Shown here: positions 1-64,000 of the stretch, piece after piece
Layout: each line of letters opens with the position of its first letter
How positions within the stretch are numbered: position 1 is the stretch's first letter
DNA from: an uncultured Phycisphaeraceae bacterium
GTDB taxonomy: Bacteria > Planctomycetota > Phycisphaerae > Phycisphaerales > Phycisphaeraceae
Reading direction: 5' to 3'
DNA: 64,000 nt
Assembly (NCBI GenBank): GCA_964649195.1
Contig: CAZYPK010000004.1
Span: forward strand, 8,000-71,999
The notes under the pieces: generated by a model
What the model was told of the DNA's origin: nothing
The model's database searches: none
What the model saw: only the letters and a program-made list of their open reading frames with translations
Translations under genes and position numbers: made by a program

Positions 1-1
1 G

Positions 2-751
2 AAGAATGAGATTGAAGAGGCGCTGGCGACCGTGCCGGAAATCGCGCATCGGCAGGTGGGCAACATCTCCACGCCCGGTGAATGCGAAAAGCTCGCGGAT
101 CTGCTCGCGTTCATCATCAGCCATGATGGCGTGGTGGGCATCTATCAAGGCGCAGCCGAGACCGGCCCGCGTGCCCTGGGGCATCGTTCGATTCTGGCGA
201 ATCCGACGAATCCCAAGACCCTGGAGACGCTCAACAAGCTGGTGAAGTTCCGCGAGTTGATCCGTCCGCTGGCGCCGATGGCGACGCTGGAGGCGGCGCG
301 GAAGTGGTTTGATTTATCGCAGGGCGCCGAGGCCGATGAGTTCAATGCGTATAACTACATGGTGCTGACCAGCCGGGCGAAGCCGGAGGCGAAGGAAGTG
401 ATCCCTGCGGTGATTCACTTCGACGGCACCTGCCGGGTGCAGATCGTGCGACAGCACGTCGATCCGTTCATCCATGCCTATCTCAAGGCGATGGGCAGGC
501 GCGTCGGCGCGGAAGTCAGCGTCAACACGTCGCTCAACGTCGGCGCTCCCATCGCCCAGACCCCGGTGCAGGCATTGGAAACGCTCAAGAAAAGCAAAGG
601 CATGCACGCCTTGTTCATGATCGCCGAGAGCGGTGAACTGTATGTGGTCTGGCACAACATCAGGAGCGAACATAAAGATGCGGGTGCAGTGCTGCTGCAC
701 TGGCTGGAGCGAGCCGGGGCGTGTCGCCCCGAAGATGATCCATTCGATTGA
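2..751 (+). CDS. Carbamoyltransferase (NodU/CmcH-like), C-terminal part; 5' end outside window
   Basis: Frame is open from the window edge into listed ORF 32..751. Motifs GPRALGHRSILANP, HFDGTCRVQ and VNTSLN are typical of the carbamoyltransferase C-terminal domain. Confidence 0.8.
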   Translation, partial: KNEIEEALATVPEIAHRQVGNISTPGECEKLADLLAFIISHDGVVGIYQGAAETGPRALGHRSILANPTNPKTLETLNKLVKFRELIRPLAPMATLEAARKWFDLSQGAEADEFNAYNYMVLTSRAKPEAKEVIPAVIHFDGTCRVQIVRQHVDPFIHAYLKAMGRRVGAEVSVNTSLNVGAPIAQTPVQALETLKKSKGMHALFMIAESGELYVVWHNIRSEHKDAGAVLLHWLERAGACRPEDDPFD

Positions 752-790
752 ATCGATGGTGTCGGGCCGAATACGGCCCGGCTCGCTGCC

Positions 791-1840
791 TCACACCCGC
801 GCCACTGCCGCGACCTGTTCGGCGGCGCGTTGGCGCAGCACATCGAGCATGCCCCGCACCTCCTCGGCCATCTTCGAGTTGGGGAACTCGCGGATGATCT
901 GTTCGCCGACGCGGGCCGCGGCGGTCCATTCCTTGTCGTGTACGGCCAGCTTGAACTGCACGCCCAGGTTCTGCCGCTTCTTGCCGATGACGCCTCGCGC
1001 CGTTTCCAGGAACGGCGCCGCATCGCCTTCGGTGAGGTACTTGTCCAGTTCCTTCATCATTTCCATGGCGACCTCGATGTCATCGCGCCCTGCCGCATCG
1101 AGGAACTTGCGTTCGAGCTCATGCTTGTAGCGGTCCCTTGCATCGCGGACGCGCTTGCGCAGGTTCTGCACACGATCGCTCTCCGCATAGACGCGCTCGA
1201 TGCGGCCCGCTTCGAGGATCGCCTTCTCGAACTCGTGACGGGCCACCATCTGGTCGATGGCGCGGATGGCGTCATCGATCTTCTTCTCCTGCTCGGCGGC
1301 GCGGGCCGCCTCGATCTCGCTGCGGAACTGCTCCGCTTCCAGGCGATAGCCATACACCTGGCTCATCTGGCTGACGAGGGTGAGGGCCGCTTCGTAATCG
1401 CGCTTGTCGATGTCCTCGCGAATGGCCTTTCGCAGGGCCTGCCGATCGCGTTCGCGGTAGAGGATGCGCTTGGCGGTGTCGGAGAGCATCAGCGCATCGC
1501 GCAGCGAGCCGAGGGAATCGCCGCCGCCCCCGCCGGAGGAGGGGCGATTGGCGAGTTTGTTCAATGCGGAGACAAGCAGGTGAAGCCCTGCGGTGAGGAT
1601 GAGGGCGAGCACCCCCAGTCCCAGCAGGGTGCCGTCGTTGAATCTGGTGTGATTGAAGATGAGCGCGCCTTGCACGATCATCCAGACGCTGCCGCCGAAC
1701 ATGATGAGGAACACCAGCGCGGTGGCGCCATCGGTGGAGCCGCCGTTTGATGAAGTGTTTGAAGGGTGGCTTTCATTGTTTCCGGGGGTTCCGGGGGTTC
1801 CGGGGTTGTTGTTCTGGGCCATGATGTCCCTCGCTTTCAA
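791..1840 (-). CDS. Hypothetical membrane-anchored protein with long charged helical (coiled-coil/TPR-like) C-terminal domain
   Basis: 349-aa ORF with two hydrophobic segments after a low-complexity N-terminus, then an E/R/K-rich helical region. No family recognised. Confidence 0.6.
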   Translation of the reverse strand: MKARDIMAQNNNPGTPGTPGNNESHPSNTSSNGGSTDGATALVFLIMFGGSVWMIVQGALIFNHTRFNDGTLLGLGVLALILTAGLHLLVSALNKLANRPSSGGGGGDSLGSLRDALMLSDTAKRILYRERDRQALRKAIREDIDKRDYEAALTLVSQMSQVYGYRLEAEQFRSEIEAARAAEQEKKIDDAIRAIDQMVARHEFEKAILEAGRIERVYAESDRVQNLRKRVRDARDRYKHELERKFLDAAGRDDIEVAMEMMKELDKYLTEGDAAPFLETARGVIGKKRQNLGVQFKLAVHDKEWTAAARVGEQIIREFPNSKMAEEVRGMLDVLRQRAAEQVAAVARV

Positions 1841-1916
1841 GTGAAATGACTGACTGACGATTCATGACACGTTTATTCTAGCATCGGAACGGTGACTTGG
1901 AAGCGAAGCGGGCAGA

Positions 1917-1957
1917 CCCACCCACAGGAGTGGGTGGGCGTTGTCTGTTCCTTGTTT
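1917..1957 (+). promoter_or_regulatory. Hairpin of the same CCCAC...GTGGG family in the nth leader
   Basis: Stem CCCACCCAC/GTGGGTGGG, loop AGGA, then the T-rich CGTTGTCTGTTCCTTGTTTCCC. Lies between divergent genes. Confidence 0.4.
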
Positions 1958-1990
1958 CCCGTTCCCCGGCCCTCGATACAATCTCACGGC

Positions 1991-2680
1991 ATGGCAGCGA
2001 CAAAAACGCGACAACCCAAACCGCAGACCCGACTGCTGGCCGAGGAACTTTATCGCAGGCTCCTCGCGCTGTATCCCGATGCGAAGTGCGCATTGAACCA
2101 TCGCAACGCCTTCGAACTGCTCATCGCCACGATTCTCTCGGCCCAGTGTACCGATGCCCGCGTCAACATGGTCACCCCCGCCCTCTTCAAACGGTTTCCC
2201 AAGCCCGCCGACTTTGCCAAGGCTTCGCTCGGCGAGATCGAAACGCTCATCCGTTCCACCGGCTTCTACCGCAACAAGGCCAAGTCGATTCAGGGCGCCT
2301 CCAAACTGCTCGTGGAAAAGTTCGACGGCCAGGTGCCTCGCACCATGGACGAACTGCTCGAACTGCCCGGCGTGGCGCGCAAGACCGCCAACGTCGTCCT
2401 CGGCAACGCCTTCGGCATCAACGTCGGCATGGTCGTGGACACCCACATCGGTCGCCTGTCGCGGCGGCTGGGCCTTTCAAAACACGATGACCCCGGCAAG
2501 GTCGAACGCGACCTGATGAACCTCTTCCCCAGCGAGAACTGGATGACGCTCGCCCACCTGCTCATCTATCACGGCAGGCAGGTGTGCGCAGCCCGCAAGC
2601 CGGCCTGCGAGCGCTGCACTTTATCGGATATCTGCCCCAGGAAGGGTGTCGCGCTTCGCAAAGTCACCGGATCATCCTGA
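1991..2680 (+). CDS. nth: Endonuclease III (DNA glycosylase/AP lyase)
   Basis: HhH-GPD motif LPGVARKTANVVL and Fe-S loop CAARKPACERCTLSDIC. Start moved to the internal ATG at 1991 (MAATKTRQ); the upstream part of the ORF covers a hairpin. Confidence 0.93.
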   Translation: MAATKTRQPKPQTRLLAEELYRRLLALYPDAKCALNHRNAFELLIATILSAQCTDARVNMVTPALFKRFPKPADFAKASLGEIETLIRSTGFYRNKAKSIQGASKLLVEKFDGQVPRTMDELLELPGVARKTANVVLGNAFGINVGMVVDTHIGRLSRRLGLSKHDDPGKVERDLMNLFPSENWMTLAHLLIYHGRQVCAARKPACERCTLSDICPRKGVALRKVTGSS

Positions 2681-2682
2681 AC

Positions 2683-4233
2683 TCAATTGACGGGCGACTC
2701 CAAAGAAGAATGATGGGTGAATCTGTAGAGGGCGACAAAACGATCCTGCCATATGATCGTCAATCGCCCGCGAGATGACAGGGCTTCGTTCAGTTCGGCA
2801 AGTCCCTCGATGACCGCGCCGTGATGATGGCTCACAGCCAGGAGCACATCGCGGCGGGTGGACAATCCCATGAGGGGGATCAGTTCCTTGCCGGACGTGC
2901 CGACCGTGATCCACCCCGATTCCCGGATCGATCCTGCAATCGGACGCGGAGCCAACGCTTGGTTGATGCGTGCGGCCGGCATGAGCACAACGATGTCATC
3001 GTTGGTCGCAACCTCGGCGGTTCGGTCAAGCAGCTTATCCACCGAGGCCACCTCGTAGTCCGCACCGCCCGATTCGCGCCACACCACCGCAAGCAACAGA
3101 AGTGCGGGAATCAGGCCGGCCCAACGTGACATGAGACGGGCATTCCCCCCTTTGATCCATGCGTTGCATCTGCACAACAACCAATCGGCAAATTGAATGG
3201 GACCGAAAGCGGCGGCCAGATGCAACAGGACGAGCATGTGAACATTAACGCGCATATTCAACGGCCACACTTTGAACGTCGCGGCCGCCAACGTGATCAT
3301 CACCACACTCAGGACACCCAATCCCGAAATCGGATCCTGGCGAATCCAAAAAACCAGGCCGACAATCGACAGCGAAAGAACGATGCCGCCGGACAGCGCT
3401 TCGTAGCGAAACCAACAGTTTTCGATGAGTGTCGCCAGGGATCGGAAGGCATGTGAAGGCCAGTTGAAATCCAGGGGCAGGTAATACTGATGCCAGAATC
3501 CTTCAATCGTGGCGCTGCCTGCGATGAGCCGATTGAATTGAGTGTGTATCACGCCCGCAATCACCGCCAGGGCGAACGCGAACAGCAACGCCCGCCTCAG
3601 TTGCGGATACTCGCGGGCTTTGATCAGTGAAAGACCGGCCACGAGACCGGTTCCCGCAACGCCGAACCACGCCGCAAACGTGCAGGAAATCGCAAGCAAT
3701 GCGAGCAGAAACCAAATCCATGCGGCCCGGCCGCGCACGGCAGGCGGACCCGCAACCCAGGCTCGCATGGCCAGAAGCAATCCGAGCGTGATGGCGGCCT
3801 CAAAGACGTACTGTTTGATTTCCGTCGCATAGCGTTGAAACATGGGCATGAGCGCCAACACGGCCACCGCGGCAAGGGATGGAACAAGGTGGCGCGTGCC
3901 TCTGGACGCCAATCGCAACGCCATCAACACCACCACCCCGCCCGCCAGGGCCGATGCCACGCGAAATGCCGTGACTTCCAACGGAGCCAGTGTCGAAAAC
4001 CAATGCATGAACGCCACATGGCCCAAAGGCGCCGGAGCGCTGTTGTGCAACAAGATCGCCCAGCCTTGCGATATGGCCGGCTGAATCGCGGCTTCGATCA
4101 CCCACGCCTCGTCATAGAACGCGGAACGATTCAGATGCGGCCACAACGCCGCGACAATGGTCACGAACACAATCAAACAAAATATCCTGCTCGCCAAGCC
4201 TTCGCGAGAATGAGATGCTTCCTTGAGAATCAT
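2683..4233 (-). CDS. Polytopic membrane protein, putative ArnT/PMT-like (GT39/GT83-type) glycosyltransferase
   Basis: 516-aa ORF with more than 10 predicted hydrophobic helices followed by a soluble C-terminal domain. The family call is by architecture only. Confidence 0.55.
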   Translation of the reverse strand: MILKEASHSREGLASRIFCLIVFVTIVAALWPHLNRSAFYDEAWVIEAAIQPAISQGWAILLHNSAPAPLGHVAFMHWFSTLAPLEVTAFRVASALAGGVVVLMALRLASRGTRHLVPSLAAVAVLALMPMFQRYATEIKQYVFEAAITLGLLLAMRAWVAGPPAVRGRAAWIWFLLALLAISCTFAAWFGVAGTGLVAGLSLIKAREYPQLRRALLFAFALAVIAGVIHTQFNRLIAGSATIEGFWHQYYLPLDFNWPSHAFRSLATLIENCWFRYEALSGGIVLSLSIVGLVFWIRQDPISGLGVLSVVMITLAAATFKVWPLNMRVNVHMLVLLHLAAAFGPIQFADWLLCRCNAWIKGGNARLMSRWAGLIPALLLLAVVWRESGGADYEVASVDKLLDRTAEVATNDDIVVLMPAARINQALAPRPIAGSIRESGWITVGTSGKELIPLMGLSTRRDVLLAVSHHHGAVIEGLAELNEALSSRGRLTIIWQDRFVALYRFTHHSSLESPVN

Positions 4234-4520
4234 TGTCGCTTTTTATCGGTTCAAATGACTTTTTCCTTTATCGTCATATCAAGTTGGACGACCGCCCGTG
4301 GACCTTCCGGGCTTCTCTGGAATAGCGATGAATCCAAGTGCGGAATAACCATTTCCTGACAACCGCACTTCAAACGAACGGGAACGGCGGCGGCTTCGTA
4401 AGATCGATCGAGGCGCCGGGCCTGCCGCAGGAGCGGGCCGGGTTTTCAGCGCTGGAAGCGGACGCCAACACAAAACTCCCATCGTCACCACCGGCCGGAT
4501 CGTCATGACCGGCACCCAAC

Positions 4521-6962
4521 ATGACGATAGTTAGCTTGACGGTCTGCGCGGCGAAGTTGTTCCCGCTGGAGGATCGCAGGCAAGGTACGGGTTATCGGTA
4601 CAGACTCATGATGATTGCGGCCGTCAATCCGATCTCGTTCGAACTGCCTCATGCCCTGATGTTGATCTGGCTTTTGATTGGGGCCTTGGCCATATGGCTG
4701 GCCAAGCGGTTTCATCTGCCGCGCTATCAGTCCGTCTCCATTTTTCTGCCGATGGCGCTGGGGCTGGTCATCTTCGCTACCTACGTCACCACACGATTCA
4801 ACTATGACTTTCTGATCGATGACATCGACATCGTGCGGAACAATCCCAACGTCGTCGAAGCCGATGGCTGGCGCACGCTCTGGGGCAGCGACTACTGGTA
4901 CGGCCAATCGACGGATGACAATCTCTACCGCCCCGTCACCACGCTCAGTTACTGGATCAACGCCCGCCTGCCGCGGTGCGGCACCATCGTCGATGGCCGC
5001 GCGACGGAGATGTTTCCCCGGTACTTCCGCGGCGCGAACATCGTGCTGCTGACGGCGCTGGCCTGGCTGATCGCCGTGTGGCTGTCGCATTACGTGCAAC
5101 TGACCGCGGCCTGGATCGTGGCGTTTCTCTTCGCGCTTCATGCGGCGCACGGCGAGATGGTCAACTACATCGTCTGCCGCGCCGACCTGCTGACGATGCT
5201 GGGCATCGTGGGGTTTCTTTACATGCAACGGCTGGCGATCGAGCAGGGCCGCTGGCGCTGGTGGCACGGGGCGCTGGCGATGCTCAGCGCGATCGTCGCC
5301 TTCGGCTCGAAGGAAACGGGGCTTATTCTGATTCCCGCGGCAGCGACGCAGGCGTGGATCGGGCCGCGCCATGCCAACACCGAAGTCACCGATGATCTGC
5401 CGGTCATCCCGCGTTCCGTTCATGCCGGCTGGCTGCTGCTGCTGCTGTTGCCGCTGGGCTTGTGGCTGGCGGCGCGGTTTGCGGTCGTCGGCACGGGCCT
5501 GGATTACACCGCTCAGTTCATGGATGACCTGCGCGACAATCCGCTGCGCCGCGTCACGCTGCTCGAACGCCTTCCCGCCGCCTTCGCCATCGCATGGTTT
5601 TACTTCAGCCAGATTTTTTCGCCCGACACGGCCTACTACCACCTGCCGACGGAACTGCCCACGTTTGCATCGCGCGAAGCGATACTGGGCGTCACGCTCG
5701 TCACCGTGCTCACCCTGACACTGATCCACACGATCCGGCGTCATCGCTGGGTGGCGATCGGCATTGTGATCGCCATGGGGCAGTACCTGATCGTGGGTAA
5801 TCTGCTGATGCCCGTGGGGGTTTATGCAGCCAACCGGCTGATGCCGCCCTTCTCGCTGGGGGCGGCGATCATCGTTGCGGGCGGGCTGCATCGGTTCTGC
5901 CGCCATTCCACCCGTCGAAGAGCGGTGGCCATTCTGCCCAGCCTGGCCGCGCTGATCCTGATGGCGGTTCAGATTCAGAACGTGAACCACGTCTGGCGCA
6001 CGGAGGCGCGATTGATGGGGCACGACCTGATGCTCAAGCCGGGCCATCCGGTCGCCCTCTACAACTTCGGCACGGTGCGGGCCCGCGAAGCGACATTGGC
6101 CGACCGCCACATTCGAGCCTTGACCCATGCCCTGGACATGGTCAGCCTCGCCAACCGAACCGTGCATTCCTCGGAGCCGCTGTCCAAAAGCGACCGCGCC
6201 AAAATCACCGACACCCTCGAACGCCTCCGGGCCGAAATGACCATCCTGCACGAAGGCATCATGAACCTCGAACAGACCCAGGCGCTGCGCGATGTCGTGG
6301 CCCTTGTGGACCGCACGCTCCTGAAAGACGGCCCGGCTCTGACCGCGCAGGACCTGACCGATGCGGAAAAGAAGCTCAACCTCGCGCTCGAGGAGAACCT
6401 TCGACTCTCGGCTCAATACTGGAGCGAATCGATGGCCATGCTCGGACAGGTCGTCACGCTTCGGCCTCAATCCCTCAGCGGATCGCTGGAGTTCGGACGG
6501 GCGATGGAGCTGCGAGGCATGAAGGCCCAGGCGCGCGACCAGTACCGCGACCTGGTCAACAAGGCCGCCGACGACACCGACCTGCGCGTCATCGAAGCCC
6601 GCGTGCGGTACGCCAAGCTGAGCATCGACCTGAGCCTGGACCCTGCCGGAGCCGAGCGAAGCGTGCTCATCGTCGCAAAGCTGCTCGATGTCATCCTGCA
6701 CGAGAACGCCACGCTTGCGCCCGGCCTGCGAAATGATCTGGTCGCGCTGCATCGCAACGCGCTGCGATACCACGGCATCATCGCCTGGAAGGTCGGCGAC
6801 ATCCCCCTGGCCCTGCGACGTCACGGCGAACTGCTGCTGAAATATCCCGACTTCGACGAAGCCAGGACCGACCAGGCGCAGTGGATCGATCAGCTCACCC
6901 CGCACGACGCCCGGCGCGATGATCCCAGGCAACCCGCGGTGCATGGCGCACCGCAGCGATGA
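4521..6962 (+). CDS. Polytopic membrane protein with C-terminal TPR-like repeats (TMTC/PMT_2-like putative mannosyltransferase)
   Basis: 813 aa. The N-terminal half is multi-TM with a NLYRPVTTLSYWIN motif. The C-terminal roughly 300 aa is helical-repeat. The start could be an internal Met (MMIAAV). Confidence 0.7.
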   Translation: MTIVSLTVCAAKLFPLEDRRQGTGYRYRLMMIAAVNPISFELPHALMLIWLLIGALAIWLAKRFHLPRYQSVSIFLPMALGLVIFATYVTTRFNYDFLIDDIDIVRNNPNVVEADGWRTLWGSDYWYGQSTDDNLYRPVTTLSYWINARLPRCGTIVDGRATEMFPRYFRGANIVLLTALAWLIAVWLSHYVQLTAAWIVAFLFALHAAHGEMVNYIVCRADLLTMLGIVGFLYMQRLAIEQGRWRWWHGALAMLSAIVAFGSKETGLILIPAAATQAWIGPRHANTEVTDDLPVIPRSVHAGWLLLLLLPLGLWLAARFAVVGTGLDYTAQFMDDLRDNPLRRVTLLERLPAAFAIAWFYFSQIFSPDTAYYHLPTELPTFASREAILGVTLVTVLTLTLIHTIRRHRWVAIGIVIAMGQYLIVGNLLMPVGVYAANRLMPPFSLGAAIIVAGGLHRFCRHSTRRRAVAILPSLAALILMAVQIQNVNHVWRTEARLMGHDLMLKPGHPVALYNFGTVRAREATLADRHIRALTHALDMVSLANRTVHSSEPLSKSDRAKITDTLERLRAEMTILHEGIMNLEQTQALRDVVALVDRTLLKDGPALTAQDLTDAEKKLNLALEENLRLSAQYWSESMAMLGQVVTLRPQSLSGSLEFGRAMELRGMKAQARDQYRDLVNKAADDTDLRVIEARVRYAKLSIDLSLDPAGAERSVLIVAKLLDVILHENATLAPGLRNDLVALHRNALRYHGIIAWKVGDIPLALRRHGELLLKYPDFDEARTDQAQWIDQLTPHDARRDDPRQPAVHGAPQR

Positions 6963-7109
6963 GGTTTGAACCGGAGCCGGGGGTGGGGGCGCCAAAGGCA
7001 CGGCCCCTTCAAGGGGCCGTGCCCTTGGTCCCCGACTCTCCCTGACTCTCGCTTGTGCCTGCTCCGCTTCATCCCTATCCTCTGCTCCCCGCATTCAAGG
7101 AGCACTCCG

Positions 7110-7460
7110 ATGTCCGACAAGCCCACCATCACCTACGACGATTTCGCCAAGATCGATCTCCGCGTGGCCACCATCACCCAGGCGGAGTTTCACCCCAATG
7201 CCGACCGGCTGTTCAAACTTCAGATCGACCTGGGCGACAGCCAACGGCAGATTTGCGCCGGCATCAAGGGCTACTACCAGCCGGAGGAACTCGTGGGCAA
7301 ACAGATCATCGTGGTGACGAACCTGGAGCCGCGCAAAATCCGCGGCGAGGAAAGCAACGGCATGCTGCTGGCCGCCAGCGCGATGGAAGGCCAAGAGCTT
7401 CGGGATGTCGTTCTGCTCGCGCCCGGCAAGCCGGTGCCCAATGGTTCGGGCGTGAAGTGA
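7110..7460 (+). CDS. tRNA-binding domain protein (CsaA/EMAP-like)
   Basis: DFAKIDLRVATI...ICAGIKGYY...IIVVTNLEPRKIRGEESNGMLLAA matches the OB-fold tRNA-binding domain. AAGGAG-like RBS lies upstream of the ATG at 7110. Confidence 0.85.
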   Translation: MSDKPTITYDDFAKIDLRVATITQAEFHPNADRLFKLQIDLGDSQRQICAGIKGYYQPEELVGKQIIVVTNLEPRKIRGEESNGMLLAASAMEGQELRDVVLLAPGKPVPNGSGVK

Positions 7461-7492
7461 GAAGCGAAGGGCCGCGCCTTGGCGGCCGCGCC

Positions 7493-8065
7493 TTAACCGA
7501 TCGGTTTCGCGGGTACGCCGCCGACCTTCGCGCCGGGAGGCACGGGTTTCACCACGACCGCGCCGGCGCCGACGATGGCCCCTTCGCCCACATCGGCCAT
7601 GATGATCGCCCCGGCGCCGAGCCAGGCCCCTTTGCCGATGGTGACCTGGCTGAAGGTCTGCTCGTTGTCGCGCAGGGTGGCGCTTTCGCTTGATTCGCTG
7701 CCGTGCTGATGCCGGCCCGAGAGAATCTGCACGCCGTCGGCGAGCATGGCATCATCACCGATCCGCGCCCAGCCGATGGTGCAGAAGCGACCGATATAGA
7801 CGCGATCGCCCAGCGCGGCCTGCCGCTTGCTGAAGAGCGACATGAAGCCGAAGTGAACATCTTCGCCGACGTGGGCGAGCGTCCTTTTGTAGAACGATTG
7901 CCGCACGAAATTCCCCAGCGGCCCGGTCCAACCGGCGATGGATTCGCTGATGCAGATGAAGGCGCGTTCCGGTCCGAGCACGGCCTTCCACAAACCATGC
8001 CGGATGCGATAAGGCGCTGCGAAGAGCGACCCCAGAACACGCGCGATGGATTTGGCTTTGCTCAC
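7493..8065 (-). CDS. Hexapeptide-repeat (LbH) acyl/acetyltransferase
   Basis: Repeats IGDDAMLADGVQI, IGKGAWLGAGAII and VGEGAIVGAGAVV. The listed ORF reaches 8140 (TTG), but its first roughly 25 codons are encoded by the CAGGAAA tandem repeat. GTG at 8065 is used here and the start is uncertain. Confidence 0.7.
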   Translation of the reverse strand: MSKAKSIARVLGSLFAAPYRIRHGLWKAVLGPERAFICISESIAGWTGPLGNFVRQSFYKRTLAHVGEDVHFGFMSLFSKRQAALGDRVYIGRFCTIGWARIGDDAMLADGVQILSGRHQHGSESSESATLRDNEQTFSQVTIGKGAWLGAGAIIMADVGEGAIVGAGAVVVKPVPPGAKVGGVPAKPIG

Positions 8066-8136
8066 GGAAAATGTATCGGCTGGAGGAGGGAGAAAGGCGG
8101 AAAACAGGGAAGCAGAAAAACAGGAAAGCAGGAAAT

Positions 8137-9450
8137 TCAAACCGGTTCACTGCGGCCGGGCGATGCCAATGCGTACTCCGTATTTTTCGCGTTCTCCTTG
8201 CCCAGCACCTTGTCGTAGATCGCCTCGATCTTCTCCATGCGGCGGGTGAAGCTGTATTGCCTTTCGATCAGCGTTCGGCCTTCTTCCGTCATGCGTTGCC
8301 GCAGCGGTTCATCGGTCACCGCCCGGCGCATCGCATCGGTCAGCGCATCCACATCGCCGATGTCCACCAGCAACCCGTTGACCCCGTCGGTGATCATCCC
8401 GGGCACGCCCGCCACCTTCGTCGAAACCACCGGCACGCGCATCGCCATCGACTCGAGCACCACGTTGGGCAACCCTTCGCGCAGGCTCGAAAGCACGAAC
8501 AAATCCATCGCGTGATACAGGGCAAGCGTGTCGCTGACGAACCCGAGCAGCTTCACGCGGTCGGCCACCTTCAGGTGATCGATCAGTTTTTGAAGCTCAG
8601 GTTTCGCATCGCCATCACCTGCGATCCACAGTTCGATGTCATGCCCTTCACGGATGAGTTTGGCGGCGGCCTGGATGAGCAGATTGAAACCCTTTTCCGC
8701 ACTGAGCCGCCCCACCGCACCAATCACCAGACGACTGCCGGGCGTGCCTTTGTCCAATCGCATCGGAGATTCGCCGGCGACGTGCCTGCGGCTGAAGGTT
8801 TTCTCATCGATCGCGTTATGCACCAGCGTGTGGCGATCTTCGGGAATCTTCAGTTCCTTCACCACCTCGAGCAGGTCTTCGGAGACGCAGATCACATGGT
8901 GATACCACTTGAGGCTCCAGCGATCGACGGCGTAATAGAGCGGCGTCCTGCTCGTGTGCTTCACCCAGCCATGCACGGTGGTCACCAGTTTCATCCTGTG
9001 AAACGGACGCAGCATCAGGCCGATGAGGTTCGATTTGTAATCGTGGCCATGCCATATCTTGACGTTGTACCGCTTGCAAAGACCGAGCATCCTGGCAAGC
9101 ACCTTGCGATCCAGCGGCCCGCGATCAGGCACGCTGATGAGCGGGCTGCTCCAGTTTTTGGCGCGATCCTGAACCGTGGCGAAGCCCTTGTCCTCGGGCG
9201 GATGCATATACGCGGCCGCCAGCCAATAGTTGGAATGAGAAAGGAAAGGCGAAGAGAGCAGAATTGTTTTGTCAGGACCGCCGCCTGTTTCAGTGACCAC
9301 ACGGGTATGAAGCACGACATCGCGCCCAGGCGGCGCGATGGGCAGGCCTTGGTCGTCAAGTTTCAGGTGGTCGGCAGGTGTGTCCACGGATGGCCTCGGG
9401 AACAAGCGGACGAACAGGAAGAAGCGGCGGATGGCGATCTCATGAAACAA
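8137..9450 (-). CDS. Glycosyltransferase family 4 (GT-B, group 1)
   Basis: Motifs GGGPDK, SLREGLPNVVLESMAMRVPVVSTKVAGVPGMI and a C-terminal E-x7-E type region. Confidence 0.85.
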   Translation of the reverse strand: MFHEIAIRRFFLFVRLFPRPSVDTPADHLKLDDQGLPIAPPGRDVVLHTRVVTETGGGPDKTILLSSPFLSHSNYWLAAAYMHPPEDKGFATVQDRAKNWSSPLISVPDRGPLDRKVLARMLGLCKRYNVKIWHGHDYKSNLIGLMLRPFHRMKLVTTVHGWVKHTSRTPLYYAVDRWSLKWYHHVICVSEDLLEVVKELKIPEDRHTLVHNAIDEKTFSRRHVAGESPMRLDKGTPGSRLVIGAVGRLSAEKGFNLLIQAAAKLIREGHDIELWIAGDGDAKPELQKLIDHLKVADRVKLLGFVSDTLALYHAMDLFVLSSLREGLPNVVLESMAMRVPVVSTKVAGVPGMITDGVNGLLVDIGDVDALTDAMRRAVTDEPLRQRMTEEGRTLIERQYSFTRRMEKIEAIYDKVLGKENAKNTEYALASPGRSEPV

Positions 9451-9630
9451 TCGCCCGCATTGGCATCGTCGTCTGTTTACATGAGCGATAGCGATGGCGC
9501 CGGAGAATCAGGGATTATTTTCGATTAGTGGCCACGTATGACAACCATGCAGACTGTACGCAGGACATGATTGGAAAGGTCGAAAAAAACGGCCGTTCGA
9601 TTTGGAGCCAGGGCGTGATAAGCAGAAAGG

Positions 9631-9715
9631 ACTCCTAAATAACCTCGCGCCCAAGCCGCTTGCGGCGTAGCAATCCCCTGGTTCACGGTACATCGGGCGG
9701 TTATTCAGAAGTCCC
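9631..9715 (+). repeat. Repeat family R1 (GAATAACC ... GGTTATTC hairpin element), copy 1
   Basis: Shared core AATAACC-N-CGCCCAAGCCGCTTGCGG-N-ATCCCCTGGTTCACGG-N-GGTTATTC with the other R1 copies. Confidence 0.8.
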
Positions 9716-9775
9716 GGAACTTTCTTCAAGCAAGTGGCCGGCGGGGTGGGCGGAGGTCTTCCGAACCTGAGTTCG

Positions 9776-10006
9776 ATAAGAGCGAGCCACGACGTAACAC
9801 GTCGCGGACATGAGCAGCCTCAAGGGTGGTCATGCACGCCTTGGACGGTGGAACTCGAAAACGCCAGGCATCGCATTCGCAGCCACGCGACAAACGGGCG
9901 CGTGCCGCTCATCCGCCGCGCGACGGATACCGCTCAGCCATCGCGCGATCGACACGCCTTCAGGTCGCACACGTCCGCGACTCGTTGAGTCGCGGCTCAC
10001 TCTTAC
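9776..10006 (+). repeat. Repeat family R2 (twin CCGCGAC-hairpin element with about 45-bp terminal inverted repeats), copy A
   Basis: Left hairpin CCACGAC-GTAACAC-GTCGCGG and right hairpin CCGCGAC-TCGTTGA-GTCGCGG. Inner TIR strands ACATGAGCAGCCTCAAGG and CCTTCAGGTCGCACACGT. Confidence 0.8.
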
Positions 10007-10173
10007 CTCCACGAATAGGGTTTTGCTCGCACCCGGTCATTGTCCTAACAAGAGAAACTCTTGTGTCAATAGCGACTTGCAGATAAAATGCGCGGAAGTG
10101 GTTGGATGCGTTATCCAATCTGTGGATAGACTAAACAATGGTTCGGCGTTGAAGCCCCGAGCTGCCGGAGGGC

Positions 10174-10443
10174 GTGGCGGTGGAGAAGCGGCGGGTCGTG
10201 ACCAACACCAGCGATCGGCTCATGCTGGTGTTCACCGAGCCGGAGGCGCAGGACTACTGGCTGCGGCCCGGCGATTCGGTTGAGGTTCGGGCCGAGGTTG
10301 CGTCCCCGACCGACGACTTCGAGCTGGAGGACACCCGCGACGGCGTCACCGTCTGGCCGTCCAACGGCATGGGGTACATCAGCACTTGGGCTAGCGGCGT
10401 GGAACTGGCGTGCGGGTTCCAGCGGCCCGCCGACTGGGCGTGA
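10174..10443 (+). CDS. Hypothetical small protein (candidate cassette ORF)
   Basis: 89-aa ORF with GTG start (in-frame alternative GTG at 10180). Followed 10 nt later by attC-like element a. No recognisable family. Confidence 0.45.
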   Translation: MAVEKRRVVTNTSDRLMLVFTEPEAQDYWLRPGDSVEVRAEVASPTDDFELEDTRDGVTVWPSNGMGYISTWASGVELACGFQRPADWA

Positions 10444-10452
10444 GCTGCAGCC

Positions 10453-10537
10453 GCCGAACCAGGCGCTGCACCTGACCGGGCGAGCATGTAGGCTTTTCGT
10501 GACGTGTAGCTCTCCGTGCCCGCCGGGGAGGTTATGC
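10453..10537 (+). repeat. attC-like imperfect palindrome a (GCCGAAC ... GTTATGC)
   Basis: The 7-nt boxes resemble the integron R'' (RYYYAAC) and R' (GTTRRRY) boxes. Inner arms CCTGACCGGGCG and GCCCGCCGGGGAGG are partly complementary. Begins 10 nt after an ORF stop. Confidence 0.4.
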
Positions 10538-10568
10538 TTATAATGGAGGCATCGAACCGAGGAAAGCG

Positions 10569-11054
10569 ATGGCCGAGCGTGAGCGCGTTTACGTGGAAAC
10601 CACCGTTGTCAGCTATCTGACTGCCCGGCCCAGCCGCGACCTGATCGTTGCGGGCCATCAGCAGATCACGCACGATTGGTGGGACACTCGGCGCGGAGAT
10701 TATGAACTTTGCGTTTCCCAACTGGTTTTTCAAGAGGCGGGGGATGGCGATCCGCAAGCGGCTCAAGAACGGCTTGCCGTTTTGGCGACGATGACGCAGC
10801 TTGGAATCAAGGATGAGGCGGTGTCTCTGGCGGAAGAATTGGTTCGAGCGGGGGCGTTGCCGACGAAAGCAGAGAACGACGCCTTGCACATTGCGGTCGC
10901 GGCAGTGCATCTCGTCCCGTATCTGGTGACCTGGAATTGCCGGCATATGGCCAATGCCACCATGCGGGCCCGGATCGAAAGCGTGTGCGCAAGCAAGGGA
11001 TTCAAGGCTCCGATCATCTGTACGCCGGAAGAAATGATGGAGGCAAAAACATGA
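10569..11054 (+). CDS. PIN-like nuclease domain protein (VapC-like toxin candidate), copy 1
   Basis: N-terminal VYVETTVVSY strand, DALHIAVA and LVTWNCRHMAN motifs. Paralogous to 11492..11962. Confidence 0.75.
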   Translation: MAERERVYVETTVVSYLTARPSRDLIVAGHQQITHDWWDTRRGDYELCVSQLVFQEAGDGDPQAAQERLAVLATMTQLGIKDEAVSLAEELVRAGALPTKAENDALHIAVAAVHLVPYLVTWNCRHMANATMRARIESVCASKGFKAPIICTPEEMMEAKT

Positions 11055-11296
11055 CCTGGTCAGACCCGATTGTGGATGAAGTCCGACGTTCGCGCGATGC
11101 TTATGCGGCACGATTCAACTATGACTTACGGGCGATCTTCCGCGATCTGAAAGAACAAGAAAGGCGTAGTGGCCGCAAGCTGGCTTCCTACGCCGAAAAT
11201 GCCGGGCCGAACCAAACGCCGCAGCCGACCGGGACCGCCATTCCGGTTCTTCCTGACACTCAATCGTTGCAGGCGGCCCCGACGGCTGAGCTTTAG
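11051..11296 (+). CDS. Small partner protein of the PIN gene (putative antitoxin), copy 1
   Basis: ATGA start/stop overlap with the PIN gene. N-terminus MTWSDPIVDEVRRSRDAYAARFNYDL is homologous to 11967..12197. The last roughly 30 codons lie inside attC-like element b. Confidence 0.65.
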   Translation: MTWSDPIVDEVRRSRDAYAARFNYDLRAIFRDLKEQERRSGRKLASYAENAGPNQTPQPTGTAIPVLPDTQSLQAAPTAEL

Positions 11297-11304
11297 CGTT
11301 GGGC
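11206..11304 (+). repeat. attC-like imperfect palindrome b (GCCGAAC ... GTTGGGC)
   Basis: The R' box fits GTTRRRY exactly. Arms GCCGCAGCCGACCGGGACCGCC and GGCGGCCCCGACGGCTGAGC pair with bulges. A 5-6 nt unpaired spacer follows each box. Confidence 0.45.
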
Positions 11305-11491
11305 ACGTGGCGAACCGTATCGGATAAGATGACGACTCTCGGTAGTGGGTTCAGTTTGAGGAGAAACTATGGGGTTGATGCCTAACCATGCAGATGCCGG
11401 GGTTGCGGTTATGATCTTCGGGCCGCTCCCTCGCGGCATCAAGAAGGCAGATATTGAAATCGGCGCGGAGGTCGTGCCGTGAAGAACCGGC

Positions 11492-11962
11492 ATGGAATCC
11501 GTCTATCTGGAAACCTCGTTCATCAGCTACCTGGTCGCTCGGCCCAGTCGTGACGTGATCGTCGCGGGGCATCAGCAGACCACGCACGAATGGTGGGACG
11601 ATCGACGGAGCCAGTTTGAGTGTTCGGTATCCCAGGTCGTCATTGACGAAGCCTCACTCGGCGATCCGGCGGAAATACAAAAGCGGCTCGCAGTCATCAA
11701 CGAGCTGCCAACCCTTGATGTGACGGAAGACACAAAGGCCTTGGCGAAAGCCATCATGGCTGCCGGCATGCTTCCACCGCACGCTTTTCCTGATGCCGCA
11801 CATGTTGCAGTGTCGGCGGTTCACGCGATCGATTATCTGCTCACATGGAATTGCAAGCACTTGGCAAACGCACAGATTGCGCGGAGAATAGCGGTGGTGT
11901 GCGAGAAGTTGGGCCACAAAACGCCCATTATCTGTACCCCCGAAGAACTCATGGGAGCCTAG
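11492..11962 (+). CDS. PIN-like nuclease domain protein (VapC-like toxin candidate), copy 2
   Basis: VYLETSFISY, DAAHVAVS and LLTWNCKHLAN motifs. Paralogous to 10569..11054. Confidence 0.75.
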   Translation: MESVYLETSFISYLVARPSRDVIVAGHQQTTHEWWDDRRSQFECSVSQVVIDEASLGDPAEIQKRLAVINELPTLDVTEDTKALAKAIMAAGMLPPHAFPDAAHVAVSAVHAIDYLLTWNCKHLANAQIARRIAVVCEKLGHKTPIICTPEELMGA

Positions 11963-11966
11963 CATC

Positions 11967-12197
11967 ATGTGGGAAGACCCGATTGTCGCGGAAGTCCATC
12001 GTGCCCGCGAGAAACTGGCGGCGGACTGCAACTATGACATCGAGGCGTTTTTCGCCGGTGTTCGAAAGCGTCAGGCGTTGCTGGGTGACAGACTTGTTTT
12101 GCCAAAAAAACGAGCCGAACCAACGACTGAAGCCGACCGGGGCCGCCATTCCGGTTCTGAGGGGACGACATCATCCAAGGCGACCCCGGCAGCTTAG
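11967..12197 (+). CDS. Small partner protein of the PIN gene (putative antitoxin), copy 2
   Basis: MWEDPIVAEVHRAREKLAADCNYDI is homologous to copy 1. The 3' end lies inside attC-like element c. Confidence 0.65.
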   Translation: MWEDPIVAEVHRAREKLAADCNYDIEAFFAGVRKRQALLGDRLVLPKKRAEPTTEADRGRHSGSEGTTSSKATPAA

Positions 12198-12211
12198 TCT
12201 TGACGTTCACC
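12114..12211 (+). repeat. attC-like imperfect palindrome c (GCCGAAC ... GTTCACC)
   Basis: Homologous to element b. Arms GCCGACCGGGGCCGCC and GGCGACCCCGGCAGC. The R' box is degenerate. Confidence 0.4.
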
Positions 12212-12238
12212 TACCTGCGATTGCCCTGCAAGCCGGGC
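12205..12238 (+). repeat. R6 duplicate, 5' part of copy 1 (before MITE insertion)
   Basis: GTTCACCTACCTGCGATTGCCCTGCAAGCCGGGC matches 13393-13427 with 2 mismatches. Confidence 0.85.
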
Positions 12239-12451
12239 CGTTTCATTCTTCCTCCCATCACCGGAAGCAAAAGTTCCAAATCGCAAATTCCAAATCTCAA
12301 ACAAACTCGAAAGCGAGCCGAACCGAGGCAAAACCGATCCGAATCCGGATTCTGTTTGATTGCGTTTTTTGTTCTTTGGAGCTTGTTTGGAGTTTGAAGT
12401 TTGTCATTTGGAACTTCCGACAGCGTGGGTGCCGGGGATTAAACAACCCTG
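12239..12451 (+). mobile_element. MITE family R3 (CCAAAT-heptamer foldback), copy 1, inserted in R6 copy 1
   Basis: Absent from the otherwise identical R6 copy 2. Flanked by imperfect direct repeats CAAGCCGGGC and TAAGCCGGC. Internal inverted arms are TTCCAAATCGCAAATTCCAAATCTCAAACAA and TTGTTTGGAGTTTGAAGTTTGTCATTTGGAA. Confidence 0.8.
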
Positions 12452-12460
12452 TAAGCCGGC

Positions 12461-12668
12461 TTCCAAACTTGCATCATTTCCCGGGTTGATTACGCTGTCT
12501 GCATCTTCGTTCGGGAATGTCAGGGGCGGCGGCTTGCCGTTGGGGTTTGTTGCTCGCTTGGTACCCATCTCTGATCAGGGAATCCGTTGCCGCGCACTCC
12601 TTGAGCAGCGAATGCCCCCGTTTTACGCGACATGCCTGTTTGTTAGGCATGACAGGTCGTTTCCCCCT
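12461..12668 (+). repeat. R6 duplicate, 208-bp block, copy 1
   Basis: Identical to 13428-13635 except one T/C difference (GCCTGTTTG versus GCCTGCTTG), by hand alignment. Confidence 0.9.
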
Positions 12669-12766
12669 TTCGGGTGGGAGTTCAAATGCGGGACAGTCTC
12701 TGTGCGGAATTCTGGATCATCCCACTCGACGGGAGCGGCAGCCAACAAGTTTTCAAGGAGTTACAC

Positions 12767-13027
12767 ATGCGAGTTCTGAGCATTGCGTCTGTTCTCTTGG
12801 TTGTTTCCCTCACCGGCTGTGGCGGCTCGGGCGCTGCCGCTGACAAGTACGATCAAGTGGCGGTCGGCATGACACCCGCCCAAGTCGAAGCAATCCTTGG
12901 CCCCGCGAGCAGCACCGTCGAGGAAATCTCAGGCGAGTTAAAGCTTTGGCTCATGGCTGATGGCACACAGGTCGCCATCTCCTTTGAAGATGGCAAGGTG
13001 AAGTCCAAAGATCGCGCGAAGCGATGA
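12767..13027 (+). CDS. Small lipoprotein (SmpA/OmlA-like fold candidate)
   Basis: Strong AAGGAG RBS at 12755-12760. Signal peptide with lipobox LTGC. 86 aa. Confidence 0.7.
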   Translation: MRVLSIASVLLVVSLTGCGGSGAAADKYDQVAVGMTPAQVEAILGPASSTVEEISGELKLWLMADGTQVAISFEDGKVKSKDRAKR

Positions 13028-13029
13028 TC

Positions 13030-13146
13030 GCCCAACCAACCGCTTGCAGTGGACGAGCTTGCGTGCGTGGTAAATTGTCATCGAGCCTTGTGCGTCCCCC
13101 GGAACCTGCCCCGCACGCGGCTCGCCACTGAGCGGCAGCGTTAGGT
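13030..13146 (+). repeat. attC-like imperfect palindrome e (GCCCAAC ... GTTAGGT)
   Basis: Both boxes fit the RYYYAAC and GTTRRRY consensus. Arms GCTTGCAGTGGACGAGC and GCTCGCCACTGAGCGGCAGC pair, with a bulged A and an extra loop. Lies exactly between two small ORFs. Confidence 0.5.
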
Positions 13147-13151
13147 GCGTC

Positions 13152-13364
13152 ATGAGTGACATCGATCCAGATGCCATCCTGAATCTTGACCAACTCGAAT
13201 ACAACGAGGAGTTGACACGCTACAAGGCGCAGCAGGACCGTACGGATCAGCAGCAGGATCGACTTGACCGCCAGAACGAACGCTTCGACCGTATCTTGGA
13301 CAAATGGGAAGAGCAGCAACGGCGGATCGATGCGCTACTTGATCGCTTGGAGAAACGCACCTAA
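13152..13364 (+). CDS. Hypothetical 70-aa coiled-coil peptide (candidate cassette ORF)
   Basis: Q/D/R-rich heptad-like sequence. ATG lies 11 nt after the GTTAGGT box of attC-like element e. The TAA stop lies inside the ACCTAAC box of element d. Confidence 0.45.
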   Translation: MSDIDPDAILNLDQLEYNEELTRYKAQQDRTDQQQDRLDRQNERFDRILDKWEEQQRRIDALLDRLEKRT

Positions 13365-13399
13365 CCAGGCGTTGCTGTTGAAACGCTGAACCGTTCACC
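13359..13399 (+). repeat. Short attC-like element d (ACCTAAC ... GTTCACC)
   Basis: The R'' box fits the consensus and contains the TAA stop of the upstream ORF. Stem CAG(G)CGTT/AACGCTG has one bulged G. Followed by the same sequence as element c. Confidence 0.35.
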
Positions 13400-13635
13400 T
13401 ATCTGCGATTGCCCTGCAAACCGGGCCTTCCAAACTTGCATCATTTCCCGGGTTGATTACGCTGTCTGCATCTTCGTTCGGGAATGTCAGGGGCGGCGGC
13501 TTGCCGTTGGGGTTTGTTGCTCGCTTGGTACCCATCTCTGATCAGGGAATCCGTTGCCGCGCACTCCTTGAGCAGCGAATGCCCCCGTTTTACGCGACAT
13601 GCCTGCTTGTTAGGCATGACAGGTCGTTTCCCCCT
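13393..13635 (+). repeat. R6 duplicate, uninterrupted copy 2, upstream of glnN
   Basis: See copy 1. Ends 175 nt before the glnN start codon. Confidence 0.9.
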
Positions 13636-13809
13636 GCGACGCTCGGCGAGACATGATGAATAAACGAATCCATCATATGGCTTTACGTTCGCCGCCGCTG
13701 ACCATCAGAGATGGCATGTTTTTTGCATCTGGAACTTTACAGCCAGGGCTGTGCCCGGCCATGCGTGTCGATTTTGTTCGCAACCCTTTTGGACAGGAGT
13801 GGTCCACCC

Positions 13810-15987
13810 ATGAGTAATGCTCGTCAGGCCGCGATTGCCGCCATCACTGGTTACAAGTCAACGAATCAGGCTCTCAAGTACAAAGAGACGCCTGCTTCGA
13901 CGATTTTCGGCACCAACGTTTTCGGTGATGCCGAGATGAAAAAGCGTCTTCCCAAGTCGGTCTATAAGACCTTGGCGAGGACGATCACCCGAGGCGAAAA
14001 ACTCGACGCCAGTGTCGCCGACATCGTCGCCGCGGCGATGCGCGACTGGGCCATCGAAAAGGGCGCGACCCATTACGCCCACGTCTTTTTTCCCCTCACC
14101 GGCATCACCGCTGAAAAGCATGACTCCTTCCTCGACCCCCAGCCCGACGGCACGGTGCTCGCCGGTTTCTCCGGCAAGGTGCTGATCCAAGGCGAACCCG
14201 ATGCCTCCTCGTTCCCTTCAGGCGGCATCCGCGCCACCTTCGAAGCCCGCGGCTACACCGCATGGGATGTCACCAGCCCTGCCTACATCCTCGAAAATCC
14301 CAACGGCACCACCCTGTGCATCCCCACCGCGTTCGTCTCCTGGACCGGCGAAGCGCTCGACAAGAAGACTCCCGTTCTCCGTTCCATGCAAGCCCTGGCC
14401 AAGCAGGCCGCCCGCATCATCAAGATCTTCGGCAACCCCGATCCCGGTTACATCTACTCCACCGCCGGCCCCGAGCAGGAATATTTCCTGATCGACCGCA
14501 ATTTCTACTTCGCCCGGCCTGACCTGAACATCTGCGGACGATCGCTCTTTGGCGCCAAGCCGCCCAAGGGGCAGGAATTTGAGGATCAATACTTCGGCGC
14601 CATTCCCGAGCGCGTGCTGGCCTGCATGCTCGAAGTGGAACACGAATTGTTCAAACTCGGCGTGCCGGTGAAGACGCGCCATAACGAAGTCGCCCCGTCG
14701 CAGTATGAAATCGCCCCGGTGTTCGAGAACGCCAATGTCGCTGCCGATCATCAGCAGCTTGTCATGATCACGCTCAAGCGCGTCGCCGAGAAATACGGCA
14801 TGGCCTGCCTGCTGCACGAAAAACCCTTCGCCGGGATCAACGGCTCAGGCAAGCACCTCAACTGGTCGCTGGGCGGGCCCAATGTCGGCAACCTGCTCGA
14901 TCCGGGTGAGACCCCTCACGACAACATGCAGTTCCTCGTGTTCTGTGCCGCCGTCATCCGCGCCGTGCACAAATACTCGACGCTGCTTCGTGCCGCGATT
15001 GCTCACGCGGGCAACGATCATCGTCTGGGCGCCAACGAAGCTCCGCCGGCCATCGTTTCGATCTTCCTGGGCGACATGCTCACCGACATTTTCGAGAGCA
15101 TCGAAAAGGGAAAGCTCAAGAGCGGCAAAAAAGCCGGCCACCTCACCGTCGGCGTGGACAGCCTCCCCCCGCTGCCCAAGGACTACGGCGATCGCAACCG
15201 CACCAGTCCGTTCGCCTTCACCGGCAACCGCTTCGAGTTCCGTGCCGTCGGTTCCTCGCAATCCATCAGCGGCCCATTGGTCGTGCTCAACACGATCGTC
15301 GCCGAGTCGCTCGATTACGTCGCCACCGAACTGGAAAAAGCCACCAAGGGCGACCCCAGAAAGCTCAACGACGCCGTTCAGAAAGTCATGCAGGGCATCT
15401 ATAAGGAACACAAGGCCGTCATCTTCAACGGTGACGGCTACTCCGAAGCATGGCACAAGGAAGCCGCCAAACGCGGTCTCCCCAACCTGCCCAACTCCGT
15501 CGATGCGCTGGCGCAACTCATCAGCAAGGGAAACATCGCCCTGCTCGAGAAGTACGGCGTGCTTTCCGAGCGCGAAACCAAGAGCCGTTATGAAATCTAC
15601 CTGGAACGCTACTGCAAGGATGTGGCGACCGAAGGCAGGCTCTGCCTCAACATCGCCAAGACGATGATCCTCCCCTCGGCCTACCGCTATCAGGGCGAAC
15701 TGGCCACCACCGCCGCCGCCATCAAGACCGCCACCGGCTCGGCGGACACCTCCAGCCTTGATGAAGTCACCTCGCTGGTCTCCAAACTGGAGAAAGCCAT
15801 CGCGGGCCTCAACCACGCCATCGCCCACGAAGCCGGCGGATCGGTGCTCGATCACGCCAAGCATTACCGCGATGAGGTCCTCCCGGCCATGCTTGAGGTT
15901 CGCGCCGTGGCCGACGCCCTCGAATCGATCGTCGCCGATGACCTGTGGCCCCTGCCCACCTACCGCGAGATGCTGTTCATTCGCTGA
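13810..15987 (+). CDS. glnN: Glutamine synthetase type III
   Basis: 725 aa, with GSIII-length and conserved blocks ([46 protein letters not shown]). AGGAG RBS precedes the ATG at 13810. Confidence 0.93.
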
Positions 15988-15996
15988 TCGCTGGGA

Positions 15997-16030
15997 AAGG
16001 GCCTGGGGAAGAGGGCCTGGGGCCTAGGGG
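15997..16030 (+). repeat. Solo copy of the GGGCCT-heptamer arm
   Basis: AAGGGCCTGGGGAAGAGGGCCTGGGGCCTAGGGG lies just after the glnN stop and is related to the arms at 53834 and 54317. Confidence 0.65.
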
Positions 16031-16070
16031 CGAACAAAGTTGCTCGCGTATGTAACAGACAAAGACTCTT

Positions 16071-16158
16071 GGGATTCCTGAATAACCGCACGCCCAAGCC
16101 GCTTGCGGTTTCGCGATCCCCTGGTTCACGGGCAATCGGGGGTTATTCAAGAAGTCCT
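16071..16158 (+). repeat. Repeat family R1, copy 2
   Basis: GGGATTCCTGAATAACCGCACGCCCAAGCCGCTTGCGGTTTCGCGATCCCCTGGTTCACGGGCAATCGGGGGTTATTCAAGAAGTCC. Confidence 0.85.
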
Positions 16159-16174
16159 CTTATCAACAGCCCGG

Positions 16175-16206
16175 CCCGAGGATTCAACTCCTCGGGCTTT
16201 TTCTTT
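16175..16206 (+). terminator. Rho-independent terminator candidate downstream of glnN
   Basis: Stem CCCGAGGA/TCCTCGGG, loop TTCAAC, then CTTTTTCTTTG. Confidence 0.6.
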
Positions 16207-16216
16207 GCCTCGCAGC

Positions 16217-16383
16217 AAGCCGCGACTCAACGAGTCGCGGACGTGAACAACCTGAAGCGGCGGAAATCGCGCAGTGACATAAGACCTCGAAAATCGTGAC
16301 CCGTCGGAACGCGGCTTCCTGTCATCCGCGCCGCCTTGCGCGCTTTCAGGCTGTTCGCCTCCGCGACGTGTCACGTCGCGGCT
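16217..16383 (+). repeat. Repeat family R2, copy B (shorter interior)
   Basis: CCGCGAC-TCAACGA-GTCGCGG ACGTGAACAACCTGAAG ... CTTTCAGGCTGTTCGCCT CCGCGAC-GTGTCAC-GTCGCGG. Lies 48 nt upstream of the ABC-F start. Confidence 0.8.
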
Positions 16384-16430
16384 GGAATCCCCCATTCAGG
16401 CTCGTTGCTCTCTGCTACCATTCCCGCCCC

Positions 16431-18263
16431 ATGGCCATGCTTCTCAGTTGTCAATCTCTCAGCAAATCGTTCGGCCCGCGCCCGCTCTTTGAAGATGTTT
16501 CGATGGGCATCGAGGAAGGCGAACGCCTGGGCCTCATCGGGCCCAACGGCTCAGGCAAATCGACGTTGCTGAAAATTCTCGCCGGCATGGAGCAGCCTGA
16601 CACGGGCGACTTCACATCCAGACGAAATCTGCGCGTCAGCTACGTTGCACAGCGCGATGAGTTCGAAGAAGGCGCCGCCGCCATGTCTGCCGTCGTCGCC
16701 GCGCTGGGCGGGCGCTTGCATGATGATCACGAACGCGAAGTCGCCGCCCGGCGTGTGCTTGAAAACGTCGGCTTCACCGACATGGATCAGCCGGTCGCCG
16801 CGATGTCCGGCGGTTGGCGCAAACGGCTGGCGGTCGCCCGCGCCCTGGTCACCGAGCCTGATCTGCTGCTGATGGATGAGCCGACGAATCATCTCGATCT
16901 GGAAGGCGTGCTCTGGCTCGAGGATTTTCTCGACGCCGCGCCGATGGCCATGATCGTGATCACGCACGATCGCTACTTTCTGGAGAACGTCTGCAACCGG
17001 GTGCTGGAACTGAGCAAGGCTTATCCGCAGGGCACCTTCACCGTGCAGGGACCCTACAGCGAATTTCTCCGGCGAAGAGCGGACCATCTTGCCGCCCAGC
17101 TCAAGGAACAACAATCTCTGGCCACGAAGGTGCGCGAGGATATCCGCTGGCTCGGCCGCGGCGCCCAGGCCCGGCGAACCAAGGCGAAAGGACGAATCGA
17201 AGAAGCCGGCCAGCGCATGGGGCAGCTCGATGACCTGAAGAATCGCAACGCGCCCAACCGCGCCGCCGACATCAGCTTCACCGCCACCGGCCGGCTCACG
17301 CGGAACCTCCTCGTCGCCAAAGACATCGGCAAATCACTGGGCGGGAAACCGCTGTTTTCACAGTTGGAAATCACGCTCTCGCCAGGCTCATGCCTGGGCC
17401 TGCTCGGACCCAACGGCAGCGGTAAGACCACGCTCATCAATGTCCTCACCGGCAAGCTCCCCAGCGACACCGGCGGCGTCAAGCTCGCAGACAACCTCCG
17501 CATCGTCACCTTCACGCAGCATCGCGAGGAACTCGATCCCAAGCAGTCGCTGCGCGAGGCCCTGTGTCCGGTCAGTGATGTGCTCTTCTTCCGCGACCAG
17601 CCGATTCATGTCAATACCTGGGCTTCTCGGTTTCTCTTCCGCGCCGATCAGATGAACACCTCCGTCGGCGATCTCAGCGGCGGCGAACAGGCCCGCATTC
17701 TCATCGCGCGGTTGATGCTGGAGCCGGCGGACCTGCTCATTCTCGATGAACCGACGAACGATCTGGACATCGCTTCGCTCGAGGTGCTCGAAGAAAGTCT
17801 CGCAAGCTTTCCAGGCGCCGTGCTGCTGGTGACGCACGATCGCTACATGCTGGCGCGGCTGTCGTCGCAGTTGCTCTCGCTTGACGGCCAGGGGAATGCG
17901 AAGTTCTTTCCCGATTACGAACAGTGGGAATCGTGGAAGGATCGGCAGGAGGAAGCGCGGGGGAAAGAGGCGGGGAAGCGGAAAGAGGCACGGACGCAGG
18001 GCGATGACGCTGCTACGCCGCAAGCGGCGGGGAAGGTGAAGCTCACCTACAAGGAGCAGCGCGACTGGGACACCATCGAGCAGCGCATCCTCGAAGCGGA
18101 AGAGGAAGTGAAGTCACTTGAAGCCCGCACCGCCGATCCCGCCATCCTGATCGATCATCGCAAACTCAACGAGGCCTACGAAGTGCTGGGCAAGGCACAG
18201 GCGAATGTCGCGGCGCTGTACGAACGATGGGCGGAGCTGGAGGCGAAGGTCAAGGCCATCTGA
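16431..18263 (+). CDS. ABC-F family ATPase (two ABC domains, no TM domain)
   Basis: Two Walker A motifs (GPNGSGKST, GPNGSGKTT), two LSGG signatures and a C-terminal coiled coil. Start set at the ATG at 16431, downstream of repeat R2-B. Confidence 0.92.
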   Translation: MAMLLSCQSLSKSFGPRPLFEDVSMGIEEGERLGLIGPNGSGKSTLLKILAGMEQPDTGDFTSRRNLRVSYVAQRDEFEEGAAAMSAVVAALGGRLHDDHEREVAARRVLENVGFTDMDQPVAAMSGGWRKRLAVARALVTEPDLLLMDEPTNHLDLEGVLWLEDFLDAAPMAMIVITHDRYFLENVCNRVLELSKAYPQGTFTVQGPYSEFLRRRADHLAAQLKEQQSLATKVREDIRWLGRGAQARRTKAKGRIEEAGQRMGQLDDLKNRNAPNRAADISFTATGRLTRNLLVAKDIGKSLGGKPLFSQLEITLSPGSCLGLLGPNGSGKTTLINVLTGKLPSDTGGVKLADNLRIVTFTQHREELDPKQSLREALCPVSDVLFFRDQPIHVNTWASRFLFRADQMNTSVGDLSGGEQARILIARLMLEPADLLILDEPTNDLDIASLEVLEESLASFPGAVLLVTHDRYMLARLSSQLLSLDGQGNAKFFPDYEQWESWKDRQEEARGKEAGKRKEARTQGDDAATPQAAGKVKLTYKEQRDWDTIEQRILEAEEEVKSLEARTADPAILIDHRKLNEAYEVLGKAQANVAALYERWAELEAKVKAI

Positions 18264-18357
18264 ATAACACCACGAAATCAGGAAAGCAGGAAAACATGAA
18301 ATGCAGATCATCCATTCCGTATGGTCCCGCCTGGTTTCCTGATTTCATGGTTTTATT
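18263..18357. repeat. Inverted repeat between convergent ABC-F and isomerase genes (terminator-like)
   Basis: AATAACACCACGAAATCAGGAAAGCAGG and CCTGGTTTCCTGATTTCATGGTTTTATT, with a roughly 40-nt spacer. Confidence 0.75.
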
Positions 18358-18368
18358 TAGGGATGTTT

Positions 18369-19349
18369 TTATGTGCGGGCCACGGCCGCCTTCATTTTCG
18401 CCAGACCGGTTTTGGCGACTTCCAGCGGGTCCTGCTTCCAGTATTCGCGGTTGAAAAGCTCCAGGCTCAGCACGGCGGCGGAGCCGTTGCGGAGCATGCC
18501 GCGCAGGGTTTCGGTGATGGGGGCGATGCCGTCGCCGGGGTAGATGCGGTCGGCATCGGTGATCTTCTCGCGCGGCGGATCGGCGGGGTAGTCGTTCATG
18601 TGGAACACCTGCACGCAGCTTGACGAAAGCTGATTCATGCTCACGAATGATGAGCCGCCCTTGTGCAGATGATAAAAGTCAGGCAGGAGACAGGCGCGCG
18701 GATGGCCCGCTTCGAGGGCGACGAACATCGAGTCCGCGAGTTTGTTCAGGCACTTGGAAAATCCCCAGACTTCGACCATCGGTGAGATGCCCGCGGCATC
18801 GCCGACTTCGCAGAGTTCGCGGTAGCGCTGAGCGGCCTTGCGAAGATCGAGGTCGGCCTGATTGGTGGCACCGGCAGGCGGCGCGGCGATGCGTGTGCCG
18901 CCGAGCTGCGCGACCATGTCCATGTCGCGCCGGGCGGTTTCGAGGCCGCGCGCGCGCTTGGCGTCATCATCCACGATCCACTCCGCGAAGCCGATGGCGG
19001 ATTCGACGGTGAGGTTCAGATCCTTGAGGCGTTTGGCCATATCCTTGAGCGAGCCGCCGCCGGTGACGTATTCGCTGATCGTGCCGATCCACGGTTCGAC
19101 CGAGTCGTAACCGGCGGCGGCGGCGGTTTCGATTTCCTTGACGAGACCCAGCTTCTGCCCGCGAATCGTGGCCATGTTCAGGCAGTATTTGAAGGCGGGT
19201 GTCGGGTGGTTCCGGGAGTGGGTGGCTCCGGGGGCGGGTGTCGGCGTGGATTCAGCGGCGCGGAGATTGTTGGTGGTTGCCGCGAAGCCGCAGGCGGCCA
19301 GAGCGGAAGTCGAAAGAAAACGGCGGCGGTTCTGGTTCATGTTTCGCAT
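18369..19349 (-). CDS. Sugar phosphate isomerase/epimerase (xylose-isomerase-like TIM barrel) with Tat signal
   Basis: N-terminus MRNMNQNRRRFLSTSALAA is a twin-arginine signal, followed by an AP-endonuclease-2/TIM barrel-like sequence. The rest of the listed 604-aa ORF is antisense to glnA. Confidence 0.85.
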   Translation of the reverse strand: MRNMNQNRRRFLSTSALAACGFAATTNNLRAAESTPTPAPGATHSRNHPTPAFKYCLNMATIRGQKLGLVKEIETAAAAGYDSVEPWIGTISEYVTGGGSLKDMAKRLKDLNLTVESAIGFAEWIVDDDAKRARGLETARRDMDMVAQLGGTRIAAPPAGATNQADLDLRKAAQRYRELCEVGDAAGISPMVEVWGFSKCLNKLADSMFVALEAGHPRACLLPDFYHLHKGGSSFVSMNQLSSSCVQVFHMNDYPADPPREKITDADRIYPGDGIAPITETLRGMLRNGSAAVLSLELFNREYWKQDPLEVAKTGLAKMKAAVART

Positions 19350-19382
19350 GATAGCGGAGAGATGGGAAAAAGAGAGCGGAAA

Positions 19383-19412
19383 CCCACGCACGGGAGTGCG
19401 TGGGCTTTTGCC
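19383..19412 (+). promoter_or_regulatory. Terminator-like hairpin in the glnA leader
   Basis: Stem CCCACGCAC/GTGCGTGGG, loop GGGA, then CTTTTGCC. Ends 25 nt before the glnA ATG. The upstream gene is divergent. Confidence 0.45.
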
Positions 19413-19436
19413 GTTCTCTTCTGATACTTTATTTCC

Positions 19437-20849
19437 ATGACGCCCAAGCAAGTCCTGCAACTGGTCAAGCGGAACAAGATCGAATTCGTCGATTGCCGGT
19501 TCATGGATTTCCCAGGCCTGTGGCAGCACACGACCTACCCGGCCGGTGAACTCAAGGAGGAGAGCTTCACCGTGGGCTTCGGCTTCGACGGTTCCTCCGT
19601 GCGCGGCTGGCAACGTGTCAACGAAACCGACATGCTGCTGGTGCCCGTGGCCCACACCGCCAAGGTCGATCCCTTCTTCGAGCATCCGACGCTTTCGATC
19701 ATCTGCGACATCAAAGACCCGATCACCAAGAAAGCCTACTCGCGCGATCCGCGCTCCATCGCCCGCAAGGCGGCGGCTTATCTGACCCGGTGCGGCATTG
19801 CCGACACCGCCTACTTCAGCCCGGAGATGGAGTTCTTTGTCTTCGACAGCGTCTCCTACGATCAGCAGATCAACACCGCCGGCTATCACGTGGACAGCAT
19901 CGAAGGCGTGTGGAATCGAGGCAGACAGGACCCGACCAATCTGGGAAATCAGGTGAGGCTTAAGGAAGGTTTCTTCCCGATGCCGCCGATGGATACGGGG
20001 CAGAACCTGCGCAGCGAGATGGTTGATGTGATGCTCAAGATGGGCATCGCCGTCGAGAGCCATCATCATGAAGTGGCGACAGGCGGGCAGGGTGAAATCG
20101 ATCTTCGCCATCAGGATCTGGTCTCGATGGCGGACACCTGCATGTATTACAAGTACATCGTGAAGAACGTCGCGGCGCGTCACGGCAAGGTCGCCACGTT
20201 CATGCCCAAGCCGCTTTTCATGGACAACGGCTCAGGCATGCACACGCACTTTTCCCTGTGGAAAGAAGGCAAACCGCTCATGGCGGGCAGGCATTACGCG
20301 GGGTTGAGCCAGCTCGGCCTGCATGTGATCGGCGGACTGCTCAAACATGCCCGCAGCCTGATCGCGCTCACCAACCCGACCACCAACAGCTTCAAGCGGC
20401 TCGTGCCCGGCTACGAAGCGCCGACCTCCTTGGTCTATAGCTCGCGCAATCGCAGCGCGGCGATCCGCGTGCCGGTCTATCAGGATAATCCCAGGACCAA
20501 GCGCATCGAGTTCCGCTGCCCTGATTCATCATGCAATCCTTACCTCGCCTTCGCGGCGATGACCATGGCGGCCATCGACGGCGTCAGGAACCAGATCGAC
20601 CCCGGCCCGCCGGTCGATCGGGAGTTCGACGAACTGGATCCGGCGGAACAGAAAGCGCTGGCCACGACGCCCGGCTCACTCAACGATGCGCTCGACGCCC
20701 TGGAATCCGATCACGCCTACCTGCTCGAAGGCGGCGTGTTCAACGAGGATGTGATCCGCTACTGGATTCAATACAAGCGCGAGAATGAAGTGATGGCCAT
20801 GCGGGCAAGGCCGCATCCTTATGAGTTCTGCATGTATTTCGACGTGTGA
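19437..20849 (+). CDS. glnA: Glutamine synthetase type I
   Basis: 470 aa with FDGSS, MPKPLFMDNGSGMH and NPTTNSFKRLVPGYEAP blocks. Confidence 0.95.
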   Translation: MTPKQVLQLVKRNKIEFVDCRFMDFPGLWQHTTYPAGELKEESFTVGFGFDGSSVRGWQRVNETDMLLVPVAHTAKVDPFFEHPTLSIICDIKDPITKKAYSRDPRSIARKAAAYLTRCGIADTAYFSPEMEFFVFDSVSYDQQINTAGYHVDSIEGVWNRGRQDPTNLGNQVRLKEGFFPMPPMDTGQNLRSEMVDVMLKMGIAVESHHHEVATGGQGEIDLRHQDLVSMADTCMYYKYIVKNVAARHGKVATFMPKPLFMDNGSGMHTHFSLWKEGKPLMAGRHYAGLSQLGLHVIGGLLKHARSLIALTNPTTNSFKRLVPGYEAPTSLVYSSRNRSAAIRVPVYQDNPRTKRIEFRCPDSSCNPYLAFAAMTMAAIDGVRNQIDPGPPVDREFDELDPAEQKALATTPGSLNDALDALESDHAYLLEGGVFNEDVIRYWIQYKRENEVMAMRARPHPYEFCMYFDV

Positions 20850-20865
20850 AGGAAAAAAGACAAAG

Positions 20866-20895
20866 CCGATGGACTCCTGTCCATCGGTTCCCTGA
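20866..20895 (+). terminator. Terminator-like hairpin after glnA
   Basis: Stem CCGATGGAC/GTCCATCGG, loop TCCT. The tail TTCCCTGATT has a weak U-tract. Confidence 0.5.
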
Positions 20896-21285
20896 TTGAA
20901 AACGATGGAAGAACACGATGTTCAAAACCCGTCCCAGCCGCTGATCATGCGGTCCTACCGTCGTCATCGCAAGCAGGCGAAATGGGGAACGTGGTCGCTG
21001 TTCGTTCCGCCGGTGACTTTTCTTTGGGTGATCTTCTGGTACCTGATGATGAAGCAGCCGCCCCTGCCCGGCGGTCCTGCAACGGATGCCGCCTCATCGT
21101 GGCTGGTGCTGCTGATCGGCGCCATCGCGATCGAGGCGGTCGGCATCGCCCTGGCGATCACGGGGCTGCGCGACACCCACCACAAACACGCTCACGCCGC
21201 GGCAGGACTGGCCCTCAATGCGTTCATCCTTCTGGCGGCGATCATCGCGCTGGCCTTGCGAATCTTCTCGCAGTCGGTGGGCTGA
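20896..21285 (+). CDS. Small integral membrane protein, hypothetical
   Basis: TTG start (ATG alternative at 20905). Three hydrophobic helices. Followed by a terminator hairpin. Confidence 0.55.
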   Translation: MKTMEEHDVQNPSQPLIMRSYRRHRKQAKWGTWSLFVPPVTFLWVIFWYLMMKQPPLPGGPATDAASSWLVLLIGAIAIEAVGIALAITGLRDTHHKHAHAAAGLALNAFILLAAIIALALRIFSQSVG

Positions 21286-21327
21286 TCCGCGAGTGCATGG
21301 GCGGCAATGCGTCAAGCATAAAAAGAA

Positions 21328-21366
21328 GCCCGGCCACCGTCGGGCTGGTGGCCGGGTCTTCTCTGT
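21328..21366 (+). terminator. Terminator-like hairpin after the small membrane protein gene
   Basis: Stem GCCCGGCCACC/GGTGGCCGGGT with an 8-nt loop. Flanked by AAAAAGAA and CTTCTCTGTC. Confidence 0.5.
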
Positions 21367-21775
21367 CGGGCATGAATGGATCGATGCCGTCGAGCTTTCT
21401 CCCCTTCGCCTTCTGCTCCGCTGACAGGGCGGAGGAATAATGTCGAAGGTTCACGATGTTGCGGCGCCTGCCCCCACCCGCATCCTGCCGGGACTCGCCC
21501 CTCCGCGAATCCCGGCAGTAAGCGGGCCTTACGCCCCCATGATGATCAGCACACGCCATGCCAGTTGGCGGCTCACCACCGTTACCACCTGATATTCAGG
21601 GGTTTGGCACACGGAAAAACATCAACCGCCTCATGGCAATCCCCTATTTCGGGGAAAAAGCCCCGAATCGGCTCCCCACCATTGGGAACTGTTCCCCAGC
21701 GGAGTGGATGGGCCTCTGATGAATCGGCGTCGGACGAACATGCGGCCCCGCCGTCAAATCACTAAACTCTGAGCC

Positions 21776-22138
21776 ATGAGCGACATCGAACTGGTCATCT
21801 CCAACTCCAAGAAACTCGAAGCCTTGCTGGAGAAACACTTCGGCGCCAACGGACGCGGGCTGCATGAGAAGATCGGCAGCGTCGAGGGCAGACTGTCCGG
21901 CAGCGTCGTCAAGCGGCTGCGCTTCATCGCCACCATCCGCAACAGGATCGTGCACGATGCCGGGTACGATCGCATCGACGACCGCAAGGGGTTTGTCGAT
22001 GCCTGCGCCGCCGCTCATGCGGAGCTTCGCAAGCTGGCCGGCATTCGCACCGGCGGCGGCGCGTGGCGGTGGCTGGTGGGCGGCGCGCTGGTTGTCGCGG
22101 CGGCGGTCTTCATCTATTTCACATTCTTCCGCCCGTAA
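21776..22138 (+). CDS. DUF4145/HEPN-like small protein with C-terminal transmembrane anchor
   Basis: LHEKIGSVEGRL...LRFIATIRNRIVHD carries an R-x4-H motif in helical context. C-terminal WRWLVGGALVVAAAVFIYFTFF is a TM helix. Confidence 0.6.
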   Translation: MSDIELVISNSKKLEALLEKHFGANGRGLHEKIGSVEGRLSGSVVKRLRFIATIRNRIVHDAGYDRIDDRKGFVDACAAAHAELRKLAGIRTGGGAWRWLVGGALVVAAAVFIYFTFFRP

Positions 22139-22243
22139 AAGAAGATGCCGGTCAACCGAGCGGTCCTGATACAATCCACTCCGCCTCATTTTTACGGCAG
22201 GCGCACGCAACGCATCAATGCACTCTCCACGAAAGGATCACGT

Positions 22244-23701
22244 ATGGCCATGGGCATGTTCATGCTGTTCCCCATTCTTCTGCTCGGCGGCGGCATGGGC
22301 GGCGCCAACGAACTGATCGATTACCTTCAGACCGAGCATTACTGGAAGACGCGCAACATCACCCCCGATGTGGCCACCCTTTCCGCCATGCTCGTCACCG
22401 ATCCCAAGGCCGAGGATATCTCCGCGCTGATCAGGCAACTGGGGCACGATGACTTCGACAAACGCGAGGCGGCCAGCGAAGCGATCGGCAGAAAAGGCCC
22501 GGGCGTCATCCCGCAACTGAAGGAAGCCGCCAAGTCCACGGACGCCGAGATCGCCGACCGGGCTTCGCGGCTGATCACTCATCTCTCCGGCGGCGACAGC
22601 GACCCCGCCATTCACAGGCTCATGATCATCCGCTCGCTGGGTGAAACCAAGGACAAGGCCGCCCTTGCGGCGCTCAAGACGCAGCTTGATTCGAAGGAGC
22701 CTTTCGCCGGCGAGTTTGCCCGCCGTGCGATCGCCAAAATCGAAGGCCTGCCTCATCAGCCGGCCACCACTTCGATCGAAAGCTACGAGAAGGATGTGTG
22801 GCTGCTGCCCAACGGCGTCAAGCTGGTGACGCAGATGACGATGACCTCCGGCGGTCCCGCCGACTGGGCCAGGATTCTGGCCAACGCCAAAAATCCCCTG
22901 GGAGAAGAGGTGCCCAAGGAGGACATGTTCAAGGAAGTACAATCCGGTGTGGCCATGGCGCTCAACACCGTGGGCAACATCCGCATCGACGGCTTCACGC
23001 TGGGCCTGTCGGACAGCCCCGGCCCCGACTCGGGCTTTGTCGTCATGCTGGTGCGCGGCCAATACAGCCGGGAGAAGCTCAAGAACCTGTTCAAGTCGAA
23101 GGGCATCGAGGTGACCCGGGAGGATGGCATCGATGCGGTGACGCCGCCGAATGCCAACATGAAATTGCTGTTCGTCTCCGATGAGCTGCTGCTGGTCATC
23201 GGCGGTCCGCGCGATGCGCAGGCCTGGCCGGTGAAGGAGATGACGGCGGCGATCAAGGCGGGCAAGGGCACCCTCGGCGAAGACGCGGCGATGGTGAAGC
23301 TGATCAACGCCGCCGACCGCAAATCAGGCGGCTGGGCCGCGATTCAGATGACGGAGACGTATCGCTCAGGCGGGCCGTGGATGAAATCGTTTGACACCGT
23401 CCTGGCCAGTCGCAAAAGCGAAAAGGGCAAAACATCCATCAAGGTCGTCGGCACGGGAAGCGATGCCGATGCGGTTCAACACTCGGTCAAGGAAATGAAC
23501 ACCGGCCTGGAGCAGATGCGGGGCAAGATGAATGAAATCGCCGGCATGATGCCCAAGCCTTTCATCGACTTCGCCAACAGCCTGAAGGTGGAAGCCGATG
23601 GCAAATCGGCCACGCTCACCGGCAGCATCGAAGGCGGCTTCGAGGACATCATCGGCTCCATGCTCTTCCCCATGATGATGCTGGGTGGCCCGGGCTTTTG
23701 A
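22244..23701 (+). CDS. Hypothetical secreted/membrane protein with HEAT-like N-terminal repeats
   Basis: GAAAGGA RBS before the ATG at 22244, then a hydrophobic N-terminus. DDFDKREAASEAIGRKGPGVIPQLKEAAKS is a repeat-type segment. No enzymatic motif found. Confidence 0.65.
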   Translation: MAMGMFMLFPILLLGGGMGGANELIDYLQTEHYWKTRNITPDVATLSAMLVTDPKAEDISALIRQLGHDDFDKREAASEAIGRKGPGVIPQLKEAAKSTDAEIADRASRLITHLSGGDSDPAIHRLMIIRSLGETKDKAALAALKTQLDSKEPFAGEFARRAIAKIEGLPHQPATTSIESYEKDVWLLPNGVKLVTQMTMTSGGPADWARILANAKNPLGEEVPKEDMFKEVQSGVAMALNTVGNIRIDGFTLGLSDSPGPDSGFVVMLVRGQYSREKLKNLFKSKGIEVTREDGIDAVTPPNANMKLLFVSDELLLVIGGPRDAQAWPVKEMTAAIKAGKGTLGEDAAMVKLINAADRKSGGWAAIQMTETYRSGGPWMKSFDTVLASRKSEKGKTSIKVVGTGSDADAVQHSVKEMNTGLEQMRGKMNEIAGMMPKPFIDFANSLKVEADGKSATLTGSIEGGFEDIIGSMLFPMMMLGGPGF

Positions 23702-23765
23702 GAACCTGAGTTCGGGATACGAATGAGCCGCGACGTAACACGTCGCGGAGATGAACGGCAAGATG
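23702..23765 (+). repeat. Repeat family R2, solo end D
   Basis: GAACCTGAGTTCGGGATACGAATGAGCCGCGACGTAACACGTCGCGGAGATGAAC resembles the left end of copy A, including the outer GAACCTGAGTTCG. No second hairpin nearby. Confidence 0.7.
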
Positions 23766-23879
23766 GCGTTGTCCATCATGCGAAGGATCATCGGACGCGA
23801 AAACGACCGGGACATGGTTTGAGGCTTGGCTTTTTCTGTCTCCTGTCTCCTGTCTCCTGTCCCCTGTCCCCTCTGACCT

Positions 23880-24674
23880 TCACCGACCCTTCCCATCGCC
23901 GCCCACCTTTTCGTACATCTTCGCCAGCCGGTGTGCGTGTTCATCGTAGGCCGCTTCGAAGAGGGCGGCGGCGCGTGCCGGTTCCATGATGCACGCGGCG
24001 GTGAGCACCTTGGGCGGCCGGCCCGCCTCGGTGAGCAGGGCGGCCACATGCGCCTTGATCGCGTTGATCAGCACGCAGCCGCCGACCGTCGATCCGGGCG
24101 CCACGGGTGATTCCAGACCCTCGATGCGCACCATCGAGTCGCCGGGCGGTGCGCCGGTGTCGAGCGCCAGGTCGGCAACGTCCGAAAGTTTGACGCCTTG
24201 CGGATGGCGGCTGGCGCTGACCTGGCTGTGACGCCGGCTGACGATGGCGACGACCTTCATGCCTGCCGCCTTGCAATGCTCGGCGAACTCGACGGGGACC
24301 ACGTTGCAGCCGCCCGATGAAATGATGAGCGCCGCATCGCGCGGACTGATGTCGAAATTGCGCAGGATGCGGGCCGCCAGGCCGGTGACGTTTTCAAGGA
24401 ACATCGCCTGCCGCTGGCCGTTGGCGCCGACGACGTTGTTGTGAAAGGTCAGCGAGAGCTCGACGATCGGATTGAATCCGGGAAACGAGCCGTAGCGCGG
24501 CCACATCTCCTCGACCATGATCCGGCTGTGCCCGCTGCCGAACACATGCACCATGCGGCCGGCCAGGATCGCGTCGGCGAACCACTGCGCCGCTTGGGTG
24601 ATCTGCGTTTGCTGCTTCGCAATGGCATCGAGAAGATCGCGGCAATGCTCAAGATACTGTTGGGCTGGGGTCAT
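23880..24674 (-). CDS. SIS (sugar isomerase) domain protein, UPF0309-like
   Basis: VHVFGSGHS and ISSGGCNVVPVE motifs. Start set at 24674 (MTPAQQ), because the upstream part of the ORF is encoded by repeat R1. Confidence 0.8.
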   Translation of the reverse strand: MTPAQQYLEHCRDLLDAIAKQQTQITQAAQWFADAILAGRMVHVFGSGHSRIMVEEMWPRYGSFPGFNPIVELSLTFHNNVVGANGQRQAMFLENVTGLAARILRNFDISPRDAALIISSGGCNVVPVEFAEHCKAAGMKVVAIVSRRHSQVSASRHPQGVKLSDVADLALDTGAPPGDSMVRIEGLESPVAPGSTVGGCVLINAIKAHVAALLTEAGRPPKVLTAACIMEPARAAALFEAAYDEHAHRLAKMYEKVGGDGKGR

Positions 24675-24765
24675 GGCGCTGAAGATACCTTTTGTTTCCG
24701 CGTTCCGCAGCCGATGGTGCGTTTGCACGACTGTCACGCTATGCTTTCGCGCTTTGCAAACCGTA

Positions 24766-24866
24766 GGGATTTCCGAATAACCCCCGATGTACCGTGAACC
24801 AGGGGATCGCGATTTGCGAAGCCGCAAGCGGCTTGGGCGTGAGATTATTCAGGAATCTCAGCACCC
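24766..24866 (-). repeat. Repeat family R1, copy 3 (reverse orientation)
   Basis: The reverse complement matches copy 2 along its length. Lies between the divergent SIS gene and hisA. Confidence 0.85.
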
Positions 24867-24905
24867 AAAATCCGACATCCGACATCCCAAATCCGAAATT
24901 CATCC

Positions 24906-25631
24906 ATGCACCTATTCCCCGCCATCGATCTCCGCAACAATCAGGTCGTTCGCCTTCAGCAGGGCGATTACGACAGGCAGACCACCTATGGTTTGGATCC
25001 TGTCGAACAGGCCCGCCTTTTTGCGGAGGCGGGGGCGACGTGGCTGCATGTGGTCGATCTGGATGGCGCACGCACCGGGCACATGGTGCATCTGGAGATC
25101 ATCCGCCGCATCTGCAAGGAGACGAAGCTGAAGGTCGAAGTCGGCGGCGGGGTGCGCAGCGAAGCCTCCATCGATGCGCTGCTCAACGCCGGCGTCACCC
25201 GCGTCGTGCTGGGCACGGCTGCTCTTGAGCGATGGTCCTGGTTCGAGGGACTCATGGGCAACCCGACCTACCGCGGCCGGCTGGTGCTGGGCCTCGATGC
25301 CCGCGAAGGGATGCTGGCCGTCAGCGGCTGGGAGAAGACGACCAACGTCAGCGCCATCGACATTGCAAAAAAAGTCGGCGACTGGCCCGTCGCCGCGATC
25401 GTCTATACCGACATCGCCACCGATGGCACGATGAAAGGCCCCAACGTGGAGGCCACGCGGGAAATGGCCCAGGCCACGCATGTCCCCATCGTCGCCAGCG
25501 GCGGCGTGGGCACGCTGGCCCATCTGCGGGCCTTGCGCGAACTGCCCATCCAGGGCGCGATCATCGGCAGATCGCTGTACGAAGGGGCGTTCACCATCGA
25601 GGAAGCCTTGGAAGCGTTCGAGGGGGAGTGA
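24906..25631 (+). CDS. hisA: ProFAR isomerase (histidine biosynthesis)
   Basis: MHLFPAIDL, VVDLDGA, VEVGGGVRS, IVASGGVG and IIGRSLYEG blocks. Confidence 0.93.
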   Translation: MHLFPAIDLRNNQVVRLQQGDYDRQTTYGLDPVEQARLFAEAGATWLHVVDLDGARTGHMVHLEIIRRICKETKLKVEVGGGVRSEASIDALLNAGVTRVVLGTAALERWSWFEGLMGNPTYRGRLVLGLDAREGMLAVSGWEKTTNVSAIDIAKKVGDWPVAAIVYTDIATDGTMKGPNVEATREMAQATHVPIVASGGVGTLAHLRALRELPIQGAIIGRSLYEGAFTIEEALEAFEGE

Positions 25632-25811
25632 AAGCTGTCAGCCATCAGCCATCAGCTTTCAGCTTCAAGGCATTCGTCGTTCACGCAGCCGCTTGCGGCG
25701 TAGCAATCCGCCGCCGCGAGCTTCTTCACCACGATTGATTTCATGCGGCCCATTCACCCTATGATGCCCTCTCCAAGCTGATAGCTGATAGCTGACCGCT
25801 GATAGCTTTTC
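25630..25811. repeat. Heptamer-periodic inverted repeat filling the hisA-dinG spacer
   Basis: GAAAGCTGTCAGCCATCAGCCATCAGCTTTCAGCTTCAAGG and CTCCAAGCTGATAGCTGATAGCTGACCGCTGATAGCTTTTC. The centre contains an R1-like core (AGCCGCTTGCGGCGTAGCAATCC). Confidence 0.8.
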
Positions 25812-25813
25812 CC

Positions 25814-27961
25814 ATGCCTTTTGATCCGCATGACATCCTCGCGCCCGGCGGTCCCATCGCACGCAGGCTGGGCGGGCAGTACGAGCTGCGGCCGCAGCAG
25901 AGCGCGATGGTCGATGCGGTTTCGCGCACGCTCAGTGCCGGCGGCAAGCTGCTCGTCGAAGCGGGCACCGGCGTCGGCAAGTCGTTCGCCTACCTGCTGC
26001 CCGCGCTGGCGGCGGTCATCGGCGAAAGGGCCACGCATGAAAACCTGCCCACGCAGCGGCGAAAACGCATCGTCATCTCCACCCACACCATCGCGCTCCA
26101 GGAGCAACTGATCAGCAAGGACATTCCGCTGCTGCGGGCGGTCGTGCCTGATGAGTTCTCCGCGGTGCTGGTGAAGGGGCGCGGCAACTATGTCTCCCGT
26201 CGCCGGTTCAGACAGGCGTCGGAGAAGGCGTTCCAGCTTTTCGGCGAGCCGGAACAGATACGCTCGCTGGAGGTGGTGGCGAACTGGATCGGGAAGACCG
26301 AGGACGGCACGCTGGCCTCGATGCCGCCGCTTGAGAGGGCGGGCATCTGGGAGAAGATGCAGAGCGATTCGGGCAACTGCATGGGCAAGCGATGCCCGAC
26401 CTACAGGAGCTGCTTCTATCAGAACGCCCGAAGGCGGATGGAGAATGCCGATGTGCTGATCACCAATCACGCCCTCTTTTTTTCCGACCTGGCGCTGCGG
26501 GCGGCAGGCGTCGGTTTTCTTCCCGCGTATGACTACGTGATTCTTGATGAAGCCCACACCGTCGAGGATGTCGCCAGCGATCACTTCGGGCTGCGCAGCA
26601 GCGAAGGGCAGATTCGCTTTCTCCTGCACGGTCTTTTTCAGCCTCGCAGCGGCAAGGGGTATCTGCCGACGCTGGAGCATCAGACCGATTCCGACTTTCT
26701 TTCGCGGGCCTGCGAAGCGGTGATGCAGGCGGAGAAGGCGACCAATCGCATGTTCGACGACCTGATCGACCATCAGGAGACGCGCGGCAGAAGCAACGGC
26801 CGCATCGGCGAACCGAATGTCGTCAGCAACCCGATCACCCCGGCGCTGCGCGAACTGGCGCTGTCACTGAAACTGCTCAAGGATCATTGCGACCGCGAAT
26901 CGGATCAGTTCGAGCTGGCCGGCTACATCAATCGCTGCGAGGAGGCGGGCGCGGTGGTGGCGGCCCTGATCGAACAGACGATGATCGACTGCGTTTACTG
27001 GGCGGAAACGCGAACCGGCGGAAGACAGGGAACCCGCAGAAACGTCACGCTCACCTGCTCGCCCATCGATGTCGGCCCGCTGATGAAAGCCCGGCTGTTC
27101 GAGGCCCAAACAAGCCACGATGAACCGATGGCGGTCGTGCTCACCTCCGCCACCCTGGCGACCGATTCGCGCGGCGGGGCGGCCGCTTCAGGCGCGCGGC
27201 GCGGCGGCGGTGAGCAACGATATGTGCGCGATGGTGAAGAAGATGACGTGGAGACGGGGAGCGAAGCCGCAAGCGGCGGCAGGGCGTTTGTCCATATCGC
27301 ACGCAGGCTTGGCTGCGATGATGCGGCGACGATGCAGCTTGGGTCGCCGTTTGATTATGAAAGCCAGGCGGAACTGATCATCGAAGCCGCGATGCCTGAG
27401 CCGATGGCGGGCGGTTATTTTGAGAGGCTGTGCCCGACGATCCTGATGCACATCGATCGCAGCGACGGCGGGGCGTTCGTGCTGTTCACCAGCTTCGATC
27501 TGCTTCGCCGGTGCGCCCAGTGGCTGCGCCAGCCCCTGGCGCAGCGGGGCATGCCGATGCTGGTGCATGGCGAAGGCGAACAGCGCACTCAGTTGCTCGA
27601 ACGCTTCCGCGGCGATTCGCGCAGCGTGCTGCTGGGCGCCGACAGCTTCTGGCAGGGGGTCGATGTGCGAGGCGAGTCGCTTCGCAACGTGATCATCACC
27701 CGTCTGCCTTTCGCGGTGCCTGATCGTCCGCTGATTGAAGCGAGAATGGAACGGATCAAGGCGCGGGGCGGCAACCCGTTCGGCGAATACTCGCTGCCCG
27801 AGGCGATATTGAAATTCAAGCAGGGCTTTGGCCGGCTGATCCGATCGAAGTCCGATCGCGGCACGGTGGTGGTGCTCGACAGCCGCATCACCACGAAAAC
27901 GTATGGCCATCAGTTCATCGCCGCACTGCCGAAGCTGCCGGTGAAGCGGGTGCGGTCTTGA
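25814..27961 (+). CDS. dinG: ATP-dependent DNA helicase, DinG/XPD (Rad3) family
   Basis: Walker [13 protein letters not shown] box ILDEAHT, Fe-S cysteines ([14 protein letters not shown]) and a C-terminal helicase motif VLDSR. Confidence 0.9.
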
Positions 27962-28135
27962 GGGGGGAGGCAAGTTCCGGGTTCCGAGTTCCGAGTTCCG
28001 AGTTCCGAGTTGAAAGGCAAGGGGGAAGAGGGGAAGGCATTGAGGCACGGAGGGAAGAGAAGGGGGCCCGGCGACCTTCAGCCTTCAGCATTCAGCCTTC
28101 AGCATTCAGCATTCAGTCTTCAGTTGCTTCATCTG
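27962..28135 (+). repeat. Block of heptamer tandem repeats (GTTCCGA x4; CCTTCAG/CATTCAG x7)
   Basis: Direct reading. Related to the arms of the 30375-30615 palindrome on the other side of the HEAT gene. Confidence 0.8.
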
Positions 28136-28143
28136 GCTTCGCG

Positions 28144-28185
28144 CACCTGGGCCGGGGCTTCGCGGACTCAGCCCCAGCCACCCGC
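28144..28185 (+). repeat. Repeat family R4, right arm only
   Basis: CACCTGGGCCGGGGCTTCGCGGACTCAGCCCCAGCCACCCGC, directly abutting MITE R3 copy 2. Confidence 0.75.
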
Positions 28186-28186
28186 C

Positions 28187-28372
28187 GTCGGAAGCAAAAA
28201 TTCCAAATCACAAATTCCAAATCTCAAACAAACTCGAAAGCGAGCCGAACCGGGCAAAACCGATCAGAGACCGGATTCCGTTTGATTGCGTTTTTTTGTT
28301 TTTGGATCTTGTTTGGAGTTTGGGCATTTGTCATTTGGAACTTCCGGCAGGTGGCTTGGATACCGGGGGTAC
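28187..28372 (+). mobile_element. MITE family R3, copy 2 (5'-truncated)
   Basis: The core CGGAAGCAAAAATTCCAAATCACAAATTCC...CATTTGGAACTTCCGGCAG is about 90 percent identical to copy 1 by eye. Overlaps the stop of the HEAT gene. Confidence 0.75.
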
Positions 28373-30295
28373 CGGGGGCGCCGGTCGCAGGCGATAGCGG
28401 TTGACCACGTACCAGTTTCGCAGCAGGTCAAGCTGAAAACGAGCCAGTTCGTTGTCGGCCCAGATCCACAGCCGCGGGGCGTCATCGGGCAGGTGGTTTT
28501 CCAGCACATACCACCAGCGATCGACATCGAGCATTCGCAGGAGCTCGGGTCGCTGGTCGCCGCGCGGGGTGAGCAGCCGTTCGAGCGCCAGCGGGTCGTT
28601 GCGGTGGAGCAGGGCGAGCAGGACGGTGCCGGCGGGCAGGTCTTCGCGGAGGAGAAACTGATGGGCCCGGGCGGTCATGTCGGCGATGGCGTGTACGGGC
28701 TGGTCCTGCATCCACAGGGCGAGCTGGATGATTTCGATGACGCCGGTGCGGCCGGCGAAGTCGTCGGCCATGCGATGCAGCAGGCCGACCTCGTTGCCGG
28801 TGAGGCCGATGAGCATCGCGGCGGAAAGCTTCGCCTCATCGTGATAGCGATAGACCGGTTTGAGCGGATCGCCCTTGAGGTCCAAGGGCGCCAGCAGGGT
28901 GCGAATGAGCCTGGCTGTTTCGTCGGCGGGCAGCCGCCTGGCGGCCAGCGAGACCGCCTGATCGCGGATCGCCGATTTCTCGCTGATGCACAGCGGCAGA
29001 AAATCCTCGCCGGCCGGCGCAGCCATCGCCCGCAGAATGGCCAGGTGAATCTGCTCATGCACATCCGGCGGCGGCTTGAGCGTCGAAAGCGGCGCACGCT
29101 TTTGGGCATGAGCTTCGGGGATGCCTTCGATGGTCGCCAGCCACGCGACGGGATCATCGGCGATGGTCACGATGTCGCTTTGCCTGATGGCCGCGTCGAT
29201 GAGCAGCGTGCGATCTCGAAACAGGCAGGCCAGGATCAGGGGGCGAAGGTTGACGTTGTCATAATCCTCGCGCCTGCACTTGGCAAGGAAGCGCACCAGT
29301 GCCGTGTAACCCGGATCATCGCTTGCGGGCGGGGCCTGTCCCGGTTGAAGTTCACCGGATCGCGGCGCCAGGGGCAGCGCGAGGATCGCCCGCCAGAAAG
29401 CCACCTGGTTGTCATCGTTGACCGCGGCGGGGCCTTGATCGAGAAAGGCGATCAGCGCGGCCCGGGCTTCATCACCGGCTGCAAGGCCCAGGGCGTAGGC
29501 GGCCATGGCGCGAACGCGCGGCGAAGCGGCGGCATCGTTGAGCGCGGCAACGGCGGCGGCGCGGCTCTGCGATCGGTTACGCAGCGAGGCCCACAGCATG
29601 GCCTCGGCGACATCAGGATCGGTCAGGTGAGCGGGGGTTGACGGCGGCTTGATCGGCAGCCCGATCAGTTGCGAAAAAAGATACGCATGGCGGGCCACGA
29701 TGGCGTGCGGATCATCGGTCAGGCACGAGAGCATCGATTCATAAACGGCGGCGGCCTGAAGGTTCCTCATGGCCACAGCGGAGCCGCGCATCTCGGCCAG
29801 GCAAACCAGGGCGTTGTACCGCACCGTCGGATCGACATCGGCGGCAAGCTGATAAAGGAGCGATTGCACACGCTCATCGCCGGCGTGTTCGGGCAGATCC
29901 GCGACAAGCTGCATGCCTCGTATCCGCTCTTCGGGATCAACATCGCGCACCACGATGCCCAGCCACCGCAGCCAATGGTCCGGCGGGATGCGATCGCGGG
30001 TCCAATAGCCCAGTTGGTCGAGCGTGATCAGCAACTCGTGGAAGATCGTTTCATCCTCCACCTTCAGCCTGGCAATGGCCCCTTCGACGACCGCGGGATC
30101 AGACTCGGCCCGGCGAAGCAGATAGGTCTGCCCGGCGGCGCGGATCGAGGCATCGTCGCTCTGGAGCTTGTTCAACTGCATCGCCCGATGCACCGGCGGC
30201 AGAATCACCCTGGCCAGCGGCACCGCCAGCGTCGTCACGATCAGAACGCTGGCGACGAAGAGGTGCCAGTTTCGCTTTTTGGGATGATGAGACAT
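28331..30295 (-). CDS. HEAT/ARM-repeat protein with N-terminal membrane anchor, hypothetical
   Basis: Start set at the ATG at 30295 (MSHHPKKRNWHLFVASVLIV), because the upstream part of the ORF is palindromic repeat. Repeats include DPTVRYNALVCLAEM and SPRVRAMAAYALG. The last 7 codons are supplied by MITE R3 copy 2. Confidence 0.7.
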   Translation of the reverse strand: MSHHPKKRNWHLFVASVLIVTTLAVPLARVILPPVHRAMQLNKLQSDDASIRAAGQTYLLRRAESDPAVVEGAIARLKVEDETIFHELLITLDQLGYWTRDRIPPDHWLRWLGIVVRDVDPEERIRGMQLVADLPEHAGDERVQSLLYQLAADVDPTVRYNALVCLAEMRGSAVAMRNLQAAAVYESMLSCLTDDPHAIVARHAYLFSQLIGLPIKPPSTPAHLTDPDVAEAMLWASLRNRSQSRAAAVAALNDAAASPRVRAMAAYALGLAAGDEARAALIAFLDQGPAAVNDDNQVAFWRAILALPLAPRSGELQPGQAPPASDDPGYTALVRFLAKCRREDYDNVNLRPLILACLFRDRTLLIDAAIRQSDIVTIADDPVAWLATIEGIPEAHAQKRAPLSTLKPPPDVHEQIHLAILRAMAAPAGEDFLPLCISEKSAIRDQAVSLAARRLPADETARLIRTLLAPLDLKGDPLKPVYRYHDEAKLSAAMLIGLTGNEVGLLHRMADDFAGRTGVIEIIQLALWMQDQPVHAIADMTARAHQFLLREDLPAGTVLLALLHRNDPLALERLLTPRGDQRPELLRMLDVDRWWYVLENHLPDDAPRLWIWADNELARFQLDLLRNWYVVNRYRLRPAPPVPPVSKPPAGSSK

Positions 30296-30374
30296 CGGAA
30301 ATACACGCGGAGACACGACAAGGATAGCAGGCGGAGGATGACAGGGTAACGATTCCGGGCAAGCATAGTCCGAT

Positions 30375-30615
30375 GGGAGAGGGGAAGGCACGAAGGCACA
30401 GAGGCACGAATGCTGAATGCTGAATGCTGAAGGGGGGGGAAATGGCCAATGACCATTGCAAATTGCAAAATGCAAATTGAAGAGAGGCAGACGCGCATCC
30501 CCAGGTGATCGGTTGCCCGCTCCGCCATTTTGCAATTTTCACTTTGCAATGGTCATTGGCCATTTTCCCCCCTTCAGCATTCAGCATTCAGCCTTCGTGC
30601 CTTCCCTCTTCCCCT
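30375..30615. repeat. Long imperfect palindrome with heptamer-periodic arms
   Basis: One arm is GGCACGAATGCTGAATGCTGAATGCTGAAGGGGGGGGAAATGGCCAATGACCATTGCAAATTGCAAAATGCAAA. The other is TTTGCAATTTTCACTTTGCAATGGTCATTGGCCATTTTCCCCCCTTCAGCATTCAGCATTCAGCCTTCGTGCC. Confidence 0.85.
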
Positions 30616-30801
30616 GATCGCTCCGTCGGCTCAGGTCCGAACCCGGTTATTCCACGGAAGAAGGCGGGGCGCCGCGGGATTGGCAAATTGCGGGGGATAT
30701 TTGGCCGATGACAGATTGGAATGTTGTCACCGGCGCGAACCCGTTTCGCCCGGGGGGCGTATCGTTGGGAACCACCTTGCAACACGTTTGGAGTCGAGAA
30801 G

Positions 30802-32049
30802 ATGATGCCCTATGCCGCCACAAACTTGAATGCCTTGCTTCGTCGCCTCGTGATCCTGCCGCTGCTGGCGCTGGCCCTGCTGGCGCTGCCCGGCTGTTTC
30901 ATTCTTCCGCTGGAGCCCAAGACCAAGGGCGCGGCGACGGATCAGTACCGGCTGGAGATGGAGTTCCTGCCCAACGCCCGCATGGTGCGTGAAGACACCA
31001 GCCCGTGGTGGGATCTGGGACGCATGGCGTTTGTCGAGGGCACCGATCGCATCATCATCCTTGGCCGCACGACCTCCTACGCGGACAAGGATGAGGATCA
31101 CGAACCCATTCCCGACACGATGCGCGACCGCAAGCTCGAGCGCGTCTGGGTCACCATCCGCAGCGATATTCCGCTGGGCAAGGCTCAGAAACTGGAAGAC
31201 ATGGAAATCGAATTCCTCACGGGGTACGATGTGAACAACCTGGACTCCAAGGGCTTCTTCAACGGCCCGGCCCTGATGAAAGGTTTCATCAACCTGGTCG
31301 AGGAATCACCGGACAACGTCGTGGTGATATTCGACATGGAAGTTCGTCCCAACAAGCCGTTCCAGGCTGAGAACTGGAAGATCGAAGGCAAGCACACGAT
31401 TCCGGTGATTCCCGAAGGGCGCATCGCCACCCGGGCGGTTACGCGCGATGTGACGCAGGCGGCGGAGCAGCCGGTCCCGGCCGTATCGGTGGCGAGTGTG
31501 CCCGCCACGCCGGTCGCCGCGCCGCTGGTGCCGCCTGCGATTGGCAACGGCAACGCGGGCGGCGATGCTCAGCCTGCCGCGGATGTCGGCAACACCACGC
31601 CCGTCGTCGCCAAGGAACTGCCGGTCAAGTCGGTCGTTGGCCGGTGGTCGTATGACACGCCGGGCTTCGACTATCGCTTTCAGTTCGAGGACAACGGGAA
31701 GTTCATCTACTCCAGCACGCGCGGCGATGGCGTCAATGACGGCTACGAAGCGATGATGGTGTCCGGTTCCTACGAAGTGAAACGCAACAAGACTTCCGAG
31801 TGGGTGGTGCTGGTGATCGATCGCGACACCTTCGGCGGCTTCAAAGGCGAGGATCGCACGGCGCTGCTGAGGCTCGAATGGAACGGGGACAATCCGATCC
31901 TCACCGGTGAACACACCATGACGCGCTCCAACAAGGCGGTCCGTTTCGCCTGCAAGCCGGGCGGATACCAGGACATGAACAAGGTGCTGCCCCCGCGCGG
32001 TCGCCGCAAGGACCTGCCCCCGGAGCCGAATCCCAAGCCGTTCTGGTGA
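30802..32049 (+). CDS. Hypothetical lipoprotein
   Basis: Signal peptide with lipobox LALPGC starting at the ATG at 30802. 415 aa with no family recognised. Confidence 0.7.
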   Translation: MMPYAATNLNALLRRLVILPLLALALLALPGCFILPLEPKTKGAATDQYRLEMEFLPNARMVREDTSPWWDLGRMAFVEGTDRIIILGRTTSYADKDEDHEPIPDTMRDRKLERVWVTIRSDIPLGKAQKLEDMEIEFLTGYDVNNLDSKGFFNGPALMKGFINLVEESPDNVVVIFDMEVRPNKPFQAENWKIEGKHTIPVIPEGRIATRAVTRDVTQAAEQPVPAVSVASVPATPVAAPLVPPAIGNGNAGGDAQPAADVGNTTPVVAKELPVKSVVGRWSYDTPGFDYRFQFEDNGKFIYSSTRGDGVNDGYEAMMVSGSYEVKRNKTSEWVVLVIDRDTFGGFKGEDRTALLRLEWNGDNPILTGEHTMTRSNKAVRFACKPGGYQDMNKVLPPRGRRKDLPPEPNPKPFW

Positions 32050-32203
32050 TCGAGGTTTTTTGAAGTCCAACGATCCAATAAGCCCCTAAGCCCCGCCCGG
32101 AAGGGCGCGGGCCAAGGGGTGCCCGATGAACATTTTGTTGACGATACACGCTGTGGATCGATCACCCCTTGGCCCGCGCCCTTCCGGGAGCCTGAGAACT
32201 TTT

Positions 32204-32322
32204 GGGTGGCTGGGGCTGAAGGCTCTGCGCAAGCCCCGGCCCAAGGGACCATCAGCGATCAGTTGCCTCACCTTGCTTTGTGCGCCTGGGCCGGGGCTTC
32301 GCGGACTCAGCCCCAGCCACCC
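32204..32322. repeat. Repeat family R4 palindrome (GGGTGGCTGGGGCTGA ... TCAGCCCCAGCCACCC), copy 1, nested in outer inverted repeats 32079-32366
   Basis: Arms GGGTGGCTGGGGCTGAAGGCTCTGCGCAAGCCCCGGCCCAAGG and CCTGGGCCGGGGCTTCGCGGACTCAGCCCCAGCCACCC. Confidence 0.8.
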
Positions 32323-32389
32323 GGACCCCCGGAATAAGTTCTCAGGCTCCGGGCGGGGCTTATTCGAAGTTCAGGCTCGGACATTGCCG

Positions 32390-33715
32390 TCACGGCTTCA
32401 CCGGCACCGCCACGCACCGGGCCACCTCCCTGCCATCGTCGGTGTTCCATATCCGCACTTCACCATCGTGACCGCCTGATGCGGCGCGCCGCGTGGCCGG
32501 GTGCAGGGCGATCGCGTAAACGAAATCCTGATGGCCGTCGAACTGCTTCAGCGGCTTGCGGTCCCCGGCGTTGAACAGCCGCACCGATTTGTCGGCGGAG
32601 CAGGCCAGCAGCGCATCGCCATCGCGGATCAGTTCATAGACCTCGCCGCCCAGGCCCATGTCGCCGATGCGCTTGGAATCGCCCAGGTTCCAGAGCATGA
32701 TCCGTCGGTCCCGTCCGCCGGAATAAACCTTGTCGCCGTCGGGATGAAACGCCACCGCATGCACCTGGTCGTTGTGGTCGAGGTAGCCTGCGATCATTTC
32801 GCCTTGCCTGGTGAGGTCGAAAGCCCTGGCGGTCTTGTCGCGGCTGGCGGAGGCGAGCTTCGTGCCGTCGTGACTGAAGGCCACGGCGCTGACCCAGTCG
32901 GAATGGTTGGAGATGGTGAGTGTGGGTTCGTAAGACTGTCCATCGAACAGGCGAATGACGCCATCGCCGCCGGCGGTGGCGATGTGCCTGCCATCCGGGC
33001 TGAACTTCACATCGAACACGACATCGGTCGCGGTGTGGAGCACGTGCTTCACCTTGCCGTCGGCCAGTTGGATCAGGCGGACCTCGCCCGATTCGCCGGG
33101 CGTTCCACCGGCGACGGCAAGCGTCCGGCCATCGGCGCTCAGCGCCAGCCCGTGGATGCGCTGGGGCATGTCGCCGATGCGGCGCTGAAGCGCGCCATCG
33201 GCGGGGCTGCGAAGAAGAAGCTCGTGGTAGCCGCCGATGATGAGCGTTGAACCGTCCGCGTTGAACAGCATCGCGGTCACAGGCAGCGGCCGGGCATAGC
33301 TTTCGGGCGCGGCGGGGTGTTCGACGCGGGGCAGAATCTCCATCAGCGGCAGCTTCACATCGCCGCCGTCGTATTTCGCCCCTTGCTCGATCCACTTCTT
33401 CACCCGTGCGATCTGATCCCTGGGCAGCGGATCGGCCTTCCTGGGCATGCGCTCATCCTGGTCATCGACGATGAGCAGACGATACAGCTCACTTGCATCA
33501 GGCTTGCCAGGAGTGACCGCCGGTTCCTCGCTGGAGCCGGGTTTGAGGAGATGCTCGAACGTGTCCAGCCGGTATTTGCTTTTTGCCTCCTTTGCACCGT
33601 GACAGCCCTGGCAATTCCTGACCAGCAGAGGTGCGATGTGACGGCGAAAGCTGATCGCATCCTCAGCGAAGGCGGGGGAAGGAAGAAGAAGACAAAGGAG
33701 AATGATCCATCGCAT
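32390..33715 (-). CDS. Planctomycete-type cytochrome c domain (PSCyt1) plus WD40 beta-propeller protein
   Basis: Signal peptide and a CQGCHG heme-binding motif, followed by DERMP. Multiple WD40-like repeats (SPDGRH, SHDGTK, HPDGDK). Confidence 0.85.
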   Translation of the reverse strand: MRWIILLCLLLPSPAFAEDAISFRRHIAPLLVRNCQGCHGAKEAKSKYRLDTFEHLLKPGSSEEPAVTPGKPDASELYRLLIVDDQDERMPRKADPLPRDQIARVKKWIEQGAKYDGGDVKLPLMEILPRVEHPAAPESYARPLPVTAMLFNADGSTLIIGGYHELLLRSPADGALQRRIGDMPQRIHGLALSADGRTLAVAGGTPGESGEVRLIQLADGKVKHVLHTATDVVFDVKFSPDGRHIATAGGDGVIRLFDGQSYEPTLTISNHSDWVSAVAFSHDGTKLASASRDKTARAFDLTRQGEMIAGYLDHNDQVHAVAFHPDGDKVYSGGRDRRIMLWNLGDSKRIGDMGLGGEVYELIRDGDALLACSADKSVRLFNAGDRKPLKQFDGHQDFVYAIALHPATRRAASGGHDGEVRIWNTDDGREVARCVAVPVKP

Positions 33716-33738
33716 GTTGCGTACTCAAGTTGGCATGG

Positions 33739-33778
33739 ATAAGAGCCGCGACTCAACGAGTCGCGGAGATGAACAGTC
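33739..33778 (+). repeat. Repeat family R2, solo end E
   Basis: ATAAGAGCCGCGACTCAACGAGTCGCGGAGATGAAC. Confidence 0.7.
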
Positions 33779-33779
33779 T

Positions 33780-33862
33780 GGACTTCCCCACTCCCGGTGG
33801 GCGCGGCGAAAGGACGGCATAATGCTGTCCTTTCGCCGCGCCCACCGGGAGTGGGGAAGTCC
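33780..33862. repeat. Perfect 36-bp-arm palindrome (83 bp)
   Basis: GGACTTCCCCACTCCCGGTGGGCGCGGCGAAAGGAC, then GGCATAATGCT, then GTCCTTTCGCCGCGCCCACCGGGAGTGGGGAAGTCC. Arms verified base by base. Confidence 0.9.
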
Positions 33863-33976
33863 AATTGGTTATTATTTATTCGTTATTGCTTATTTCTTAT
33901 TGAAGGGACGATGGACAGCGGCGAAGGCTGCTCCCCCAATAAGCAATAAGCAATCATCAATAAATAATAACCAATT
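33863..33976. repeat. AT-rich heptamer-periodic inverted repeat
   Basis: Arms AATTGGTTATTATTTATTCGTTATTGCTTATTTCTTATTG and CAATAAGCAATAAGCAATCATCAATAAATAATAACCAATT around a GC-rich 35-nt centre. Confidence 0.85.
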
Positions 33977-34087
33977 GCCTTTCCTGTCCCCTGTTCCCTC
34001 CGACTTCCGACACCCTCAGCCCGTTGGCTACAATGCCGGGTGTCGCAGGAGTTGATTGTTCCTGCCTTGCAACTGAAAGGTGCTCGA

Positions 34088-35026
34088 ATGTTTCATTTTC
34101 AGGTGTTGTTTTTCTTGCGCAGCTTCCTCATCGCGGGGCTGCTGCTGATCGCTTCCGGGTGCAGTCAAGCCGATGCGCCCAAAGTCGGCGGCCCCGTGGA
34201 AGGCAAGCGGCTCGATGGCGCGCAGGTCGCCGATGCGACGGCAGAAAAGAAAACCACCCCCCCGGAAGCCCCGGAAACCCCGGAAACCAACCTCCCCGAA
34301 AATGAGAAGAAGAAGCGCGACGAATGGCGCGACAAGAAGACCGGCAAGCCGGATGAAAATGATCCGATCGCCCAGGCGAACATCACCCTTCGCCCCAGCC
34401 TCGATCCCAACAAGCAGATCGACAAGAACGCCGCCGACCCCGCCGCGAAGAAGCCGGAGAATCCCACCGATCTGGTCAAGCCGCTGCTCGACCCCGACGC
34501 GGAGAATCCCTTCTTCGATCCGAACAACCCCGACTTCATTCCCGCCGACCGCAACCGGTACAAGACCTTCGACATCGGGAAGCTCGAAAAGAGCGGTGGC
34601 CATCTCGTCGTCCCTTTCATGGATCTCTCAGGCTTCCCGTACACCGGCATGGTCGGCGCCCCGGAGCCGGCCAAGGATGGCAAGGAACCGGCCAAGCCTG
34701 AGTTCACCATTCCCGACGCCATCAAGGCGCTCGACGGCAAGCAGGTGGTCATCGCAGGCTACATGATGCCCATCGATTTCGAGGACGGCGGCACGAACGA
34801 GTTCGTGCTCACGCGGCAGGTCCCCTCCTGTTTCTACTGCGTGCCTCCGCAACTCAACGACTGGGTGGAGGTGAAGATGAAGGACGGCAAGCGCGTGCCT
34901 TACGTCCCCGACGGGCTGATCGAACTCTACGGCGTCATCGAGGTCGGCGAAATGAAGGAGGACGGCTTCGTCGTCAACATGTACCGCATGACCGGCACCA
35001 AGATGATCGAATCAAAAAAGGAGTGA
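34088..35026 (+). CDS. Lipoprotein with C-terminal DUF3299-like domain
   Basis: Lipobox IASGC, a low-complexity K/P/E linker and a C-terminal GKQVVIAGYMMPIDFEDGGTNEFVLTRQVPSCFYC block. Confidence 0.7.
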   Translation: MFHFQVLFFLRSFLIAGLLLIASGCSQADAPKVGGPVEGKRLDGAQVADATAEKKTTPPEAPETPETNLPENEKKKRDEWRDKKTGKPDENDPIAQANITLRPSLDPNKQIDKNAADPAAKKPENPTDLVKPLLDPDAENPFFDPNNPDFIPADRNRYKTFDIGKLEKSGGHLVVPFMDLSGFPYTGMVGAPEPAKDGKEPAKPEFTIPDAIKALDGKQVVIAGYMMPIDFEDGGTNEFVLTRQVPSCFYCVPPQLNDWVEVKMKDGKRVPYVPDGLIELYGVIEVGEMKEDGFVVNMYRMTGTKMIESKKE

Positions 35027-35728
35027 AGGCCCCCGGTCATCGCTCTCCTGCACCGGCGGTGCGATGCACTTTTCCCCTTCGTTTCGCGGGCTGTTCACGC
35101 AGGTCCCCACCGGTGTGGCCTGAAGCAGCGCCGCATCGCAAGGCTTGAGCAGGTCCAGCACATGGGCAGGCTCCTGCACCCTGGTGTCCAGCCAGCGGTC
35201 GTAATCGGCAGGCGAAAGAATCACCGGCATGCGATCGTGAATGGTCGCCATCAATTCGTTGGCCTGCGTGGTGAGGATCGTGCATGACTCGATCTCCTCG
35301 CCGCCGGGCCCCTGCCAGTGCTCCCACAAACCGGCGAAGGCGAACAGTTCATCGCACGCATGGCGAATGTAAATCGGCTGCCGGATGCGCGAACCCGTTA
35401 CGTGTCGCCATTCATAAAAGCCCGTCGCGGGCGCCAGACAACGACGATACTTCATCGCACCCCGGTAGCCCGGTTTTTCAATGGCGGTTTCGCTGCGGGC
35501 GTTGATCATGCGGTGCGATATCGAAACATCCTTCGCCCAGCCGGGAATCAGCCCCCAGACCACATGGGTCAGTTCGCGCTGAAACGTGTGCGCGTTCCGG
35601 CGCACGATCACCATCGGCTGCGAAGGGGCGATGTTGTAGCGGGGGAACAGTTCAACCGGATCGCCGCTGAGCCGAAAGTGGCGGGCAAGCATGAGAGACG
35701 TGGCGTTGAGGGCGTATCGACCGCACAT
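35012..35728 (-). CDS. SOS response-associated peptidase (SRAP/YedK family, abasic-site processing)
   Basis: N-terminal MCGRY catalytic Cys2, NARSETA and GFYEW motifs. Confidence 0.92.
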   Translation of the reverse strand: MCGRYALNATSLMLARHFRLSGDPVELFPRYNIAPSQPMVIVRRNAHTFQRELTHVVWGLIPGWAKDVSISHRMINARSETAIEKPGYRGAMKYRRCLAPATGFYEWRHVTGSRIRQPIYIRHACDELFAFAGLWEHWQGPGGEEIESCTILTTQANELMATIHDRMPVILSPADYDRWLDTRVQEPAHVLDLLKPCDAALLQATPVGTCVNSPRNEGEKCIAPPVQESDDRGPSLLF

Positions 35729-35764
35729 GAAACAAGTTCCGATTTTCGGGGACTGTGTTCCCGG

Positions 35765-36526
35765 CTACATCGGCGGACGCGCGGCGTGTCTGGGATCGAT
35801 GCCCACGCGCGTGCCTTCGGCGGTGTGCTCGGTGGCCGGCGTTTCATGCGCCTTGTCGCGCTGAAGCGACTTTTTCCGCTCGTGGCAGACGCTGACAATC
35901 CTGATCGCTTCCTCGATGCTGTCGGTCACACTGAACAGGTCCATGTCCTGCGGCGAAATGCTGCCATACTTGCCGAGCATCGTTTTCTTGAGCCAGCCCA
36001 CCAGGCCGTCCCAGTAGTCGTGCCCGATGCAGACGACGGGGAACGGATCGATTTTTCCGGTCTGGATCAGCGTCATGGATTCGAAGAATTCATCCATGGT
36101 GCCGAACCCGCCGGGGAAGATGATGAAGCCGCAGGCATACTTGACGAACATGACCTTGCGGACGAAAAAGTAGCGGAAGTCGAGGGAATAATCGCCGGAC
36201 AGATACGGGTTGGCCTGCTGTTCCATCGGCAGGCTGATGTTCAGGCCGATGGATTTGCCGCCCGCCTTGTAGGCGCCCTTGTTGGCCGCCTCCATGATGC
36301 CCGGCCCGCCGCCGGTGATCACCGAGAAGCCGGCCTTGACCAGTTGCCTGCCGCAGTCCACCGCGCCTTTGTAGTACGGATCATCAGGCTTGGTGCGGGC
36401 GGACCCGAAGACCGAAACGGCCGGCCCCACCTTGTTGAGCTTCTCAAAGCCATCGACGAACTCCGAGAGAATGCGAAACATCCGCCAGGTGTCTTTGCTC
36501 AGACGCAGGTCATCTTCCAGGGACAT
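35765..36526 (-). CDS. LOG family / TIGR00730 Rossmann protein (nucleotide phosphoribohydrolase)
   Basis: GGGPGIMEAAN and PGGFGTMDE motifs. Start set at the ATG at 36526 (MSLEDD). Confidence 0.88.
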   Translation of the reverse strand: MSLEDDLRLSKDTWRMFRILSEFVDGFEKLNKVGPAVSVFGSARTKPDDPYYKGAVDCGRQLVKAGFSVITGGGPGIMEAANKGAYKAGGKSIGLNISLPMEQQANPYLSGDYSLDFRYFFVRKVMFVKYACGFIIFPGGFGTMDEFFESMTLIQTGKIDPFPVVCIGHDYWDGLVGWLKKTMLGKYGSISPQDMDLFSVTDSIEEAIRIVSVCHERKKSLQRDKAHETPATEHTAEGTRVGIDPRHAARPPM

Positions 36527-36637
36527 GGTGAGATTCGCCTCAGGTGAAAAAGTTCGGACCAACGACAACCGCATCGTGAATACGGACGCTGCACGGATCA
36601 TCGTGCATCGGCTTGCACGAGGCAAATGGAGGATGAG

Positions 36638-36855
36638 AAGAGCCGCGACTCAACGAGTCGCGGACGTGAACGGCCTGAAGGATGGTCAAACACACCTTCG
36701 ACAGCAGAACTCGAACACGACAGACACCACACTTCGCAACCGGGAGACAACCGGGGGCAACCGGCGGCAACCGCGCGATCGACGCTGATCATCCGCCGCG
36801 CGAAGGACGCCTCTTCAGGCTGTTTACGTCCGCGACGTGTTACGTCGCGGCTCTT
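36638..36855 (+). repeat. Repeat family R2, copy C
   Basis: AAGAGCCGCGACTCAACGAGTCGCGGACGTGAACGGCCTGAAGG ... CTTCAGGCTGTTTACGTCCGCGACGTGTTACGTCGCGGCTCTT. Lies 49 nt upstream of the MDR oxidoreductase start. Confidence 0.85.
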
Positions 36856-36903
36856 ATTCCGTCCATTTCGCTACCATGCACGCGACTTCAAGGAGGCTTC
36901 ACC

Positions 36904-37899
36904 ATGCGTGCCATGACTGTCACCCAATACGGCGGCCACGAGGTGCTCCGACTTCAGGACCTGCCCAAGCCCGTGCCCGGCGACAATGATCTGCTTGTCG
37001 AAGTCATTCGCGCCGGCTTGAATCCCGTCGATTTCAAAATCCGATCGGCGCCGCGCTGGGGTGAAAGGAAGTTCCCCTTCATTCTCGGTTACGACGTGAG
37101 CGGCGTCGTTCGCGGCATGGGCGCCAACTGCACGGGCTTCTTCCACATCGGCGATGAAGTCATCGCGTCGCCCAGTCTCAAACGTGACGGCTCCAATGCC
37201 GAGTATGTCTGCGTCGATCACCGCTCGGCGGCGAAGAAGCCTGCCACGCTCGATCACGACCACGCAGCCGCCCTGCCGCTGGCGGGACTCACCGCGTGGG
37301 AATCGCTGCACAATCACGGGCGGATGATGCCCGGTGAGGCCGGGGGCTGGGTGCTCATTCACGCAGGTGCGGGCGGCGTGGGCCACTTCGCCATTCAGCT
37401 TGCAAAGATTCACGGCTGCAAGGTCATCACCACCGCCGGCCGGGAGGAGACCATCGCCGTCTGCAAGGCGCTGGGTGCCGATGAAGTGATCAACTACAAG
37501 ACCGATGACATCGCGGCCCGCGTGACCGACATCACCGGCGGCAAACTCTGTCCGGTCGTCTTCGACACCGTCGGCGGCGAGACGTTCAATGTGTCGCTGC
37601 GCTGCGTCGGATACTACGGCCGCGTGGTCACCATCGTGCCCGGCATTCCGACCGATCACATCAACTCCCTCTTCGCCAAAAGCGCCTCGGTTCATCTGGA
37701 ATACATGGGCATTCCCACGATGTTCGATGTCGATCCGCAAAGGCAGGGCGCGACCCTGGCGAAGATGGCCTCGCTGGTCGATGAGGGCAAACTCAAGCCG
37801 ATCGTCAGCCATCGCGTGAAGCTGGAAAATCTCGCCGAGGCCCACCGCCTTCAGGAAACCGGCAGAACGATCGGCAAGATCGTCATCGAAGTGAAATGA
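36904..37899 (+). CDS. Zinc-type alcohol dehydrogenase / NADPH:quinone oxidoreductase (MDR family)
   Basis: AAGGAGG RBS before the ATG at 36904. IHAGAGGVGHFAIQLAK is the nucleotide-binding motif. GKIVI is at the C-terminus. Confidence 0.88.
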   Translation: MRAMTVTQYGGHEVLRLQDLPKPVPGDNDLLVEVIRAGLNPVDFKIRSAPRWGERKFPFILGYDVSGVVRGMGANCTGFFHIGDEVIASPSLKRDGSNAEYVCVDHRSAAKKPATLDHDHAAALPLAGLTAWESLHNHGRMMPGEAGGWVLIHAGAGGVGHFAIQLAKIHGCKVITTAGREETIAVCKALGADEVINYKTDDIAARVTDITGGKLCPVVFDTVGGETFNVSLRCVGYYGRVVTIVPGIPTDHINSLFAKSASVHLEYMGIPTMFDVDPQRQGATLAKMASLVDEGKLKPIVSHRVKLENLAEAHRLQETGRTIGKIVIEVK

Positions 37900-37917
37900 C
37901 CAAAGCCCACGGACTCC

Positions 37918-38135
37918 TCAAGGTCGTTTATTTCTCCGAAGCGCCTTTATCAGGAAACTCCAAATGACAAAGCTCAAGCTCCAAACAAGCTCCAAAATAC
38001 GAACATGGAACAAACAAGGAATTCGGATCACGCAGTATTTCCGCCTTTTTTCTTTGGAATTGGAGCTTGTTTGAGATTTGGTGATTGCGATTTGTGATTT
38101 CAGACCGCACGTCAACCAAGAATTAACCGGCCCTG
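37918..38135 (+). mobile_element. MITE family R3, copy 3 (diverged), inserted in a terminator hairpin
   Basis: Flanked by a perfect 9-bp direct repeat ACGGACTCC (37909-37917 and 38136-38144). Removing it restores the hairpin CCCACGGACTCCCGTCCGTGGG, identical to the one at 55429. Confidence 0.85.
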
Positions 38136-38193
38136 ACGGACTCCCGTCCGTGGGTTGATTCCCGTTCATCATCCACTGTTGGAATTCGCCATC

Positions 38194-39585
38194 ATGACCC
38201 GCCCCCGCTTTCCGCTTGAACCCCGGACCGTTCCGCAGATCAACACGAAACATCGCCGCATTGTCACGCCGATCCCCGCGCCGGGTTCCGTGCCGATCAT
38301 TGAACGGCTGCGCACGTTTGAGCCGCGCTCGATGGGCGGGCAGCCGGTGGTGCTCTGGGATCGCGCCCAGGGTGTTCACGTCTTCGATCGCTTCGGCAAC
38401 ATGTGGCTCGACTGGTCCAGCGGCGTGCTCGTGACCAACGCGGGCCACAATCACCCGAAGGTGAAGCAGGCGATGCTCGACCAGATCGAGCATGGCCTGG
38501 TCCACAACTACTGCTTCCCCTCCGAAGCCCGCGCGAATCTCGTCGAAGCGCTGGCCGGCGTCGCACCGGAAGGACTGAAAAAAATCTTCCTGCTCACCAC
38601 CGGAGCCGAGGCCACCGAGTGCGCCATCAAACTCGCCCGGACCTACGGCCGGCAGAAACATGGCCCCAAGAAGATCGGTCTCATCAGCTTTGAAAACGCC
38701 TTCCACGGCCGCACGCTCGGCTCGCAGATGGCCGGCGGAATCCCCGCCCTCAAGCAGTGGATCGTCAACCTCGACAAGGACATCACGCAGGTCCCCTTCC
38801 CCGACGAGTTCCGCAATCCTTCGCTGGATTTCAATGCGTTTCTGCGCGACCTCGAAACGAGAGGCATCACCCCGGATCGCATCGCGGGCGTGATGACCGA
38901 AACCTACCAGGGCGGCGACTCCGCCTTCGCGCCGCCTGCCTACATGCAACAGCTTCGCGCGTGGTGTACCGAACACGACATCCTGCTCATCTGCGATGAA
39001 GTGCAGGCCGGTTTCGGACGCACCGGCAGATTCTGGGGCTTCGAGCACTACGGCATCACCCCCGACATCATCTGCTGCGGCAAGGGCATCAGCAGCGGCA
39101 TGCCCCTGAGCGCGGTCATCGGCCGCAACGATGTGATGGACCTCTACCCGCCCGGCTCGATGACCAGCACGCACACCGGCAACCCCGTCTGTGCCGTCGC
39201 GGCGCTGGCCAGCCTGCGGGCGATCATCGACGAAGGCATGGTCGAAAACGCGGCGAAGGTCGGCGAAGTGATGCAGGCCGGCCTGCGTGATATTCAAGTG
39301 AAACACAGCACATACATCGGAGCCGCGCTGGGCAAGGGACTGGTCGGCTCGCTGCACATCATCAAGCCCGGCACGACGGAGCCGGATGGCGACCGCGCCG
39401 CGGATATCGTCAAACGCTGCATCGAAAAAGGGCTGATGCTCTTCGCCCCCGTCGGTTTTGGCGGAGCGTGCGTGAAGGTCTCGCCGCCGTTGTGCATCGC
39501 GGAGGAAGCGGTGCGCGAGGGACTCGCGGTGCTGGAGGAAGCGGTGAGGGAATCACTGACGGGTGAAAACCCTGCGACATCGTGA
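38194..39585 (+). CDS. Class III pyridoxal-phosphate aminotransferase
   Basis: TTGAEATECAIKLAR, FHGRT, ICDEVQAGFGRTG and CCGKGISSG (PLP lysine) motifs. Confidence 0.88.
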   Translation: MTRPRFPLEPRTVPQINTKHRRIVTPIPAPGSVPIIERLRTFEPRSMGGQPVVLWDRAQGVHVFDRFGNMWLDWSSGVLVTNAGHNHPKVKQAMLDQIEHGLVHNYCFPSEARANLVEALAGVAPEGLKKIFLLTTGAEATECAIKLARTYGRQKHGPKKIGLISFENAFHGRTLGSQMAGGIPALKQWIVNLDKDITQVPFPDEFRNPSLDFNAFLRDLETRGITPDRIAGVMTETYQGGDSAFAPPAYMQQLRAWCTEHDILLICDEVQAGFGRTGRFWGFEHYGITPDIICCGKGISSGMPLSAVIGRNDVMDLYPPGSMTSTHTGNPVCAVAALASLRAIIDEGMVENAAKVGEVMQAGLRDIQVKHSTYIGAALGKGLVGSLHIIKPGTTEPDGDRAADIVKRCIEKGLMLFAPVGFGGACVKVSPPLCIAEEAVREGLAVLEEAVRESLTGENPATS

Positions 39586-39643
39586 AATCAATCGCGGCAA
39601 TCGATGGCGCCGCTTTTCATAGGCCTGATGATCCGCCTACAAT

Positions 39644-39949
39644 ATGAAAGTCCAACGGTTCGGAGATATCCACATGCGAAAGCCCCCCACCGACGACATC
39701 AGGGATTCAATGCGGGAACGAGCGGAGTTGTTGTTTGAGCAACAAATTCGCGCGCAGGTTGACCAATCACGGCCAAACGATTTTGTTTTGATCGATGTCG
39801 AATCCGGCGACTACGAAGTCGATGCCGACGAAATGGCGGCTTCGGAGCGGTTGCGGTCGCGGCATCCGGATGCTTTGGTTTGGTGTCGCAAGGTCGGCTC
39901 TTCCCACTCCCGCCGATACCGCAGCTATCGGGGGTCAAGAACCGCATGA
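39644..39949 (+). CDS. Small hypothetical protein translationally coupled to the retropepsin-like gene
   Basis: ATGA overlap with the downstream gene. Core FVLIDVESGDYEVDADEMAASERLRSRHPDALVW. The start may be the ATG at 39674. Confidence 0.5.
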   Translation: MKVQRFGDIHMRKPPTDDIRDSMRERAELLFEQQIRAQVDQSRPNDFVLIDVESGDYEVDADEMAASERLRSRHPDALVWCRKVGSSHSRRYRSYRGSRTA

Positions 39950-40317
39950 TCTCCGGGGTTGTCAATAAAAATCTGGACCCGATTGTTCGTCTCCGGGTGA
40001 TCGGGAGCAACGGTCGTGATGAACTGGTTGACTTTGTCGTGGATACCGGATTCACCGGAGTCCTCTCCGTTCCGACGGCTGTTGTCAAACGCCTGCAACT
40101 CTCGTGGTCGCATCGGGCGGAGGCGGTCCTTGCCGATGGAAGCGTCTGCCAGCACGATGTCTTTGAAGGCGCCATCGAATGGAACGGAAAAGTGATCAGG
40201 GTGCCGTTTGATGCCGCTGATTCAGATGCGCTCGTCGGCATGACGATGATGGAGAATCATCGTCTGGCGCTTGACGTCATTCCAGGAGGCGGCATCTCCA
40301 TCGAACCATTGCCCTGA
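39946..40317 (+). CDS. Retropepsin-like (clan AA) aspartic protease domain protein
   Basis: FVVDTGFTG active-site-type DTG motif in a roughly 120-aa single-domain protein. Confidence 0.75.
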   Translation: MISGVVNKNLDPIVRLRVIGSNGRDELVDFVVDTGFTGVLSVPTAVVKRLQLSWSHRAEAVLADGSVCQHDVFEGAIEWNGKVIRVPFDAADSDALVGMTMMENHRLALDVIPGGGISIEPLP

Positions 40318-40323
40318 ATACCC

Positions 40324-41583
40324 ATGTCCACCCAGCTCACCATCCTCGGCGCAGGCATGATCGTTTACGATCAGGTTCTGCCATCCGTCTATCAGCTTCA
40401 GCGCGATGGGCTTGTCGATCAGATTCGCATCGTCGGCTCGCGCACCACGCGGCTGCGCGAACTGGCCGATGCGCGGTTTTCCGCCGCTTTTCCCGGCCAG
40501 AACTTCGAGGCGTTCCCACCGCTGAGCGAGCCGGAGCATCGCGTGTTTCCCGATCTGTGGAAGGAAACCGTGGCGGCGATGAAACCCAGGCAACTGGTGA
40601 TCGTCGCCACGCCTGATGAGCTGCATGAAGAGATGACGACTTTCGCGCTCATGCACGACCAGCATGTCATCTGCGTCAAGCCGCTGGTGCATGAGTACGA
40701 AAAAGCGGAGGCGATCCGCAAGCTCGCCCATTCACGCGGCCTGTTCGTCGGCATCGAGTATCACAAACGCTTCGATCGCCGCAGCCTCGAGGCACGCGGC
40801 TCCTACCGCGCCGGCCGCTTCGGCGAGTTCCGCTGCGGCGAAGCGAAACTCATCGAGCCCTGGTCGTACCGCACTTCCAATTTTCAGAACTGGTTCACCA
40901 GGGACAAGACCGATCCCTTCACCTACATCGGCTGCCACTATGTCGATCTTGTTCACTTCATCACCGGCCTTCGCCCCACCGAAGTCAGCGTGCGCGGCAT
41001 CGAAGGAAAATTTCCCAACGGCAACGAGGCCTACATGTGGTCCGCGGCACAGGTCGCCTTCGAGAACGGCGGCGTGCTCAGCGTCATCAACGGCCTGGGC
41101 TATCCCGATCAGAGCGCGGGCTCCAATGATCAGGGCATGTGCCTCTTCTGCGAAGCCGACGCGGGCGAAAACAGCGGCGGCGGCCTCATCGAGCATCGCG
41201 ACAACTTTCGTGGCGTCGCACATTCCTACATCACGCCGGCGAGCGGCGGCAAACGGTTTCACTTCATCAATCCCGACTACTTCCGCCTCGTGCCTTATAG
41301 CGGCAAAGGGCTGATGCCCGTCGGCTATGGGCATGACTCGATCGCGGCGCTGGTCGGGGCCGCGATTCGTGTTGAAGCGGCGGGCGCGGACATGGGCGAT
41401 GCTGCCGCGCTGCTGCGCCGGCAGCGGGAAATTGAAGCCATTGATGAGCGCGGGCTGCTGGCGACGCCGGGCAACAGCTTCATGAATGAGTTGGTTGTGG
41501 AGGCGGGCCGCGCTTCGATCGTTGGTGGTGGAACGCGGATGCGGATTGAGTATGAACCGATGCCGCGCGTGGTGTTGGGTTGA
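40324..41583 (+). CDS. Gfo/Idh/MocA-like NAD(P)-dependent oxidoreductase
   Basis: N-terminal Rossmann ILGAGMI and ATPDELHEEM...VICVKPL motifs. Confidence 0.7.
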   Translation: MSTQLTILGAGMIVYDQVLPSVYQLQRDGLVDQIRIVGSRTTRLRELADARFSAAFPGQNFEAFPPLSEPEHRVFPDLWKETVAAMKPRQLVIVATPDELHEEMTTFALMHDQHVICVKPLVHEYEKAEAIRKLAHSRGLFVGIEYHKRFDRRSLEARGSYRAGRFGEFRCGEAKLIEPWSYRTSNFQNWFTRDKTDPFTYIGCHYVDLVHFITGLRPTEVSVRGIEGKFPNGNEAYMWSAAQVAFENGGVLSVINGLGYPDQSAGSNDQGMCLFCEADAGENSGGGLIEHRDNFRGVAHSYITPASGGKRFHFINPDYFRLVPYSGKGLMPVGYGHDSIAALVGAAIRVEAAGADMGDAAALLRRQREIEAIDERGLLATPGNSFMNELVVEAGRASIVGGGTRMRIEYEPMPRVVLG

Positions 41584-41616
41584 CGAAAAGATCGACATTG
41601 CGAAGCCGCAAGCGGC

Positions 41617-42741
41617 TCAGGTTTTCATTCGCTGAAGCAGGATCGCGCTGGCGGGGAGGAACAGCACGACGGGAAGCCACGCGGCGACGACGGGATTCAC
41701 CCCCTGCCCCATCAGTTGCAACATGCCGACACCGGTCATCCAACCGCCGATGCTGATCGCGGCGCCGTTGACCGCCTGCTTGAGGGGGTTCACCGGCTCG
41801 CGGGTGACAAACAGCGGCAGCACGATGACCAGCACCAGCACGTTGAAGATCATCAGGCTGAACCGGCTGTGCATGATGCGAAGGATGGCCGACCGGTCCG
41901 CGGCGGGGTTGGTCATCAGCCGGCTCAGGTCGCCCATGCTCAGGAGCGCCGGGTAAATCGCCGCCCGCCGCGCCATCAGCACCTGCGGTGAAACGTCGCT
42001 CTCGAAAACATCGACCGGCTCCACGCGGCTGTTGACGATCAGACCGGGGTGACTTCCCGCACTGGTCCGGTGAATCGCCTGGGCGTTTTCCAGTTTCCAG
42101 TTTTTTCCCGCCTCATCCCACACCGCGCCCGTCGCCCTGATTCGACGCGCCGACCGGCCCGGCTGATTCCAGCCTTCCAGAATCGTCACCGACTCCAGCC
42201 GCTGCGACTGCGGATCGAAGCGGGCGGCGCTGAGCAGGTTCCCCTTGGAATCGTCGGCGTAATGCACGGCAAACGCCCGGCCCTTGATGGTCTTCAACTC
42301 GCTGACCTTGCGGGTGAGCTTGTCGATGAATCGGGGGATGACCAGCTCCTGATCGAGCAGCGTCAGGCCATTGATCGCGCAGGCCGCCACCAGCACCGGC
42401 GCCGCGACGCGGTACAGGCTGATGCCGCCGGCGATCATCGTGACCAGCTCGCCGGTGCGCGACAGGGCGGTGAACGTGAAGCCCATCGCCGCGATGACGA
42501 TCAGCCCGGCGAGATAGACATAAATGAAGCAGACCTGCGGGATGTAGAAGTCCAGCGCCACGCGAACCGTCGCCATGAAACCGCTCCCGCCATCGACCTC
42601 GGCGATGCGGCGGCCGGCATCCATGAACTCATCGAGGTTGAACATCAGATCAACCGTGACGATCATCGCCATGACAACGACCAGCAGGATGATGAAGTTC
42701 AGCAGGAAAAGCCGGAGAATGTAGCGGTCGAGAAGTTTCAT
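41617..42741 (-). CDS. LptF/LptG family permease (YjgP/YjgQ)
   Basis: MKLLDRYILR N-terminus, three TM helices, a periplasmic beta-jellyroll region, then three TM helices. Confidence 0.85.
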   Translation of the reverse strand: MKLLDRYILRLFLLNFIILLVVVMAMIVTVDLMFNLDEFMDAGRRIAEVDGGSGFMATVRVALDFYIPQVCFIYVYLAGLIVIAAMGFTFTALSRTGELVTMIAGGISLYRVAAPVLVAACAINGLTLLDQELVIPRFIDKLTRKVSELKTIKGRAFAVHYADDSKGNLLSAARFDPQSQRLESVTILEGWNQPGRSARRIRATGAVWDEAGKNWKLENAQAIHRTSAGSHPGLIVNSRVEPVDVFESDVSPQVLMARRAAIYPALLSMGDLSRLMTNPAADRSAILRIMHSRFSLMIFNVLVLVIVLPLFVTREPVNPLKQAVNGAAISIGGWMTGVGMLQLMGQGVNPVVAAWLPVVLFLPASAILLQRMKT

Positions 42742-42884
42742 GCGCTTCGGGCAACAGGCATCGGGCTTCGGGCAGGTGAAGGCAGTATAAACAGGCGGGA
42801 TGAGAAAACTTGAAATTTGAAATCCGAGACTCGAAACAAAGCCGAAGAACAGGATGCCGTCGTCTCATCTCCCTGTCGCACTCA

Positions 42885-45335
42885 TCACTTCACCTCGCCG
42901 AATTTCGCTTCGTAGGCGTTGACGGTTTCCTTCAACGTGTCGAGGGCTTTTTGAATCATCGGGCCTTGCTTGGTGTTCGTCGGGCGGGATTCCATGTTCG
43001 GTTGCAGCCGCTTCATGCTTGCGATGATCGGCCTGGCATCCTTGCCGAGTCTGGCGGCGACCTTGACCATGCCGCTGTTGCCCCATCGGTCGCCGACGAT
43101 CGTCCAGCAGGCCAGGTCCGCATTCAACTCCGGGAAGATTCGCTCGATCGCCGGCAGCAGCGGAATGAGATTCCCCGGCTGTTTGTCCATCTGAACATAA
43201 CGGAGCGTTTCGTAGATGTTGTTCAGATCGATCGGCAGCTTGAAGCCCTTGCGAAGCTCGGCGCGTGCGACCGACTCGGCCATGCCCGTCACGATTTCAT
43301 CCTTGAGCGCCGGGTTCACCTCGATGGCCTTCCTGAACACGGTGGTCGCGCCCCAGCGGCGGCTGGGGAGATTGGTGTCGGCGTCGTAGCTGGCCAGCAT
43401 CGCCGGCAGCGCCGAGCGGAATGTCGCGGTGTCCTTGATCAGCGGGTTCAGCGCTGCGAACGCCGCCGTGCGAAGCCACCACTCCTTTTCATCGAGATAG
43501 GGCGTGATCAAATCGAGGTTGGCGGCAATGGTCCCGGGGTCGCAGCAACTCATGGCCATCAGGGCGTAACGCTTTTCCCACATCGAGGCATCGGGATCCT
43601 TGAGCGGCTTGCATATCTGCGGGAGGAAGTGGGTGTTGATCATCTGCGGCGTGATCCTGCTGACCGTCTTGCCGACGCTCCAGCCGAGGGTGCAACTGAT
43701 CGCATCCAGCCCCGCCACGCGCAGGCGGGCATCGCTGCTGGCCAGCGCCTTCTTGATCTCCGGGATGGCGGCTTCACCCTGAAAGCCCAGGCCGTGCGCC
43801 GCCCATACGCGAAACGACGGCGAGTAATGGCGCATGATCCTGGCGTACCACTCGACGGGCATTTTGATGTTTTTGTCGCTGTTGATGGCCGGATTGCCTC
43901 CCTTGGAGAATGCCGCCGCGATCTCGTGCGGCTCATCCTTGATGATGACTCCATCGATGAAGTCGGTCCGGTGAAAGTCATCGGTCGCCAGGGCCTGCTC
44001 CACCGCCGTGGGCTTGTGTGGCATGCTGAACGGCGTGCGCGGCCTGCCGCAGATTCGCAGGTTCTTCAAATGAGCGGTGTAGGCCATCGCCATCAGACCC
44101 GTCTGGTATTGCGGCGCTTTTCCAATCGGCCCGTAGCCCGGATACCAAGGCGTTCTGAATCCGCCGCCGGGCATGCGGGAAAGTTCGAGGTACCAGATCA
44201 GTTTGTCCTTGTGACGGCGATAGGAATCCATGTGCTGCGCGGGCGCCAGGACATCGACGATGTTTCGCCATGCGATGTTGCCGAAGGTCGAGCCGTGCCC
44301 GGTCTCGCTGTCGAAGTAGGAATCGGTCTCGCTCAGCGCCAGCAGTTGGGCGGCGGCCTGAAACTTTTTGCCGGGCAGGAGCGTCAGCGCCGAGGCCACC
44401 CCGCCGTTCTTGCCGTTGGAAGCGGACCACAATTCGGGCAGATGGTCACCGTAGGGAACACCGCCCCGTCCGGCGAAACGGAAGAAGAACTTCAAGGCGT
44501 TGTCGTAGGTTTTTTCGTTGACCTCCACGCCGCATTCACGGGCGAGCACGATGGTGGTGAACGCCTGGGCGCCCGCGGCATTGACCAGCCCGCCGGTGAC
44601 ATAACCGGGCACGCAGTTCATGGCGCCGTGGCCCCAGCCGCCGTAATACTCGCCGGCGCTGAGCGTGTCGCAACGGGTCTTGAGCGCCGGCAGCACGCGC
44701 TTGTCGCCGGTGGCCAGGTAATACTCGCCGAGAAACATCCCGCTGTAGCCGATGTGCCAGACGCTGCCGCCGGCATTGGCCGCGGCGAGCTTGACCGCGT
44801 ACTTTTCGATGACGGGCAGGTATTTCTTCTCGCCGGTGGAGAGCAGGAACAACCCTTCGAGGTTGCCGGTGATCCCTTCGCCGGGTCCGCCATGCTTGAG
44901 GATGAACGCGGCGGTCTCGTCAACGATCCGCTGTGATTTCTTGCAGTTGGCGGGGTAGGTCGCGCCGTAGCTGCCGATCGGATCGAGCTGGATCACGACC
45001 ACACGCTTCGCCTCGCCGCGACGGATGCTGAACTTCATCTTTCCATCGCGTCCTTCCGCCGCGTTGATGGCGAAGCCCAGCGGATGGCGCGGATCGGTCA
45101 CCTTCAAGGATACGCCATCCACTTCTTCAAGCGCATCCCCTTTGAGGAGCTTGCCATCCGCCGGCGTGCCTGCCGTGACCTGTGTCACGCGCAGCGCCCC
45201 GCCGGTGATCCGGGCGTGGATTCCGGTCACGCCGACCATGAATTCCTCGGTGTCCTTGCCCGCCGGCAGTTCATTGGCCAGCGCCATGCAAGGCATCGCG
45301 GCAAGAAGGAAAATCGAAAGGACTGATCGCTTCAT
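42885..45335 (-). CDS. Secreted large protein with PDZ-like N-terminal domain and HEAT-like C-terminal repeats, hypothetical
   Basis: Start set at 45335 (MKRSVLSIFLLAAMPCMALA signal peptide). GDALEEVDGVSL is a PDZ-type segment. The upstream part of the ORF covers repeat R4. Confidence 0.7.
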   Translation of the reverse strand: MKRSVLSIFLLAAMPCMALANELPAGKDTEEFMVGVTGIHARITGGALRVTQVTAGTPADGKLLKGDALEEVDGVSLKVTDPRHPLGFAINAAEGRDGKMKFSIRRGEAKRVVVIQLDPIGSYGATYPANCKKSQRIVDETAAFILKHGGPGEGITGNLEGLFLLSTGEKKYLPVIEKYAVKLAAANAGGSVWHIGYSGMFLGEYYLATGDKRVLPALKTRCDTLSAGEYYGGWGHGAMNCVPGYVTGGLVNAAGAQAFTTIVLARECGVEVNEKTYDNALKFFFRFAGRGGVPYGDHLPELWSASNGKNGGVASALTLLPGKKFQAAAQLLALSETDSYFDSETGHGSTFGNIAWRNIVDVLAPAQHMDSYRRHKDKLIWYLELSRMPGGGFRTPWYPGYGPIGKAPQYQTGLMAMAYTAHLKNLRICGRPRTPFSMPHKPTAVEQALATDDFHRTDFIDGVIIKDEPHEIAAAFSKGGNPAINSDKNIKMPVEWYARIMRHYSPSFRVWAAHGLGFQGEAAIPEIKKALASSDARLRVAGLDAISCTLGWSVGKTVSRITPQMINTHFLPQICKPLKDPDASMWEKRYALMAMSCCDPGTIAANLDLITPYLDEKEWWLRTAAFAALNPLIKDTATFRSALPAMLASYDADTNLPSRRWGATTVFRKAIEVNPALKDEIVTGMAESVARAELRKGFKLPIDLNNIYETLRYVQMDKQPGNLIPLLPAIERIFPELNADLACWTIVGDRWGNSGMVKVAARLGKDARPIIASMKRLQPNMESRPTNTKQGPMIQKALDTLKETVNAYEAKFGEVK

Positions 45336-45520
45336 CAATAAAAATCTCCGTGGTATAAGGGCGTTCACTGGCCCTGATCTTTGATCCATTCCGGCAATGG
45401 CTCGCCGATGGCCAAGCCGATCCGCGTGTGCCGGATCGGGTTGCCGTGGCAATGATAGGCGTTGTCGGATGTGCCCATCTTTTGCGGCGGCGCGATGAGA
45501 AGTTTTGGGTGAGAAGTTTT

Positions 45521-45637
45521 GGGTGGCTGGGGCTGAGTCCGCGAAGCCCCGGCCCAAGGGACCACCAGCTATCAGTTGCTTCACCTTGCTTCGTGCGCCT
45601 GGGCCTGGGCTTCGCGGACTCAGCCCCAGCCACCCGC
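45521..45637. repeat. Repeat family R4 palindrome, copy 2
   Basis: Near-identical arms to copy 1. Preceded by the tandem GAGAAGTTTTGGGT x2. Ends in CCACCCGC at the junction with the TA cassette 1 leader. Confidence 0.8.
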
Positions 45638-45717
45638 CGGATCGTGACGTTCGCGCTCGGCGCCGGCAGCGGAACCCGCGGGAATTCCCGTGTGATTTCT
45701 GATATCATATTTGCACC
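45638..45717 (+). promoter_or_regulatory. Conserved leader of TA cassette 1 (putative promoter/operator)
   Basis: CGGATCGTGACGTTCGCGCTCGGCGCCGGCAGC...GGGAATTCCCGTGTGATTTCTGATATCATATTTGCACC is homologous to 46670-46758. Contains a TGATATCA palindrome and a TATCAT -10-like hexamer. Confidence 0.5.
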
Positions 45718-45960
45718 ATGGTCACGCTAAACGCCCATTTCGACGGCAAGGTGCTCGTGCCCGACGAGCCGCTGGATTTGCCGGCGAACCAGAAGGTCCG
45801 CATCCAGGTCGAGCCGATCGAAGCCGATCCGAAGCGGACTGACTTCAGCCAATGGATCGGCTTGGCCGCTCATCCGAATCAAAAACCCTATGACCCCGCC
45901 GAGGAAGACGCACTCTGGGAGAAGGGCCCGCTTCGGCAGACCGACTCTCATCCGCGCTGA
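45718..45960 (+). CDS. DUF104/AF2212-like antitoxin, cassette 1
   Basis: MVTLNAHFDGKVLVPDEPLDLPANQKVRIQVEP matches the antitoxin-family pattern. Lies 12 nt upstream of the PIN gene. Confidence 0.8.
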   Translation: MVTLNAHFDGKVLVPDEPLDLPANQKVRIQVEPIEADPKRTDFSQWIGLAAHPNQKPYDPAEEDALWEKGPLRQTDSHPR

Positions 45961-45972
45961 GGATCGCCCGCC

Positions 45973-46356
45973 ATGCCTCTCATCCTCGACACTTCGGCCT
46001 TGATCGCGCTCTACCTCGGCGAGCCGACCGCCACCTGGATCAATGAGCAGATGACCGCCGCCGACCGGTTGCTGATGAGCAGCGTCAACCTGACCGAAAG
46101 TCTCATCATCCTTCGGCAGCGCGTGCCCGAACAGGGCGACGCACTCGCGCAGCGTCTGCTCGCCAGCAGCATCGAGTTCATCCCGCCCGACACCACGCAA
46201 GCGACCGTCGCCGCCCGCGCGCGATTGCAGTATCCGCTCAACCTCGGCGACTGCTTCGCCTACGCGCTGGCGAAAACGCAGAACCTGCCGTTGCTCACGC
46301 TCGACCGGGATTTCCGCGCGACTGATGTTTCAGTCATCCTCCCGCCGCAACCGTGA
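45973..46356 (+). CDS. vapC: PIN-domain toxin (VapC family), cassette 1
   Basis: MPLILDTSALIA, NLTES, LGDCFAYALA and TLDRDF provide the four acidic PIN positions. Confidence 0.88.
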   Translation: MPLILDTSALIALYLGEPTATWINEQMTAADRLLMSSVNLTESLIILRQRVPEQGDALAQRLLASSIEFIPPDTTQATVAARARLQYPLNLGDCFAYALAKTQNLPLLTLDRDFRATDVSVILPPQP

Positions 46357-46365
46357 GCGGAAGAA

Positions 46366-46669
46366 TCAACCACGGTCCGCGTCGTGTCGCCCTCGAACTT
46401 CCAGGCGGCGATGTCGGCCGGGATTCTGCCCCATCATCTGTGCGGCGCCCCTCGGATTGGCTATTCTGTTCATCCTTCACGGCTTACTTGGGCAGGTTTG
46501 GCGGCGTTTGCGAACTCGTGATGTGGGATGATTCTCCCCTTGAATTGAGTTTCCCATGAGCGGATTGCTTCTCATCATCTCCGGCCCTTCGGGCGTCGGC
46601 AAAACGACCATCACGCACCAGGCCGAGCGCGAGCTTCAAGGTGTCTTCAGCGTTTCCATGACCACCCGC
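46366..46669 (+). repeat. 304-bp duplicate A of the gmk upstream region plus first 37 codons
   Basis: By hand alignment to 47530-47833, the 190-bp upstream part is identical. About 5 substitutions all fall in the coding part. Confidence 0.9.
46556..46669 (+). pseudogene. 5' fragment of guanylate kinase (first 37-38 codons), truncated by TA cassette 2
   Basis: MSGLLLIISGPSGVGKTTITHQAERELQGVFSVSMTTR is near-identical to the start of gmk at 47720. Reading continues into the cassette leader (RIVTFTLGAG...). Confidence 0.85.
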
Positions 46670-46758
46670 CGGATCGTGACGTTCACGCTCGGCGCCGGCA
46701 GCACCGGCGGCGGAACATGCGGGAATTCTCGCGTGATCTCCGCTATCATGATTGCATC
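46670..46758 (+). promoter_or_regulatory. Conserved leader of TA cassette 2
   Basis: CGGATCGTGACGTTCACGCTCGGCGCCGGCAGC...GGGAATTCTCGCGTGATCTCCGCTATCATGATTGCATC. Confidence 0.5.
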
Positions 46759-47004
46759 ATGGTCACGTTAAACGCCCATTTCGATGGCAAGGTGATCGTC
46801 CCCGACGAACCGCTGGCCCTGAAGCCCAACCAGAAACTCCGCATCAGCGTCGAGCCGATCGAACCGTCTGCTCCCGGCGAACCGAAGCCCAGGCGAATTC
46901 TTGGCCAGCAGCCCGGCGCCGTCACGTTCCTCGCTCCCGACTGGAACGCGCCGCTTCCTGACGACATCTGGGGCCACAACCAAGACGACGAGCCCAAGCC
47001 ATGA
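46759..47004 (+). CDS. DUF104/AF2212-like antitoxin, cassette 2
   Basis: MVTLNAHFDGKVIVPDEPLALKPNQKLRISVEP. The first roughly 45 codons are about 80-85 percent identical at nucleotide level to cassette 1, judged by eye. Confidence 0.8.
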   Translation: MVTLNAHFDGKVIVPDEPLALKPNQKLRISVEPIEPSAPGEPKPRRILGQQPGAVTFLAPDWNAPLPDDIWGHNQDDEPKP

Positions 47005-47390
47005 GATTGCTCCTGGACTCGCAGGCGTTCATCCTGCTCCTTCAACAGCCCGATTCGCTTCCTTCAGCGGCGCGCGATGCGATGGTCGATCCGGACAACG
47101 AGATGTTTCTCAGCATCGTCACGCCGATCGAATTGCAGATCAAGGTCAACCTCGGGAAACTGAGTTTCGCCCAATCGGTGCGCGAGCACGTCCGGTTCGA
47201 GATTGACCGGGGAAAGTTCGAGTTTCTTCCCATCACCCTCGATCACGCCGACGCGCTCTCCCGTCTGCCCGATCACCATCGCGACCCGTTCGACCGTTTG
47301 CTGATCGCCCAGGCGATGCACGAGAACCTGACCATCGTCACCGGCGATGAGACGATCGCCAGGTATCCCGTGCCCGTGCTTTGGCGGTGA
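47001..47390 (+). CDS. vapC: PIN-domain toxin (VapC family), cassette 2
   Basis: ATGA overlap with the antitoxin. MRLLLDSQAFI, IELQ, HRDPFDRLLIAQA and TGDE motifs. Different PIN subfamily from cassette 1. Confidence 0.85.
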   Translation: MRLLLDSQAFILLLQQPDSLPSAARDAMVDPDNEMFLSIVTPIELQIKVNLGKLSFAQSVREHVRFEIDRGKFEFLPITLDHADALSRLPDHHRDPFDRLLIAQAMHENLTIVTGDETIARYPVPVLWR

Positions 47391-47529
47391 TCACGCCGCC
47401 ATCGACAACCCGCCGGGGATGTTGGTGTTGACCGGCTGGCAGACCGGGCCGTTCTGGGCGCGGGGGTTGAACCGGAACGCCGTCAGCCACACCGTCGCGC
47501 CGTTGACCACGCCGACGGGGAACTCGACA

Positions 47530-47833
47530 TCAACCACGGTCCGCGTCGTGTCGCCCTCGAACTTCCAGGCGGCGATGTCGGCCGGGATTCTGCCCCATCA
47601 TCTGTGCGGCGCCCCTCGGATTGGCTATTCTGTTCATCCTTCACGGCTTACTTGGGCAGGTTTGGCGGCGTTTGCGAACTCGTGATGTGGGATGATTCTC
47701 CCCTTGAATTGAGTTTCCCATGAGCGGATTGCTTCTCATCATCTCCGGCCCTTCGGGTGTCGGCAAAACGACCATCACGCACCAGGTGGAGCGCGAGCTT
47801 CAAGGGGTGTTCAGCGTTTCCATGACCACCCGC
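47530..47833 (+). repeat. 304-bp duplicate B (native gmk promoter and 5' coding region)
   Basis: See duplicate A. Continues into intact gmk. Confidence 0.9.
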
Positions 47834-48304
47834 GCCAAGGCGATGGGCGACAAGGATGGCGTTGATTATCACTTCGTTTCACAGGGCGAGTTCAACCGCG
47901 CCCGTGACAACAATGAACTGCTCGAATGGGCCGAGGTTTATCCGGGGCTCAGTTACGGCACGCCGCGCAAGCCTGTCGAAGATGCGCTGACGCAGGGCAA
48001 ACTGATGATTCTGGAGATTGATGTGGATGGCGCGATGCAGGTGAAGGAGAAGATGCCGCAGGCGTTCTCGATCTTCGTGCTGCCGCCCAATGAGGAAGTG
48101 CTGCTGCAACGGCTTCAGGCGCGCGGACGGGACGATCATTCCGCCATTCAGCGCCGCTTCGCCAAGGCCAAGCGGGAGATCGTCAAGGCGTGGGAAAGCG
48201 GGGTCTATGACGAGTTCATCGTCAACCGCGATCTGACGCAGGCGGTGAAGGAGGCGGTTTCGCTCGTGAGTAAACGTCTGTCCAACGCTACACTGTTCTC
48301 ATGA
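47720..48304 (+). CDS. gmk: Guanylate kinase
   Basis: GPSGVGKTT P-loop, SMTTR, YHFVS and YGTP motifs. 194 aa. Confidence 0.95.
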   Translation: MSGLLLIISGPSGVGKTTITHQVERELQGVFSVSMTTRAKAMGDKDGVDYHFVSQGEFNRARDNNELLEWAEVYPGLSYGTPRKPVEDALTQGKLMILEIDVDGAMQVKEKMPQAFSIFVLPPNEEVLLQRLQARGRDDHSAIQRRFAKAKREIVKAWESGVYDEFIVNRDLTQAVKEAVSLVSKRLSNATLFS

Positions 48305-49914
48305 ACGGCGCTGTCTTCCTCGATCGCGACAACACGATCATCCACAACGATGGTGATCTGGGCGATCCTTCGCAGGTGCGATTGATCCAGGGAGCGGCCT
48401 CCGCCATCGCTTCTCTCAAGGGGCTTAACTACCGCATCATCGTCGTGACCAATCAAGGCGGCGTGGCGCGCGGCAAGTACACGGAGGCGGATGTCGATCG
48501 CGTCAATGAGAAAATCAATGAGCTGATCCGCGCCAACTCCGGCGTGTTCATCGATCGTTTTTATTACTGTCCGTATCACCCGGAGGGCACGGTCGATCGC
48601 TATCGCCGCGATCATCCGTGGCGGAAGCCGCGGCCGGGCATGTTGCTTCAGGCGGCGCGGGATCTGGGGATCGATCTGCGGCAGTCGTGGATGATCGGCG
48701 ATCAGATGCGCGACGTGCAGGCGGGTTTTTCGGCGGGGGTCGTGCCGATTCTGCTTTCGCAGGAGGGCCTCGCGCCGCCGGCGACGAAGGCGCTGCCGCC
48801 GGGCGTGACGCCACCGCCCGATGATCGCACGGCAGCGGCGAAGATGGTGGCCATCGAACCGGTGCGGGATTATTTCATCGTCCGCAGCCTGATCGAAGCG
48901 GTGCGGCTGGTCGGCCAGAAAAGCAGGCCGACGAATGTGACTGTGGCGATGAAGACCGAGCGGATCGAAGTCATCTCCAGGCCGCTGCCTCGCGTGGCGA
49001 CGGCGATGTTTGACGCCCCCGTCACGGGAGCGCAGGAAGAAATCGAATCGATCCGGCAGACGGCGGTGGTGGTCAACGAAGCCGCCACCGAAGCCGCCGC
49101 CACGGAGATTGACACGCCAGGCAACGCCAAACGAAAGAGCCGGAGCGAGAGAGGCAGGAGCGCCAAGGGAACGGATGGCGTCGCATCGGATGATGCCGTC
49201 GCCGCATTCGCATCACCTCTCATCAAGTCCCCTTCCACCGGCAAGGGCATCGAGGAAATCGAATCGAAGGCGGGCGATGATCCTCTGCTGACGCAGCCGC
49301 GAAAGCCAATGACCGAAGCGGCGGTTGCGGCGACGGATGGTTCGCAGGAGACTTCAAGGAGCGAATCACGATCCTCCAAGGCACACCAGCGCAGGCGATC
49401 CACCACGAGCGAACCGGCCGCGAGTGCGGCGGCATCACCGCCGCCATCAACCGTTCCGGCGAAGCTGATCGAATCACCTTCACGCGAAGCCGCTCTGCCT
49501 GCGACCGCTGAATCGCAAAACGTGGCGCACGATGAACCGGCTCCTTCCGCAGGCAATACCCCGGCGCAGGCTTTCAGCGCAACACCTCTGTCACTTCCGC
49601 TTTCGTCTTCATCGCCGCGGCGCACGGAGCCGATGCCTGAGAACGCGACCACCCCTGTCACCGGTTCTTCGCCGATGACCGCCGAGCAGACGCTGCGTCA
49701 GATTCTTCAGGAGCTTCGCAGCCGGCGCAAAGTCGGGGGCGAGTTCACCTATGCCGGGGTGATGGCGATCGTGCTTCAGATGGTGGCGGGCGTCTGCCTG
49801 CTGGCGGGCCTGCTCATGGGTTCGGGCGATGACGGCCTGTTCCTTCGCTGGATGGCCTGCGCGACGCTGCTGCAACTGGCCACGCTGGCGATGCTGCTGT
49901 TGCGCAGGACGTGA
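48301..49914 (+). CDS. gmhB: HAD-IIIA phosphatase (D,D-heptose 1,7-bisphosphate phosphatase-like) with a long low-complexity extension and C-terminal TM helices
   Basis: VFLDRDNT, VVTNQGGVARG, RKPRPGM and IGDQMRDVQAG motifs in the first roughly 170 aa. About 300 aa of A/S/P/T-rich sequence follows, then hydrophobic helices. Confidence 0.8.
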   Translation: MNGAVFLDRDNTIIHNDGDLGDPSQVRLIQGAASAIASLKGLNYRIIVVTNQGGVARGKYTEADVDRVNEKINELIRANSGVFIDRFYYCPYHPEGTVDRYRRDHPWRKPRPGMLLQAARDLGIDLRQSWMIGDQMRDVQAGFSAGVVPILLSQEGLAPPATKALPPGVTPPPDDRTAAAKMVAIEPVRDYFIVRSLIEAVRLVGQKSRPTNVTVAMKTERIEVISRPLPRVATAMFDAPVTGAQEEIESIRQTAVVVNEAATEAAATEIDTPGNAKRKSRSERGRSAKGTDGVASDDAVAAFASPLIKSPSTGKGIEEIESKAGDDPLLTQPRKPMTEAAVAATDGSQETSRSESRSSKAHQRRRSTTSEPAASAAASPPPSTVPAKLIESPSREAALPATAESQNVAHDEPAPSAGNTPAQAFSATPLSLPLSSSSPRRTEPMPENATTPVTGSSPMTAEQTLRQILQELRSRRKVGGEFTYAGVMAIVLQMVAGVCLLAGLLMGSGDDGLFLRWMACATLLQLATLAMLLLRRT

Positions 49915-49931
49915 GAGTGCAGCGTCTTTCC

Positions 49932-50065
49932 GAGAGGTCAGAGATCAGAGGTCAGCTTTGAGATTTGAAATCTGAGATTTGAAATTTAAGATTTCAGTCG
50001 TCAATCATCGGCTTTCTGTTTGTCGAAGTTCCCAGGCTGACCTCTGACTTCTGATCTCCGATCTC
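49932..50065. repeat. Heptamer-periodic inverted repeat between the gmhB-like and GT9 genes
   Basis: Arms GAGAGGTCAGAGATCAGAGGTCAGC and GCTGACCTCTGACTTCTGATCTCCGATCTC. The interior is TGAGATT/TGAAATC heptamers. Confidence 0.8.
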
Positions 50066-50101
50066 TGCGAGCCATGCCCCGCCTTTGCTATACTCCACCG
50101 C

Positions 50102-51262
50102 ATGGCGAAGACGCCCGAGAGATCGCAGCACGCCCCCTCCGAACGATTGTTGGTGGTCATGCCCACCACCCTGGCGGATGTGGTGATGGCCACCCCGACG
50201 CTGCGCGCCTTTCGCCGGCTTTATCCCCAGGCCCGCATCACCGCCCTGATCCGGCGTCACCTGCGACCGCTGCTCGACGGCTGCCCCTGGATCGACCGCA
50301 CGGTCAGCGCCAGGCAGAAGAACAAGCACGCCCCGACCGCCAAACGCACCGGCCCCATCAAGCTCGCCGCCCGGCTGGCCAGCGCCAGGTTCGACACCGC
50401 CGTCCTGCTCCCCGAAGGATTGCGGGCCGCCCTGTTGGTGCGGCTGGCGGGCATTCCCCGCCGCGTCGGTTACGACCGCAGCGGACGCAGCGGCGTGCTC
50501 ACCGATCGCCTGCTTCACCGCAGGCTCAAAGGCAGGCTCGTCCCCATCGCCACGCGCGAGCTCTACCTGGGCCTGGCCCGCTACCTGGGCGCCATCGATC
50601 CCGATCCGGCCATGCAACTGTTCACCCGTGAAGAAGATGACCGGCACGTGGCCGGCCTGCTCGCCGCATGGGGCGTGCGGGGTGAAAAGGATCCTGCAAC
50701 CGGTTTGTCAAATCGCCCGCTGATCGTGCTCGTGCCCGGCGCGGGCAACGAGCAGCGGAAGATGTGGCCGGCCGGCCGCTTTGCGGAACTGGCCGATCGC
50801 TGCGCTTCGCAGTTCAACGCCGTCGTCGCGGTCAGCGGTTCGCCTGCGGAACGGCCGATTCTCGATCAGGTGAAGAAGCACGCGGGCGGGCCGGTGATCG
50901 ATCTGCCTGCGATGGGCGTCGATCTGTCGCTGCTCAAGAGCGTCATCAGGCAGAGCCGACTGGTCATCACCAACGACACCGGCCCCAGGCAGATGGCCGC
51001 CGCCCTGGGCACGCCGGCGGTGACGCTCTTTGCCGACGATGATCGCCGATGGTCGGACACCGGCGTGCATCACGAGAGACACGTTCTGCCCGCCGCGGAA
51101 GCGGCAACCGCCTCGCCCTCACGATCCGACCCCCGTCATCCGCTGCACGTCATCTCCGTCGATGAAGTCATTGCCCACGTGCAGCAGGCCCTGTCGCAAC
51201 CCGGAATCGCGGCCGATTCACCCGCCTCCCCCGCCACCTTCGCCCACCACCCGCAGGCATGA
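50102..51262 (+). CDS. Glycosyltransferase family 9 (LPS heptosyltransferase-like)
   Basis: LLVVMPTTLADVVMATPTLRAFR N-terminus, LVPGAGNEQRKMWP and ITNDTGPRQMAAALGTP motifs. Confidence 0.85.
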   Translation: MAKTPERSQHAPSERLLVVMPTTLADVVMATPTLRAFRRLYPQARITALIRRHLRPLLDGCPWIDRTVSARQKNKHAPTAKRTGPIKLAARLASARFDTAVLLPEGLRAALLVRLAGIPRRVGYDRSGRSGVLTDRLLHRRLKGRLVPIATRELYLGLARYLGAIDPDPAMQLFTREEDDRHVAGLLAAWGVRGEKDPATGLSNRPLIVLVPGAGNEQRKMWPAGRFAELADRCASQFNAVVAVSGSPAERPILDQVKKHAGGPVIDLPAMGVDLSLLKSVIRQSRLVITNDTGPRQMAAALGTPAVTLFADDDRRWSDTGVHHERHVLPAAEAATASPSRSDPRHPLHVISVDEVIAHVQQALSQPGIAADSPASPATFAHHPQA

Positions 51263-52422
51263 ACATCGCCATCGCCATCGAGCGGTTCGATCCCCTGGCC
51301 TCGGGCATCGAACGATCCACCCATCAGATCGCCACCCACCTGATCGGCAAAGGCCATCGCGTGGCCGTCATCACCGGCGAGGCGCCGCCGGACCTCACGC
51401 TCGACGGCGGAGAAATCATCAACGGAAACACCGTCAACTTCCGCCATCGCGTCAGCGTCTCGGCATTCGCCCGATGGGCGCCATCGGCCTTGGCCCGGCA
51501 ACAGGCCGACATCACGCTCTCCATGTCGATGGCCTGCCCCGCCATGCTCGTCGCGCCGCGCCAAGGGCTGCTGGCGGAACGGATCAAACGCGAAGCGGCC
51601 GCCGGCAACGTGCCACCATCGAAGATGCGCAGCGCCGCATGGCAATGGCTCAATCTGCCCCGGCAAGTCAGCCTCAAGCGGGAGCGCGCGACAGCAGGCA
51701 ACCCCGTCATTCGCAGGTTCATCGCCATCAGTCGTTACGTCGCCAGGCAACTGGAGGAACATCACGACATCCCGCGCGACATGATCGAGCTGATCCCCAA
51801 CGCATCGGAGTTGCCGGTGGTTTCCAACGAGCAGCGCATCAGCCATCGCAGGCGAATTCGATCGGGCTTTCAGGTCGCCGAGGACGCCCTCACCCTGCTC
51901 TTTTTCGCCCAGCACAACTCCCGGCTCAAGGGCATCGATCCCCTGCTGCCGGCGCTGCGCAAGCTCATCGATCAGGGAAGCAACATCACCCTGCTGCTGG
52001 CCGGCCACATCCCCTACCGCGATCAACTGCACATCGCCCGGCTGAACCTCCGCCGGCAGGTTCGCATGATCGGTCCGACGAATCAGATCGCCGAGCTGCT
52101 GTGCGCCACCGACATCACAGCCATGCCTTCGTTCTTCGATCCGTCCGGCAAAATCGTGATCGAGTCGCTGATGATGGGCGTGCCGGTGGTGACCAGCCGA
52201 TACAACGGCGCCGGCGACTTTCTGCATGATGAAGCCGGAAAGGCTTCCGGCCGGATCATCGAAAACCCCGCCGACACCGATGAACTCGCCGCCGCCATCG
52301 CTTCGTTCATCAGTCCCGAATCGCGCCTTGCCTGCCACCAATATGCAGCCCGCTGGCGGGAACAGCTTGCCATGTCGCGGCACGTCGATCAGCTTGAATC
52401 GCTGATGCTGGATTCTGTTTGA
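51259..52422 (+). CDS. Glycosyltransferase family 4 (GT-B)
   Basis: ATGA overlap with the GT9 gene. FFDPSGKIVIESLMMGVPVVTSRYNGAGDFL motif. The last 4 codons and stop are supplied by MITE R3 copy 4. Confidence 0.85.
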   Translation: MNIAIAIERFDPLASGIERSTHQIATHLIGKGHRVAVITGEAPPDLTLDGGEIINGNTVNFRHRVSVSAFARWAPSALARQQADITLSMSMACPAMLVAPRQGLLAERIKREAAAGNVPPSKMRSAAWQWLNLPRQVSLKRERATAGNPVIRRFIAISRYVARQLEEHHDIPRDMIELIPNASELPVVSNEQRISHRRRIRSGFQVAEDALTLLFFAQHNSRLKGIDPLLPALRKLIDQGSNITLLLAGHIPYRDQLHIARLNLRRQVRMIGPTNQIAELLCATDITAMPSFFDPSGKIVIESLMMGVPVVTSRYNGAGDFLHDEAGKASGRIIENPADTDELAAAIASFISPESRLACHQYAARWREQLAMSRHVDQLESLMLDSV

Positions 52423-52514
52423 TTGCGTTTTTTTGTTCTTGGAGCTTGTTTGGAGTTTGAGATTTGTCATTTGGAACTTCCAACAGAGTGGGGGCCGAGA
52501 ATTAAACGACCCTG
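52410..52514 (+). mobile_element. MITE family R3, copy 4 (right half only)
   Basis: GGATTCTGTTTGATTGCGTTTTTTTGTTCTTGGAGCTTGTTTGGAGTTTGAGATTTGTCATTTGGAACTTCC...ATTAAACGACCCTG matches the right half and right end of copy 1. Confidence 0.75.
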
Positions 52515-52634
52515 TTCCGGGCCTCGTTCTCCGTTGCCCGCGCGATCGACGATTGCTACCTTACCGCTTCGCCGCGATCGGTCACACGCCGGCGAATCCT
52601 TATTTCACCGGACCTTTCGTCGAGGAGTCTTTCC

Positions 52635-53825
52635 ATGTCCAAACCCTGCAACGTCGCTCTCGTGGGTACGAAGTTCATGGGCCGTGCCCATTCCAATGCG
52701 TGGCTGAAGGTCGCCAAGTTTTTCGAACTGCCTCTCGATCCGGTGATGCACACGCTCATCGCCCGCAACCCGCAGGAGACCGCCGCGTTTGCCGCCCGGT
52801 GGGGCTGGAAGAGTTTCACCACCGACTGGAAGGCTGCGCTGAAGAATCCTGAGATCACGCTCGTCGATGTCACCACGCCCAACAACGCCCACCGCGATCT
52901 CTCCATCGCGGCGCTCGAAGCCGGCAAGCACGTCGCCTGCGAAAAGCCGCTCGCCGCTTCGCTCTCGGACGCCAGGGCGATGATGGATGCCGCGAAGAAG
53001 GCGAAGAAATCTCAAACCTTTGTCTGGTACAACTACCGCCGCTGCCCCGCCGTGGCCCTGGCGCATCAGCTCGTCAAGGAAGGCCGGCTCGGCCGCATCT
53101 ATCAGATTCGCGGCTCCTATCTTCAGGACTGGGCCGGCCCCGACACGCCGCTGATGTGGCGCTTCCAGGGCGATGTCGCAGGCTCCGGGGCGCTGGGCGA
53201 TCTGCTGGCCCACACCATCGATGCCGCCAGGTTCATCACCGGCGACGAGATCAGCCAGGTCATCGGCGCGGCGATGGAGACCGTCATCAAGGAGCGCGTC
53301 ATCCTCGAATCCACCGGCGGCGAAATCTCCGGCCGAGGCGCGAAAACCGCCGTGAAAAAAGGCAAATCCACCGTCGATGACATCTCCCTCTTCCTCGCCA
53401 AAACCAAAAGCGGCGCGCTCTGCACCTTCGAGGCCACCCGCCTCTCCACCGGCTACAAAAACCAGAACCGCCTGGAAATCCACGGCGACAAGGGTGCCAT
53501 CCGCTTCGGCTTCGAACGCATGAACGAACTGGACTTCTACGACAACACCCTCGAAGAAAAAGTGCAAGGCTGGAACACCATCAACGTCACCAACGGCGGC
53601 GCAGGCCACCCCTATGCCGGCGCGTGGTGGCCCGTCGCCCACGTGCTCGGCTACGAGCACAGCTTCGTCAACATGGCCGCCGACATCGTGAAAGCCATCG
53701 GCGGCGAAAAGCCCGTCGTCCCGCTGCCGAGTTTCGCGGACGCCTACGAAACCCAGCGCGTGCTGGAGGCGGTGACGATCAGCGCGAAGAACCGCGGGCC
53801 GGTGAAGTTGTCGGAAGTGAAGTGA
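52635..53825 (+). CDS. Gfo/Idh/MocA family oxidoreductase
   Basis: GAGGAG RBS. VALVGTKFMGRAH Rossmann motif. GKHVACEKPL motif. Confidence 0.9.
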   Translation: MSKPCNVALVGTKFMGRAHSNAWLKVAKFFELPLDPVMHTLIARNPQETAAFAARWGWKSFTTDWKAALKNPEITLVDVTTPNNAHRDLSIAALEAGKHVACEKPLAASLSDARAMMDAAKKAKKSQTFVWYNYRRCPAVALAHQLVKEGRLGRIYQIRGSYLQDWAGPDTPLMWRFQGDVAGSGALGDLLAHTIDAARFITGDEISQVIGAAMETVIKERVILESTGGEISGRGAKTAVKKGKSTVDDISLFLAKTKSGALCTFEATRLSTGYKNQNRLEIHGDKGAIRFGFERMNELDFYDNTLEEKVQGWNTINVTNGGAGHPYAGAWWPVAHVLGYEHSFVNMAADIVKAIGGEKPVVPLPSFADAYETQRVLEAVTISAKNRGPVKLSEVK

Positions 53826-53833
53826 GAGAAGAG

Positions 53834-54347
53834 AGGGCCTAGGGAGGAGGGCCTGGGGCCTAGGGGGGAGAGGATTTGGGCGGATATATCAGGACATGAC
53901 GACCTATGGGGTACGTGCGATGGCTGACGCTCCTGGGCAGTTTCGGAATCTGATTGCATGGCGGAAATCCTACGCACTTTCACTGTTGGTGTATCAGTCC
54001 ACGAAAGCGTTCCCGGCAGAAGAAAAATATGGATTGACACAGCAGATTCGCCGGTCAGCCGTGAGCGTCCCCAGCAACATCGCTGAAGGTTGGGGACGAG
54101 GTTCACGAGTTGACTATGTGCGGTTCCTCTGCATCGCCCGTGGTTCGTTGTATGAACTGGACACCCAACTCAATCTCGCCCGTGATCTGGACATCCTCAA
54201 GTCGGCGGAGGATCTTTTTGAATTGTTGAACGAAACCCAACGAGTCCTCAACGGTCTGATCCGTTCACTCCAGTCAGAATAGAAACGTCATTCTTCAGAC
54301 CTTCTTCATCCCTTCACCTAGGCCCTAGGCCCTCCTCCCTAGGCCCT
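53834..54347. mobile_element. Cassette bounded by 31-bp inverted repeats, carrying the four-helix-bundle gene
   Basis: Left AGGGCCTAGGGAGGAGGGCCTGGGGCCTAGG (53834-53864). Right arm reverse complement AGGGCCTAGGGAGGAGGGCCTAGGGCCTAGG (54317-54347). 30 of 31 positions are identical. Confidence 0.65.
53896..54282 (+). CDS. Four-helix-bundle protein (23S rRNA intervening-sequence protein / Avd-like family)
   Basis: Motifs AWRKSYALSLLVYQSTKAFP, EKYGLTQQIRRSAVSVPSNIAEG and RGSLYELDTQL. The start may be the ATG at 53920. Confidence 0.85.
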   Translation: MTTYGVRAMADAPGQFRNLIAWRKSYALSLLVYQSTKAFPAEEKYGLTQQIRRSAVSVPSNIAEGWGRGSRVDYVRFLCIARGSLYELDTQLNLARDLDILKSAEDLFELLNETQRVLNGLIRSLQSE

Positions 54348-54364
54348 GCCCCAAGGAGTCTTCC

Positions 54365-55402
54365 ATGCCCGTCAAATACGGAATCATCGGCTGCGGCGCG
54401 ATCGGTCAGCGCCGTCACATTCCCGAGTGTCACGCCAACCCACACAGCGTTGTCGCTGCGCTTTGCGATCCCAATGAGCAGCGCGTCGCCGAACTTGCCG
54501 CCAAGTACGGCGCCGTCGGCTACACCGATTACAAAAAAATGCTCAAGGAGGCGGACATCGACGCCGTCGTCGTCTGCGGCCCCAATGCGGTGCATGCTCC
54601 GCAGTCGATCGACGCCCTCAAAGCCGGCAAGCATGTGCTCTGCGAGAAGCCGATGGCGACCAGCCGCGCCGATGCGAAGAAGATGCTCGATGCCGCGAAG
54701 AAGAGCGGCAAGTATCTCATGATCGGCCTCAACCAGCGGCTCATGCCCGCCCATGTCCGCGCCAAGGAAATCCTCGCCGCCGGCAAGCTCGGCAAGGTCC
54801 TCGCCTTCCGCACCGCCTTCCAGCATCCCGGCCCCGACGGCTGGTCCGTCGATGGCGCCAGGAGCTGGTTCTTCGACAAGGCCGCCGCCTTCATGGGCGC
54901 CACCGGCGACCTGGGCGTCCACAAGGCCGACCTGCTCCGCTGGCTGCTCGGACAGGAGTTCACCGAGGTCGGCGGATTCATCACCACCCTCGACAAACGC
55001 GATGGCAAGGGCAGGCTCATCCCCCTCGATGACAACGCCTACCTGACCTTGAAAACCACCGGAGGCATCGTCGGCTCCATGATCGTCTCCTGGACCAACT
55101 ACGGCGCCGAGGAAAACTACACCGTCATCATGTGCGACAACGGCGTCCTCAAAATCGGCGCCGATCCCGCCTGGGGCGTCATCGTCGAATACAAAAACGG
55201 CGACCGCGAGCAGCACAAGGTCGGCGAAATGTCCACCAACACCAAACAGGTCGCCTCGGGCATCATCGACTCCTTCACCGCCGACATCCTCGCCAGAAAA
55301 AAACCGGAGATCGACGGCTTCGAAGGCTACCAGTCACTCAACGTCATCCTCACCGCAATGGAAGCCGCCAAGGCCGGCAAATCGCTGAAGATCGGCAAAT
55401 AA
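54365..55402 (+). CDS. Gfo/Idh/MocA family oxidoreductase
   Basis: AAGGAG RBS. YGIIGCGAIGQRRH Rossmann motif. GKHVLCEKPM motif. Confidence 0.9.
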   Translation: MPVKYGIIGCGAIGQRRHIPECHANPHSVVAALCDPNEQRVAELAAKYGAVGYTDYKKMLKEADIDAVVVCGPNAVHAPQSIDALKAGKHVLCEKPMATSRADAKKMLDAAKKSGKYLMIGLNQRLMPAHVRAKEILAAGKLGKVLAFRTAFQHPGPDGWSVDGARSWFFDKAAAFMGATGDLGVHKADLLRWLLGQEFTEVGGFITTLDKRDGKGRLIPLDDNAYLTLKTTGGIVGSMIVSWTNYGAEENYTVIMCDNGVLKIGADPAWGVIVEYKNGDREQHKVGEMSTNTKQVASGIIDSFTADILARKKPEIDGFEGYQSLNVILTAMEAAKAGKSLKIGK

Positions 55403-55428
55403 GCAATGAATGTGAAATGCACCCCAAG

Positions 55429-55455
55429 CCCACGGACTCCCGTCCGTGGGTTTTT
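55429..55455 (+). terminator. Rho-independent terminator between convergent genes
   Basis: Stem CCCACGGAC/GTCCGTGGG, loop TCCC, then TTTTT. Confidence 0.7.
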
Positions 55456-57335
55456 CACGCCGCCGTCTGCCTCGCCCATCCGCCGGGCCTGCGCTGATAG
55501 AACCACCATTCCACCGCCAGCAGCAGCAGCGCGAGCAGTGCGATGCTCGACCAGAGCGATCGGTTCGTCTCCGGCTGCACCTGGCTGGCGGCCACGGCGC
55601 CTTCCACCAGTGAAATGCTTTCGATCGACTCCAAAGAAGTTTCTCCGGCATGCAACAGGCTGACGCCGACGGCTTTTTTTTCAGTGCCTTTGCTGAGCAC
55701 ATATCGCCCCGCACGGAGCGCGGGCAGGCCGCTGACGAAGCCCAGATCGTCCGCCTTCTCGCGTCGATCGTAATTTTCCGGGCCTTCGATACGATAGGTC
55801 TCCCCCGGCTGCATCGCCATCGCCGGCAGGATGCCGGTGCGGTCGCCGGTCACTTCGAGCAGGCCGGCCTCCTGCATCGCGCTGCGGACCAGGTTGGTCA
55901 CCATGATGGGAAATCCGACGCGATAAGGCAGCGTGGAGCGGTCGGTGTGAAACAGCAGCGTGTAGCTGGTGCGATCCCCCTCGCGGCGTTGGAGCATGAG
56001 CGGGCCGTGCCTGCCGTGGGTGATGACCTCGTAGCGCAGCGTTTCCAGATCGGACTCTTTCGCGTTCTCATTGAGCCTGGCCTGATCGATGACGACGACA
56101 TCGGCAAGCTCGACGTGCTCAAGCAGCGGCGAGGTGCGACGCCAGTCGATGATGGTGGTCGATTCCTCCTTGATGGTGATCAGCTCCTCCAGATCAGCGG
56201 GGACGAAGCCCACGAAAAGCGCCGTGCGCCAGGTTGCATCGACGGGCGCATCCGCCTTGTCGGTGATGATCAGGTCGAAATGTTTGAGGGGCGGATCACC
56301 TGACGCGGAAGGATGCAGCCGCACATCGCGCATGGCTGCGACGGCGTTGCGGTAAGCGGGCATCGACAAAGGGACGTACACATCCAGCGGCCGCAGGGGC
56401 GAAAGTTCGATGAAGGCGACATTGTCGGCGGCGAGCGCGTCAAACCCATCGGGCCGCAGCCGGAGTTCGACACTGGTGGCCCGATCCGCGGCGATCTGAA
56501 AAACGAATCGCTGGCCGCCGCCGGCGGTGGGCGTCACCTGTTCCACGCTTCTTGATTCGCCATCCTGAATCAGTTCGAGCGCGGCGGCGCCCGGATGATC
56601 CCTGGTCGATTGCACCTGCACGAACACGCTCCATCCGCCGCCGCTGTTGCGGCGGGCGTTGAGGGCGGTGATGCCCATGTTGCCGCCGGCGGAAGGCAGC
56701 CTCTGATAGTCCAGCTTGAAGGGCAGTTCGAAATCGATCTTCTCAGGCATGTTGCCATCGGAGACCAGCATGACGCGCTCGAACCGCGCCGTGCGCGAAA
56801 GCGCGTCGGCCATGCGCAAGGCATCGGTCACATCGCTGCCGACATCCTCGATGGCGATCGACTGAAGGGCGTTGCGAAGCACGCGCTTGTTGCCGGTGAA
56901 CTCGACGGCCTGCTGCGCGGTGCGGCCAAAGGCGATGATGGCGATTTCCTCGTTGGCATTGAGCCGGTCAATCAGTTCGCCGACCTGCTCCCTGGCCAGG
57001 TCGAGCCGGGACCTGCCGCGCTCATCCACCGCCCCCATGCTGGCGGAACGGTCGATCAGGATCGGCAGCCGATCCGAAGCGGAAGGCCCGCCGCGCAGAA
57101 ACGGCTGCATCGCCGCGAGGATCAAAAGCAGCAGCAGGAGCAATTGCAGCAGCAGGAGAATGTTTCGCTTGAACCGCTGAAACGGCGAATTGACGCGATG
57201 ATCGTTGATCACCTGCCGCCAGAGCACGAGCGAGGGCACCGCCAGCCGCGGCCGGCGGAGCTTCAGGAAGTAAAGCAACACCAGCGGCGGAATCAGCAGC
57301 AAAAGCCAGATCGCGGATAACTTCAAAAATCCCAT
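55455..57335 (-). CDS. BatA-like membrane protein with aerotolerance N-terminal domain and VWA domain
   Basis: LLLLIPPLVLLYFLKLRRP N-terminal motif, ILIDRSASM (MIDAS DxSxS) and VMLVSDG. Confidence 0.85.
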   Translation of the reverse strand: MGFLKLSAIWLLLLIPPLVLLYFLKLRRPRLAVPSLVLWRQVINDHRVNSPFQRFKRNILLLLQLLLLLLLILAAMQPFLRGGPSASDRLPILIDRSASMGAVDERGRSRLDLAREQVGELIDRLNANEEIAIIAFGRTAQQAVEFTGNKRVLRNALQSIAIEDVGSDVTDALRMADALSRTARFERVMLVSDGNMPEKIDFELPFKLDYQRLPSAGGNMGITALNARRNSGGGWSVFVQVQSTRDHPGAAALELIQDGESRSVEQVTPTAGGGQRFVFQIAADRATSVELRLRPDGFDALAADNVAFIELSPLRPLDVYVPLSMPAYRNAVAAMRDVRLHPSASGDPPLKHFDLIITDKADAPVDATWRTALFVGFVPADLEELITIKEESTTIIDWRRTSPLLEHVELADVVVIDQARLNENAKESDLETLRYEVITHGRHGPLMLQRREGDRTSYTLLFHTDRSTLPYRVGFPIMVTNLVRSAMQEAGLLEVTGDRTGILPAMAMQPGETYRIEGPENYDRREKADDLGFVSGLPALRAGRYVLSKGTEKKAVGVSLLHAGETSLESIESISLVEGAVAASQVQPETNRSLWSSIALLALLLLAVEWWFYQRRPGGWARQTAA

Positions 57336-57401
57336 GAATCGCCATCTTATTCAGCCGTTCGCCTTGGCGAACGAAGTGATCAAATCAACACATCCAATGA
57401 A

Positions 57402-58307
57402 TCACCGCACCCATCCCTTGCGCCGCAGTTGATCAAACAGCACATGCTCCAGCGAATCCTTCGCGTTCACCGTCGCCAGCCGGCCGCGCCGGCTCTGGGC
57501 CAGCGCGGTGATGTGCGACTGGTAGGCCTCGCGGTATTGGTGATAGAGCTTGAGCAGATCGCCGCCGCTGGTGATGTCGAGCATGCGTCCGGTTTCGGAA
57601 TCGACCAGCCGCTGGTCGCTGGTGATGTCGGGATCGATCTCGCCGGGCCCCAGTATCTGCAACCCCATGATTTCCAACCCCGCCGAGTAAAGCAGATTGA
57701 AGGAGCGTTTGAGGTCGCCGGTGGTGAGGAAGTCCGAGAGAATGATCGCCAGGCCGCGGCCACGATGTTCGAGCAGCATCGAGTCGATGCCGCGCTCGAT
57801 GGAGCCGTCGCCGCCGGGCTCGATCGGTTCGAGGAAGTGAAACAACGACCGGCGGCTGGCGCGTCCCGAATGCGGACGCCAGCGGGTCACGCGGCCATCC
57901 TGTTGATTGAAGACGCACGCGCTGACCTTCTCCGTGCCGATGAGTCCCATCACCCCCAGCGCGGCGGCCAGCGACTTGGCCCGCTCGAACTTGCCTTCGA
58001 AATTCATCGAGGATGAGGCGTCGATCAGCAGCACGATGTGCATCTCCTCCTCTTCGTGAAAGAGCTTGAGGTAAGGCTTGTGCAACCGGGCGAAGACGTT
58101 CCAATCGAGGAAGCGGGTGTCGTCGCCGGGGCTGTAGTCGCGGTAATCCTTGAACTCGATGGAAGACCCCGCGCGGCCGGCCACATGCTCGCCGCGCGAG
58201 CGATTGGTCAGCCGCTTCTGCGGCAGCAATCGCATGCGCTCGACGCGCGAGAGCACCTCATTGGGCAGCAGCGGCGTGATGCGAGGTTGTTGGGTGGTGA
58301 ATGCCAT
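57402..58307 (-). CDS. DUF58 domain protein (MoxR-associated)
   Basis: GSSIEFKDYRDYSPGDDTRFLDWNV motif and VLLIDASSSM. Sits between the MoxR and VWA genes. Confidence 0.9.
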   Translation of the reverse strand: MAFTTQQPRITPLLPNEVLSRVERMRLLPQKRLTNRSRGEHVAGRAGSSIEFKDYRDYSPGDDTRFLDWNVFARLHKPYLKLFHEEEEMHIVLLIDASSSMNFEGKFERAKSLAAALGVMGLIGTEKVSACVFNQQDGRVTRWRPHSGRASRRSLFHFLEPIEPGGDGSIERGIDSMLLEHRGRGLAIILSDFLTTGDLKRSFNLLYSAGLEIMGLQILGPGEIDPDITSDQRLVDSETGRMLDITSGGDLLKLYHQYREAYQSHITALAQSRRGRLATVNAKDSLEHVLFDQLRRKGWVR

Positions 58308-58322
58308 GAGTGGTCAATCGCT

Positions 58323-59357
58323 TCAGGCCTTGATCGCCGCGACCGCCTGCTTTCGTTTTGCACCTTCTTCCGGCACAAGCTGCGTGATCTCATCGACCAG
58401 TTCCGCGACCTTCATGTTTTCCGCCTGGCCGTCGTAGTTGAGCAGCACGCGATGCTGGAGCACCTCGGCGGCGTAGGCGCGGATGTCCTCGAAGGCGACA
58501 TGCACGCGGCCCTGGGACAAGGCCCGCACGCGGCCGGCGCGGATCATCGCCTGGGCGGCGCGGGGACTGGCGCCCCAGCGCACGAAGCGGTGTACGCGGT
58601 CGGTGCAGAACTCGCTTTCAGGATGCGTCGCCAGCACCAGCCGCACGGCATAGTCGCGGATCGGGTCGGCCACGACGACCTTGTTCAGGATGTCCCGCAG
58701 TTGCAGAATGCGGTCGCCGCTGATGATCTTGTCCACATCGACGCTTCGCTTGAGAATGGTCCTGCTGACGACCTCGTTCATCTCGTCGCGGTTGAGAAAC
58801 GGCACCTCGCACTTGAACATGAAGCGGTCGAGCTGCGCCTCGGGCAGCGGATAGGTGCCCTCCTGTTCGAGCGGGTTCTGCGTGGCGAGGACGAAGAAGG
58901 GCTGCTTGAGCCGATGGGTGACGCCGCCGGTGGTGACGGAGCCTTCCTGCATGGTTTCGAGCAGGGCGGATTGCGTCTTGGGGGTGGCGCGGTTGATTTC
59001 ATCGGCGAGCAGCAACTGCGTGAAGATCGGGCCGGGACGAAACTCGAAGCGATAGTTCCCGGTGCCGTCGGCGGACATGACGTTGGTGCCCACGATGTCG
59101 GCGGGCATCAGGTCGGGCGTGAACTGGATGCGGGAGAAGTCGAGGTCGAGCACGCGCGACAGGGCCTTGACCAGTTCGGTCTTGCCCAGGCCCGGCACGC
59201 CTTCGAGCAGCACGTTGCCGCCGCAGAGAATCGCGGTGACCGTCGCCTCCACCACGCGCTGCTGTCCGACGATGACCTTGCCCACTTCATTGCGGACCGC
59301 CAGCACTTCGGACTTGAAGGTCTGGGCCTCGGCTTGAATCTGATCTTCCGGCGTCAT
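58323..59357 (-). CDS. MoxR-family AAA+ ATPase
   Basis: Walker A EGVPGLGKT, Walker B LLADEINRATPKTQSALLE and ATQNPLEQEGTYPLPEAQLDRF. Start set at the ATG at 59357. Confidence 0.93.
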   Translation of the reverse strand: MTPEDQIQAEAQTFKSEVLAVRNEVGKVIVGQQRVVEATVTAILCGGNVLLEGVPGLGKTELVKALSRVLDLDFSRIQFTPDLMPADIVGTNVMSADGTGNYRFEFRPGPIFTQLLLADEINRATPKTQSALLETMQEGSVTTGGVTHRLKQPFFVLATQNPLEQEGTYPLPEAQLDRFMFKCEVPFLNRDEMNEVVSRTILKRSVDVDKIISGDRILQLRDILNKVVVADPIRDYAVRLVLATHPESEFCTDRVHRFVRWGASPRAAQAMIRAGRVRALSQGRVHVAFEDIRAYAAEVLQHRVLLNYDGQAENMKVAELVDEITQLVPEEGAKRKQAVAAIKA

Positions 59358-59495
59358 GGGATTCCTGGGAAAAAGGCGTGGGCGATTAGGCACAAAAGTC
59401 ACAAGTCAAAATCATTTCAACCAAGCCCGATGGCGAGTCTGCGAGCCGTCGGGGGGGAATCGCCATCGGGCTTGAGGTTTTCATGGAGCAGAACA

Positions 59496-62400
59496 TCACT
59501 GTTTCTCCTGGACGCGTCGCTTGGCGGCGAGCAGACGGCTGGTCGAGCTTTCCGCTTCCTCCACCTGCTCGGACGGTGCATCGCGCCGCACACCTGGGGG
59601 CAGCGGCGGCGGCTTGCCGATTTCGATGTTCATCGCCGGCTGCGGCTCCGTCTTTTCCTTCGCCTGGGCGCGGCCCTTCAGTGCCGAGGTCACTTCGCCC
59701 TTCTTGGCGCGCAGCTTGTTGAAGGTCGCTTCGCTGGGCTGGTCGCGTCTGCCCAGCGTGAACCACGCGCGCACCATCTCCATGTCGATCTGCACGCGGC
59801 GCAGGCCGACATCGAGGGGGATCATGCAGGCCAACAGGATCAGCACCCAGTCGATGATCGGCGCGCTGCTGCGCTTGGCGGTGCGGTCGGCGGCGTAAAT
59901 GAACGCGCTGGTTTCACCGTCGCCGCCGGTGAGCACGCGGCCGCCGGACTTCTGGGCGATGTCATGCAACACCACCGGCCTGCTGCGAAACTGCATGTAT
60001 TCCTGCGAATAAGGCATCACCAATCGGGAATGAACCCGCTGCGCCTTGCCGTCGCTGCTCGCGCCTGCCGTCATGATCTTGTAGGTGCCCTCGCCCTTGA
60101 GCGGGAACCGGCCTTCGTATCGGTTGGGGCCGACCTGTTTCAGCGAAACCGTGGCCTCCAGCCCGCGCGGCCCTTCGATGTAGCTCTCCACCGCGAGAAA
60201 CGCATCGCGCTCGCCGTAGTCTTCGACGATGATGATCCCCTGCCCCGAAGCGACGAAGCTGCGCACCCGCAGCGTGCTTTCATCACTCGTGCGGCTGATC
60301 GAGGTGATGAGCTGTTTCACGAAGGGATCGTACTTGGGCCACTGAATCCAGTTGGCCGCCCAGTTGGGTGAAAGGTCGCTGGTCCACGCGGCGCTGGCGC
60401 CCAGACCGTGACGCCAGATCGCCAGCACCGGGTCCACTTCCTCTTCGATCGGACCGCGAAGAATGACCTGGCTCTTGGGCTTGGGCGAGGTGAGCACGTA
60501 GCCGTCGAGTGCGGGAATGGAATCGATGCCTTCGAGCGAGGCGTGAGGAAACAGGACGGAAGGCGTGAACGTGACGTTCTGAATCATGCTGCGTCGCAGC
60601 GTCATCGCCTCCTTGATGAAGATGCGGGGCAACATGCGGGGATCGTTGACGGGGTAATGCGTGCCGCCGGTGGCACGGGAAAGCGGCGCGAGGATGGCGT
60701 GGTTGGCATCGTTGCCGATGCCGACGGTCGAGAGCGTGATCTGGGCATCGAGACATTGAGCGACGACATGCGCATCATTGCCCGGCATGCTCTCGCCATC
60801 GGTGAGGAGAATGATGTGCTTCACCGCCACCTCCCCCTTGGGCAGTCTGCGAAGCGCGGCGATGGCTTCGTTGAGCGCGGGGTACATGTTCGTGCCGCCG
60901 CCGGGACCGATGGTGCGAATCTGTTTGCTCGCGGCATCGGGATTTTCGACCTCGGACATGGGCACCACCCAGAGCGGATCGGTGTCGAATGCGATCACGC
61001 CCAGCCAGTCGCGCGGGAACAGCGTTTTGGCCGCGGCGACGGCCGCTTCATTGGCCACCGACTGCTTCGACTTGGGCGAGGTCGCAAAAGAGGACATCAT
61101 CGACCCGCTGCGATCCACCACGATCGCCAGGGCGCCGGCAGGCAGAAACTTGCGGCTGGTGATGTCCATCGCCACCGGCAGCGTGCGTTCGATCGCCGTC
61201 TTGTGATAGCCGCCCGGCCCGAAGCTGTTGGCGCCGCCCACCATGAGAAAGCCCGTACCCTGGGCGTAAACCGCCTCGTGTACCGCCTCCATCTGCTGGG
61301 CGTCGAACATGCCCGCGGGCACGTTGGCGAAGATGATGCAGTCGTAGGGAAGCAGCGCGGCCGCATCGCGCGCGAATTCGAGGGCCGATTGCGTTTCCAC
61401 CTCCCGGCCCGCCGTGTGCAGCGATTCGACGAGGCGGTTGTGGTCGCGCGGGTCGCCGGTGTCATCGACGACGACCAGCACCTTGCCCTTGCCGCGCAGG
61501 TAGAGGTGATTGACCGCCTTGTTGTTTTCCTTCTTGTGATCGAGCACCGCGATGATCTTTCCCGCGGCATCCTTCCGATCTTCGACATCGATGTGGGCGG
61601 TGTATTCGTAGTAGCCTGCCGTGCGAAGACGGATGGGGATGATGAAGCGATTCTTGCCCGCTCCAAACTCGACATCATCCTCAAAATAAGGCTGCCCGTT
61701 TTCAAGCAGCCGCAGCCTGCCCTTCCCTTTCTTGAGCGAGGAAAGAACAACACTGGCGTTGTAATCCTCGCCGACCTTCACGGCGCGAGGCAGTTCGAGA
61801 TGCTCCAGCCAGACTTCGTCTTCGTACTCGTAAACGACGGGCATGACATCGACGGGGATGCCCTTGGATTTCAGATCATCAAGCGTGGCGGCCAGCTCGC
61901 CTTCCGTCGCCACGCCGTCGCTGATGAGCACGATGCGGCCGTTCTTTTCGCGCGGCAGCATGGCGGCGGCGAGCGAGAGGGCCTTGGCGATGTCGGTGCC
62001 GTCGTAGTCCACCTGCACATTCATCGCCGGGCTGTTCTCGTCGATGGGCAACGTCGGCCCCGGCGGCAATTCCACCGCTGCGCTGCGTCCGAAGAAGATG
62101 AGGCCCGCCTGGTCCTTCTCCGGCTTGCCCCTGGCGATGCGCGAGGCATAACGCAGCGCCTCATCGCGGGCTTCGGGCCGGATCGACGCCGAGGCATCGA
62201 CCACGAACACCACGCTCAACCCTTCATCCTTTCGCACCGCGCGAGGCTCGGCGAGGGCGACGATGAACAACCCCAGCAGAACGAACCGGGCCACCAGCGC
62301 CAGAACGGCGCGGCTGCGCGAAAGGTTGCCATAGCCCGCCTCCCCCAGCCACCAGAACCAAGGCGCCGCGGCGATGAAGCCGAAGGGCCACAGACGGGTG

Positions 62401-62633
62401 AAGAGGATCGTTTCCGATCGATCCAGCCACCAGCACAAAAGCGGAAACAGGATGACAAACATCAAGAGCGGCCAGGCGCCTTGAAGCGAAACCGGTTGCC
62501 GCCGCGGCGGAAGCAACGCCGTCCGGAAAGAAACGAACCAACTCGATGCCGAGGCACGCATCGCCGCCACCGAGGAAGCCTGCGCTCCGTAACGGCTGTC
62601 GATGGTCCTGGATCGGCGGTCGGATGGAGGCAT
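59496..62633 (-). CDS. Large membrane protein with two VWA domains (Bat/MoxR-operon type)
   Basis: N-terminal TM helices. VVFVVDASASI and AIVVDRSGSM are MIDAS motifs. ISDG/LTDGE motifs. C-terminal TM helix plus charged tail. Confidence 0.85.
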   Translation of the reverse strand: MPPSDRRSRTIDSRYGAQASSVAAMRASASSWFVSFRTALLPPRRQPVSLQGAWPLLMFVILFPLLCWWLDRSETILFTRLWPFGFIAAAPWFWWLGEAGYGNLSRSRAVLALVARFVLLGLFIVALAEPRAVRKDEGLSVVFVVDASASIRPEARDEALRYASRIARGKPEKDQAGLIFFGRSAAVELPPGPTLPIDENSPAMNVQVDYDGTDIAKALSLAAAMLPREKNGRIVLISDGVATEGELAATLDDLKSKGIPVDVMPVVYEYEDEVWLEHLELPRAVKVGEDYNASVVLSSLKKGKGRLRLLENGQPYFEDDVEFGAGKNRFIIPIRLRTAGYYEYTAHIDVEDRKDAAGKIIAVLDHKKENNKAVNHLYLRGKGKVLVVVDDTGDPRDHNRLVESLHTAGREVETQSALEFARDAAALLPYDCIIFANVPAGMFDAQQMEAVHEAVYAQGTGFLMVGGANSFGPGGYHKTAIERTLPVAMDITSRKFLPAGALAIVVDRSGSMMSSFATSPKSKQSVANEAAVAAAKTLFPRDWLGVIAFDTDPLWVVPMSEVENPDAASKQIRTIGPGGGTNMYPALNEAIAALRRLPKGEVAVKHIILLTDGESMPGNDAHVVAQCLDAQITLSTVGIGNDANHAILAPLSRATGGTHYPVNDPRMLPRIFIKEAMTLRRSMIQNVTFTPSVLFPHASLEGIDSIPALDGYVLTSPKPKSQVILRGPIEEEVDPVLAIWRHGLGASAAWTSDLSPNWAANWIQWPKYDPFVKQLITSISRTSDESTLRVRSFVASGQGIIIVEDYGERDAFLAVESYIEGPRGLEATVSLKQVGPNRYEGRFPLKGEGTYKIMTAGASSDGKAQRVHSRLVMPYSQEYMQFRSRPVVLHDIAQKSGGRVLTGGDGETSAFIYAADRTAKRSSAPIIDWVLILLACMIPLDVGLRRVQIDMEMVRAWFTLGRRDQPSEATFNKLRAKKGEVTSALKGRAQAKEKTEPQPAMNIEIGKPPPLPPGVRRDAPSEQVEEAESSTSRLLAAKRRVQEKQ

Positions 62634-62636
62634 GGA

Positions 62637-62700
62637 GGGAGGGAAAAACAGGAAAGCAGGAAAACAGGAAAACAGGAAAACAGGAAATTCAAACCTTCTA
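62637..62700 (+). repeat. CAGGAAAA octamer tandem repeat (related block at 8085-8140)
   Basis: CAGGAAAGCAGGAAAACAGGAAAACAGGAAAACAGGAAATTCAAACC, compared with GCAGAAAAACAGGAAAGCAGGAAATTCAAACC at 8105-8143. Confidence 0.8.
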
Positions 62701-62730
62701 GGACGGTGGCATCATGTCGATTTCCTTCGT

Positions 62731-62833
62731 GGGATTCCTGAATAACCTCACGTCCAAGCCGCTCGCGGCTTCGCTCCCCCCTTCTTCATCGTCGTAGCAA
62801 TCCCCGGTTCACGACATGCACCGGTTATTCATA
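62731..62833 (+). repeat. Repeat family R1, copy 4 (with internal insertion)
   Basis: GGGATTCCTGAATAACCTCACGTCCAAGCCGCTCGCGG...GCAATCCCCGGTTCACGACATGCACCGGTTATTC. Confidence 0.8.
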
Positions 62834-62880
62834 TTACCCTTCGTGTTCATCATTCCGAACCTTTCGCTTTCCGCTTTTTC

Positions 62881-64000
62881 CTATCGCTTTTCCGCTTTCT
62901 CGTTTTTCCCGACATCATCGAAATACTTCTGAATCACCTCGTGATACCCGGGCGGAATCTGTTCCTGAAGAATCGCCTCGCTGACCCCCTGCTTCACTTT
63001 TTCGACGGCTTCGCGGTAGGTCACCTTGGCGTCGCCGGAATCGGTCACCTCCTGGGTCTTCCACTGCATCAGCGATTTGCCGGCCTGGAGCGCGGACTTG
63101 GACTTTTCCGTGCGGAACGCGGATGAGCCGGAGACATCCTCCGCCGGCGGACGATCACCGCCGGGCTGATTGCCCGCCTTGAGTCCGCCCTTGCCGCCGC
63201 CTTCGCCGCCATCCTTGCCGTTGCCCTGGGCCTGCCTGTTGTTCGGGTCGCCGCCCTGCCCGCCCTCCCCTTCGCCGGATTCGCCGCTGGCGCTGCCGTT
63301 GAGCTTCTGGCGAAGCTTCTCGGCATATTCGCGCAGCGACTGCGCATCCTTGCATTCCTGACCATCGAGTTGATCCTGGGCGTTGGCCTGCCTGGCGTCC
63401 TGAAGAGCCTTCATCGCTTCTTCGAGCGACTTCTGGTCGCGGATGGCCTGCGCCAACTGCTCCATTTGCTGCTCGGAAAGCTGCATCGATTCCTTCATCG
63501 CCTCCATCGCCTGCTTCTGGGCCGCGGGGTCCTTGGACTGGGCCAGTTGCTCCAGGGCTTTTTGCAGCGAATCATTCATCGGCTTGCCGCCGGCCTGATT
63601 CTTCGCAAACTCGCTCAGTTCCTGCATGCGCTGTTGGGCTTCCTGCTGGGCCTTCTTTTTTTCTTCCTCGCTCTTGGCGTTCTGGGCCTGCTCGACGAGT
63701 TCCTTGATCTCCTTGAGTTCCTGTTTCAGGCTGTCGGTCTTGCCTTGTTCGAGATCATCCTTCCACTGCCGGGCCTTGATGGTTCCGGCCGCGCCGCCCA
63801 GTTGCTGGGCGAGCTTGTCGCGCGAGGTGTCCTGAAGTTTTTTCTCCTGCACCTGCCGCCATTTTTCGCCGATGGTCTTCTGCTGCTCGTTGATGCGGGC
63901 CAGGTTGTTCTCGCGCTCGTTCTTCTTCATCTGCTCGAAACTCTTCTTCAGTTCCGCCAGCGCCTTTTCCACTTCCTTGGAAACCGTCGCTTCGACATCC
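62881..64000 (-). CDS. Coiled-coil Q/E/K-rich protein at the head of the MoxR operon; 5' end probably outside window
   Basis: The frame stays open upstream of the listed GTG at 63972 to the window edge. Highly charged helical sequence plus a G-rich segment. Confidence 0.6.
   Translation of the reverse strand, partial: DVEATVSKEVEKALAELKKSFEQMKKNERENNLARINEQQKTIGEKWRQVQEKKLQDTSRDKLAQQLGGAAGTIKARQWKDDLEQGKTDSLKQELKEIKELVEQAQNAKSEEEKKKAQQEAQQRMQELSEFAKNQAGGKPMNDSLQKALEQLAQSKDPAAQKQAMEAMKESMQLSEQQMEQLAQAIRDQKSLEEAMKALQDARQANAQDQLDGQECKDAQSLREYAEKLRQKLNGSASGESGEGEGGQGGDPNNRQAQGNGKDGGEGGGKGGLKAGNQPGGDRPPAEDVSGSSAFRTEKSKSALQAGKSLMQWKTQEVTDSGDAKVTYREAVEKVKQGVSEAILQEQIPPGYHEVIQKYFDDVGKNEKAEKR

Follow-up and report, generated by a model that had tools for sequence, protein, structure and literature searches.

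Upstream of the essential gene gmk, the window (the whole 64-kb stretch of DNA that was analysed) carries two different toxin-antitoxin (TA) gene pairs arranged head to tail. Our analysis confirmed that this tandem cassette array is real, with small corrections to its earlier description. We consider that it was probably built by recombinase-independent rearrangements, namely a duplication at 8 bp of microhomology and a later cassette swap in the upstream copy. The array is known from one assembly. The sequence-only reading had argued that the mosaic does not come from duplication and point divergence, and had proposed site-preferring insertion or microhomology-mediated recombination of modular TA cassettes. 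Our findings partly support it: the mosaic nature and the microhomology recombination hold, while the site preference does not.

On its left, the array is bounded by R4, a REP/MITE-like palindrome (45521-45635, no strand assigned) whose 36-nt arms are 97% complementary and enclose a 43-nt loop. The right arm ends in ...CAGCCACCC, and the palindrome tip plus GC forms the octamer CCACCCGC at the outer left boundary (45630-45637). Other copies or half copies of this repeat lie at 28148-28184 and 32231-32323; an Rfam search of the window gave hairpin matches to the R4 palindrome alone, all below threshold, which we regard as noise. From the octamer onwards, all features lie on the plus strand except one. 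Cassette 1 comprises a distal leader (copy 1, 45638-45676), which is locus-specific and falls outside the cassette family, a proximal leader (45677-45717) with the palindrome CGCGGGAATTCCCGTG, a putative operator, and the TG-extended -10-like box TGATATCAT, followed by antitoxin 1 (80 aa, 45718-45960) and PIN toxin 1 (127 aa, 45973-46356). After the first copy of a direct repeat, T (46365-46669), comes cassette 2, whose leader (46670-46758) consists of the second copy of the distal part, a 9-nt insertion and the proximal promoter/operator part, and precedes antitoxin 2 (81 aa, 46759-47004) and PIN toxin 2 (129 aa, 47001-47390). The exception is a minus-strand gene remnant (47391-47582), convergent with cassette 2. 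The second, native copy of T (47529-47833) runs on into the rest of gmk, which is intact (guanylate kinase, 194 aa, 47720-48304; TIGR03263 at 198.7 bits against a cut-off of 160, and PF00625).

The two copies of T are identical at 300 of 305 positions (98.4%), so that the duplication of the gmk 5' region described earlier stands, at 305 rather than 304 bp. Its roughly five differences, placed in the coding part, are exactly five (46594, 46623, 46624, 46642 and 46645), all in gmk codons 13-30. Copy 1 comprises 54 nt from inside the minus-strand gene remnant, the gmk promoter/5' UTR, and gmk codons 1-37 with the first 2 nt of codon 38. The first 229 bp contain no mismatch and the last 76 nt contain all five (6.6% diverged), a clustering with a P value of about 0.004 by our own arithmetic; judged against relatives, four of the five differences are derived in copy 1. 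These are the only two copies in the window, and T is not a multicopy element. The 859 nt between them (46670-47528) hold only a leader, an antitoxin gene, a PIN gene and 138 nt of gene remnant, and the ORFs of the array include no recombinase gene between the repeats. As had been noted, the truncated gmk start is fused in frame to leader sequence: the resulting 71-aa ORF (46556-46771, plus strand) joins Gmk residues 1-38 to leader-encoded residues, yields only weak P-loop matches in Pfam, and is probably non-functional.

The evidence for a duplication lies at the junction of the two units. CCACCCGC occurs at 45630, 46662 and 47826, each time with the flanks expected for a tandem duplication. 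In native gmk (47826-47833) it spells the conserved Gmk T-T-R codons and is followed by GCCAAGG; at the novel junction (46662-46669, plus strand) the same codons are followed by leader. The sequence ...ATGACCACCCGC|CGGATCGTG (46662-46678) is thus native gmk sequence joined to post-palindrome sequence (45630-45646), and the probability of an 8-nt match at such a junction by chance is about 2e-5 (own arithmetic, GC = 0.62). In both cassettes CGGATCGTGACGTTC comes directly after CCACCCGC (45630-45652 and 46662-46684), which bears out the earlier statement that both begin with the same leader right after the octamer. The first 31 nt of the leaders differ by one mismatch (against 46670-46700), a 9-nt indel follows, and near-identity ends at about -42 to -51.

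Microhomology-mediated (RecA-independent) tandem duplication and replicative template switching are known in bacteria. The array resembles their products in its head-to-tail units and in a junction made of unit end plus unit start, with 8 bp shared that also appear at the outer boundary; unlike them, its two unit interiors differ in sequence, so that homology does not extend throughout the units. The earlier objection that simple tandem duplication followed by divergence fails to explain the mosaic is therefore sound, yet tandem duplication is part of the answer, as the join of gmk codon 37 to the leader repeats the join of palindrome end and leader over the 8 bp. We propose that a 1164-bp unit, made of distal leader, cassette 2, gene remnant, gmk promoter and gmk codons 1-37, was copied in head-to-tail orientation. 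The junction would be accounted for if the two CCACCCGC copies, the palindrome tip plus GC and the Gmk T-T-R codons, had served as sites of illegitimate recombination or template switching; downstream, gmk would thereby stay intact, and the leader would be joined to a gmk stub that carries the promoter. Since six of the eight microhomology bases lie in the repeat element, a process tied to this palindromic element may be behind the junction.

The octamer had also been taken as a preferred insertion site, with the leader as the shared 5' end of the cassettes. According to this hypothesis, a trans-acting recombinase or transposase would have inserted leader-bearing TA cassettes 3' of CCACCCGC in two independent insertions, in line with the first 15-31 nt that both cassettes share directly after the same octamer and with a further octamer adjoining another repeat at 28178. 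We consider it close to refuted. Neither CCACCCGC (searched within 160 nt upstream of the antitoxin) nor the distal leader was found in any of the 74 related cassette loci, nor did 80 metagenome loci or the closest cassette homologues contain the distal leader. Although the octamer occurs eight times in the 64-kb window, no cassette is present at the sites outside the array. The octamer at 28178, earlier counted as a third junction, belongs to a further copy of the palindromic repeat, at whose end it lies and whose arm ends in ...CAGCCACCC(G); it is therefore not independent evidence. In the window and the related loci examined, we found no further junctions involving leader or octamer, which again counts against site preference. 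Moreover, a duplication of 305 bp cannot be made by insertion into gmk alone, the two cassettes have different right ends (one lies inside the gene remnant), the repeats enclose no recombinase gene, and host targets differ between loci. Across the family, the sole conserved leader element is a TGTGnTATCAT box by the ATG; together with the proximal leader it may serve as promoter, and a scan for sigma-70 consensus promoters gave no match.

Both gene pairs have the appearance of VapBC-type modules, judging by a PIN domain with acidic residues and a small antitoxin gene directly upstream. PIN toxin 1 is VapC-like (PF01850, 81.1 bits, E=1.3e-22; D6, E42, D93 and D111 read from the translation) and PIN toxin 2 is of the HxRDPFDR type (60.8 bits, E=2.5e-16; D6/E44/D98/D116 read from the translation), both well above the PF01850 cut-off of 23.6 bits. 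Antitoxin and toxin genes are separated by 12 nt in cassette 1 (45960/45973) and overlap by 4 nt in cassette 2 (47001-47004), and the same gene pairing recurs in four other loci (L136, L137, L054 and L053). As in VapBC systems, the antitoxin gene lies 5' of or overlaps the PIN gene, the acidic residues are intact, and a palindrome and a -10-like box are found upstream; unlike in VapBC, the antitoxin N-terminal domain is not, by Pfam, the usual VapB DNA-binding fold, and shows only sub-threshold AF2212-like similarity. The antitoxins had been assigned to DUF104 (PF01954, AF2212-like), which the Pfam scores do not sustain: antitoxin 1 reaches 13 bits against a gathering threshold of 21.6 (E=0.15) and antitoxin 2 has no match. 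Weak PF01954 matches in nine of 37 family members (best E=0.0034) make a remote AF2212-like/DUF104 relationship possible, while by the Pfam threshold the family would not be a member. A profile search of PDB sequences with the antitoxin returned nothing, and the AlphaFold2 model of antitoxin 1 is weak (mean pLDDT 68, pTM 0.28).

The interiors of the two units are unrelated from about antitoxin codon 37 to T, and a second event, a cassette substitution, is therefore required. The two PIN genes do belong to different subfamilies, as had been stated: both are PF01850 proteins, and BLASTP detects no similarity between them (E=4.1). The antitoxins have only their N-terminal 35 residues in common (29 of 35 identical), whereas their C-termini fall in two separate, widespread classes (class A in antitoxin 1, class B in antitoxin 2). 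Past the leader indel, the cassettes are about 82% identical over 163 nt, up to antitoxin codon 36-38, with no DNA homology beyond; the homology of leaders and antitoxin starts claimed earlier is thus real, and its extent of some 45 codons was too long. This N-terminal domain seems to behave as a module: proteins whose C-termini fall in two or more classes have it in common at 80-89% identity, and in L114 it is paired with a MazF toxin. Each cassette is closer to relatives in other organisms than to its tandem partner. Whole-cassette DNA identity to the closest foreign cassettes is 71% and 76% (the latter for cassette 2 against L137), and the 5' module of a cassette-1-type locus from another organism matches that of cassette 2 at 89.6% identity. 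When the cassettes are aligned with their closest foreign counterparts, homology starts 17-24 nt 5' of the ATG by blastn (about 50 nt by eye) and stops at the PIN stop codons or no more than 8 nt away from them (L136 at 46354, L137 at 47398).

These comparisons make it highly improbable that one cassette was duplicated in tandem long ago and diverged in place, with the flanks (T and the distal leader) homogenised by gene conversion from the selected gmk copy. Uneven divergence can occur, as illustrated by L002, where a duplicate is 97-98% identical in its coding part against about 55% upstream, and T itself combines 229 identical nucleotides with 76 that are 6.6% diverged. However, PIN1 and PIN2 share no detectable similarity, the antitoxin C-termini belong to separate classes, and the foreign relatives are closer over the whole cassette. 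In addition, copy 1 lacks 138 nt of the gene remnant, and relatives with 90-95% Gmk identity lack the array.

The polarity of the substitution can be read from the remnant, which consists of the last 63 codons and stop of a gene of a 168-aa family. It is 86% identical over 63 aa to the C-terminus of P0228 (E=2e-38) and 55% identical to an ORF in L053; the family has no match in Pfam or PHROGs. Its segment 47391-47528 (138 nt) is present only downstream of PIN2, and its segment 47529-47582 (54 nt) lies inside T and thus also occurs at 46365-46418, starting 8 nt after the PIN1 stop. Since copy 1 keeps only these inner 54 nt, of the two units it is the derived one, with a right breakpoint at an arbitrary point within the remnant. 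The 139 unique bp formerly placed between cassette 2 and the native gmk promoter are 138 nt, and instead of anonymous spacer they are 3'-terminal codons of the minus-strand gene. We also considered the left part of T as the remnant of a small membrane ORF found 5' of gmk (L133, L134 and L002), with the window and a truncated L002 copy sharing a left breakpoint. This was rejected: the upstream parts are 48-55% identical in all pairs, and the first 54 nt belong to the gene of the 168-aa family on the minus strand.

In our model, cassette 2, VapBC-like, would at first have been convergent with a small gene on the minus strand, lying at the 3' end of that gene, which a rearrangement would then have truncated, bringing its last 63 codons against the gmk promoter. 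After the duplication, the part of the upstream unit from the proximal leader to 138 nt past the PIN2 stop would have been swapped for cassette 1, a member of the same family. The left end of the swap would be the edge of the family-conserved promoter/antitoxin-N-terminus module and its right end an illegitimate join inside the gene remnant. Such a pattern, read here from the boundaries, would correspond to homology-facilitated illegitimate recombination, described in Acinetobacter and Streptococcus pneumoniae, in which one end is a homologous anchor and the other illegitimate. Here too the exchange starts at the edge of a shared module (promoter plus antitoxin N-terminus, 82-90% identical) and ends at a non-homologous join; the left boundary differs in lying at the very edge of the homology, not inside it. 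The two steps might also have occurred in reverse order if two alleles recombined. We found neither a donor copy of cassette 1 nor a single-unit allele that would fix their order. The clustering of mismatches in T speaks against the model: plain drift after the duplication does not predict it, and one has to assume either that the promoter part underwent gene conversion or that synthesis at the junction was error-prone. Homologous recombination between the 305-bp repeats, once these had formed, could remove cassette 2; release of the toxin on loss would select against this, which may explain the persistence of the array.

The same final structure would result from import of a circle or fragment (leader, cassette 2, remnant and T, excised and joined at CCACCCGC) from a strain with cassette 2 as its single cassette, followed by Campbell-type integration within T beside cassette 1. 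Such an import would account for the few allelic-looking differences between the T copies and between the leaders, long flanking repeats are common around cassettes of the family, and a similar cycle has been hypothesised for restriction-modification (R-M) units with long flanking repeats (PMC2853133). We regard it as rather unlikely. It needs two pre-existing alleles and gene transfer, and is no more economical than duplication followed by substitution; the cassette-1 allele would also have to derive from the cassette-2 allele, because it retains 54 nt of the remnant. We saw no allele with a single cassette and found no plasmid or viral carrier, the antitoxin having no relatives in the plasmid and viral collections searched.

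An assembly error is unlikely. Two strain alleles, carrying cassette 1 or cassette 2 upstream of gmk, could have been chained into a false tandem, given that the source is probably a metagenome-derived contig and that a same-strain Logan contig breaks at 47529. PIN1, PIN2, antitoxin 1 and the fusion ORF gave nothing in look-ups of exact products, gmk alone matching the same-strain contig, and the exact PIN and antitoxin products are not indexed in the sample of that contig. We find such chaining hardly credible, as the gmk|leader join shares only 8 nt, presumably far below an assembler k-mer. The junction copy of T has five private variants and the second leader a private variant plus the 9-nt indel, and these would therefore not come from chaining two alleles that share T. 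The Logan contig, which is independent and starts exactly at 47529, was also cited on this side.

In relatives with 90-95% Gmk identity, a single gmk has pyrB or a small ORF directly upstream. The array is therefore not an old duplication shared by relatives, the case considered beforehand: none of them has the two cassettes. Synteny with the window starts at gmk (47720). Relatives (L123-L128 and L131-L134) have a single gmk 5' end without TA genes, and only the gmk part of T aligns with them (86-92%), the upstream part being lineage-specific; a clean empty site for the whole of T was seen in none of those examined. The closest relative, L002 (Gmk 90% identical), has its own duplication of gmk codons 1-43 (129 nt, 97% identical), which surrounds a different cassette with a DUF2281-type antitoxin and a frameshifted PIN gene. 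A CGGATC after its gmk stub was treated as chance, being partly alignable to gmk with nothing similar beyond.

The gmk array belongs to a wider pattern, in that cassettes of the family, and the different TA pair at gmk in L002, are often bracketed by long duplications of host-gene ends. Direct repeats of 44-105 nt lie on both sides of seven of the 30 family cassettes with adequate flanks, compared with 36 of 6181 control positions (0.6%); from this quick survey, such bracketing would affect about a quarter of related cassettes. The repeats are ends of MacB/FtsX, HslU, ComM-like, Y-family polymerase and other genes; they differ in host gene from locus to locus, with no common target, and enclose 0.4-1.7 kb. 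Integron cassettes and integrase-borne islands also show compact TA cassettes in arrays and direct repeats that restore a host gene end. The loci studied here lack an integrase, carry nothing like attC where the cassettes end and show neither a tRNA nor an ncRNA as target; they also differ in that the repeats vary in host sequence per locus and enclose so little DNA.

A closer parallel is the insertion of R-M systems with long target duplication, in which direct repeats measure 46 to about 420 bp (Nobusato et al. 2000, Gene 259:99; Furuta, Abe & Kobayashi 2010, PMC2853133; review PMC3874152). Its mechanism was left open, DNA breakage by the restriction enzyme having been suggested, and allelic substitution by other modules as well as tandem amplification through the repeats have been described. 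Both cases involve an addiction module without a linked mobility gene, flanked by long direct repeats that vary in length (44-305 bp here) and consist of duplicated target, often overlapping a host-gene end. Related genomes have empty sites for R-M units; at gmk, relatives have a single 5' end without TA genes, with which only the gmk part of T aligns. By the measures of Furuta et al. 2010, the locus holds a complete addiction module in an insert of 859 nt (<20 kb) with no linked mobility gene, and its flanking direct repeats of 305 bp (>30 bp) are not multicopy. The cargo, in contrast, is a type II TA pair, and the DNA-breakage idea is not transferable because PIN and MazF toxins are RNases. 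A further difference, the 8-bp microhomology at the junction together with the tandem-unit structure, is what allows a specific route of duplication plus substitution to be proposed. Our literature search for long target duplication or microhomology duplication of TA systems returned only the R-M papers.

The movement of chromosomal TA cassettes without transposases or integrases is poorly understood, and the gmk locus shows scars of it: an 8-bp microhomology junction, a carried piece of a former neighbour gene, and a swap at the promoter/antitoxin-N-terminus module. A tentative, still doubtful generalisation is that type II TA cassettes of this family spread recombinase-free into host-gene ends with target duplications of 45 to more than 300 bp. 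The repeats would then serve amplification, excision and swapping while the toxin penalises loss, and the gmk array would be a snapshot of this cycle. If general, TA modules and R-M systems would share a mode of invasion that spares the target gene and makes unstable repeats which the toxin stabilises. The locus also suggests that the promoter of an essential gene, once duplicated, can be redirected into a toxin operon.

Some repeats seen in the survey are of other kinds. Direct repeats at the control locus L004 were considered as a target duplication and rejected, being copies of a REP/MITE-like palindrome. Those at L090 and L079 could be matched to no gene end; Rfam searches of these two loci and of L054 and L075 returned nothing, and a tRNA scan found none. 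The repeat at L083 is a partial duplicate of another antitoxin gene.

Reading the region 45300-48700 and listing its ORFs established the gene order from the 5' end. A DUF6288-family gene on the minus strand is followed by R4, a REP/MITE-like palindrome of 115 nt (45521-45635), and by cassette 1, which consists of a leader, an 80-aa antitoxin and a 127-aa PIN toxin (PIN1) ending at 46356. Eight nucleotides separate the PIN1 stop from the first copy of block T (46365-46669), a 305-bp direct repeat spanning the gmk promoter and codons 1-37. Next comes cassette 2, with a leader, an 81-aa antitoxin and a 129-aa PIN toxin (PIN2) ending at 47390, and after a further 138 nt the second copy of T (47529-47833) is continuous with gmk (47720-48304; best matches in Phycisphaeraceae MAGs), which precedes a HAD-type hydrolase gene. 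The two T copies differ at five positions, all in gmk codons 13-30, and their first 229 nt are identical. The gmk stub is in frame with the leader, giving a 71-aa fusion ORF, as the sequence-only reading had noticed. We also found a 14-nt tandem duplication (TGAGAAGTTTTGGG x2, 45496-45523) at the left edge of R4; since the R4-type element at 32.2 kb carries GAGAACTTTTGGG once at the corresponding edge, it is the element's own end that is duplicated.

Both cassettes begin with CGGATCGTGACGTTC directly 3' of the octamer CCACCCGC, a shared start that had been correctly recognised. Their leaders have 31 nt in common with one mismatch, then a 9-nt indel, past which identity is ~82% through antitoxin codon ~36, with no similarity beyond; 29 of the 35 N-terminal antitoxin residues are identical. 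PIN1 and PIN2 both pass Pfam PIN and BLASTP found no similarity between them, in agreement with their earlier description as unlike PIN genes. The feature is real, and its description is accurate save for one base of length (the duplication upstream of gmk measures 305 bp, not 304), the extent of the antitoxin homology (present in the N-terminal parts, ending at codon ~36, not ~45) and the family label. The antitoxins had been called DUF104; they fall below the Pfam threshold for AF2212-like/DUF104, and only 9 of 37 relatives give weak matches.

The same reading had proposed, as one of two options, a site-preferring insertion after CCACCCGC, with a third octamer junction at 28178 and a leader/octamer boundary that might recur genome-wide. 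We found that the R4 palindrome has CCACCC at its tip and that the octamer within gmk corresponds to conserved T-T-R codons. Two further copies or half copies of the R4-type element are present within the window, and it is one of these that supplies the junction at 28178. Leaders were compared by blastn with 80 metagenome loci encoding antitoxin relatives and with the closest homologues of each cassette. Similarity to the window leaders starts just 17-26 nt upstream of the ATG, and a TGTGnTATCAT box is the sole leader element kept family-wide. None of the 74 loci having enough upstream sequence carries CCACCCGC upstream of the antitoxin or the full distal leader, the part next to the octamer (CGGATCGTGACGTTCRCGCTCGGCGCCGGCA). 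CGGATCG occurs in three of them (two distinct), within unrelated upstream sequence and without the remaining leader, and we treat these matches as due to chance. Homology to the closest foreign cassettes stops at, or no more than 8 nt from, the PIN stop codons. The distal leader is therefore duplicated local sequence, not the terminus of a mobile element. With leader and octamer forming no cassette end, the site-specific reading is not supported.

The two tandem units, 45638-46669 (1032 bp) and 46670-47833 (1164 bp), are nearly identical at their ends and unlike inside. At the sole novel junction, where ATGACCACCCGC is followed by CGGATCG, the unit end is joined to the unit start, and 8 bp are in common with the outer left boundary, where CAGCCACCCGC is followed by CGGATCG; we calculate a probability of ~2e-5 for an 8-nt match arising by chance. 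A microhomology-mediated head-to-tail duplication yields such a junction. The array is best accounted for by a microhomology-mediated tandem duplication of the unit via the 8-bp match, plus a cassette substitution. The five T mismatches cluster beside the novel junction, and comparison with relatives shows four of them to be derived in the stub copy; the clustering could stem from gene conversion in the promoter part or from error-prone synthesis. The left edge of T is also exactly where an independent contig of this strain starts, which is consistent with a fork there and proves little.

The 138 "unique" nt preceding the second T copy are not spacer. The minus strand of 47391-47582 encodes ADIAAWKFEGDTTRTVVDVEFP...GGLSMAA and a stop codon, a product with 86% identity to the last 63 residues of the 168-aa protein P0228 (E=2e-38) and 55% identity to an ORF adjoining a cassette-1-like module in the comparison locus L053; we found no Pfam or PHROG match for the 168-aa family. 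Since this stretch encodes the C-terminus of a member of that family, cassette 2 faces the 3' end of a gene remnant, and family relatives show the same convergent layout at intact genes. T opens with the inner 54 nt of the remnant, which both copies therefore hold, and in copy 1, where the remnant begins 8 nt after the PIN1 stop, its terminal 138 nt are missing. Having lost the terminal part and kept the inner one, copy 1 thus derives from a unit resembling copy 2. In the upstream unit, cassette 2 and the 138 nt would have been exchanged for cassette 1, with a right breakpoint at an arbitrary position within the remnant and a left boundary at the drop from near-identity to 82%, ~42-51 nt before the ATG.

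This left boundary coincides with the edge of a module common to the cassettes. Across proteins of at least two unrelated C-terminal classes, the 35 N-terminal antitoxin residues show 80-89% identity; at L114 the conserved N-terminal domain has a PemK/MazF toxin, not PIN, as its partner; and the 5' module of cassette 2 shares 89.6% identity with that of a cassette-1-type locus of another organism. On these grounds, the promoter/antitoxin N-terminal module is clearly exchangeable. In L053 (3-1670), a cassette-1-like module with a PIN resembling PIN1 neighbours a full-length homologue of the remnant gene, ~530 nt separating the module from the homologue's 3' end. Comparison of L053 with the window suggests that different family cassettes occupy the same neighbourhood in different lineages.

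At the gmk locus of relatives, pyrB lies directly upstream of a single gmk in L123-L128, L131 and L132 (Gmk 90-93% identical), and a small membrane ORF takes this place in L133 and L134 (95%, short contigs); we saw no TA cassette or gmk duplicate in any of them. L002 represents the closest species in the genome collection (Gmk 90%); at 7722-9017 it carries a separate duplication, of gmk codons 1-43 (129 nt, 97%), with a junction different from that of the window, enclosing a DUF2281-type antitoxin (7880-8116) and an apparently frameshifted PIN (8113-8442 plus downstream frame). Judging from the empty relatives and this separate duplication, the array is thus young and lineage-specific, and the gmk 5' end was struck independently in a neighbouring lineage. 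The L002 cassette looks like a decaying one at the same target gene.

Synteny between the window and L123 extends from the gmk start (47719 onward) to 57.5 kb and stops at gmk. With L123, L131 and L132 alike, it covers gmk, the HAD hydrolase, glycosyltransferases and onward and begins exactly at the gmk start, and the ancestral pyrR-pyrB genes upstream of gmk are absent from the window, which places the TA array at a rearrangement breakpoint. The ORF directly upstream of gmk in L133 (1-344), L134 (123-359) and L002 (8651-8888) encodes a predicted membrane protein of ~78 aa. Within the 3' part of this ORF lies CTGTGCGG...GGATTGGCTATyCT, a motif kept upstream of gmk, the window's T included, that may be the gmk promoter.

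When each of the 80 family loci was compared with itself, nine (L075 and L076 being one and the same locus) had a cassette flanked on both sides by direct repeats 44-105 nt long, with 85-99% identity and a spacing of 0.4-1.7 kb. Among loci with adequate flanks, 7 of 30 were bracketed, versus 36 of 6181 control positions in 680 kb of control loci. Where assignable, the repeats are duplicated host-gene ends. In L086 a MacB/FtsX permease gene contributes its final 26 codons, and in L102 ~350 nt from the 3' end of hslU enclose two TA pairs. The L114 cassette (3195-3798) is bracketed by 45 nt duplicated from a Y-family polymerase gene's 3' end, and other repeats are 3' ends of genes encoding a TIG-domain protein (L075), a ComM-like protein (L050) and a membrane protein (L054). 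Neither a tRNA nor an Rfam family nor a recombinase plays a part. Long duplications such as the 305-bp T are probably under-counted because, we infer, assemblies from short reads are interrupted where a repeat exceeds k. The gmk array is best accounted for as one instance of a wider association of TA cassettes with long host-gene-end duplications, a pattern that may stem from a dedicated route or from selection among random illegitimate events in which the target gene happens to be spared.

For restriction-modification systems, "insertion with long target duplication" has been described (PMC2853133, PMC3874152), an account that also covers repeat-mediated amplification and allelic substitution. 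The bracketed TA cassettes of this family match that published description, and we found no report of long target duplication for TA systems in the literature searched. Their association with host-gene-end duplications would represent a new form of a phenomenon known for restriction-modification systems.

The window holds a second long direct duplication, of ~245 nt (12203-12668 and 13391-13635), made up of 209 nt with a single mismatch (T/C) and 36 nt at ~90%; a type III glutamine synthetase gene (13711-15987) follows closely downstream. Copy A is broken by a ~220-nt MITE (12239-12459), and the repeats enclose 722 nt with a BamE-like small lipoprotein ORF (12767-13027) and a 70-aa coiled-coil ORF (13152-13364). 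The architecture is as at gmk, and the cargo is no recognisable TA pair. Several other short palindromic or MITE-like repeat families and AAAACAGG-type microsatellites occur across the intergenic regions of the window, for example at 9624-9997, 16067-16383, 24775-24860, 28178-28322, 33739-33984, 36638-36857, 52390-52515 and 62625-62790.

What the first reader, a model, noticed from the sequence alone, without database searches (positions are those of the whole stretch)
53834..54347. Four-helix-bundle (Avd-like, 23S-IVS family) gene sits in a 514-bp unit bounded by 31-bp inverted repeats between two paralogous oxidoreductase genes
The 128-aa four-helix-bundle gene is flanked by AGGGCCTAGGGAGGAGGGCCTGGGGCCTAGG and its reverse complement, with 30 of 31 positions identical. 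This unit occupies almost the entire spacer between two Gfo/Idh/MocA genes that would otherwise be adjacent. A solo, related arm follows glnN (15997-16030). This protein family is known from 23S rRNA intervening sequences and as the accessory protein of diversity-generating retroelements, and it is often multi-copy. An IR-bounded single-gene unit suggests it travels as a small mobile or recombination-prone cassette. No reverse transcriptase or template/variable repeat pair is present here.
Basis: partly seen in the sequence, partly recalled or inferred. Interest (0 to 1): 0.6.

Follow-up and report, generated by a model that had tools for sequence, protein, structure and literature searches.

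The report
Four-helix-bundle gene cassette with heptamer arms
A small, conserved gene of unknown function sits in a hairpin built from 7-base repeats, inserted between two sugar-oxidoreductase genes; close relatives carry a different small gene or nothing at that spot, and the repeat word follows the protein's lineage across distant bacteria, which suggests the protein and its repeats work together.

Summary
The arms lie at 53834-53864 and 54317-54347 (30 of 31 positions complementary). They enclose a PF05635/TIGR02436 four-helix-bundle (4HB) gene between two Gfo/Idh/MocA genes.

The unit is a discrete inserted cassette, built like the ORF-bearing intervening sequences (IVS) of 23S rRNA:
- One other genus has the two genes about 25 bp apart.
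- Two lineages of the same genus carry the orthologous 4HB with the same arms.
- Two further lineages carry a GxxExxY/PDDEXK_3 gene with different heptamer arms at exactly this slot.
- All seven 4HB paralogues in the genome are bracketed by inverted heptamer arrays, each with a different unit. Only 1% of random windows score as well.

The arms also belong to a repeat family almost confined to this genus. This genome has 54 arms, mostly in gene-less hairpins, and about 1,200 heptamer arrays in all.

New here: the closest non-orthologous relatives (62-67% identity) sit in other operon slots of distant hosts (atpH|atpA, accB|accC), yet 5 of 7 keep GGGCC-core heptamer arms. None of about 31 more distant 4HB loci do.

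The protein is under purifying selection (dN/dS 0.07). I found no sign of recent transposition, a DGR or a terminator. The mechanism (RNase III excision; the protein reading its own arms) is inferred, not shown.

The parts
52635..53825 (+). Upstream Gfo/Idh/MocA oxidoreductase gene (ox1, 396 aa). Its stop codon lies 8 nt before the 5' arm.
   Evidence: PF01408, PF22725 and PF02894; ORF list
53834..53864 (.). 5' arm, G-rich: heptamers AGGGCCT-AGGGAGG-AGGGCCT-GGGGCCT-AGG. A further AGGGGGG unit follows (to about 53870), and the predicted stem runs to about 53874. It contains at least four G3 tracts, so it could form a G-quadruplex.
53920..54282 (+). Four-helix-bundle gene (120 aa from the conserved ATG; an upstream ATG at 53896 would give 128 aa). 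GC is 53-54%, against 60-67% in the flanking genes.
   Evidence: PF05635 1e-35 and TIGR02436 9e-36. Closest solved structure is 2GSC, XCC0516. Start conserved in L086. dN/dS 0.07. GC profile.
54317..54347 (.). 3' arm, C-rich: CCT-AGGCCCT-AGGCCCT-CCTCCCT-AGGCCCT. It is identical at 31 of 31 positions in the orthologous cassette of L086.
54352..54357 (+). AAGGAG ribosome-binding site of ox2, 5 nt after the 3' arm and 7 nt before the ATG.
   Evidence: read directly from the sequence
54365..55402 (+). Downstream Gfo/Idh/MocA oxidoreductase gene (ox2, 345 aa).
   Evidence: ORF list
15998..16028 (+). Solo G-rich arm of the same family, 29 of 31 matching, directly after a stop codon.

Best explanation
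The 514-bp unit is an IVS-type hairpin cassette: a 4HB gene (PF05635/TIGR02436) carried in the loop of a long stem made of inverted tandem AGGGCCT heptamers. It was inserted into a formerly ~25-bp spacer between ox1 and ox2 in part of this genus.

Shown:
- It is a discrete insert, and relatives have an empty site or a different cargo at the same spot.
- It has been inherited vertically since insertion.
- The protein is under purifying selection.
- The heptamer word of the arms is kept within this protein's clade across distant hosts and different operon slots.
- The same arms occur as about 27 gene-less hairpins in this genome.

Inferred:
- The cassette is co-transcribed with ox1-ox2, because no promoter or terminator was found.
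- The 31-41-bp RNA stem is cut by RNase III, as in 23S rRNA IVS. This would release the 4HB message and leave ox2 with its own ribosome-binding site.
- The 4HB protein recognises the heptamer arrays that flank its gene. The cassette and the gene-less hairpins would then form a master-plus-satellites system like REP/RAYT or NTS/Ssn.
- Spread is rare and leaves no target-site duplication.
For: Insert and turnover at this slot:
- G017 has ox1 and ox2 about 25 bp apart.
- L086, L129 and L130 carry the orthologous 4HB (83-84% aa) with the same arms.
- G002 and L077 carry a GxxExxY gene (TIGR04256, 2e-40) with CAGGAAA-type arms in the same slot.
- The cargo has 53-54% GC against 60-67% in the flanks.

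The association with inverted repeats is general:
- All 7 paralogues in the genome score 25-38 for flanking inverted repeats.
- 1.0% of random windows reach 14.
- 16 of 27 4HB loci in relatives reach 14.
- 7 of 8 homologues from other phyla show inverted heptamer repeats on both sides by eye; L030 has a tandem array on the downstream side only.

The arm word tracks the protein clade:
- 5 of 7 non-orthologous relatives at 62-67% identity have GGGCC-core heptamer arms.
- They sit in the atpH|atpA or accB|accC slots of hosts whose AtpH is only 37-42% identical to this genome's.
- None of about 31 more distant 4HB loci has such arms.
- The arms are 59 of 62 positions identical between G000 and L086, while the cargo is 77.7% and the flanking genes 86-90% identical.

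The protein is functional: dN/dS = 0.096/1.36.

The stem and transcription:
- The minimum-energy fold has a terminal stem of about 41 bp, z = -5.3.
- There is no sigma-70-like promoter and no intrinsic terminator.
- An RNase III gene (rnc) is present.

Precedent: the Coxiella IVS has a 28-bp stem, GACAGAT heptamers and an S23p ORF, and is cut by RNase III (PMC4990558).
Against: - Co-transcription and RNase III cutting are therefore untested.
- Mismatches between arms show no bias towards G-U pairs on the sense strand (39 against 41). There is thus no positive sign of selection at the RNA level.
- The genome holds many abundant heptamer families with no 4HB gene, for example GGCACGRA (about 111 arrays), AAATCCG (104) and AAATCTC (84). 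A cognate 4HB is therefore not needed for every family.
- G001 has 33 AGGGCCT arms but no detected cognate 4HB. That assembly is only 80% complete, and no ox1 orthologue was found in it.
- Ordinary genes (an ECF sigma factor, rpsN, nusB, BMC shell genes) are also sometimes bracketed by inverted arrays in this repeat-rich genome.
- Two relatives in the 62-67% identity range (L131, L142) and G024 at 60% have other arm words.
Confidence: 0.6

Rival explanations
1. Coincidence of two independent features. The arms are just one of the many intergenic heptamer hairpins of this genome, with a structural or regulatory role such as G-quadruplex formation, mRNA stabilisation or spacing of translation starts. 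The 4HB gene merely lies inside one of them, with no functional link.
For: - There are about 1,189 period-7 arrays and about 230 short-loop inverted pairs in the genome.
- The AGGGCCT family has 54 arms, and only this one pair carries a gene.
- Ordinary genes are sometimes bracketed too.
- The same positional rule was published for Xanthomonas GGGAATC repeats, with no gene involved: the G-rich arm follows stop codons and the C-rich arm precedes start codons (PMC4692102).
Against: - All 7 paralogues have tight inverted-repeat flanks, against 1% of random windows.
- The layout recurs in other phyla.
- The arm word follows the protein clade across hosts and slots.
Confidence: 0.15
2. A currently active small mobile element (MITE- or IS-like) that moves by cut-and-paste or copy-and-paste, using the inverted repeats as transposase-binding ends.
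For: - Presence/absence and alternative occupancy of the slot among relatives.
- A gene-less AGGGCCT hairpin is present in G002 but absent at the orthologous G000 site.
- Related 4HB genes occur in different operon slots.
Against: - No transposase is present.
- No target-site duplication is visible; the whole spacer differs between filled and empty sites.
- The paralogues within the genome are at most 58% identical to each other.
- This cassette and two other 4HB cassettes of the genome are kept at orthologous sites in related lineages.
- P0010 occupies the same slot in all 24 contigs that were read.
Confidence: 0.1
3. A relic or accessory part of a diversity-generating retroelement (an Avd gene).
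For: PF05635 is the family of Avd. There is a weak hit to the Avd equivalog (E=5e-4), and many homologues carry a weak bAvd (PF22296) hit.
Against: - The Avd equivalog scores 20.4 bits against a cut-off of 80.
- There is no RT and no TR/VR pair nearby.
- The only RT in the genome is unclassified and lies on another contig.
Confidence: 0.02
4. A pair of transcription terminators flanking an independently transcribed small gene.
For: The arms are G+C-rich and lie at gene boundaries.
Against: - Each arm is not itself a hairpin; the two arms pair with each other across 452 nt.
- No T-run follows either arm, and no terminator-like or promoter-like site was found.
Confidence: 0.03

Closest known systems
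ORF-bearing intervening sequences of 23S rRNA (Coxiella burnetii helix-45 IVS; Leptospira IVS), which encode S23p (PF05635)
   Same: - The same protein family lies in the loop.
[quoted passage not shown]
- The termini are built from tandem heptamers (GACAGAT in Coxiella).
- The overall size, 430-510 nt, is similar.
- It is inserted in a transcribed region and has no promoter of its own (PMC4990558).
   Different: - It lies between two protein-coding genes, not in an rRNA helix.
- Excision by RNase III is untested here.
- The arms are shared with dozens of gene-less hairpins in the same genome.
G-rich heptamer repeats of Xanthomonas (GGGAATC) and Nostoc (GGGGAYT), and cyanobacterial STRR repeats
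   Same: - Tandem 7-mers with G3-4 tracts.
- Frequent convergent (inverted) pairs.
- Placement within about 50 bp of stop codons (G-rich strand) and of start codons (C-rich strand) (PMC4692102).
   Different: That paper does not mention an intervening sequence, 23S rRNA or XCC0516. It interprets the repeats as G-quadruplex motifs. Most heptamer families in this genome (CGGAACT, TTGCAAA, AAGTAAT) cannot form G-quadruplexes.
REP/RAYT (REPIN) systems and NTS/Ssn systems
   Same: A gene flanked by inverted copies of a repeat that is also dispersed through the genome in tens to hundreds of gene-less copies. The repeat type tracks the protein lineage (PMC3733652, PMC11893778).
   Different: - The protein is a small helical bundle with no recognised nuclease or transposase motif.
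- The repeats are tandem heptamer arrays, not single tagged palindromes.
- Binding or cleavage is not shown.
- Several abundant heptamer families have no 4HB gene.
Avd, the accessory protein of diversity-generating retroelements
   Same: The same fold family (PF05635 / bAvd), a small basic helical-bundle protein.
   Different: It scores far below the Avd equivalog cut-off, and there is no RT or TR/VR pair.

Membership tests
ORF-bearing 23S rRNA IVS | Encodes an S23p / PF05635 protein in the loop | tested here: met
   PF05635 E=1e-35; closest solved structure 2GSC
ORF-bearing 23S rRNA IVS | Terminal inverted repeats forming a long stem (about 28 bp) | tested here: met
   31-nt arms, 30 of 31 complementary; minimum-energy terminal stem of about 41 bp, z=-5.3
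ORF-bearing 23S rRNA IVS | Inserted in helix 25 or helix 45 of the 23S rRNA | tested here: not met
   It lies between two Gfo/Idh/MocA genes. No Rfam family matches in 53700-54500.
ORF-bearing 23S rRNA IVS | Excised from the precursor by RNase III | not testable with these tools
   The rnc gene is present.
DGR accessory protein Avd | Reaches the Avd equivalog model and lies next to an RT with a TR/VR pair | tested here: not met
   NF033474 scores 20.4 bits against a cut-off of 80. The only RT is on C194 and is unclassified.
REP/RAYT (REPIN) | Gene flanked by inverted copies of a repeat that is dispersed in the same genome | tested here: met
   54 arms in G000, about 18 of them paired as gene-less hairpins
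REP/RAYT (REPIN) | The gene encodes a Y1/HUH tyrosine transposase | tested here: not met
   The only Pfam hit is PF05635; there are no PADLOC hits.
G-quadruplex-type heptamer repeats (Xanthomonas/Nostoc) | At least four tandem G3+ tracts with 7-nt period, in convergent pairs near gene ends | tested here: met
   The 5' arm reads GGG-CCTA-GGG-AGGA-GGG-CCT-GGGG-CCTA-GGGGGG. All 18 pairs have the G-rich arm first.
G-quadruplex-type heptamer repeats (Xanthomonas/Nostoc) | Forms a G-quadruplex | not testable with these tools
   This needs biophysical measurement.
MITE / insertion sequence | Target-site duplication and transposase-related terminal inverted repeats | tested here: not met
   No duplication at the junctions, and the whole spacer differs from the empty site.
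Intrinsic terminator | Short G+C-rich hairpin followed by a T-run | tested here: not met
   No terminator-like site in 53600-54500.

The most novel reading that the evidence does not exclude
Four-helix-bundle 'IVS proteins' are sequence-specific readers of the tandem heptamer arrays that flank their own genes. Each 4HB clade, its armed cassette and the gene-less hairpins with the same word would form a two-component selfish or regulatory system, analogous to RAYT/REP and Ssn/NTS.

This would explain three things at once:
- the long-noted excess of heptamer repeats in bacterial genomes;
- the origin of ORF-bearing rRNA intervening sequences;
- the function of a very large orphan protein family. 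GxxExxY nucleases would be a parallel cargo competing for the same operon slots.
Probability: 0.3. Interest if true: 0.85.

Novelty: new variant of a known kind. Interest (0 to 1): 0.6.

Why it matters
PF05635/TIGR02436 proteins are among the most numerous bacterial proteins with no known function. Tandem heptamer repeats are an unexplained feature of many genomes; this one has about 1,200 arrays.

This locus adds three concrete points:
- An operon slot within one genus holds one of two unrelated small genes, a 4HB gene or a GxxExxY gene, each with its own heptamer arms. A related genus has the slot empty.
- The arm word is retained with the protein clade across hosts whose housekeeping neighbours have diverged to about 40% identity. 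This points to sequence-specific recognition, not mere stem pairing.
- The same arms are dispersed as gene-less hairpins.

Together these turn a vague association into a bench test: does the protein bind its own heptamers, and is the stem cut?

Tried and rejected
- A maximum-likelihood tree of ox1+ox2 from four congeners plus an outgroup, to count cargo replacements. It was unresolved (bootstraps 42-62). Sliding-window identities gave only a weak hint of linkage at the 5' end of ox2.
- A wobble test for RNA-level selection on the stems. G-U-compatible mismatches were 39 on the sense strand and 41 on the antisense strand: no signal.
- A one-to-one mapping between heptamer families and 4HB genes in this genome. 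It does not hold: several abundant families have no 4HB, and two 4HB genes (C82, C144) share the CGGAACT family. Heptamer units also grade into each other by single changes, so families are not discrete.
- Exact-protein look-ups for the 128-aa 4HB and for ox2 found nothing on record.
- The Rfam scan found no known RNA family. The promoter/terminator scan found nothing. PADLOC gave no defence-system hit for the 4HB or the GxxExxY protein.
- DGR was rejected.
- Possible remnants of AGGGCCT units at the outer edges of the G002 GxxExxY cassette (AAGGGCC ... AGAGGCC) are too short to count.
- No paper held both 'four helix bundle' and 'GxxExxY'. The papers that name PF05635, 23S_rRNA_IVP, TIGR02436 or S23p are listed; I read only the Coxiella IVS paper among them, and it deals with the rRNA element only. 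None of the listed titles or abstracts describes 4HB genes in heptamer-built hairpins outside rRNA.

Full report
**1.

- The two 31-nt arms are at 53834-53864 and 54317-54347. They are 97% complementary and 452 nt apart.
- The 31-mer occurs three times in the window with up to 3 mismatches, against none in 100 shuffles.
- The third copy is the solo arm at 15998-16028, right after a stop codon.
- The enclosed ORF is a clear PF05635/TIGR02436 four-helix-bundle (4HB) protein: E=1e-35 and 9e-36. Its closest solved structure is 2GSC, Xanthomonas XCC0516.
- Both neighbours are Gfo/Idh/MocA oxidoreductase genes on the same strand.
- The conserved start is the ATG at 53920 (120 aa), not the one at 53896. 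The orthologue in L086 and the gene call on record both use it.

**2. It is a discrete insert, and the slot turns over**

I fetched the ox1/ox2 neighbourhood from relatives.

| Lineage | Content of the ox1\|ox2 slot |
|---|---|
| G017 (another genus) | empty; the genes are about 25 bp apart |
| G000 (this window) | 4HB gene with AGGGCCT arms |
| L086 (microbial-mat contig; ox1 93.7% aa) and L129/L130 | orthologous 4HB (83-84% aa) with the same arms; 3' arm identical at 31 of 31, 5' arm at 28 of 31 |
| G002 (same genus) | 128-aa GxxExxY/PDDEXK_3 gene (TIGR04256 2e-40, PF13366 5e-38) with CAGGAAA-type arms |
| L077 | GxxExxY gene with CAGGAAA-type arms, a perfect 26-bp inverted repeat |

- The two cassette types differ over the whole spacer, from the ox1 stop codon to the ox2 start codon.
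- The four lineages are about equally distant (82-90% nt). The tree is unresolved, so the number of replacement events cannot be counted.
- The cargo interior has 53-54% GC, against 60-67% in the flanking genes.

**3. The protein is under selection; the arms are better conserved than anything around them**

Comparison of G000 with L086:

| Region | dN | dS | nt identity |
|---|---|---|---|
| 4HB gene | 0.096 | 1.36 | 77.7% |
| ox1 | 0.041 | 0.68 | 86.5% |
| ox2 | 0.027 | 0.48 | 89.7% |
| the two arms | | | 59 of 62 positions (95%) |

The 4HB ratio is 0.07.

**4.

- All seven PF05635 paralogues in the genome are tightly bracketed by inverted arrays of tandem heptamers, each with a different unit:
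  - C78: GAGCCGR
  - C133: GGGTGTC
  - C4: AGGGCCT
  - C82: CGGAACT
  - C27: TTGCAAA-like
  - C57: AT-rich AAGTAAT-like
  - C132: CAGGAAA
- With an ungapped inverted-repeat score, the seven reach 25-38. Only 4 of 398 random 340-bp windows of the same genome reach 14.
- Among 27 testable 4HB loci in 30 related genomes, 16 reach 14.
- 7 of 8 homologues from Verrucomicrobiota, Planctomycetota and Bacteroidota MAGs show the same layout on both sides by eye. The Clostridia MAG (L030) has a tandem heptamer array on the downstream side only.
- An eighth, divergent 4HB-like ORF (C144; PF05635 E=3e-4) is also bracketed.

**5. The arms are not private to the cassette**

- The AGGGCCT arm occurs 54 times in this genome. 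About 18 pairs form hairpins, always with the G-rich arm first. Their loops are 20-243 nt and unrelated in sequence. There are also about 9 solo arms.
- Only the window's pair holds a gene.
- The family is nearly confined to this genus: G000 54, G001 33, G002 7, G006 5, G018 1, and none in the other 26 relatives.
- Some copies are old and conserved at orthologous sites:
  - The solo arm upstream of groEL is identical at 31 of 31 positions in G000 and G002.
  - The hairpin upstream of accC is shared by G000 and G001.
  - Another hairpin is present in G002 but absent from a ~35-bp spacer in G000.
- The genome as a whole has about 1,189 period-7 arrays, against 117 (period 6), 235 (period 8) and 45 (period 10). 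They use more than 40 units.
- Ordinary genes are occasionally bracketed too.
- The placement matches what was published for Xanthomonas GGGAATC repeats. The G-rich arm comes just after stop codons, and the C-rich arm 10-30 nt before start codons. That paper reports 70-75 convergent pairs and draws no link to a protein (PMC4692102).

**6. New here: the arm word follows the protein clade**

- A search of the large protein collection found only one cluster above 70% identity, P0002 at 84%. It lies in the same ox1|ox2 slot.
- The next relatives (62-67% identity) all lie in other operon slots of distant hosts:
  - Six are between atpH and atpA: L131, L141, L142, L143, L144/L145 and L146.
  - One, L147, is between accB and accC.
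- Those hosts are far from this genome: AtpH is 37-42% and AtpF 38-54% identical.
- Five of the seven nevertheless have GGGCC-core heptamer arms:
  - AGGGCCT in L141, L143 and L144
  - AGGGCCA in L146
  - GAGGGCC in L147
- None of about 31 more distant 4HB loci has GGGCC in its arms. By hypergeometric count this is about 4e-5.
- Neutral DNA would be scrambled at this depth. Selection for pairing alone would allow compensatory change.
- So either the word itself is constrained, or arms and gene move and are homogenised as a unit.
- Exceptions:
  - L131 and L142 use GAGCCAY.
  - G024 (60% identity) uses GGCACGRA.
- Notably, the accB|accC slot, which holds a GGGCC-armed 4HB in L147, holds a gene-less AGGGCCT hairpin in G000 and G001.

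**7. How it most likely works**

- Anatomy (shown):
  - The minimum-energy fold of the spacer RNA closes with a terminal stem of about 41 bp (-226.8 kcal/mol, z=-5.3).
  - There is no sigma-70-like promoter or intrinsic terminator in 53600-54500, and no known RNA family.
  - The ox2 ribosome-binding site, AAGGAG, sits 5 nt after the 3' arm.
  - The genome has an RNase III gene, rnc.
- Inference 1: the cassette is co-transcribed with ox1-ox2, and the stem is an RNase III substrate.
- Inference 2 (weaker, about 0.3-0.4): the 4HB protein reads its own heptamer arrays. The cassette would be the protein-coding member of a family whose other members are the gene-less hairpins, as with RAYT/REP and Ssn/NTS (PMC3733652, PMC11893778).
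- Evidence against inference 2:
  - Several abundant heptamer families have no 4HB gene here.
  - G001 has 33 arms and no detected cognate gene, though it is 80% complete and no ox1 orthologue was found in it.
  - The wobble test gave no RNA-strand signal.

**8. What it is not**

- Not a DGR. The Avd equivalog scores 20.4 bits against a cut-off of 80. The single RT is elsewhere and unclassified.
- Not a terminator pair.
- Not a demonstrably active transposon:
  - There is no target-site duplication and no transposase.
  - Paralogues are at most 58% identical to each other.
  - This cassette and two other 4HB cassettes of the genome are conserved at orthologous sites in related lineages: C4 with L086, C82 with G002, and C57 with G001.

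**9. Novelty**

- Already in print:
  - ORF-bearing IVS in 23S rRNA.
  - Tandem heptamer repeats.
- I found no paper that describes 4HB genes as hairpin cassettes outside rRNA, or that links them to dispersed heptamer hairpins.
- Earlier notes of this scan describe the same general layout in many genomes. I re-tested the layout here and did not rely on them.
- What this locus adds:
  - The 4HB/GxxExxY alternation at one slot within a genus, with the slot empty in a related genus.
  - The association between protein clade and arm word.
- I rate it a new variant of a known kind, with moderate to high interest.

**10. Limits**

- The assembly has 315 contigs, and the relatives are mostly MAGs.
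- Host taxonomy was not established with tools. Names attached to homologues point to Planctomycetota/Verrucomicrobiota.

Noticed in passing
G000:C54 about 23250-23390 (outside the window) and L075:1455-1535: The uvrA reading frame runs uninterrupted through heptamer arrays inserted at the same codon position in two congeners. G001 has an AGGGCCT hairpin there. G000 has three other families in tandem (GGCACGAA x5, AAATCCG x4, CGACACC x4). The arrays are translated in frame. This recalls published REPs inside repair genes (PMC3733652).
   Followed up: partly
G000:C82:19101-20093 versus L120:1314-1946: A second polymorphic operon slot. G002 carries a 4HB cassette with GTTCCAG arms. G000 instead carries a two-gene module with no arms: a SocA/Panacea antitoxin-domain protein (PF13274, 8e-17) plus a 125-aa ORF with no family. 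4HB cassettes and toxin-antitoxin-like modules seem to compete for the same kind of site.
   Followed up: partly
G000:C29, atpH|atpA spacer (about 166 bp): The slot that holds a 4HB cassette in the closest relatives of this protein holds something else in this genome: a palindrome with arms of about 35 bp that is not heptamer-built (CAAGCCCGATGGCGAGGTCCGCCGAGCCGTCGGGGTA ... and its complement). The atpF|atpH spacer holds 8-mer arrays.
   Followed up: no
G000:C144:7254-8021: An eighth, divergent 4HB-like ORF (PF05635 E=3e-4, below the cut-off), bracketed by CGGAACT/CGGAACC arrays. These are the same family as the arms of the C82 cassette.
   Followed up: partly
G000:C65:359-386 and L069: A solo C-rich AGGGCCT-family arm about 25 nt upstream of the groEL start is identical at 31 of 31 positions in G000 and G002, while the adjacent coding DNA is about 90% identical. 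This suggests a conserved 5'-leader element.
   Followed up: partly
L030:2218-2300 (Clostridia MAG): A 4HB homologue is followed by about 12 perfect tandem CCCTAAT units, the complement of a telomere-like TTAGGG plus one base. No matching upstream arm is visible.
   Followed up: no
window 53920-54282 versus L086: Synonymous divergence of the 4HB gene (dS 1.36) is two to three times that of both flanking genes (0.68 and 0.48), although all three are orthologous and adjacent. Possible causes are weaker codon constraint, a higher local mutation rate near the hairpin, or an older allele brought in by recombination.
   Followed up: no
L009:2054-2070 and 2535-2550: The outermost bases of the G002 GxxExxY spacer read AAGGGCC ... 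AGAGGCC. These may be the last remnants of an older AGGGCCT hairpin into which the GxxExxY cassette nested. They are too short to be significant.
   Followed up: no
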